Shown here: positions 1 through 30,084 of the stretch, one piece after another
Layout of the letters: each line of letters starts with the position of its first letter
Numbering within the stretch: position 1 is the stretch's first letter
Assembly: GCA_964585235.1 (NCBI GenBank)
Contig: CAZPDD010000001.1
Coordinates: forward strand, 1 to 30,084
Origin: Candidatus Micrarchaeota archaeon
GTDB lineage: Archaea; Micrarchaeota; Micrarchaeia; Norongarragalinales; UBA97
Length of the DNA stretch: 30,084 nt
Direction: 5' to 3'
Translations under genes and position numbers: made by a program
Notes under the pieces: generated by a model
What the model was told of the DNA's origin: nothing
Database searches by the model: none
What the model saw: only the letters and a program-made list of their open reading frames with translations

Positions 1-1
1 C

Positions 2-1597
2 GCTGATGCAACTCAAGTAAAAATAGATATTGATGAGAATAAAAGGACGATTACGTTCAAAGACAACGGCCAAGGGATGGATAAGGATGGGATCGAAGCC
101 TACTTGTTTCTGGGTTATAGCCAAAAGAACGAAAAAGATCGTACCAGCGGAAGATTGAAACGGAGACAGATTGGAAAATTCGGAATTGGAAAGCTAAGCA
201 TGTACGTCCTGTGCGATGAATGCAGTATCGTAACGATTCGAGACAAAAAAAAGCGCACGGTATATCTCGATTTCAAAGAAATACTTAAAAACAAGAGATT
301 GGAAGACTATAAAATTAAAGTAACAGAAGAAAAAACAAAAGAACAACCTGGCACGACCGTTTATCTAACTGGACTCAGAAATGAGTTAAAATTCGATATG
401 ACTTACATACGCAGGCGCATCATAAAAACAATGCCCCTGCAACCAAATTTCATAGTATATCTAAACAACTCTAAACTGACTCCCGAAGACATCGTTACCG
501 GCCAAACTTTTAATATTAAGACCGCCTCCTCGATTTTTGGAGAAGCACAGGGTAAAATCACCTACTCTCATCGCCCACTTGGAGATGACGCGGGCGTTTT
601 CATAAGAGTAAACGGACGAGTAGTAAACGCGGACGAACCCAAGATATTCGACTTATTAAATTCAATAAAGCAAGCTGGTTCGTTCGTATCAAGACTATAT
701 GTAATTGTAGACGCGAATGGACTGGACGATATAATACTAGCCCATCGCGGAGGGTTTAGACAAGAGTCTGACAAGTTCAAAGAATTCAGAAAATGGGTGC
801 TTCAAGAAATAAGGAAAGTAACTGAGAATATACTCGAAGGAAAGAATGAAGAGGCAGATAAATACGCTGCGGATGAACTTAACGATGTTGTACGTGACCA
901 ATTGCCAAAAATGCTTGAAGGCGCCGAACTGCCTGAAGATTGGAACGCAAAAAGTTCGAAACGCCCCGACTCAGCAGTCATTGAAGGTCAAATAAAACAA
1001 ATTCGCCGCAGACAAAGCGAGAAAATCGAAGAAGAACTGAAAAAGGTAGATCCAGAAGTACGAGACCTATTCAGACAAGTATCGACAAATATTGAGAAAA
1101 ATGCCACCAATAAAGTAAAAATCGGTCAGAAAGAATTTGCATTCAAACTGGAGGCTATGGGGAAAGAGGGGCCCGAATGCAGAGTAGATACCCACGAACA
1201 CGTCATATACGTGAATAACGAGCACCCTCAATACAAAGCTGCGTTCAAAGAAAACTCCTTGAAATGTCACTTCAGGCGAGTTATTACGCTCGAAATAGCA
1301 ATCGACCTAGCAGGCGGTTCCCTTTCTGAATTCATCAACCAACACTCAAATATGATGTTGCAAGAAATTGAAGTAGAAGAATACGGCGCGGGTTTAGGGC
1401 CAAACACAATCGGAGTATACAATTATCTTCAAGAAAATGCAAGATCTCCGGTAAAGGCGATTTCTCAAGCCCTCGCTCTCTCGAACGGAAGTGTGGTAAT
1501 GATACTACGTAAACTCGAACAAGATGGAATGATAATTACTGAACAAAAAGAAGGCGAACGTAGGCCCAAGAACTACTACTCCGCCATATCTAAGTAA
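2..1597 (+). CDS. GHKL-family (MORC/MutL/Hsp90-like) ATPase with C-terminal winged-HTH; 5' end lies outside the window
   Basis: The frame is open from base 2 (ADATQVKIDID...FKDNGQGM), so ATG77 is internal. GHKL motifs DNGxGM and GKFGIGK are present, then an S5-like IRVNGR segment, a VNNEHP segment and a terminal wHTH (VYNYLQE...VKAISQAL...LRKLEQDGMI). The DNA is clearly more AT-rich than the uvr genes. Confidence 0.85.
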   Translation, partial: ADATQVKIDIDENKRTITFKDNGQGMDKDGIEAYLFLGYSQKNEKDRTSGRLKRRQIGKFGIGKLSMYVLCDECSIVTIRDKKKRTVYLDFKEILKNKRLEDYKIKVTEEKTKEQPGTTVYLTGLRNELKFDMTYIRRRIIKTMPLQPNFIVYLNNSKLTPEDIVTGQTFNIKTASSIFGEAQGKITYSHRPLGDDAGVFIRVNGRVVNADEPKIFDLLNSIKQAGSFVSRLYVIVDANGLDDIILAHRGGFRQESDKFKEFRKWVLQEIRKVTENILEGKNEEADKYAADELNDVVRDQLPKMLEGAELPEDWNAKSSKRPDSAVIEGQIKQIRRRQSEKIEEELKKVDPEVRDLFRQVSTNIEKNATNKVKIGQKEFAFKLEAMGKEGPECRVDTHEHVIYVNNEHPQYKAAFKENSLKCHFRRVITLEIAIDLAGGSLSEFINQHSNMMLQEIEVEEYGAGLGPNTIGVYNYLQENARSPVKAISQALALSNGSVVMILRKLEQDGMIITEQKEGERRPKNYYSAISK

Positions 1598-2378
1598 AAA
1601 ACCAAATTCAGCGGGTTAGAGGTATAATCCAAATCGAGGTATTTCAAATTTTCAATACCCCCATCTCATTTTCCCTGAACGTCCTTAGTTCATACTTCCC
1701 CGAACAACCCGTTTTCGCCTTCCGCCGCTATCTCATTTTTTTTGAAAATGGGGGTCGGGTGGGATGAGGGCAAGCCCAAACACTACCCTCGATGGCAAAG
1801 GAAGCGAAAATGCCACTTTCCTGCCAAAAACGAGTGCGAAAAAACGAGACGAGCAGTTTGAGGCGCCGCGAAGTGGTACGAAAAAATGAAATCAGCGCCT
1901 GCTTCTTGTTTCTAAAGTTAACAATTTTTTATAAAGCCTAGGATGATCTCTGCGCACTCCCAAAGAAAAGGCTGCGACAGTGTGATTCGCAGTATTCAAA
2001 TCTGATCGCTTCACCACACCATCAACACGCGTTACGAGATGGCCTATATTATACCAATTTTCTGAATGCTCCCCAATCTTTTCAACGGTAAAACTAAACT
2101 TTTCGATCGGGTGCGTTACTTCCCACTCCCCCCCGCTCTAGCTTTTTCGCCTCATAGGCGCCAAGCCTATACACCCTATTTCCGATTACTTTGTTAATTT
2201 CGGACAATTGCATCAAACCACCTAACGCTAAATATCATTTCAGAGCAATAAATGCCTTCCCCCCGAATCGGTTCATACTCGCATGAACTCAACCCGCGCA
2301 GGTGGCAAGCCGGCAAGGCACCGTGTTGGTGCGGCGTTTAAAAGTGGTTTAGGAATAATTAGCATAAGGTGTTTGGAA

Positions 2379-2516
2379 ATGGAAGTGAGCGCGGACTTGC
2401 TTGAGGGCCTCGTGCCGACCGAGAAAGTGAGCAAGGCGGAAATGGCCAGGCTTAGGAAGCTCAAGGCGCAAATGGACGCTGGCGACGAAGTGCCTTACTC
2501 AAAAGACTTGTTTTAA
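2379..2516 (+). CDS. Small 45-aa protein, possibly antitoxin-like
   Basis: MEVSADLLEGLVPTEKVSKAEMARLRKLKAQMDAGDEVPYSKDLF. It is the 3' part of track ORF 2283..2516 and lies just upstream of the DUF2283-like gene. Confidence 0.5.
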   Translation: MEVSADLLEGLVPTEKVSKAEMARLRKLKAQMDAGDEVPYSKDLF

Positions 2517-2538
2517 CTCCCCCTAAGGGATGATTGGA

Positions 2539-2742
2539 ATGAAAATCCATTACGACCGGAAAGCCGATGCAATCAGCATAAAGTTCCAGGAAGGCAAGTA
2601 CGACGTCAGCGAGGAAGTGGCCGACGGCATAATCGCGGACGTGACTAAAGACGGCAAGATAATCTCAATAGAAATACTGGATGCCTCGAAAAGAATGCCG
2701 AAAGAAATCGCCAGCAACGTTTTAGTCGTACAAACAGCCTGA
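2539..2742 (+). CDS. DUF2283-family small protein (TA-associated)
   Basis: Pattern MKIHYDRKADAISI...SEEVADGIIADVTKDGKIISIEILDAS is typical of DUF2283. Start could be 2530. Confidence 0.8.
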   Translation: MKIHYDRKADAISIKFQEGKYDVSEEVADGIIADVTKDGKIISIEILDASKRMPKEIASNVLVVQTA

Positions 2743-2766
2743 TTTTAAGTTCATACTTAAATGAAC

Positions 2767-3090
2767 TCAGCGCCTTCTTGCAGTTGGTTCGATGGCATCG
2801 CGAACTGAGAGTGCGGCGCTTGCGAGCAAATAGAGGTAAGCGGCCGAGAGCAGGAGGACGACGACGAGCTTGGCGAAGAAAAGCACTTCCCCGGCAAAGC
2901 CTGGCGCACGCATTGCCGCCGTTGCATTCAAAAACCAGTTGGCGGGGAGCGCGAGGAAGACCACAAGCGACTTGCTCCAAGGCTGCAGGAATGCGAAGTA
3001 AGCGGATGCGATTGCGACTACGACGGTGAATGCAAAAAGCACGTAAGTGAGAGAGAGTTTTTCGCGAGTTGCCTGCAGAAACGAAGCCAT
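2767..3090 (-). CDS. Hypothetical membrane protein (about 3 TM helices)
   Basis: 107 aa with three long hydrophobic stretches. Confidence 0.65.
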   Translation of the reverse strand: MASFLQATREKLSLTYVLFAFTVVVAIASAYFAFLQPWSKSLVVFLALPANWFLNATAAMRAPGFAGEVLFFAKLVVVLLLSAAYLYLLASAALSVRDAIEPTARRR

Positions 3091-3134
3091 GACGGAATAA
3101 GCAATGCAGGCGCGGAATAAAAACCCTTGCGAAC

Positions 3135-3467
3135 CTACCGGCCGTTAAGCACTTTCACGCCGCCCGCCTTCAACGCATCGCGAAAGGACTTCATTTCAAT
3201 GGCAGTGCCATCCTCTGCACGCTCGGGAAGCGAATAGAAGATGCGGCGCGAGACCGCGTCGAAAGAAACGCGCGGCGAAGCGCCATTGAGCTTGTGCGAA
3301 TTCATTTCGAAAGCAAGCTTCTGAAGGGACTCCAGCTGAGTGTCGCTGACGTCACGCGCCTCGAGCCTCACGTCTACTTGGCCGAATTCCTCGTGAATGA
3401 CGGTGGAGTCGAGCGAAGAGCCTAGGACGTGGGCTAAGCGCTTGACGTCGTCAACGTAATGCCTCAT
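3135..3467 (-). CDS. Hypothetical protein
   Basis: 110-aa ORF with globular composition, co-oriented with its neighbours. Confidence 0.55.
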   Translation of the reverse strand: MRHYVDDVKRLAHVLGSSLDSTVIHEEFGQVDVRLEARDVSDTQLESLQKLAFEMNSHKLNGASPRVSFDAVSRRIFYSLPERAEDGTAIEMKSFRDALKAGGVKVLNGR

Positions 3468-3540
3468 GAACTGAACCTTGGTAAGAATAATTGCGCATTC
3501 CCGCTTAATAAAACTACCGAAAAAACGCGTTTTTATGCCC

Positions 3541-3807
3541 TCATTGAATCTCCCGCCTTTCGTTCATATTCGTATGAACTGAACGGGAGTTTGAGGCGAC
3601 TTCGCTTTCTCGATGGCGACCTCGTCCGCGGCCTTTTTTGGCAGCCTTTTCTTTCAGCTTTGACCAAAAGTGCCTTGCACGCTTTTCCTTCTTGTGCACG
3701 AGATAGTCGAGCGCCTCGCTTAGTGAAACGCGGTGGCGAAGCCTGGATTGCAGTTTTCCGGCCGTTTCAGCCAGTTTTACGTAAGTTGAATGCGAGACGC
3801 GAACCAT
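3541..3807 (-). CDS. Ribbon-helix-helix / VapB-like DNA-binding protein with basic C-terminus
   Basis: VRVSHSTYVKLAETAGKLQ...VSLSEALDYLV fits the RHH strand-helix-helix pattern. Confidence 0.65.
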   Translation of the reverse strand: MVRVSHSTYVKLAETAGKLQSRLRHRVSLSEALDYLVHKKEKRARHFWSKLKEKAAKKGRGRGRHRESEVASNSRSVHTNMNERREIQ

Positions 3808-3860
3808 CTGGTGCGAAGCAACCGTGAGAACACCGCATTAGTAATTGTATACTTTGAATA

Positions 3861-3874
3861 AATAGTTTACTATT
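3861..3874. promoter_or_regulatory. Palindrome AATAGT-TT-ACTATT upstream of the RHH gene, candidate operator
   Basis: Perfect 6-bp arms with a 2-nt spacer, about 55 bp upstream of the RHH start in AT-rich DNA. Confidence 0.35.
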
Positions 3875-4155
3875 AAAAAGCCAGCATTTGGCCGCCGGGC
3901 GCGCGGAAAAAGGACTTTGGGAAAAGGCGGGAAAGAAATTGAGGAAACGAAAAAACGATTCCCAGAAGAAAAAACGGCTTTGGAATGCTCCAATTCGCCA
4001 AAAACCTGCCTAATTTAAGGCGGGAGGATGCCGGATGGCTGCGGAAAGCGAAATGAAGTAAAAATTTATATACTAGGAATGTGAAATTCGTAGGAAGAGC
4101 TTTTTTTTGACTGAAAAAAGGGCAAAAACAGTCAAGAAAAGGGCATTCTAGTGAG

Positions 4156-4278
4156 ATGGGGAATATGGCAGAGTGGACTGACGCCAAGGAAATGGCCGGA
4201 GTATTGCGCGTGGGCGCGTTCTTCCTCGCGCTACTTTACCTCGTAGTGACGCTTATGCAAGGAAGCCGCCTGCTGTAG
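4156..4278 (+). CDS. Small single-TM protein, 40 aa (absent from the ORF track)
   Basis: Hand translation gives MGNMAEWTDAKEMAGVLRVGAFFLALLYLVVTLMQGSRLL*. It has one hydrophobic helix and is a GC-richer patch inside AT-tract-rich DNA. Confidence 0.55.
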   Translation: MGNMAEWTDAKEMAGVLRVGAFFLALLYLVVTLMQGSRLL

Positions 4279-4690
4279 CGCAGACGACTCTAAGCCTGAT
4301 TTTTGGAGAGAAATTCCGTTTTACGTGCTGAATTGGCTCTAAAACAGCTCGTAAAGCATTTTCGTGCCTTGGTTTGAGATGAAACCTGCCTAGTTGGATC
4401 GTGAAACTGCAAAAAACGAGCTTTTTGGCAGCCTTTGACAAGAGGGGGGGCCGTACCTGGATTTTTTAAAAAACGCTGCGAACTGGGAAGAAGCTTTGCG
4501 AGCCGTTGCAAAAAGTTGCTTGTAAAAAAATTGCCTTAGGCTTTTTGGCGCGTTTTAGGTCGATGGAACAGCTTTTGAAAACCGCGTTTTTCCTGCAAAC
4601 TGCTTCAAAAAGCCGGTTTTGGCCAAATAAGCTCGTGCAACGCTGGGTTTGGCCGAAAACCTATATAGTTGATGCAGGGAAAAGAATTTC

Positions 4691-5308
4691 GTGATCAAAA
4701 ACGCGATTTTCGACTGGTCGGGCACGCTACAGGAGGACATGCGGCCGGTTTACGCGGCAACAATCCGCACTGTGCAGAGGCTTGGGGCGAATAAACTGGA
4801 TTTTGAGGAATGGCGGCGCGAATTTGAGCTGCCGTACATGGAATTTTACAGGAAAATCGGCTGCACGGCTAGCAAGAAAAGCGTTGACGCGTTTTTTAGG
4901 GAAGAATTCGAGAAGGAGCCGAAGGTGGGGGTTTTCAAGGAGGCATTGCCTGCGCTTGAAAAATTGCGTGCCGGCGGCGTGAGAATGGCGATTTTAAGCG
5001 CGCACCAGCAGGACTGGGTGGAAAACGAGGTGGAGAGAGGCGGAATGAAAAAGTTTTTTACTGAAATACGCGCCAGTGTGCACGACAAGAGGCTGCAAAT
5101 CCGCCAAATGATAGCCCAGCATGCTTGCAGGCCGGAGGAAACTGCCTATGTGGGCGATATGGTGCACGACGTGGAGACTGCGCGTGCAGCTGGCGTGAAG
5201 GCAATTGCCGTCAGCTGGGGCTACACGCCACGCGAGTTTCTTGTTGCAGCGAAGCCTGATTGCCTCGTTGACGAGTGGAAGGGGCTTGAAAAGGCGTTTT
5301 TAGAGTGA
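4691..5308 (+). CDS. HAD-superfamily hydrolase (phosphoglycolate-phosphatase-like)
   Basis: Motif I FDWSGTL, motif II ILSA, motif IV YVGDMVHD...ARAAG. TATATAG lies 22 nt before the GTG start. Confidence 0.9.
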   Translation: MIKNAIFDWSGTLQEDMRPVYAATIRTVQRLGANKLDFEEWRREFELPYMEFYRKIGCTASKKSVDAFFREEFEKEPKVGVFKEALPALEKLRAGGVRMAILSAHQQDWVENEVERGGMKKFFTEIRASVHDKRLQIRQMIAQHACRPEETAYVGDMVHDVETARAAGVKAIAVSWGYTPREFLVAAKPDCLVDEWKGLEKAFLE

Positions 5309-5356
5309 ACGGCGTTTCCGCAAGCCTTATTTTCGTTGAAAACCATGTTAGTTAGC

Positions 5357-5545
5357 ATGGCAGACGCACACGGGGGGCACGAAAGCGCGCCTGAAATCCC
5401 GCCAAAGTTCCTCCCGCGCAAATTATGGCCCGAAGGCCACTACGAAGTGGCGAACATGGCTGGCGGGCACCACTACTTGTGCAGCTATCACATCAACAAA
5501 ACACCCATTAGCTGGGGCACCATCATACAGAAAGTGAAAAAATAG
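5357..5545 (+). CDS. Small His-rich hypothetical protein
   Basis: 62 aa from MADAHGGHE, sandwiched between two co-oriented genes. Confidence 0.55.
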   Translation: MADAHGGHESAPEIPPKFLPRKLWPEGHYEVANMAGGHHYLCSYHINKTPISWGTIIQKVKK

Positions 5546-5570
5546 TTTTCAAGAGGAGCGCGTTGCAAAA

Positions 5571-5984
5571 ATGAGGGTCGCAATTTGCGCGAGCATGGTG
5601 TTCAGCGAGCAGATGCTGGCGGTGAAGGCGCAGTTGGAGGAAATGGGGCACGAGGCGATTGTTTCTTCTTTCGTAGATGCCTATGTCGGGAAAACAGTGG
5701 CTGAGAAGGAAAAAATAACGGTATTTCATAAGAACGAGAGGGACGCAATCCGCGAGTTTTGGGAGGAGATAAAGGCAAGCGACGCGATTCTCGTGCTGAA
5801 CTACGACCGCAGGGGAATTGAAAATTACGTCGGCGGCAATACGCTGATGGAAATAGGTTTTGCACACGTGCTCAAGAAGAAAATCTTTTTGCTAAACCCC
5901 ATTCCCGAAATTTCTTTCTACAAGAGCGAGATTGAGGCGTGCAAACCAGTTGTACTTGACGGCGATTTGCGAAAAATAGCTTGA
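5571..5984 (+). CDS. Nucleoside 2-deoxyribosyltransferase-like (NDT-fold) protein
   Basis: IKASDAILVLN...GGNTLMEIGFAHVLKKKIFLL matches the NDT-like D-x-I/V...T-x-x-E-x-G-x-A pattern. Confidence 0.65.
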   Translation: MRVAICASMVFSEQMLAVKAQLEEMGHEAIVSSFVDAYVGKTVAEKEKITVFHKNERDAIREFWEEIKASDAILVLNYDRRGIENYVGGNTLMEIGFAHVLKKKIFLLNPIPEISFYKSEIEACKPVVLDGDLRKIA

Positions 5985-6044
5985 AGAATTGTGCAAGCGC
6001 CTCAAACGGCCCGCTTTGGCCTGCGATTGGTCAAAAAGCTGCCG

Positions 6045-6422
6045 TCATTGGCTTTCTGACTCGCCTTCCTCGCGCGATTTCACGCCGTAAGTGTGGTGGG
6101 AGCGATACTCTTCCTTCAAAAACGCCATTATTTGCCTAGAGCCTTCATCGCCGGCGATAATTGAAAATAAAGGACCGGCCATACCCTCGAAGTGATTAAA
6201 ACCCGCATAAGTCAGAGCCTGATTGCTCCTGCCATCTTGAAAATATTGGCGCAGAAACATTGTTGCAAAAAGTTTCAGCTGATTTCGCTGACTTTCCGCA
6301 ATTGAAGGATGGTCTGAGTCGATTTTTTCCGCAACTTCATTCAGTCGCGCCTCGTGCTGCTCGCGCCATGTTGAAAACCTCTTTATAAGCAGCTCTGCCA
6401 AAGAAAAAACCCCCGCCATCAT
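6045..6422 (-). CDS. Hypothetical protein
   Basis: 125-aa helical-looking ORF downstream of uvrC. Confidence 0.55.
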   Translation of the reverse strand: MMAGVFSLAELLIKRFSTWREQHEARLNEVAEKIDSDHPSIAESQRNQLKLFATMFLRQYFQDGRSNQALTYAGFNHFEGMAGPLFSIIAGDEGSRQIMAFLKEEYRSHHTYGVKSREEGESESQ

Positions 6423-6489
6423 TAGGGAGGGAAAGAAATAAGAAAAAACCGATGGGCCGCTTGTAAAACAAAATGGTAGTGCCTAACTT

Positions 6490-8058
6490 TTAACGTGCAG
6501 CAAAGGGCGACTCCATCTCGCGGCGCTTGCGGTTGTAGGTTATAGCGAAGCGGTGGGCCTCGTCGCGAGCGCGCATCAAAAGCCTCAGGCCAGCGTGAGA
6601 CTTTCCTATCTTAAGCGGCTTGAGCAAGTCGGGCAAGTAGATTTCCTCTTCCTTCTTGGCAAGTGAGGCGATGGGAAGCTCGAGCGAAAGCTCGCTTAAT
6701 GCCTCCATTGCCGCGTGAAGCTGCCCAATACCGCCGTCGATGAGCACGAAGTCCGGCAGCGGCTCGCCTTTCTCAAGCGCGCCGCGGTAGCGGCGGAAGA
6801 CGATTTCCTTCATTGAGGCAAAATCATCCTGGCCCGTGACGGTGCGCACGCGAAAGCGGCGGTAAAAACTTTTTTCGGGCTTTCCGTCAAGCAGGCGCAC
6901 GCAACTGCCCACCACCTGCTTGCCTGCGAGGTTGCTCACGTCAAAACAATCGAGGCGCGAAGGCGGTTTAATCAAGCCAAGTGCCTTTTGAAGCGCAATT
7001 GCCTCTTGGCTAGAGCCTGCGACGCCAATTGCAAGCGCCGCGTTCTTCTCGGCGAGCTTGACTAGCTCGAGCTTGTCGCCCTTTTGGGGAACTAAAAAGC
7101 GGCCTCCGCTTAGCTTGAGAAGCTGGCTTAACGCAGATGCGACAGACGCGCTCTCAATTGACGCAAACGCCTTCTCGGGAAGCGGCTGTGAATCGTAGTA
7201 GCGTAGGATGAACTCGGCCTCCGGGGATTCGCCAATTGCATCAAGCACGTACTGCTCGCGGCCGAGAATCAGGCCAGCGCGGCTTTTCAACACGCAAACG
7301 CGGAGCTTGCCGCCGTCCTTGACAAAGCCGAAGAAATCCTCGTTGCCGGCATTCTGGCTTTCCATCAACTGGCGCTGCTTGATGCGGCCAATTGCCTCAA
7401 GCCGGTTGCGAAGCTCAAGCGCCCGCTCGAAGTTTTCTTCCTGCGAAGCCTGCTGCATTTGCTGTGACAAGCTTTCCTCCACTTTTTGCGTCTTGCCGGA
7501 GAGGACGGCAACGGCGGAATCCACGTTCGCCGCGTAGTCTTCCTTGGAGATTTTGCCGATGCAGGGTGCGGTGCAAAAGCCAAGCTGGTATTGAAGGCAA
7601 GCTTGCTTAGGTAGTGGATTGCAGATGCGGATGCCGAAAAGCCGCGAAGTCTCGCGAAGCGCAATTGAGCGGCCTTGGCCGCTGACGTACGGCCCGAGGA
7701 GCTTCTCTCCCTTCAAGACGTCTTTCTTTCGCGTTGTAAGAAGGCGAGGGAACTCCTCGTTAGTCACTTTCACGTAAGCGTATTGCACCGAGTCTTTGAG
7801 GAGGATGTTGAAGGTCGGCCGATGCTGCTTGATGAGCGTGTTTTCAAGAACAAGCGCTTCCGTCTCGTTGCGGCAGGCGATAAGCTCAAGCGAAGCGGCA
7901 GTGCGCATCAACTCGGCAGACTTGCCCTCTAGGCTGTTCGAGCGGTAGTTAGAAAGGCGGTTTGCAAGGCTCGCGGCCTTGCCGACATAAACTATCTTGC
8001 CGCTAGCGTCCTTGAACAAGTAGACGCCGGGTTCGGATGGAGCGCGCCAGTCAATCAT
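6490..8058 (-). CDS. uvrC: Excinuclease ABC subunit C, lacking the terminal HhH2 domain
   Basis: GIY-YIG (GVYLFKD...YVGKA), Cys-rich region, UVR (FERALELRNR) and RNase H-like domain (FDVSN, LIDGG, RDEAHRFA). A GGTGGTGA SD precedes ATG8058. Confidence 0.95.
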   Translation of the reverse strand: MIDWRAPSEPGVYLFKDASGKIVYVGKAASLANRLSNYRSNSLEGKSAELMRTAASLELIACRNETEALVLENTLIKQHRPTFNILLKDSVQYAYVKVTNEEFPRLLTTRKKDVLKGEKLLGPYVSGQGRSIALRETSRLFGIRICNPLPKQACLQYQLGFCTAPCIGKISKEDYAANVDSAVAVLSGKTQKVEESLSQQMQQASQEENFERALELRNRLEAIGRIKQRQLMESQNAGNEDFFGFVKDGGKLRVCVLKSRAGLILGREQYVLDAIGESPEAEFILRYYDSQPLPEKAFASIESASVASALSQLLKLSGGRFLVPQKGDKLELVKLAEKNAALAIGVAGSSQEAIALQKALGLIKPPSRLDCFDVSNLAGKQVVGSCVRLLDGKPEKSFYRRFRVRTVTGQDDFASMKEIVFRRYRGALEKGEPLPDFVLIDGGIGQLHAAMEALSELSLELPIASLAKKEEEIYLPDLLKPLKIGKSHAGLRLLMRARDEAHRFAITYNRKRREMESPFAAR

Positions 8059-8141
8059 TTGCTTCACCACCCGCCATAAAGGTATACCATAGTGCAAGTC
8101 GAGAAAAAAGGCTTTGCGTTGGCATAAGCTTAATAAGATAT

Positions 8142-8155
8142 TCTTACTAGTAAGA
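8142..8155. promoter_or_regulatory. Perfect 14-bp palindrome TCTTACTAGTAAGA, likely operator of the AbrB-PIN operon
   Basis: Self-complementary and located between an AT-rich TATA-like box (CTTAATAA) and the antitoxin start. TA autoregulation is established knowledge. Confidence 0.6.
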
Positions 8156-8167
8156 TGGGTGATTTAA

Positions 8168-8443
8168 TTGGAGGCGCAGATTACGACAATGTCGACCAAG
8201 GGACAGGTAGTCATTCCGGAGGAAGTGCGCGAGGACTTGGACCTGCACGAAGGCGCCAAGTTCGCGGTCTACAGCCGCAAAGAGGCAGATACCATTCTCC
8301 TAAAGCGCCTCGACCTGCCAAAGCCCGCAGAGGCATTCCGCCAAATGGCTGAATGGACCAGAAAGCACGTGAAGGAAAAGGGCCTTGACGCAACTCCGGA
8401 AAAGATTGTGGAGTTGCAGCACAAACACAGGAAACACAAGTGA
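8168..8443 (+). CDS. AbrB/MazE/SpoVT-family antitoxin
   Basis: TTMSTKGQVVIPEEVREDLDLHEG is the canonical AbrB N-terminus. TTG start follows GGTGAT. Confidence 0.9.
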   Translation: MEAQITTMSTKGQVVIPEEVREDLDLHEGAKFAVYSRKEADTILLKRLDLPKPAEAFRQMAEWTRKHVKEKGLDATPEKIVELQHKHRKHK

Positions 8444-8450
8444 AAACTGT

Positions 8451-8876
8451 ATGCGGATCGCCTTCGACACCAACGTCCTTGTCTCAGCCCTAGCCTCCAA
8501 GGACGCGAAACGAAGCTCCTACCGGCTGGTCGAACTGGCATCCGAAGGCAAGGTCACCGGATACACGTCAATAGCATTGATGGAAGAATTCAAGGAAATA
8601 ATGCCGCGCGACTTCCAAACACCGCCTGAACGCGTCGAGCAAATGGTGGACGTTTTGCTAAGTTTCCTCAAGCTCGTCGAGCCGACCGCAGCAATCCATG
8701 CGGTAAAAGACGATCCCGATGATGACCGCATCTTGGAATGCGCAGTGGCAGCCAATGCGCTTTACGTCGCCTCGTGGGACCCGCACCTCACAAACCTCGC
8801 AGAATACGAAGGAATCAAGATAATGAATCCCGGCAAGCTTCTTCACGAACTAAAGGAAGCGCACGGAATTGAGTGA
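8451..8876 (+). CDS. PIN-domain (VapC-like) toxin
   Basis: MRIAFDTNVLVSAL...DDPDDDRILECAV...VASWDPHL. It starts 7 nt after the antitoxin stop. Confidence 0.9.
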   Translation: MRIAFDTNVLVSALASKDAKRSSYRLVELASEGKVTGYTSIALMEEFKEIMPRDFQTPPERVEQMVDVLLSFLKLVEPTAAIHAVKDDPDDDRILECAVAANALYVASWDPHLTNLAEYEGIKIMNPGKLLHELKEAHGIE

Positions 8877-9042
8877 CAACGTTACAGTTTCCCAGCATTT
8901 AATTCAAGCCTCTTCAACCGCTTTTCTTTGGTCGAATTGTTTTTTATAAGTGAGGTTGCGGTTTCTCAGTCGACAAATCAAGCCTTGCAAACCCCTCGCT
9001 CGGATTTCGAAAGCCTTTTATTTGCCCCCCCCAAGTTAGTGC

Positions 9043-9705
9043 GTGAAACGCGAGACTAAAAGCGTTATAAGCAAAGTAATAACCGCGGGTTTATTGGGCG
9101 CTAATCTATTCGCTGTGGGAAGGTATACTGGACTGAAAAGAGGACTTAATCTGGCTGAGAGAGCCACCAAAACGGCAGAACAGGCCTCAGCCGCCGCTAA
9201 AATGTATTTCAATGAAAGTGAATTGATTGCGGCAGCCCATCGCGTTTACACCGCTGCTGGAGGAGTTGAACGAGCTAACTTTCCGGCTTATCCGGAACTT
9301 CAACAAAGGCACGGGGCACAAAGAATACAACTGCCCAGCATTAACTCTTTCGACCTATTTACCCATTTTTACCTTTCTACGAAAGCAAATGAAAAACCGA
9401 CTAAATTAGCCCCCATTCAGCTGCTGGTTACGCCGAAAACAAGTACTGAAAATCGCTTCAGCCACAAAGATTATTCGACAAGAGTACAACGCCGCTTGGA
9501 CCAATTGGCTGAGACGCTCAGAAAAGGAGGCACCCCTGTTTCGGGCTTGGATTATCACCTCAGGAAAATCCGTAATCAAGACTTTGGATTGCACGCTCAC
9601 CCGCTCCTTTCAAAACATGCGACTGACATCTCTACCAGGGCAAACGCCCAGGGATTCAGAATTTTAGAAATCTCGCCTCGCGCGACTCCCGCGCGGAGAA
9701 AGTGA
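9043..9705 (+). CDS. Hypothetical protein (orphan, lower GC)
   Basis: 220-aa ORF with GTG start and a CCTTTTATT box about 20 nt upstream. Possible N-terminal hydrophobic segment. Confidence 0.6.
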   Translation: MKRETKSVISKVITAGLLGANLFAVGRYTGLKRGLNLAERATKTAEQASAAAKMYFNESELIAAAHRVYTAAGGVERANFPAYPELQQRHGAQRIQLPSINSFDLFTHFYLSTKANEKPTKLAPIQLLVTPKTSTENRFSHKDYSTRVQRRLDQLAETLRKGGTPVSGLDYHLRKIRNQDFGLHAHPLLSKHATDISTRANAQGFRILEISPRATPARRK

Positions 9706-9849
9706 ATAACGACACTTGCTTGAAATTCACCACGCTCAGCAGCATGCATTCGACACAAAATAGTTACCGGCTCGCGCTATTTTCCATCACTTCCTCGCGT
9801 TGACGAACCACGCCGAAAAGGCACCCACTCTTGTGAATCGAACACCCTT

Positions 9850-12687
9850 TTACGTCTTTGACGGGCCAAGCCATTCCTTCAGGTACTTGCCCGTCTCGCT
9901 TTTCGCGTTTTGTGCTATTGATTCGGGCGTGCCGGTTGCGATGAGGCGGCCGCCTGCCGCGCCGCCAGCGGGGCCGAGGTCTAAAATCCAGTCTGCGCTC
10001 TTGATTACGTCTAGGTTGTGCTCGATGACGATGACGGAATTGCCGCGCTCGACTAAGCGTGAGAGAACTCCGAGGAGCTTGCTGACGTCGTCAAAGTGAA
10101 GGCCGGTTGTCGGCTCGTCGAGAATGTAGAGAGTCTTGCCCGAGTCGCGCTTGGTGAGCTCGGAAGCGAGCTTGATGCGCTGCGCCTCGCCTCCAGAAAG
10201 GGTTGTCGAAGGCTGGCCGAGCTTGATGTAGCCAAGGCCCACGTCGTTAATCGTCTCGAGCTTGCGTCTGACCTGCGGAATGTTCGTGAAGAATTCGAGG
10301 GCTTGCGAGACGCTCATTTCCAAGATGTCGGCAATGTTTTTTCCCTTGAAGCGGATGGCAAGCGTGCCCGGCTCGTAGCGCTTGCCCTTGCACTCCTCGC
10401 AAAGCACGTAGACGTCGGGCAAGAAGTGCATCTCAATCTTGAGAAGGCCGTCGCCCTCGCATTTCTCGCACCTGCCGCCGGAGACGTTGAAGGAAAAGCG
10501 GCCGGGGGCAAAGCCGCGCAAGCGCGCCTCTGGAGTGGCGGCGAAAAGCTCGCGGATTGGGGAAAACACGCCGATGTAAGTGGCGGGGTTGCTGCGGGGA
10601 GTGCGGCCGATGGGAGATTGGTCAACCACCACAACGTGGTCAACTTGGTCAACTCCCTCTATTGTGCCGTGTGCAAGCGGGCTTTCGCGCGAGTTGTACT
10701 TTATTTGGAAAAGCGATTTTTGAAGCGTGTCCACCACGAGCGTGCTCTTGCCGCTTCCGGAAACTCCCGTGACGGCCGTGAGGCTGCGAAGCGGGAATTT
10801 CGCGTCAAAGCCCTTGAGGTTGTTGCCACGGCAGTTGCGAAGCGTGATGAATTGCGCCGGGTGGCGGCGCTTGGTCGGGACGGGAATTGATTTGTCTCCA
10901 CGCAAGTAGGCGGCAGTGATGGAGTCTTTTGACTTGAGAAATTCCTTTGGGGAGCCGGTTGCGACTATGCGACCGCCCTGCTCGCCTGCGCCCGGCCCCA
11001 AATCAACAAGAAAGTCGGCCGCGAGCATGGTGTCCTTGTCGTGCTCAACTACGATGAGCGTGTTGCCGAGGTCACGAAGCTTCTTGAGGGTTGCAAGAAG
11101 TTTGTCGTTATCCTTTTGGTGAAGGCCAATTGACGGCTCGTCAAGAACGTAAAGCACTCCCGTAAGCCCAGAGCCTATTTGCGTTGCAAGGCGGATTCTT
11201 TGGGCTTCGCCGCCGGAAAGCGACGCGGCTTGTCGCGAAAGCGTGATGTAGCCCAAGCCCACGTCGCAGAGGAAAGAGAGCCGCGCGTGAAGTTCGCGCA
11301 GCACGAGCTTGCAGATTTCCGCCTGCGTGGTAGAAAGCTTGAGCTTGCCAAGCATTTCGCGGATGGTTGAAGCATCGTGAGAGCAAAGCTCGGCAATGCT
11401 TGCGCCGTCGACAGTGACTGCGAGCGCCTCTTTCTTGAGGCGCAACCCAAGGCAAGCGGGACATTGGCCGGTGCGCTGGAAGCGGCGCAAGTCCTCGCGA
11501 CGGCTTTCCGACTCGGTTTCAAGGAGCATGCGCTCGAGGGAAGGCATGACGCCCTCAAAGCCGCCCTCGTGAGTGAATGTAGCGCTGCCGTCGCGGCTCA
11601 CGTGACGGAACTTGATGTTTTTTTCAGAACCGAAAAGAATCGCGTCAAGCTGGGGCTTGGAAAGCTCCTCGATTGGCTTGTCAATGGAAAAGCCCAGGGC
11701 TTTGCCGAGGCTCTCGAGGGATTGGATGCGGTAGGCCTTGAACATGCCGCCCCACGGGACAATCGCACCGTCGGCAATGGATTTCGTGCGGTCGGGAATG
11801 ACGAGGCTTACGTCGAACTCGCTTTTTTCCCCAAGCCCGTGGCATTCAGGACACGCGCCGAAAGGGGAGTTGAAGGAAAAAAGCCGCGGCTGAAGCTCCT
11901 CAAAGCTCGCGCCGCACTGGGGGCAGCTGTTTTTTTGGTTGAAAAGCTCCTGCTTGCCGGCAGCATTGGCGACAACCGCGAGGCCTTCTGCAATTGAGCA
12001 GGCGCTTTCAAGAGCTTCCGCAATGCGCGCACCGTGCTCTTGCGTGCATTCAAGCTTGTCAACTGAGACCCAAATGTCGTGCTTTTCGTAACGGCCGAGT
12101 ACTGGAGTGCGCTGCGACTCGTCCATCAAAAATTCATGGCCGTCAACGCGGAAGGTGATGAAGCCCTTTGCGTAGTACTCGGCGAAAAGCGCTTCGTAAG
12201 TGCCTTTTTTGCCACGCACAACAGGCGCGTAGATGGAAATCTTCTCGCCCTCGAAGCGGGAGAGCACGTTTTGCGACATTGCGGCAACGCTAGAGGCGGC
12301 AATTACCGTGCCGCAGTTTACGCAGTGTGGCACGCCGATGCGGGCGTAAAGCAGGCGCATGTAGTCGTAAATCTCCGTCACCGTGCCGACGGTTGAGCGC
12401 GGGTTGTGGCCCGCCCCCTTTTGGTCAATTGAAATGGCGGGGGAAAGGCCTTCGATGGAATCCACGTCGGGCTTGTCCATCACGCCAAGAAACTGGCGCG
12501 CGTAGGCAGACAAACTTTCCACATAGCGGCGCTGGCCTTCGGCGTAAATCGTGTCAAACGCAAGCGTGCTCTTGCCGCTTCCCGAGAGGCCCGTGAAGAC
12601 CGTAAGCGTATTCTTGGGAATAGCCAAGTTGACGTTCTTGAGGTTGTGCTCGCGGGCGCCCGTCACGACGATGTTTTCCAAAACCAT
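9850..12687 (-). CDS. uvrA: Excinuclease ABC subunit A
   Basis: Two ABC ATPase modules (GLSGSGKS, LSGGEAQRI, GVSGSGKS, LDEPTTGLH) and Zn fingers. GGTGA SD is present. Confidence 0.99.
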   Translation of the reverse strand: MVLENIVVTGAREHNLKNVNLAIPKNTLTVFTGLSGSGKSTLAFDTIYAEGQRRYVESLSAYARQFLGVMDKPDVDSIEGLSPAISIDQKGAGHNPRSTVGTVTEIYDYMRLLYARIGVPHCVNCGTVIAASSVAAMSQNVLSRFEGEKISIYAPVVRGKKGTYEALFAEYYAKGFITFRVDGHEFLMDESQRTPVLGRYEKHDIWVSVDKLECTQEHGARIAEALESACSIAEGLAVVANAAGKQELFNQKNSCPQCGASFEELQPRLFSFNSPFGACPECHGLGEKSEFDVSLVIPDRTKSIADGAIVPWGGMFKAYRIQSLESLGKALGFSIDKPIEELSKPQLDAILFGSEKNIKFRHVSRDGSATFTHEGGFEGVMPSLERMLLETESESRREDLRRFQRTGQCPACLGLRLKKEALAVTVDGASIAELCSHDASTIREMLGKLKLSTTQAEICKLVLRELHARLSFLCDVGLGYITLSRQAASLSGGEAQRIRLATQIGSGLTGVLYVLDEPSIGLHQKDNDKLLATLKKLRDLGNTLIVVEHDKDTMLAADFLVDLGPGAGEQGGRIVATGSPKEFLKSKDSITAAYLRGDKSIPVPTKRRHPAQFITLRNCRGNNLKGFDAKFPLRSLTAVTGVSGSGKSTLVVDTLQKSLFQIKYNSRESPLAHGTIEGVDQVDHVVVVDQSPIGRTPRSNPATYIGVFSPIRELFAATPEARLRGFAPGRFSFNVSGGRCEKCEGDGLLKIEMHFLPDVYVLCEECKGKRYEPGTLAIRFKGKNIADILEMSVSQALEFFTNIPQVRRKLETINDVGLGYIKLGQPSTTLSGGEAQRIKLASELTKRDSGKTLYILDEPTTGLHFDDVSKLLGVLSRLVERGNSVIVIEHNLDVIKSADWILDLGPAGGAAGGRLIATGTPESIAQNAKSETGKYLKEWLGPSKT

Positions 12688-12698
12688 TTTTTCACCAA

Positions 12699-14639
12699 CT
12701 ATTTTTCAAGCACCAGGCGGCTGCGGCGAAGAGTCTCGCGGAGCTCGATTGCGCGCTCGAAGTCAAGCGCCTCCGCCGCAGCGCGCATTTGCGACTCTAG
12801 CTCTACTATCTGCGAGTGCGAAAACTTCTTGGCAAGCGCCTTGCCTGCGATTGGCTCGTCCTCCTCTCTTAGGGCAGAGACTTTCTTGACGATGCTTGCG
12901 GGAGTGATGCCGTGCTTTTCGTTGTAGACTTTTTGGTAAGCTCGGCGGCGGTTGGTCTCAGAAATCGCGCGCGCCATCGAGGCGGTCTCGCGCTCGGCGT
13001 AGAGGATGGCGCGGCTTTGCGCATTGCGCGCGGCGCGGCCGATTGTCTGGATGAGCGAAGTTTCGTTGCGTAAGAAGCCTTCCTTGTCGGCGTCGAGAAC
13101 TGCAACTAGGCCGACTTCAGGCAAGTCAAGGCCCTCGCGCAAGAGGTTTATTCCGACCAAGACGTCGAATTCGCCAAGGCGCAGGCGGCGGATGATGTCA
13201 GAGCGTTCAAGAGTCTCTATTTCCGAGTGGAGATAGCGGGCTTTCACGCCGTTTTTCAGCAGGTATTCCGTCAAGTCCTCGGCCTGCCTCTTGGTGAGGG
13301 TGGTGACGAGAGTGCGGAACTTGCTTTTTGTAGTTGCGGCGATTTGCAAACGCAAGTCCTCCACGCTTCCCTGCGTGGGCTTGACGATTACTTCAGGGTC
13401 GATGATGCCGGTGGGGCGCACTAGCTGCTCGACAACTGCCTTGGAGATTTGGCGTTCGTAGTCGCCGGGAGTGGCGGAGACGAAAATCGCGGGCCGCCGG
13501 CCAAGGTAACCCTCGAACTCCGCGTACTTGAGGGGCCGGTTGTCAAACGCGCTTGGCAGGCGGAAGCCGTAGTCAACGAGGTTTTTCTTGCGCGAAAAAT
13601 CGCCGTTGTACATTCCGTGGAGTTGGGGGATGGTGACGTGGCTCTCGTCAACAACTATTAGAGAGTCGTTTGAAAAGAAGTCCATCAGGCAATAGGGCTT
13701 TTCGCCGGGCTTGCGGCCGTCGAAATACCGAGAGTAGTTCTCAACGCCCTTGCAAAACCCGGTGTTTTCAATCATTTCCGCGTCGTAATTCACCCGCGTC
13801 TTGAGCCTGTGGGCGGCAAACTCGTCTTTCAGTTCCGGCAGGCGGGAAGCGAGTTCCTGCCGGATGCTTTTCACAACTCCCTTCACTCTCTCCTGCGGGA
13901 CGACGAAGTGCTTTGCCGGGAAAATGCGCGTGGAAGGAAGCTTGCCAAGCGGCTTGGTGGTGTCAAGCGAGAAGACTGTGATGGAAGAGAGCTTGTCGTC
14001 CTCGAGAATTAGGCGGTAGAATATTTTCTTGTAGGAAGGGTAGACGTCAATCGTATCCCCCCGGGAGCGGAAATCGCCAGGGCCGGGGGCCGCGTCGTTG
14101 CGCTCGTACTGGATGGAAGTGAGGAAGGCAAGCAAGTCGCTTCTCCTCCAGCCGTCCCCAACTTTCAGCTTGAGGGCCATTTCCTCGTAGTCGCGGGGGC
14201 TGCCGAGGCCGTAGATGCAGGAAACGCTTGCGACAACTATTGTCGGCTCGCCTGAAAGAAGAGAGGCAGTTGCGGAAAAGCGCATTTGCTCGATTTTCTC
14301 GTTCACCATCGCAGTTTTTTCAATGTACGTGTCGGTAGTGGGCATGTAACTCTCAGGCTGGTAGTAGTCGTAGTAGGAGACGAAGTACTCGACGTTGTTG
14401 TGGGGGAAGAATTCCTTGAACTCGGAATAGAGCTGGGTTGCAAGAGTCTTGTTGTGGCTGATGATTAGGGCATTTTTTCCAGTCTTTGCAATCACTTGGG
14501 CAACACTGTAGGTTTTGCCGGAACCCGTAACGCCGAGGAGAGTCTGCTTTCCTCCGGCTAAAACGCCTTTGGATAACTTGTCGATTGCCTGCGGCTGGTC
14601 GCCAGTTGGGCTGAAGGCTGAGTTTAGCGAAAACGGCAT
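12699..14639 (-). CDS. uvrB: Excinuclease ABC subunit B
   Basis: GVTGSGKT, beta-hairpin FVSYYDYYQPE, DESH, GINLLREGLD, QTIGRAARN and C-terminal UVR. It ends 11 nt before the uvrA start. Confidence 0.99.
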   Translation of the reverse strand: MPFSLNSAFSPTGDQPQAIDKLSKGVLAGGKQTLLGVTGSGKTYSVAQVIAKTGKNALIISHNKTLATQLYSEFKEFFPHNNVEYFVSYYDYYQPESYMPTTDTYIEKTAMVNEKIEQMRFSATASLLSGEPTIVVASVSCIYGLGSPRDYEEMALKLKVGDGWRRSDLLAFLTSIQYERNDAAPGPGDFRSRGDTIDVYPSYKKIFYRLILEDDKLSSITVFSLDTTKPLGKLPSTRIFPAKHFVVPQERVKGVVKSIRQELASRLPELKDEFAAHRLKTRVNYDAEMIENTGFCKGVENYSRYFDGRKPGEKPYCLMDFFSNDSLIVVDESHVTIPQLHGMYNGDFSRKKNLVDYGFRLPSAFDNRPLKYAEFEGYLGRRPAIFVSATPGDYERQISKAVVEQLVRPTGIIDPEVIVKPTQGSVEDLRLQIAATTKSKFRTLVTTLTKRQAEDLTEYLLKNGVKARYLHSEIETLERSDIIRRLRLGEFDVLVGINLLREGLDLPEVGLVAVLDADKEGFLRNETSLIQTIGRAARNAQSRAILYAERETASMARAISETNRRRAYQKVYNEKHGITPASIVKKVSALREEDEPIAGKALAKKFSHSQIVELESQMRAAAEALDFERAIELRETLRRSRLVLEK

Positions 14640-14782
14640 TTAAGAAGACCCGTATTAGTAGGCGGGAGAAAAGATAACAAGGCTATGCCCTGGCAGGCGG
14701 CTAGGGGGGAAAGCGGAAAAAAAGACGCTCTCCCGGCTTTGCATAGGCTGAAATACGTTTCATTCCCCTTAGCCTAAACAGA

Positions 14783-14810
14783 GGCCGCGGGCATTCACTT
14801 GCTCGCGGCC
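14783..14810. other. GC-rich hairpin in the divergent uvrB/lhr intergenic region
   Basis: GGCCGCGGGCA-TTCACT-TGCTCGCGGCC forms an 11-bp stem with one G-U pair. An adjacent ACTAC-N5-GTAGT lies at 14814-14828. Confidence 0.4.
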
Positions 14811-14848
14811 AAAACTACGTTATGTAGTGCCTAAAAGTGAAAGGGTAA

Positions 14849-17686
14849 ATGGAAAACGCGTTTGACTTGCTTCACCCCAAAATTGCCGCGCTAGCGAAAG
14901 CCCGTTTTGCAACGCCCACTGAAATCCAGGAAAAGGCAATTCCGCTTGTGCTTGCAGGCGAGGACGTGCTCGCCATTGCGCCAACCGGATGGGGAAAGAT
15001 GGAAGCCGCCTTCCTGCCTGCAATGAGCGGGCTTCTTGAAAACGTCGAGGCGGGAAACCGCGGGGGAATACAGTTTTTGTACATCACGCCTTTGCGCGCG
15101 CTCAACCGCGACATGCTCGAGCGCATGCAGTACTGGGCGCACCTCCTTGGCCTTTCCATCGCAGTCCGCCACGGGGACACTAAGCAAAGCGAGAGGCTAA
15201 AACAACGCGAAAACCCCCCGCAAGTGCTTGTAACGACGCCAGAGAGCGTCAACACGCTGCTTATTTCGCCGAAAATAAGGGATGCGTTGAGAAACGTCAA
15301 GTTCGTGGTTGTTGACGAGGTTCACGAGTTGATTGACAGCAAAAGGGGCGTCCAACTGGGCCTTGCGCTCGAGAGATTGCGCGAGAGAGTGCGGGAAAGA
15401 GAAAAAAACGGGGAAAACAACTTCCAGACAATCGGATTAAGCGCAACGGTTGGCGATGAGGCAAAGGCAGCGCAATTCATTTCGCCAAAGGCGCGGACGG
15501 TGCGCGTTGACTTGCAGAGGAAAATACGCCTGGAAGTCGATTACCCGAGCAAGCCGGCGAAGGAATTGGCGCAAACGTGGAAGCTTGACGCCGCAACCGC
15601 AGCGCGCATCGAAAAACTCGCCTCGCTCATTGAGGAAAGCAAGAGCGTGCTTGTTTTTGTCAACACACGCAGCATGGCCGAGGCTCTCTCGGCGCTTTTA
15701 TTCCAAGTCGAGGAACTGAGAGGGAAGGTGGGGGTTCACCACGGGTCGCTCTCGCGCGAGACGCGGATTGCAACCGAACAGGAGTTCAAGCGAAAGGCAA
15801 CCGAAGGCGAGGAAAAAAAGCTGAAGGCGATAGTATGCACAAGCAGCCTCGAGCTTGGAATAGACGTGGGGGAAATCAACCTCGTGGTACAGTACCACTC
15901 GCCGCGCCAAGTCACGCGCCTGTTGCAGCGGGTTGGTAGAAGCGGGCACCGCAAGAACCTCGTGCCGCGGGGGGTCGTGCTCGCAGTTGCGGGAATGGAT
16001 TGCGTCGAGGCGGCAGTTCTTGCAAAGCGGGCCATTGAACCCAAACTAGAGCGCACGCGCCTGCCGAAAAACAGCCTCGACGCACTTGGCCACCAAATTG
16101 CCGGAATAACGCTTGACAAGTGCGTTGGGGAAAACGACAAGCTGAGCACAGAGTATGTTTATGGCGTGTTCAAGCGCGCTTCGCATTATGAAACGCTCTC
16201 GATGCAGGACTTCCTGCTCGTCTGCAGGCAGCTGTCGGGGCAGAGACTGCTTGCCCTGAGCAACGACTTTGCTTTTGTCGCGCCTTCGCGGGCAACCAAA
16301 CTCTACTATTACGAAAACCTGAGCACCATCCCCGACTTGCGGCGGTATTTCGTCAAGGACGCTGGCAGCCGCAGGAACGTCGCAACTCTCGACGAGGATT
16401 TCGTCGCCGAGTACCTGCAAGTCGGCCAGGTGTTCATCACGCGCGGCATTCCCTGGAAGGTGTTGAGCGTGGCGGACGACGAAGTTGTCGTAGAACCCGG
16501 ACAGGATTACGAAGCGGCTGTTCCGGACTGGGTGGGCGAGGAAATTCCCGTAGACTATGAAGTGACGCAAGAAGTTGCGGAGTTGTTGAACAAAACCGGC
16601 CGCGGCAACTTGGGCAAGTGGGAGCTCGGCCGCGACTATGCCTGCTCGCAGCAAGCAGCAGCAGAGATAATTGCCTTTGCAGGGGAACAGGAGAAAAGCT
16701 TCCTCCCTTCACGCCAGAAGCTTTTCGTCGAGGAAAGCGGCAAGACTCTCGCGCTGCACTCCTTTGCCGGCAACGAGGCAAACGAGGCGATCGCCCGCTG
16801 CCTCGCCTTCCTGTTGAGCGCGCAACTGGGGGAAAGCGTGCGGACTCGCGCAAGCGCCTACAGCATTGCCTTCGAGTTTTCCCGCGAGTACGGCGCCAAG
16901 AAGTTCGAGAAACTCGTGCGCGAGCTTGACGGGGCAGGGCTTGAGAAAGTCCTGCTAAGCGCGCTGCCGTCAACACAGCTTTTCCGCAATAAATTCGTCG
17001 ACGTTGCAAAGCGCCTTGGCTTCATCAGGCGTGATGCGGACCTCAAACGCATCGGCATCCGGAGGCTCGTGGAGGAAAGCGCAGGCACGCCCGTGTGGAA
17101 GGAGGCGATGAACGAAGTCTTGAATGACAAGATGGATGTGGAGCGCGCCAAGCAAGTGGTCGCATGGCCGGTTGAAGTGGTGAGCAGGCCGGAACTCTCG
17201 GCAATTTCCCGCGAATTCCTCGAGTTCCACGGCTTTCGCGAATTGCTTTCGCCTCCCGAACCCACCAAGCAGGTGCTTGAGGCGTTCCAAAACAACTTGC
17301 TTGGCCAGCGCACGCGCTTGGCGTGCAACTACTGCAAAAACACGTTCAGCGTCTTTTTGCGCGAGGCGCCGGAGCAGGTAAAGTGCCCGCACTGCTCAAG
17401 CACGCAGGCGACGCTTGAAGAGTACAAGAAAGTCATGGACAAGGCCGGAAAGGGCGAGGAACTCAAAGCCGACGAGCGCAAGAAACTGGCGGAGGCCCGG
17501 CGGGTCGAGTCGCTAATTGCGTCTTACGGAAAAAAGGCGCTCGTGGCGCTTGCGACTTACGGAGTTGGGCCGGAAAACGCCGTGCGGGTCCTCTCACGCC
17601 TGCGCGACTCGGAAGAGGAGTTTTACCGCGACTTGCTTGAGACGCAAAAGCAGTTCATCGCAACCCGCAAGTTCTGGCGGGCTTAG
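14849..17686 (+). CDS. lhr: Archaeal Lhr-family SF2 helicase with C-terminal Zn finger
   Basis: Q motif (PTEIQ), YITPLRALNRD, VRHGDT, DEVH, LSAT, HHGSLS, TSSLELGID, QRVGRSGH, and C-terminal CNYC...CPHC. Confidence 0.93.
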   Translation: MENAFDLLHPKIAALAKARFATPTEIQEKAIPLVLAGEDVLAIAPTGWGKMEAAFLPAMSGLLENVEAGNRGGIQFLYITPLRALNRDMLERMQYWAHLLGLSIAVRHGDTKQSERLKQRENPPQVLVTTPESVNTLLISPKIRDALRNVKFVVVDEVHELIDSKRGVQLGLALERLRERVREREKNGENNFQTIGLSATVGDEAKAAQFISPKARTVRVDLQRKIRLEVDYPSKPAKELAQTWKLDAATAARIEKLASLIEESKSVLVFVNTRSMAEALSALLFQVEELRGKVGVHHGSLSRETRIATEQEFKRKATEGEEKKLKAIVCTSSLELGIDVGEINLVVQYHSPRQVTRLLQRVGRSGHRKNLVPRGVVLAVAGMDCVEAAVLAKRAIEPKLERTRLPKNSLDALGHQIAGITLDKCVGENDKLSTEYVYGVFKRASHYETLSMQDFLLVCRQLSGQRLLALSNDFAFVAPSRATKLYYYENLSTIPDLRRYFVKDAGSRRNVATLDEDFVAEYLQVGQVFITRGIPWKVLSVADDEVVVEPGQDYEAAVPDWVGEEIPVDYEVTQEVAELLNKTGRGNLGKWELGRDYACSQQAAAEIIAFAGEQEKSFLPSRQKLFVEESGKTLALHSFAGNEANEAIARCLAFLLSAQLGESVRTRASAYSIAFEFSREYGAKKFEKLVRELDGAGLEKVLLSALPSTQLFRNKFVDVAKRLGFIRRDADLKRIGIRRLVEESAGTPVWKEAMNEVLNDKMDVERAKQVVAWPVEVVSRPELSAISREFLEFHGFRELLSPPEPTKQVLEAFQNNLLGQRTRLACNYCKNTFSVFLREAPEQVKCPHCSSTQATLEEYKKVMDKAGKGEELKADERKKLAEARRVESLIASYGKKALVALATYGVGPENAVRVLSRLRDSEEEFYRDLLETQKQFIATRKFWRA

Positions 17687-17692
17687 GGAAAA

Positions 17693-18151
17693 CTAGGGCT
17701 GTCCCGCGTGCCTAACTTTGCTTACCTTGCCGCCGGGCAGTTCTTTGAAATACCTGCCTATGAGGTCGTTAAGAACGCCTTGAGTGAAGTTGCTCCCGTT
17801 ATGGGGCCAGATGAATTCGCTTTTGTCATGGGACGCCTTGCCTGCCTTTACTACGTATCTTCCATTCCAAACCAAGGCCGTTTTTGCGTTTGCATCGCCC
17901 GGCTTGTTTTCCGGCCGCAGACCCATTTGGTCAATTACTTGGAGGGTATTGATTCTCGACATGCTTTTTCCATCCTTGAATTGGGAAGCCATATGCGCCG
18001 GGAGGTGGTTTATGCTATCTGCAAAATGAAGCTCGAAATGATGGGCCTTACGGCGGTTGTTCTTGGAGCCAACTTCAGGCAAATGGTAGGCGTAAAGACC
18101 CATGTAACGGATTGGAGGCCGGGGCGCGGTTGGCGCTGCAAGTTTTCCCAT
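17693..18151 (-). CDS. Hypothetical protein
   Basis: 152 aa. A TTTAAAC box 22 nt upstream of ATG18151 supports this strand over the overlapping + ORF. Confidence 0.6.
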   Translation of the reverse strand: MGKLAAPTAPRPPIRYMGLYAYHLPEVGSKNNRRKAHHFELHFADSINHLPAHMASQFKDGKSMSRINTLQVIDQMGLRPENKPGDANAKTALVWNGRYVVKAGKASHDKSEFIWPHNGSNFTQGVLNDLIGRYFKELPGGKVSKVRHAGQP

Positions 18152-18204
18152 GGCAGAGATTTGCGGATTGATTGTTTAAATGCGTTTCGGCTCTTTGCTT
18201 GCGC

Positions 18205-18360
18205 CTAAACCCTGAGGAACGCGCGGATTTTCTGGAAAAACGATTTTTCTCCAGTCGTTTTCGCCGGGCTTGCCTCCAAGAATTCGTATTCTTTCTCGCT
18301 TGGCGGCTCGCGTTCCTCAAGCGTTAGTTCCCTGACGCCAAGCACGCGCGGTTTTTCCAT
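18205..18360 (-). CDS. 51-aa protein directly downstream of E2 (absent from the ORF track)
   Basis: Hand translation gives MEKPRVLGVRELTLEEREPPSEKEYEFLEASPAKTTGEKSFFQKIRAFLRV*. The ATG is 4 nt after the E2 stop, and both termini resemble the 277-aa protein. Confidence 0.75.
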   Translation of the reverse strand: MEKPRVLGVRELTLEEREPPSEKEYEFLEASPAKTTGEKSFFQKIRAFLRV

Positions 18361-18364
18361 TTTT

Positions 18365-18850
18365 TCACAACACTATAGTCGGTTTTTCAAGCCTGCGGGC
18401 CAGCGGCTGTCCGGCAGACGGCGCGAGGCCTTGCTTTTCCAAGAAATATTTCGCCGCCTCCTTGTTAAGCGGGTCCTTCGGGTTGGGGTTTTCAAGCAAT
18501 TGCTTGAGGCCGGCGGCGAGGGAAACGAGCGACAGGCCTTCGCTCCACGCGTTGAGCAATTGGATGCACACGCGGCCGTCCTGTGGTCGGATGTTGGGGT
18601 GGAAAATTGGCGAAAGCCAAGTGACTTCCAGGCCCCCCGGGTAGGGATAGTCGCGAAGCAGGCGGATGCGCACGCGGTGGGAATTTACTGGCACCTCGCG
18701 GCCGCCTTGCAGCACGATTCCCCTTGCGGAAAGCTCTAGGACGTATTCAGTCTTGTCGGCACCGGCCTTGAAGACCGCGCCGCTTGCGGACAATTCGGCA
18801 AACTCGTTATCCAGGCGGCGGCGCCAGATGGCTTCGGGAAGGCGGGGCAT
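18365..18850 (-). CDS. Ubiquitin-conjugating enzyme E2 (UBC fold)
   Basis: RRLDNEF helix 1, DYPY, and PIFHPNIRPQDGRVC (HPN at 84-86, catalytic Cys95), followed by W and LLENPNPKDPLNKEAA, matching eukaryotic E2 signatures. Confidence 0.95.
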   Translation of the reverse strand: MPRLPEAIWRRRLDNEFAELSASGAVFKAGADKTEYVLELSARGIVLQGGREVPVNSHRVRIRLLRDYPYPGGLEVTWLSPIFHPNIRPQDGRVCIQLLNAWSEGLSLVSLAAGLKQLLENPNPKDPLNKEAAKYFLEKQGLAPSAGQPLARRLEKPTIVL

Positions 18851-18865
18851 GAGGAAAGGATAGGG

Positions 18866-18885
18866 GGCACAAAGAGATTTAATTG
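18866..18885 (-). promoter_or_regulatory. E2 promoter motif CAATTAAATCTCTTTGTGCC
   Basis: The TATA-like box is 25 nt before the E2 ATG. The motif is 17/20 identical to 20739-20758 upstream of the Ubl gene. Confidence 0.6.
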
Positions 18886-18908
18886 GGCACGGGGAATATG
18901 ACTACGCC

Positions 18909-19937
18909 ATGAAAACCATTCAACCGCACAAAATTAGCCATGAAAGCATTCAAGCCGCCCGTCAAATGGCTGAAGCGCACTTGAGGAAACTCGATTACTC
19001 AGTCATCGCAAGCGACAATAGCCTATTCGCCGCCAAAGGCGTGCCTGAAAACGGTTCGAGCTGGCCCGAAATACGTAAAATGACCAACGAATTCATGGGA
19101 CCGCGCATAGACGTTTTGTTCGATGCTAAGGTCATAAGCGTAAAAAGCAACGGCTTTCCACACGACGAAGTGCACAAGCACGCGGGCGACTTGATAGACG
19201 TAATTCGCGGGGCAACAATCCCCCTTGACGCAATCAGATTGGAAAGTATAAAGAAAACCCCCGCGATGGAAAAAGCAGCGCAGAAGGCCGTGGGAAAGGC
19301 GCTTTCCGTAGTTGGATTCGACCCGGCGAAGCTCAGAAATCTCCCCCCACGTCAACGCAGGGAATTGCGTGCAGAATACCGCGCGCTCCACATGAATTAC
19401 TCTGCAGCCTATTCGAACGCCAAGCCCGATGACGTCGCCAAAGCAGCCGCAGTGGCCCTGATGGAAAAATACGGGTTTTTCAGCCACTTCAAGCACAGCC
19501 GGCATACCTTCGTCACGCAGTCGATCCTGCAGGGAACTATTCCAATTCACGCACTGGGAGTAGAGCCTGAAGAGCTCATGCTCGGCAACCACAAAGCCTT
19601 CGAGTCATTGCTTAACGGCACTGCCGACGCAGTTGACAAAGCCCGTTGGCAAATTGCAGTTCGGAATACGCTTGAAGAAAAAGGCGTTGATGTTGGAGAA
19701 TGGGAAACCGAGCATTTCCGGCTGCTCACTGAAAAAAACTTGGCTGAATTGGCAGCAAGAAAGAAATCTAACACTAAAGGAAAACTTTACCCACAGTTGC
19801 CGAAAAGGAAACCCATGAAAATAGAACGCGGCGTAGCATTGCTTGACGAACTTGCCGAACACAGGTTCAAATTGTGGCCCGGATTCCTAAAAGCAATTTC
19901 AGAATGTAAAAACCCCGCTTGGCTTTCGCCCGAATAA
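18909..19937 (+). CDS. Hypothetical protein (342 aa, helical)
   Basis: Long ORF divergent from E2; no motif recognised. Confidence 0.75.
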   Translation: MKTIQPHKISHESIQAARQMAEAHLRKLDYSVIASDNSLFAAKGVPENGSSWPEIRKMTNEFMGPRIDVLFDAKVISVKSNGFPHDEVHKHAGDLIDVIRGATIPLDAIRLESIKKTPAMEKAAQKAVGKALSVVGFDPAKLRNLPPRQRRELRAEYRALHMNYSAAYSNAKPDDVAKAAAVALMEKYGFFSHFKHSRHTFVTQSILQGTIPIHALGVEPEELMLGNHKAFESLLNGTADAVDKARWQIAVRNTLEEKGVDVGEWETEHFRLLTEKNLAELAARKKSNTKGKLYPQLPKRKPMKIERGVALLDELAEHRFKLWPGFLKAISECKNPAWLSPE

Positions 19938-20023
19938 TCCCCCTTCGAGCTGGCATGAAAATCGATTCTGTAGCGGCGCAAAGGCGCCTCGAGACGGCGG
20001 GTATTGATTGGAAGGAACTTGGG

Positions 20024-20482
20024 TCAGTCAAGTTTGTGCTTGTTGACTGCATCGTATAACAAACGCTTGAAATCCTCGTGCGCTTGCGAACGGCCGTTCG
20101 GATGCATCAGTCTCACCAAAGGAATTTTACGGTTCACTGCCAACCCTGTGACTTTTTCGAGAAAATCATTGTCGCCTACAATGCCCTTGGCAATTCTTTC
20201 CACCGTTTCAGGAGTAAAGCGCTTGCCTCCCGGATTATGGCCCGAGTTTACCAACGCAGCAATCGCCTTTTCAGCCGCCCCCGAACGCAAGACCGCAGCA
20301 ATTAATGGCCTAATCTCCTCGGGGGAAACCCTTCCGGTCAAATGCTTCAATCCTGCGCGGGGACTCCGCCATTCCCTTTCTTCACCCTTCCCCAATTCGC
20401 CGGAAACCGTACGGTAAGCTCTGGCGGCTTTAACATAAGAAAACGCCGGTTCAAGCGGATTTTTCACTAACTTTGCCTCCAA
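20024..20482 (-). CDS. Hypothetical protein co-transcribed with the ubiquitin-like gene
   Basis: The TTG start (20482) directly abuts the Ubl TAA stop (20483-20485). 152 aa. Confidence 0.65.
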   Translation of the reverse strand: MEAKLVKNPLEPAFSYVKAARAYRTVSGELGKGEEREWRSPRAGLKHLTGRVSPEEIRPLIAAVLRSGAAEKAIAALVNSGHNPGGKRFTPETVERIAKGIVGDNDFLEKVTGLAVNRKIPLVRLMHPNGRSQAHEDFKRLLYDAVNKHKLD

Positions 20483-20725
20483 TTAGCCGCCCGTCGGGTC
20501 GGGCATCAACAGGAGCTCGGCGCCTTCCGCAACCCCCGCCTCCTTCAGCGTCGCATCGGGGTTGAGAATCTTGTTGTCGGCAGTTGCCAGCACGAACCTG
20601 TCTTTCAGCTGAAGGTTCTCGCTCAGGACCTCAAGCACGCTGCCTACCGTGAACTTTTCCTCAACGGCAATGACGATTTCCTTGCCGCTGGTCGAGTGGG
20701 TTACTGTAATTTTGTATTCGACCAT
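20483..20725 (-). CDS. Ubiquitin-like modifier, 80 aa, C-terminal Gly-Gly
   Basis: MVEYKITVTH...DRFVLATADNKILNPDATLKEAGVAEGAELLLMPDPTGG* aligns in register with ubiquitin [43 protein letters not shown] lies 23 nt before ATG20725. Confidence 0.9.
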   Translation of the reverse strand: MVEYKITVTHSTSGKEIVIAVEEKFTVGSVLEVLSENLQLKDRFVLATADNKILNPDATLKEAGVAEGAELLLMPDPTGG

Positions 20726-20738
20726 TTCGCAAAACACC

Positions 20739-20780
20739 GGAACAAAGCTATTTAATTGCCGCAACGGCTTTAATAGCTTT
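20739..20780. promoter_or_regulatory. Symmetric divergent promoter between Ubl and the 277aa-JAMM-RING operon
   Basis: Inverted repeat AAAGCTATT (20744-20752) / AATAGCTTT (20772-20780), with an inner GCCG-CAA-CGGC and a TATA-like box on each strand. Confidence 0.55.
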
Positions 20781-20817
20781 CGCGAAGGAAAAGGGGCACT
20801 GGAAGGAATTGCAGCCC

Positions 20818-21651
20818 ATGGATAAGCCCAAGATAGTGGAAATAAAGCGGCCTCAAACGAGCGCGAGCCAAAAAGCGCCAGGCGCCGGCGCGCCCCAAGC
20901 CAGCGGGCCTGCGGAAGAGGAAAGCGAAGTGCCTGCGCAAAGTTCGCAACCCGTTGAGCAAACGCAACAGCCGCAAGCGCCCGAAGAGGCGGGGCAAACC
21001 CCTTCCCGTGAACAGCCTGAAACTTCAATCGCACGCGGCGTGCAACAGCCTTCCGAAGAGCTCAGCGAGCTTGAGAAAAGCGTGCTTGCCGAAATGCGCA
21101 AGCGCGGCGAAATCAGCGCGGACGAGGAGCGGCTCATTATTGCAGAAATCCGCGAGGAAGAGAAAAAACAGGCGGAAGAAGGAAGCAGGCAAACATTGCT
21201 GCAGGCGGAAAAGAAAGAACCCAGTGAGGATGAAAAACGAGTGACTGGCGGGGTTGAAGTGGCAAACGAACAGCCGGGCCCTCGCGTTGTCGAGGAACGC
21301 GATTATTCGCTAGTCATCAACGCCACTCAAACATCCCCGCCGCAAGTCAAGAACCTCATCAAACAAGAGCGGATGGGCACCGTGGTTGTGAGCGAACAAA
21401 GCACGCTTGAAAAGGAAGCGCGGGAGCAGGCAAGCCGCGACGCGATGGCAATCAGGACCGGGCCGGGCACGCCTTTGACCATTGACGAGAGGCAGCACGC
21501 CGCAAGCTTGGCTGAAAAAATCTGGCGCCAGAAGCAGGCGGAAAAAAGCTGGTTTTACCGACTAAAGAAAATGCTGGGGCTTGCAGGAAGGGACGAGACA
21601 GCAACGGAAACAGGCGGATTCGGAAGAAGCGGACAAGGCGGGTTCACTTGA
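20818..21651 (+). CDS. 277-aa largely disordered (Q/E/P/S-rich) protein, first gene of the JAMM-RING operon
   Basis: Starts MDKPKIVEI, has a short helical segment (LAEMRKRGEISADEE) and an amphipathic EKSWFYRLKKMLGL. Its stop overlaps the JAMM start (TTGA). Confidence 0.8.
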   Translation: MDKPKIVEIKRPQTSASQKAPGAGAPQASGPAEEESEVPAQSSQPVEQTQQPQAPEEAGQTPSREQPETSIARGVQQPSEELSELEKSVLAEMRKRGEISADEERLIIAEIREEEKKQAEEGSRQTLLQAEKKEPSEDEKRVTGGVEVANEQPGPRVVEERDYSLVINATQTSPPQVKNLIKQERMGTVVVSEQSTLEKEAREQASRDAMAIRTGPGTPLTIDERQHAASLAEKIWRQKQAEKSWFYRLKKMLGLAGRDETATETGGFGRSGQGGFT

Positions 21652-22112
21652 CTTACGAGGCATACCTAGAACAAAACGCGCTGCTTGCCGCGCAGGAACA
21701 CTTCGCCAAGGCCGCGGCAAGGGGCCTTGAGTCAATGGGCTTGCTTGCAGGCAGCGCCGCAAAGTGGCGTGGCCAAACGTATGCGATTGCCGACGAATTC
21801 ATCACCGCCGGCAATTCCGCAACCAGCGTGAGCGTCAAGTTCGAGCAAGAGTCCTTCCCACAGCTTGCTGCCAAGGTGAACGAGGCGAGGAAAAAAGGAA
21901 AAGTGATTGTTTCCTGGTGCCATTCGCACCCCAACTACGGCTGCTTTCTTTCCTCAACCGACGTCGCCACGCAGCGAAAGTACTTCGGGGAGGAATTCAA
22001 CTTCGCGCTGGTCATCGACCCCGTGAGGAACGAGAAACAGGCATTCAAGCTCAGTGAAGAAAATGAAAGCGGATACAGGACCGCAAGCTACGCAATCATC
22101 AGAAGAAAGTGA
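21648..22112 (+). CDS. JAMM/MPN+ metalloprotease, Rpn11/CSN5-like deubiquitylase
   Basis: E28 (ESMGLL), then WCHSHPNYGCFLSSTD (H92, H94, S102, D105) and LVIDP. Compare eukaryotic WYHSHPGFGCWLSGVD. Confidence 0.93.
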   Translation: MTYEAYLEQNALLAAQEHFAKAAARGLESMGLLAGSAAKWRGQTYAIADEFITAGNSATSVSVKFEQESFPQLAAKVNEARKKGKVIVSWCHSHPNYGCFLSSTDVATQRKYFGEEFNFALVIDPVRNEKQAFKLSEENESGYRTASYAIIRRK

Positions 22113-22122
22113 GGGCCAAGAA

Positions 22123-23268
22123 ATGCCGAAAGAACAACCCGAAGGCCAGCCGGCACAAACGGGAGTAATGCCGCAAGGAACTGGCGAAGCTAGCCAAGCC
22201 AATGAGACAGAGCGGACGCAACAACCGCCCCGGCAAGTTCAAATCCAGGGATTGACCCCGCGCAAGCGCGGCCGGCCGAGGAAAAACGCGCAGGCAAACC
22301 AGATGCCAGCCCAGCCTGCGGCAAGCGAACAGGCGGCAAAAGCAACCACTACGGCAATTCGCATTTCAACCCCGGCGCAAGGCCGGCTGCTCCAGCCAAT
22401 CATACGCGCTGCGCCGTCAAGAACGCCAATGCCCGAGGCAATTGCCCCTCCGGAAAAAAACCTTGCGGCAACAGGCGCAATCAAGCAATTTCAGGCTGCA
22501 AAAACAACTCCTGCAAAGCCGAGGAAAAAATCCGGAAAGCTCTCGCGGTTCGACAAAGACGCGGTCAAGCTAATACAGCACGGAACGCAAAGCGTGCAGC
22601 GCATTTCCTCAATCCTCGGGGTCGACGCGGGCGAGGCGCAAAAGCGCTTCCTCGAAATGGAGAAGCGGGGGCTCTTGGCCTTCGACGTGCAAGCCCCTGA
22701 CCGCATCACGCTCACCATCCGGGGGTACAACGACCTGAAACTCTCCCCCCGCATGGAAAGCCAGGTGGAAAAAACAATTGCAAAGAATGCGGAAGAAAAG
22801 CAAGTGCAGCTGGAAAAACTTCCCCCGCGAAACGAAATCGAGGTTTTGGGGGAAAAGCCAGTTGAACCCCCTCACGAGAAAATCGACTTGGCCGAGCTTT
22901 TGCGCCGCGGCGCGCCCAAAGACGCCGGCGTTTTCGTAAAGCGCGCTGAACGGCGCCAGGGCGCGGAGGAGAAAGTCGTAATCGAACGCAAGAGCATAGA
23001 CGCCCAGACTACGGAACTGCTGAAAAAAACCATGCAGGCGTACGAGGGCGAGAAATGCGAGCTGTGCCGCGGGGACTTCCGCCTCGCGCTTTCCGACGGC
23101 CACCCCAAGTACGGACACTGCTTCTGCGGCGCCGCTTTCCACCACGATTGTTACGACACGCTTTCCGACGAAAACGGCTCGTGCCCCCGCTGCGGCCGCT
23201 CTCTTGAAATCATCCTCGATAGGCAAAGCCAGGAGGCCGTCAACGCGATAAAAAAACTCTTCGAGTGA
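22123..23268 (+). CDS. RING-like Zn-finger protein (E3 candidate) with central wHTH and disordered N-terminus
   Basis: C-terminal CELC...CFCGAAFHHDC...CPRC (C4HC3 ligand order) at 23056-23193. wHTH-like segment FDKDAVKLIQ...ISSILG...LEMEKRGLL...ITLTIRG at 22549-22740. Confidence 0.8.
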   Translation: MPKEQPEGQPAQTGVMPQGTGEASQANETERTQQPPRQVQIQGLTPRKRGRPRKNAQANQMPAQPAASEQAAKATTTAIRISTPAQGRLLQPIIRAAPSRTPMPEAIAPPEKNLAATGAIKQFQAAKTTPAKPRKKSGKLSRFDKDAVKLIQHGTQSVQRISSILGVDAGEAQKRFLEMEKRGLLAFDVQAPDRITLTIRGYNDLKLSPRMESQVEKTIAKNAEEKQVQLEKLPPRNEIEVLGEKPVEPPHEKIDLAELLRRGAPKDAGVFVKRAERRQGAEEKVVIERKSIDAQTTELLKKTMQAYEGEKCELCRGDFRLALSDGHPKYGHCFCGAAFHHDCYDTLSDENGSCPRCGRSLEIILDRQSQEAVNAIKKLFE

Positions 23269-23274
23269 ATTGCA

Positions 23275-23481
23275 ATGGCTCAAAAAAAGACGGAAGAGAA
23301 GCTAAGTACGCCGGACTTCCTTGTCGAACTCCAAAAACAGTTGGCCGAAAACCGCAGGTCAGATGCGCAACGCATTGAAGAAATGGTCCGAAGGAAAAAA
23401 GAAACTCAAGAAACTGCTGCAAGAGAAATTTCTGAAAAAATCAACCGTGCACGGGGCACGAAACGCGCTTGGAAACGCTGA
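23275..23481 (+). CDS. Small coiled-coil protein, last gene of the JAMM-RING operon
   Basis: 68 aa, K/E/R-rich helix, 6 nt after the RING stop. It overlaps the E1 3' end tail-to-tail by 41 nt. Confidence 0.6.
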   Translation: MAQKKTEEKLSTPDFLVELQKQLAENRRSDAQRIEEMVRRKKETQETAAREISEKINRARGTKRAWKR

Positions 23482-24310
23482 AGACGCTCGACTCGTTTTT
23501 CAATCCGTTGTAGAAAAAGTATTTGCCCACCAAGTCGCTTGCCGGCAGCGCGAAGCCGGTTTTTTCCTTGCGCCGGGAAATCGGCACCTGCGTCAAATGA
23601 TTTACTCCGCCACTTTCTGCTTCTTCCCTGCCCCCGGGCCCGTGAGGGCTTGTTGCGTGAGCTAACTTCACAAACTCGTTTGCCTGCACGCTTGCGATAA
23701 GGCTGGTGGTTGTTGGAAGGGCGGGCATTTTCGGGTCGATGAACTCAAGCTCGTCGCCAGTGCAGCTGTAGCGCTTCCAAAGGATGGCGTAGTCGCGCTT
23801 GCTGAGGCCGCACTCAAGACACGCGCTTGGCGAGCGCACCACCTGCGCCTTTCCGTTAAAGCCCGTTGTCCCGCCGTCAATGACAACCGCCTTGCCGTAG
23901 CACTGGGCGTTCACGTGAAGGCGCGAGCCGAGGTTGTCAAGGCACGTGAAGGCATAGTCGAACTGCTCGAAAAAACTTTCCTTCAACTGCTCAGCGCGCT
24001 TTACAACCGCCTTGACGGCCGCGTCGGGGTTGATGCGCGTTGACTCGCGGCTGATTGCACGCGCCTTTTTCTCGCGGTTAAGCGCGTCGGCGTGCGTGAA
24101 GAAAACGCAGCGGTTGAGGTTAGCCGGCACGACTTCGTCAAAATCAACCACCGTGAGCTTGCGCACGCCGAGCTGCAGCAAAAGCTTGCACACTTCGTTT
24201 CCCAAAGCGCCCGCCCCGACAACAAGGCAGTTCGCCTGCTCCACCGCCCCCTGGCGCCAGCCGGAAACGCGCTTTTGCCTGTCCCACTGGTCCGCGTCGA
24301 TCATGTCCAT
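23441..24310 (-). CDS. Ubiquitin-activating enzyme E1 (ThiF superfamily, eukaryote-like subtype)
   Basis: WDRQKR, VVGAGALGNEV, DFDEVVPANLNR, CLDNLGSR, DGGTTGFNG, Zn ligands CLEC and CPVH, and crossover-loop Cys183 in KRYSCTG. Start could be 24304 or 24337. Confidence 0.93.
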   Translation of the reverse strand: MDMIDADQWDRQKRVSGWRQGAVEQANCLVVGAGALGNEVCKLLLQLGVRKLTVVDFDEVVPANLNRCVFFTHADALNREKKARAISRESTRINPDAAVKAVVKRAEQLKESFFEQFDYAFTCLDNLGSRLHVNAQCYGKAVVIDGGTTGFNGKAQVVRSPSACLECGLSKRDYAILWKRYSCTGDELEFIDPKMPALPTTTSLIASVQANEFVKLAHATSPHGPGGREEAESGGVNHLTQVPISRRKEKTGFALPASDLVGKYFFYNGLKNESSVFSVSKRVSCPVHG

Positions 24311-24410
24311 TGCAAAAACCTTTTCAGCTAAGGGCATTAATCGCTTTCACTGCTTTTAATTCCCGACACCCGCCCCCATGCATTAAAAGCCCATTGCGCC
24401 GAATTAGATA

Positions 24411-25046
24411 ATGGAAATCGACGCAAGGCGAATCGTGGAAAAAAGCTTTAAGGAAGTTTCAAGGGGCGAAGCACGAGATTTCTTGACAACAAGGGGCGGC
24501 TTTATCGAGGCAAGTGAAAAGATTGTCGATGCAATCGCCATGGCGCACAAAAATTTCCTGGCCGAGTTCATCGCACGCTCTAAGCTTGATGAACGGAAGA
24601 AAAAGGAGTTAACCCGGACTTTCGACGACTATGCGGATGCGGTGCAAGTCAGCATCGCAATCCGTCGGATGATTCCCGTGAACATCAACGTGTTTCGCCA
24701 AATACACGACAAGTCGCTTGAACTCTTAAAGGACCCGCAAGTCCGCGCCGGTTTTGATAAACTGAATAAAATCCTGATGCCGAATATGTTCTTTGATGCC
24801 AACTCGGCTGAAAAAAACATCAGGACGGGCCTTAAAACAGGCTATCGGCAGGCATATTACGATTTTCACATCCGCGACCCGGCCACTTTCACCGAGGACG
24901 ATTTCCGCCTCTCGACGGTGAGAAAAGCATATTACCTGAAGTTCGCGGCGCTCTTGGACGAAGAAAAAGGCCGCGAATTGTCCGAAATGGCCCGGACTGC
25001 CTTTTTGGAGTGCGACAAGAAGATACGCACTTTGGGGGAGAATTGA
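24411..25046 (+). CDS. Hypothetical helical protein
   Basis: 211-aa ORF divergent from E1; no motif recognised. Confidence 0.7.
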   Translation: MEIDARRIVEKSFKEVSRGEARDFLTTRGGFIEASEKIVDAIAMAHKNFLAEFIARSKLDERKKKELTRTFDDYADAVQVSIAIRRMIPVNINVFRQIHDKSLELLKDPQVRAGFDKLNKILMPNMFFDANSAEKNIRTGLKTGYRQAYYDFHIRDPATFTEDDFRLSTVRKAYYLKFAALLDEEKGRELSEMARTAFLECDKKIRTLGEN

Positions 25047-25087
25047 GACACTCAGGGTAATAAGAGTTTTCGCCCCCCAACCAATGC

Positions 25088-25639
25088 GTGGCCTGGCTTG
25101 AAATCATAATCTTGTGCGTTGCAATCTTTTTCCTGCAAATAGGCATTCCGCAGCTGACGCCCTTGCTTTCCTTCGTGCCGGCGCACGCACTTTCCGCGCC
25201 GTGGACCATAGTCACGTCACTCTTCGTGCACGCGAACGTCGCACACTTGTTCTTCAACATGTGGGCGCTTTTCGTCTTCGGCCCCTTCCTCGAAAGGCGA
25301 ATAGGGCAGAAGAGATTTTACGCGCTATACCTTCTTGCAGGCATTGTCGGCAACATCGCCTTTGCACTGCTTTACCCGTCAGACGTAGCGGGGCTTGGGG
25401 CAAGCGGCGCGATTTTCGGCGTGATGGGCGCGATGGCAATGCTCATGCCCAACCTCGCGATACTCGTTTTCTTCATCCCCATGCCAATGTGGATTGCCGC
25501 GATTTTCTGGGCGGTTACGGAATTCCTGCTTGCAGGCTCGCCCGACGCAGTTGCGCACTTCACGCACCTCGCCGGCCTCGGAGTTGGCCTGTTGTGGGGC
25601 AAGTACATCAAGGACGGCGAGCCGCAGTACTTTGCCTAA
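25088..25639 (+). CDS. Rhomboid-family intramembrane serine protease
   Basis: TSLFVHANVAHLFFNM, LER, GASGAIFG (catalytic Ser) and AHFTHLAG (catalytic His), with multiple TM segments. Confidence 0.95.
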   Translation: MAWLEIIILCVAIFFLQIGIPQLTPLLSFVPAHALSAPWTIVTSLFVHANVAHLFFNMWALFVFGPFLERRIGQKRFYALYLLAGIVGNIAFALLYPSDVAGLGASGAIFGVMGAMAMLMPNLAILVFFIPMPMWIAAIFWAVTEFLLAGSPDAVAHFTHLAGLGVGLLWGKYIKDGEPQYFA

Positions 25640-25689
25640 CCGCTGAAAAGGGAAAAATGCGCTTTGATGAAAAAAGGGGAGTGATTGGA

Positions 25690-25953
25690 ATGGCGGATTT
25701 TTCGAGAAAACTCAAGTGCATCGCAATTGTCCCTGCAATCACGCCCGACGGCAAGCGGCGGCTGCAGTTGAGCTTCGGCCGCGAAATAGACCTGATCAAG
25801 CACACGACGCCGCAGGGCGTGCCAATCACGCACGACAACGAGGCCATCTTTTACCTTGACGAGGAAGTCTTCGCCAAGGTCAAGCGGAAGATTCTCGTAG
25901 GCGAGGAATACACTCTGAGCGTCAGCGACGGCGGCGAGATAAGGATAAAATGA
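25690..25953 (+). CDS. Hypothetical protein (about 87 aa, beta-rich)
   Basis: 3' part of track ORF 25114..25953. GGGGAGTGA precedes ATG25690; alternative start 25657. Confidence 0.7.
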   Translation: MADFSRKLKCIAIVPAITPDGKRRLQLSFGREIDLIKHTTPQGVPITHDNEAIFYLDEEVFAKVKRKILVGEEYTLSVSDGGEIRIK

Positions 25954-26093
25954 ATCTCTGAACGATACCGACCGGCGATGAGGAAGGAAAAATCTTAGAG
26001 CCGTTTATTTTAGGATTACTGAGACCAAGACGCGAATTGGAACAAGGAAAGTTTGTTTCGAATGCTTATTTGAAGAAGCAAATGAAGTTTTAG
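25950..26093 (+). pseudogene. Short antitoxin-like ORF with an in-frame TGA at codon 4
   Basis: The ATG overlaps the upstream stop (ATGA): MNL*TIPTGDEEGKILEPFILGLLRPRRELEQGKFVSNAYLKKQMKF*. Confidence 0.35.
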
Positions 26094-26096
26094 GCA

Positions 26097-27362
26097 CTAC
26101 ATCCACGCGCTCATGCGCTTTTGCGCAAGCACCCTGCTGCGGCTGACGTAAGACTGCACGGGCCGCTTGAGGCGCGTGCCAAGCAGCTCAAGCGCTTCGG
26201 AAAGCGAGGAGCACACGGCTGGCGGGCATCGCATTGCCTGGCGCACGTTCTCGCGCACCTGCCAAACCCCCGCAGGCACCTGGTAGCCCTCGCCAACTTC
26301 CCTGAACACTACAACGCGCGCCTGCCTGCCCATTGCAAAAAGCGCCTCGACAACCCCCAAGCGCGAGGCATAATAGCCGCCGCCCTCAAGCTCGGCATAG
26401 CTCGTGCGGCCCTCGAAGGGCTCGAATTCCGATAGGATGTCTGAAGAAGACTGCTCGGCCCACGGCGTCGATGGCGCCCAGCTCTCGAAGTTCTCAAACT
26501 CCCACATTCCCGGCATCAGCAAGACCGAAAAGTGGTTGAACATGAAGTCATTAGAGAAGACGAGGAAATTGCTGAGCTCTGGAAAATCACGCACTTGCGC
26601 CAGCAAGTGCTTGGCGATGATGTCGTCAGCTCCTGTGATGCTCCACTTCGTTGGAACGAGCTTTCTCTCGTGGCCGAGAATGCCCGCGCTCAAAAGCTTT
26701 TGAACGTAATAATAGTCAAGCCCGTGCGACAAGAGTTCGGGAACCGCGTCGCGCACGAGCAGCTTGTCCTCCACAACGTCGTCGACAACCCCGGGGATTT
26801 GCGGGTTGTCCGCGAGCGAGAATTTTTTCACCAAGCCGCTTGGCCCCATCGGCTGGCTCTGCGGAGAGAAGAACATCCCAAAGCGCGGCTTTTGCGAAAA
26901 CGAAACTTCGATGTCAACTGACTGGCGCGACATCACGGCGTCCTGCACGTCCTGCAAATAACGCGACTCTTCGGAAATGCCGTGCAGTTTTTTTCCGCGC
27001 ACCAAGTTAACACGCATTCGGATGACTTCATCATAAGACAAGCTGGTCCACTGGGCCGGCGAGTCAAGCAACTCGGCGCCGGTGTTTTCCGCAACGCTGA
27101 CAAGCGGGCCGACGAAAACATTCGGGTAGCCGTGCTCGCCAACGAACAAGTTCGGCGGTGAGGGGCCGAAAACTTCGGCGCCGATTTTTTTCTCAACATC
27201 AGGCATTGCTAGAAGCTTTGAAAGAACCGGAGAGTGCTCGCCGCCGGGGTATAGCTGGCCCTTGTAGCGCACGAAAACCTGCCCATTCGACTTGACAACC
27301 TCAAGGTCCCTGAAAACCGAGCGCTTGGGCAGGCCGAGCCTATTGTTTAAAACAGCCACCAT
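26097..27362 (-). CDS. nreA: Nre-family archaeal DNA repair protein
   Basis: GPSPPNLFVGEHGYPNVFVGPL, RKLVPTKWSITGADD, GRTSYA...GGYYASRL, GVWQVRENVR and a C-terminal PIP-like QKRMSAWM. Confidence 0.92.
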   Translation of the reverse strand: MVAVLNNRLGLPKRSVFRDLEVVKSNGQVFVRYKGQLYPGGEHSPVLSKLLAMPDVEKKIGAEVFGPSPPNLFVGEHGYPNVFVGPLVSVAENTGAELLDSPAQWTSLSYDEVIRMRVNLVRGKKLHGISEESRYLQDVQDAVMSRQSVDIEVSFSQKPRFGMFFSPQSQPMGPSGLVKKFSLADNPQIPGVVDDVVEDKLLVRDAVPELLSHGLDYYYVQKLLSAGILGHERKLVPTKWSITGADDIIAKHLLAQVRDFPELSNFLVFSNDFMFNHFSVLLMPGMWEFENFESWAPSTPWAEQSSSDILSEFEPFEGRTSYAELEGGGYYASRLGVVEALFAMGRQARVVVFREVGEGYQVPAGVWQVRENVRQAMRCPPAVCSSLSEALELLGTRLKRPVQSYVSRSRVLAQKRMSAWM

Positions 27363-27637
27363 GCGAGTAGGAATAACTTCCAGCGAATAAAAAGCAAACG
27401 GCAACACAGTGGCTTGCCGGATGTTTCCCCCATTTTGTAAAAAAACTGCCTATGCGCCAACTGGTTGGCAGGATTTGGCTAAAAAATTTGGAAAAGCCTG
27501 GCCGCGCCAAAAAAAATTTGTGCGAAAACCGTTTACTAATAGTGGAAGCGAGGGAATAGTTTTATTTAAATAGCGCTTTTCGCATATTTTAGACGGACTG
27601 AAAGACAATTTTTGGCTTCAAAAAACACCCCACCTTC

Positions 27638-27795
27638 GCCTCGTAAAAGGCTGGAAAAAAGATGCCTCATACAAGCCCCTTGCAAGTCCCTTACGAGCCT
27701 CGTAAGAGCCACTTACGTCCGAGGGATTTTTCTCGTAAAAGGCGCTTATTTACGAGGCTTAGTCAGTTTTGGCTCGTGAGAGGCTTGTAAAAGGC
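27638..27795. repeat. Cluster of CTCGTAA / TTACGAG direct and inverted repeats
   Basis: Core copies at 27640(+), 27691(-), 27699(+), 27732(+) and 27750(-). CTCGTAAAAGGC occurs at 27640 and 27732, and variant CTTGTAAAAGGC at 27784. Palindrome CTTACGAG-C-CTCGTAAG spans 27690-27706. Confidence 0.75.
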
Positions 27796-27875
27796 ATTAG
27801 TGGAAGAGCAAGTCTTTTATATGCCGTTTGCGTTGTTTGTACGTCTTTTGTTGGGTTAGTTGGTGGGTTAGCCAG

Positions 27876-29108
27876 ATGGTTGAAAACAAGGGGATATTCG
27901 AAGCGAGGGAAAAGCTCCTCGGCGAGCTTGGCTGGACGGAAAACCCGTTCATCAAGGATCTTCGCATTTACGACAAGCAAAGCTTCCTCAACTACTACTG
28001 CCCCCTTGACGGCGAAAAGGTGCTCGAACGGCTGGCTTTTGACGCCAAGGCTTGCATACTAGTCGGGCCCAAGGGGGTTGGCAAGACGAGCGCGCTCTAC
28101 TACGCCTACTACCAGTTGCCGGGCGACGAGTTCCGGCCAGTCATGCTCAAGCAACCGCCCGCAACCTTGACGGAATTGGCGGCTGAAATGGGCTTGAAAA
28201 AGCAGGAGACGGTCGGGGAGGCCATTTATTACTCAATCGCAGGCTTGGCTGGCGTTAAAAAGCCAAAAAAAGACGTCAGCAGGCGGGAACTGGTGGAATT
28301 CTTGAGGGGGTCGGGCAAGAAAATCGTGCTGTTTGTGGACGAGGCGCATTTGGTGGCCGACCACGGGACATACATGGAGTACAAGTACTTGCTTGACGAG
28401 GTGCCAAACCTGCGCATTGTCTTTAGCACCCTCAGTGCAGAGGGGATGCCGGACAGTTTGCTGCACTTGGTGGGGGACGGGAACGTGCTTTCGCGAAAAG
28501 GGTTTTCAACCGAGGAAATGCACCAAATCATAGCGCACAGGATAGAGAGCGTCGGGGGAAAAGGGACGCACCCCTTCTCGAAAGGCGCGCTTGAGGAGGC
28601 GTTCACCGACCACAACCTGCTGACGCCCCGCTATGCGTTTGACGAGCTTAACAGGCGGCTTGCAGAAATGGCGGTTGGCAAGCGCAACTTGGTGCAGGAG
28701 GCAAACCGCCTCGGGGCTGGAGACGAGATAGTCAAGGCCGCTGTTGAAGCCACCAGGGAAGGCAAGGCCGGAAGTTCGGCTCCGACGGTAACCGGAGGCG
28801 GGAAGCTGACGAAAGTGCACGCCGACTGGTGGGTTTCGCTGTCGCCAAGCCAGCAGGGAGTGATGCAGCTGTTGCTTGAGCACGGCGAGGGCTTGACGCT
28901 GCACGAAGTGTGCCAAGCGGCTGGATTGGCGGAAAACACGGCTTTCAACGCGCTTTACCAGCTTAGGGGCGAGGATGGAAAAGAGCTTGAACGAAAGAAA
29001 AACGTGCCTTTCCCGCTTGTTGACGTCGAGGCGAGGATGGTGGGCGGGAGGAAGAAAAACCTCTACCACGTGGCGGAGAAGGTAAGGAATTTGTTCACAG
29101 TGAGCTAG
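27876..29108 (+). CDS. AAA+ ATPase (ExeA/MshM-like AAA_22 type) with C-terminal winged-HTH
   Basis: LGWTENPF N-terminus, Walker A GPKGVGKT, Walker B LFVDEAH, FSTEEMHQIIAHRI, and wHTH LSPSQQGVMQLLL...LTLHEVCQAAGLAENTAFNALYQL. Confidence 0.85.
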   Translation: MVENKGIFEAREKLLGELGWTENPFIKDLRIYDKQSFLNYYCPLDGEKVLERLAFDAKACILVGPKGVGKTSALYYAYYQLPGDEFRPVMLKQPPATLTELAAEMGLKKQETVGEAIYYSIAGLAGVKKPKKDVSRRELVEFLRGSGKKIVLFVDEAHLVADHGTYMEYKYLLDEVPNLRIVFSTLSAEGMPDSLLHLVGDGNVLSRKGFSTEEMHQIIAHRIESVGGKGTHPFSKGALEEAFTDHNLLTPRYAFDELNRRLAEMAVGKRNLVQEANRLGAGDEIVKAAVEATREGKAGSSAPTVTGGGKLTKVHADWWVSLSPSQQGVMQLLLEHGEGLTLHEVCQAAGLAENTAFNALYQLRGEDGKELERKKNVPFPLVDVEARMVGGRKKNLYHVAEKVRNLFTVS

Positions 29109-29173
29109 GCGGGGACAAAAGACGAGGGGGCTTTGAGACAAAGCCAGAAACGCAATTGGAGGAGGATTTGAAA

Positions 29174-29413
29174 ATGGACGTAACGAACATGAGCTGGGTG
29201 GAAGTATTGGCTAATTTGGGCGGAAGCAGCGCTTCCTACAAGCTCGAGTCGGCCGGCGGACGCGTCAAGCTCGCTGTAGACGGCATTGCCTGGCCAAAGG
29301 CAGGAAGACGCCAGGCAGTCATGGCCAAACGGGCGAGGCTGGCAGCGACACTCAGGCAGAAGGCTAGGCCGAGGATACTTGGCGCCAGGTCGGCACGACC
29401 GCAAGTAATTTAA
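29174..29413 (+). CDS. Small hypothetical protein with Arg-rich C-terminus
   Basis: 79 aa from ATG29174 (GGAGG upstream), located between the AAA+ and histone genes. Confidence 0.55.
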   Translation: MDVTNMSWVEVLANLGGSSASYKLESAGGRVKLAVDGIAWPKAGRRQAVMAKRARLAATLRQKARPRILGARSARPQVI

Positions 29414-29510
29414 TTTCTTTCATGGGCAAAACAAAGAGTTCGAGGCGGAAGAAAGCCCCGGGTGGGACTTGGGCTCCTTCTTCCGCAAAAAGGGTTTGGG
29501 TGGGGTTAAA

Positions 29511-29744
29511 GTGGCCAGCAAGACAGTGTATTCGCTATTCGAGTTGGACGACTACCTTAGGCGCGCGGGGGCGCAGCGGGTGGACGAACGCGCCAGCCGC
29601 AAGCTAGGCGAGCTGCTTGAAGACAACGGCAAGACGCTCTTGCACAAGGCAAGGGTGCTGGCACGCCACGCGGGCAGGAGACAAATCCTGCGAAACGACG
29701 TTTTGCTTGCCGCGAGAATGCTGCGGCGCGCAGAAGCAAGATAG
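29511..29744 (+). CDS. Archaeal histone-fold protein
   Basis: LRRAGAQRVDERASRKLGELLE...ARVLARHAGRRQILRNDVLLAA matches HMf-type RxV...KHAGRKTIKxED. GTG29511 has a GGTGGGG SD; alternative TTG29469 adds 14 aa. Confidence 0.88.
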   Translation: MASKTVYSLFELDDYLRRAGAQRVDERASRKLGELLEDNGKTLLHKARVLARHAGRRQILRNDVLLAARMLRRAEAR

Positions 29745-29775
29745 TGGCGTTAAACCGCCATACCTAAATAGTTTT

Positions 29776-30084
29776 TCAACCACTTAACTGCCGCTTAACT
29801 ACTTCCGCCGCCTTGCGCAGGAAAGCGTCTTCGCCGCCTGGCGGGAAGGAGGCGCCTGCGGCGACTTTGTGCCCGCCGCCAAGGCCGCCGGCTGCTTGAG
29901 CCGCGCTGCGCATGACCTCGTTCAAGTCAAGGCCGGCGGCAACCAGCTGCTTGTTCGCCCTGCCGCTTGCCTTGATGCCGCCGTTCTCGTCAAGCGAAAA
30001 GCCGAGAATTGGCCTGCTGCGGTCGCGCCAGCCGGAGTTGAAGTAATTGCCAATCACCGTGCCGATGACGGTGTCGCTAATCTT
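29776..30084 (-). CDS. Archaeal RecJ/GAN-like DHH nuclease, C-terminal DHHA1 part (5' end outside the window)
   Basis: Frame is open to the window end (KISDTVIGTVIG...). IKASGR...GLDLNEVM...GGLGGGHKVAAGA is the DHHA1 signature. Confidence 0.85.
   Translation of the reverse strand, partial: KISDTVIGTVIGNYFNSGWRDRSRPILGFSLDENGGIKASGRANKQLVAAGLDLNEVMRSAAQAAGGLGGGHKVAAGASFPPGGEDAFLRKAAEVVKRQLSG

Follow-up and report, generated by a model that had tools for sequence, protein, structure and literature searches.

Two accessory proteins sharing a putative docking motif in a ubiquitin-like gene cluster of the archaeal order Norongarragalinales

The enzymes of archaeal ubiquitin cascades are known, but almost no readers, adaptors or sites of action, and the locus described here raises the question of what two additional proteins encoded among such enzymes contribute. 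The locus lies in a window of 30,084 nucleotides (the whole stretch of DNA analysed) from a Micrarchaeota archaeon of an uncultured lineage. Its ubiquitin-like cluster, which is found in one Micrarchaeota order, Norongarragalinales, encodes a ubiquitin-like protein (Ubl), an E1, an E2, an Rpn11-type JAMM protease and a winged-helix RING protein, arranged as follows:

18205-18360, minus strand: 51-aa accessory protein with a putative docking motif, a JAMM-extension core and an optional amphipathic helix
18340-18354, minus strand: KPRVL motif of the 51-aa protein
18274-18318, minus strand: conserved core of the 51-aa protein, EER-x-PP ... EYxFxE, with homology to the extension at the N-terminus of Methanomassiliicoccales JAMMs
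18208-18249, minus strand: basic amphipathic C-terminal helix of the 51-aa protein, a probable membrane anchor
18365-18850, minus strand: E2 with UBC fold (PF00179) and a flexible C-terminal tail
18368-18385, minus strand: E2-tail motif, KPTIVL here against the consensus KPRIV
20483-20725, minus strand: Ubl of 80 aa, ending in a mature GG
20818-21651, plus strand: 277-aa accessory protein with two motif copies, a variable low-complexity linker, a conserved RD[IL]xP core, a helix and an amphipathic helix
20824-20838, plus strand: motif copy 1 of the 277-aa protein, KPKIV
21277-21291, plus strand: motif copy 2 of the 277-aa protein, GPRVV
21424-21447, plus strand: conserved EQAsRD core of the 277-aa protein with an invariant Asp
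21541-21582, plus strand: basic amphipathic helix of the 277-aa protein, a probable membrane anchor
21648-22112, plus strand: Rpn11-type JAMM, core domain only, lacking the N-terminal extension; its TTG start codon was inferred from homologues
22123-23268, plus strand: RING-type protein, its N-terminus disordered; a winged-helix domain is probable, assigned from sequence and not from a fold
23441-24337, minus strand: ThiF-family E1 lacking a C-terminal ubiquitin-fold domain

A natural Ubl-E1 read-through (P0264) was also observed, which may reflect a lost stop codon.

The positions, strands and terminal sequences of both accessory proteins given in the first-pass annotation all hold, and so does their tight coupling to enzyme genes, with a gap of 4 nucleotides between the E2 stop codon and the 51-aa gene and a TTGA overlap between the 277-aa gene and that of the JAMM. 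Conservation of the 51-aa reading frame had been set as a test; the gene is present in single copy in 62 of the 68 Norongarragalinales genomes and in all 22 of high quality, it has 71 relatives among 1.8 billion proteins, and its differences at the three codon positions (0.51/0.38/0.66) are those of coding-type variation. The large gene is found upstream of the JAMM gene in about 40 of 48 loci, and both ORFs are real, conserved genes. A 68-aa ORF located 3' of the RING gene showed no conservation at that position. Searches of Pfam, NCBIfam, PDB and the ESM Atlas returned nothing usable for either accessory protein, and a literature search found no paper on either, in line with the earlier statement that no such component is known from the described archaeal operons. 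In Norongarragalinales the small gene accompanies E2, not JAMM. The co-occurrence of both proteins with E2 in this one order supports their assignment as accessory components tied to the ubiquitin-like system. A profile of the large protein found nothing in six loci of other lineages and, in other Micrarchaeota orders, three weak matches (E 0.004-0.009) which cover the helical end only and were not counted; its match in genome G011 proved to be the small gene.

The two proteins had been taken as one family with a common layout of short N-terminal motif, acidic or disordered linker and amphipathic helix. The family could not be sustained: BLASTP of one against the other gave an E value of 0.18, the alignment of the two profiles is limited to 13 columns of the helix, and the cores are distinct. 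As judged from their sequences, the only features that the two have in common are KP[RK][IV][IV] and an amphipathic helix of basic character. These two elements of the layout stood, whereas the supposed linker is, in the small protein, a conserved core with an invariant Pro-Pro, followed by a helix that is optional. The large protein carries a second motif copy and a conserved core of its own, and its amphipathic helix is not terminal, being placed 22 residues short of the C-terminus.

The core of the small protein recurs as part of another enzyme. The small-family profile matched the N-terminal 24 residues of Methanomassiliicoccales JAMMs, 105 of which were compared, with a probability of 83% (E 8.8e-6), and 74 of 118 such N-termini scored above the 99th percentile of shuffles; the homology comprises motif and PP core and spans only about 24-30 residues. 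In two Methanomassiliicoccales loci the fused JAMM gene lies 3' of E2 with a 4-nt overlap, which is the slot of the small gene here. In an AlphaFold model of the natural fusion, residues 11-40 (pLDDT 81-94) place the core packed on the JAMM domain, and the motif residues 1-10 (pLDDT 52) are loose and not packed on it. The match between the sequence profile of the fused JAMM and CSN5 begins no earlier than position 50-51. Structural alignments of the model reach residues 8-10 with CSN5 (CSN5 32-36) and begin at 41-47 with Rpn11, BRCC36 and CsRpn11, so that some ten extra residues align with the CSN5 N-terminal extension, at most as the same region of the domain. The best reading of the 51-aa protein is a detached subunit, or N-terminal module, of the JAMM. 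It probably binds the JAMM in trans, as suggested by sequence homology and by the packing modelled in the fused homologue.

Co-occurrence of the shared motif with ubiquitin loci, also proposed as a test, was found far above shuffled expectation: the motif is present in 36 of 38 small proteins, where shuffles predict 0.46, and in 35 of 40 large proteins with 57 copies (0.74 expected), about 70 times the shuffled value. It also forms the C-terminal end of E2 in 54 of 58 loci and occurs in 109 of 120 E2 tails of a second set, and in 100 of 120 JAMM N-termini. Among Thermoproteota relatives it is found at E1 N-termini of Ignisphaera and Bathyarchaeia (22 of 120 E1s by a loose pattern). As in the fused JAMM, the E2 tail is not packed on its enzyme.

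Linear motifs bind SUMO, ATG8, UFM1 and ATG12 in the beta2-alpha1 groove, and the SUMO E1 subunit SAE2 carries a SUMO-interacting motif (SIM) at its C-terminus (PMC12687455). Like the SIM (PMC12687455), the motif described here is a short strand of hydrophobic residues that enzyme tails and adaptors carry and that is often repeated; unlike it, the flank is basic (K/R-P-R/K) with an invariant proline, whereas the acidic flank of the SIM meets a basic patch of SUMO. The SIM core [VIL][VIL]x[VIL] is present in 52 of 63 small-protein copies, in under half of the large-protein copies and not in E2 tails, which lack the fourth hydrophobic residue because the chain ends there. The modifier itself aligns with ubiquitin and not with SUMO: its best solved relatives are ubiquitins, with no SUMO among the 60 listed. 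Its groove region is acidic (positions 16, 22, 32 and 36), and Ala20 (46 of 49 Ubls) and Val33 (48 of 49) replace Glu16 and Lys29 of ubiquitin. We read the motif, as the best reading, as a putative basic, SIM-like Ubl-docking strand. Since the Ubl is the one ligand common to E1, E2 and JAMM, we give it about an even chance of being the ligand, with binding in the groove suggested by these surface residues. The motif could instead bind a different shared partner, be it E1, RING or some protein that the cluster does not encode. A complex prediction of Ubl with the 51-aa protein scored 0.24 against a mark of 0.32, a value that counts neither for nor against binding. Genome G009, considered as a case of co-loss (E2 without a tail; Ubl E22T and V33T), was discarded, as its Ubl departs from the others in 13 of 35 conserved columns and a 55-aa gene with motif and helix adjoins the Ubl gene in that genome.

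The E1 ubiquitin-fold domain normally recruits E2, and the E1 of the window stops at its Zn-binding CPVH with no further domain. This feature would suit a different, rather unlikely arrangement in which the motif docks on an enzyme and not on the Ubl, most likely E1 (RING and JAMM being alternatives), with the E2 tail bringing E2 to E1 and the accessory proteins tethering or competing. In Thermoproteota the motif directly precedes the conserved N-terminal segment of E1 and could pack on E1 itself, and in one locus (L157) E2 lacks the tail while E1 has a motif-like start. However, in two loci (L158 and L160) E1 and E2 each bear a motif-like strand, and these strands would be rivals for a single E1 site; in Methanomassiliicoccales loci the motif is present with no RING beside the cluster, and in the fusion model it is not packed on JAMM.

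The helices of the window's two proteins have a hydrophobic moment of 0.6-0.7 and a net charge of +3 to +4. A sliding hydrophobic-moment score separated the classes poorly, so a pattern test was added; this strict pattern was matched by 15 of 40 large and 34 of 70 small proteins from the library (0.8 in shuffles), and by small proteins in 11 of 38 loci, while on visual inspection most of the remaining large proteins look basic and amphipathic. Protein binding is common among short amphipathic helices, and the small proteins often dispense with theirs while the RING protein also ends in one; it is nevertheless improbable that the helices dock proteins such as RING or an AAA+ ATPase in a soluble system. 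Pattern and basic charge are kept where sequence is not, and other lineages have a transmembrane helix instead: four Thermoproteota-like homologues (two with core-HMM matches of E 1e-8 and 3e-5, two by eye only) carry a hydrophobic 19-mer with Kyte-Doolittle values of 2.2-2.7 right after the core, where the helix sits here. We consider membrane anchoring the likely role of the helices. Tethering is not essential to the small proteins, about half to two thirds of which lack the helix. MinD-type membrane-targeting sequences are short amphipathic helices, basic and rich in aromatic residues, which lie at the C-terminus or close to it and often have Gly as their last residue. The helices described here resemble them in these respects, with lipid binding as a prediction, and differ in sitting on motif-bearing adaptors and in being optional in the small one.

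The proteins had been proposed as adaptors or substrates, of which adaptor fits their anatomy. It is very improbable that both are dedicated substrates in which the motif marks an acceptor lysine or a RING degron, even though Lys precedes the proline in most copies, both proteins are largely disordered and the E2 of Caldiarchaeum subterraneum ubiquitylates itself at a lysine within its C-terminal tail (PMC5654768). The substrate reading is the weaker one because in another lineage the small core belongs to the JAMM polypeptide and 43 of 120 E2-tail motifs lack any Lys flanking the proline; this Lys is also missing in 13 of 63 motif matches in small proteins and 12 of 64 in large proteins, and some loci that carry the motif have no RING next to them. 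That the ORFs are spurious or the motifs shared by chance has a negligible probability despite the missing Pfam, NCBIfam and PDB matches of the 51-aa ORF, being refuted by conservation across genomes and relatives, coding-type variation and the excess over shuffles.

By gene content and E1 architecture the locus resembles the archaeal Cluster III gene clusters (Hennell James et al., 2017; PMC5654768, Supplementary Note 4), in which Ubl, E1, E2 and JAB are clustered and E1 has no ubiquitin-like domain at the C-terminus. The available text of that account describes neither accessory proteins nor a docking motif or a link to the membrane, and Micrarchaeota are not named. The C. subterraneum operon likewise encodes Ub, E1, E2 with a flexible tail, RING and an Rpn11-type JAMM (PMC5654768, PMC6043591). 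It differs in that its E1 has the ubiquitin-fold domain (Cluster I) whereas the one here is minimal, its Ub is a precursor whereas the Ubl here is born mature, and CsRpn11 works without a partner whereas the JAMM here appears to have a separate partner peptide.

The mechanism we propose, with slightly less than even confidence, is a Ubl system with a minimal E1, in which a docking strand joins the parts and two accessory proteins provide the tether to the membrane. On the E2 tail, and in other lineages at the N-terminus of E1, the motif would hold the Ubl through activation and transfer, acting as a charge-reversed SIM that may add a strand in the beta2-alpha1 groove. The Pro-Pro/aromatic core of the 51-aa protein would bind JAMM, its motif may hold the Ubl of a tagged substrate and its helix, where present, may place JAMM on the membrane. 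The 277-aa protein is best read as a two-motif membrane scaffold, which would be separate and order-specific; its RD[IL]xP site may bind a further partner, for which the JAMM and the RING encoded immediately after it are the probable candidates, although no fusion or model indicates one. More tentatively, Norongarragalinales, Methanomassiliicoccales and several Thermoproteota may have in common a dedicated linear Ubl-binding motif, a prokaryotic SIM counterpart, on E1, E2, deconjugase and adaptors, together with an Rpn11/CSN5-type deconjugase anchored to the membrane through a separable subunit.

A five-residue motif common to E1, E2, JAMM and two adaptors suggests a testable docking code, which may explain how the cascade functions without the E2-recruiting domain of E1. 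Every component is small and lends itself to reconstitution in E. coli, and cultured species exist among the Methanomassiliicoccales. The split form of the JAMM module gives a hint of how partner-bound deconjugases such as Rpn11 and CSN5 could arise, and the interchangeable amphipathic and transmembrane anchors would place the system at the membrane. Together, the shared motif and the likely membrane anchor point to a simple system that keeps ubiquitin-like tagging at the membrane; should the more tentative reading across lineages hold, archaea outside the Asgards would possess a network of ubiquitin readers built on a motif, together with a partner-bound JAMM.

The cluster in the window encodes an 80-aa ubiquitin-like protein (Ubl) terminating in GG, a ThiF-type E1, an E2 (PF00179), a JAMM protein (PF01398) that begins at its core domain without an N-terminal extension, and a RING-type protein whose Pfam match was weak. 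Both accessory ORFs were present with the ends quoted in the first-pass annotation, and the 4-nt gap behind E2 and the TTGA overlap with JAMM were confirmed.

18205-18360, minus strand, 51-aa ORF, small accessory protein
20818-21651, plus strand, 277-aa ORF, large accessory protein
25088-25639, rhomboid protease, on the other side of the cluster from the uvr and Lhr genes
26097-27407, Nre gene, on that same side

Neither accessory protein had a match in Pfam, NCBIfam or Atlas, and the small family had none in the PDB. The cluster is adjoined by uvrC, uvrA, uvrB and an Lhr helicase (6490-17686); in one unrelated contig, too, Lhr comes after the small gene. Five ORFs inserted in or beside the cluster (17693-18151, minus; 18909-19937, plus; 20024-20482, minus; 23275-23481, plus; 24411-25046, plus) had no family match and a G+C content of 47-52%, compared with 55-61% for the core enzyme genes. 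Two of them lie between Ubl and E2, two genes that most relatives have side by side. The 68-aa ORF among them, which follows RING, was not conserved.

Close relatives carry the label Micrarchaeota, part of them Norongarragalinales. In a phylum sample searched by alignment and Pfam, E2 was present in 35/35 Norongarragalinales genomes and in 0/265 genomes of other Micrarchaeota orders. Both accessory genes recurred in relatives, a point that the first-pass annotation had proposed to check: the small gene was single-copy in 62/68 genomes (22/22 high-quality ones), and in about 40 of 48 loci JAMM was preceded by the large gene, which encodes 80 to about 440 aa. The profile of the large-protein core matched 33/35 genomes of the order, and the 277-aa protein was not found outside it. 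Gene layout was constant, with Ubl, E2 and the small gene on the same strand, the large gene, JAMM and RING divergent, and E1 convergent. The small gene was at most 200 nt from the E2 match in 43/58 cases, up to 2 kb away in 10 more and elsewhere in 4. A whole-library search with the small protein yielded 71 relatives, 70 of them of 30-90 aa. Differences at codon positions 1, 2 and 3 were 0.51, 0.38 and 0.66, and all four codons were used for the three invariant prolines, a variation such as would be expected from a coding gene.

Members of the small family carry KP[RK][IV][IV]x[VI], then EER-x-PP and an aromatic strand, with prolines 4, 19 and 20 invariant; the amphipathic helix is optional (11/38 loci, 34/70 library relatives). 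Since EER-x-PP and the aromatic strand are conserved, the stretch previously taken for an acidic or disordered linker of shared layout is a conserved core. Large-family proteins usually combine two motif copies with a low-complexity linker that varies freely in length, a core (RD[IL]xP, invariant Asp), one helix and a second that is basic and amphipathic. The two families have the motif and the helix in common and no other part, so the proposal of a single family was not borne out; the underlying observation holds and extends further than first described, but the picture of a family with a linker is wrong. In the divergent genome G009, a 55-aa candidate (L122:3266-3433) consists of motif, DI core and helix, and nothing more. 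It lies beside a divergent Ubl with a short extension beyond GG; the E2 of this genome has no tail.

The motif KP[RK][IV][IV] was also found at the end of E2 in 54/58 loci, compared with 0.74 in shuffles, with few exceptions 5-9 residues before the C-terminus, and 109/120 further E2 homologues ended in it. The window E2 carries the variant KPTIV, and the E2 tail was unpacked in an AlphaFold model. Within the order's loci, Ubl, JAMM and E1 all lacked the motif, and one of 46 RINGs had it. In the 74% complete genome of the window, nine of 4,211 ATG-started ORFs had it at a terminus, three of them being E2 and both accessory proteins.

One library match, P0064, lay beside E1 and Ubl in an arrangement differing from that of Norongarragalinales; starting from its E1, related clusters were found in Methanomassiliicoccales, Ignisphaera, Bathyarchaeia and Nitrososphaerota. 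In Methanomassiliicoccales (L159:9001-11252, L161:9001-11272; E1, Ubl, E2, JAMM), the gene directly behind E2 encodes a JAMM whose N-terminus is extended by 45 residues. This extension matched the small family with a profile probability of 83% (E 8.8e-6, 24 columns); 74/118 of these JAMM N-termini exceeded the 99th percentile of shuffles. The Ubl of both loci has a short tail beyond GG, and no RING was found near either cluster. In a model of a natural fusion, residues 11-40 formed short strands (pLDDT 81-94) and the motif (residues 1-10) scored 52, which we read as a two-part module, its core probably packing on JAMM and its motif free for another ligand. Structural alignment suggests that the fused core occupies the position that the N-terminal extension takes in CSN5, with no sequence match there. 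The putative anchor is swapped in four Thermoproteota-like loci, where a transmembrane-like helix follows the module (two matched the HMM, two were read by eye), directly behind JAMM in two and behind E1 in two. Some E1s of these other lineages start with the motif, and a variant ends 4/5 E2s examined there.

Thermoproteota-like clusters also add a conserved helical protein of ~355 aa without family match (L157:7539-8960, L123:1318-2692, L158:6135-7199), followed in L123 and L157 by a ~105-aa RING-type protein. A 96-aa gene before E1 (L123:4210-4500) has a short helix pair, resembling the C-terminal one of the neighbouring membrane protein (L123:2752-4179), and after it two PRIV motifs; the gene product is possibly an analogue of the 277-aa protein. 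In Ignisphaera, a membrane protein just before Ubl (L160:8088-8750), whose C-terminal proline-rich tail carries a motif-like RPIIR, is a candidate substrate or receptor; E2 of this locus (9887-10531) received no Pfam call. In P0264, a single chain of 385 aa spans Ubl and E1; the fusion may be natural, or a stop codon may have been lost.

In its minimal E1 and gene content, the cluster is like the Cluster III systems described by Hennell James et al. (PMC5654768); Micrarchaeota are not named in the text of that paper. CsRpn11 of Caldiarchaeum subterraneum works without a partner (PMC5654768, PMC6043591). Ubiquitin and the proteasome are not among the topics of a 2025 Micrarchaeota survey. Neither the system nor the motif nor the accessory proteins turned up in searches of the open literature, which leaves most subscription journals outside its coverage. 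On that coverage, the accessory parts of this archaeal ubiquitin-like system and its proposed docking motif are undescribed.

Conservation, co-occurrence, the shared motif, the fusion and the anchor swap are observations; the account of binding is inferred. As the motif occurs on E1, E2 and JAMM, its simplest ligand would be Ubl, the common client of all three. Ubl is strongly conserved (mean column identity 64%), is acidic at positions 16, 22, 32 and 36, and has Ala and Val in place of ubiquitin Glu16 and Lys29, residues which flank the beta2-alpha1 groove. This groove takes linear motifs in SUMO, ATG8, UFM1 and ATG12, and in SUMO it is lined by lysines (PMC12687455). The main rival is docking on E1; the cluster E1 lacks the E2-recruiting domain of Cluster I and II systems (PMC5654768). 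That the motif marks an acceptor lysine is less probable, because the proline of many copies has no neighbouring lysine. Bound to Ubl, the basic motif on the acidic groove would act as a charge-reversed SUMO-interacting motif. We give the mechanism as a whole slightly less than an even chance. The 277-aa protein, with its putative partner-binding core, is the least explained part; its two motif copies and putative anchor would fit the role of a membrane scaffold.
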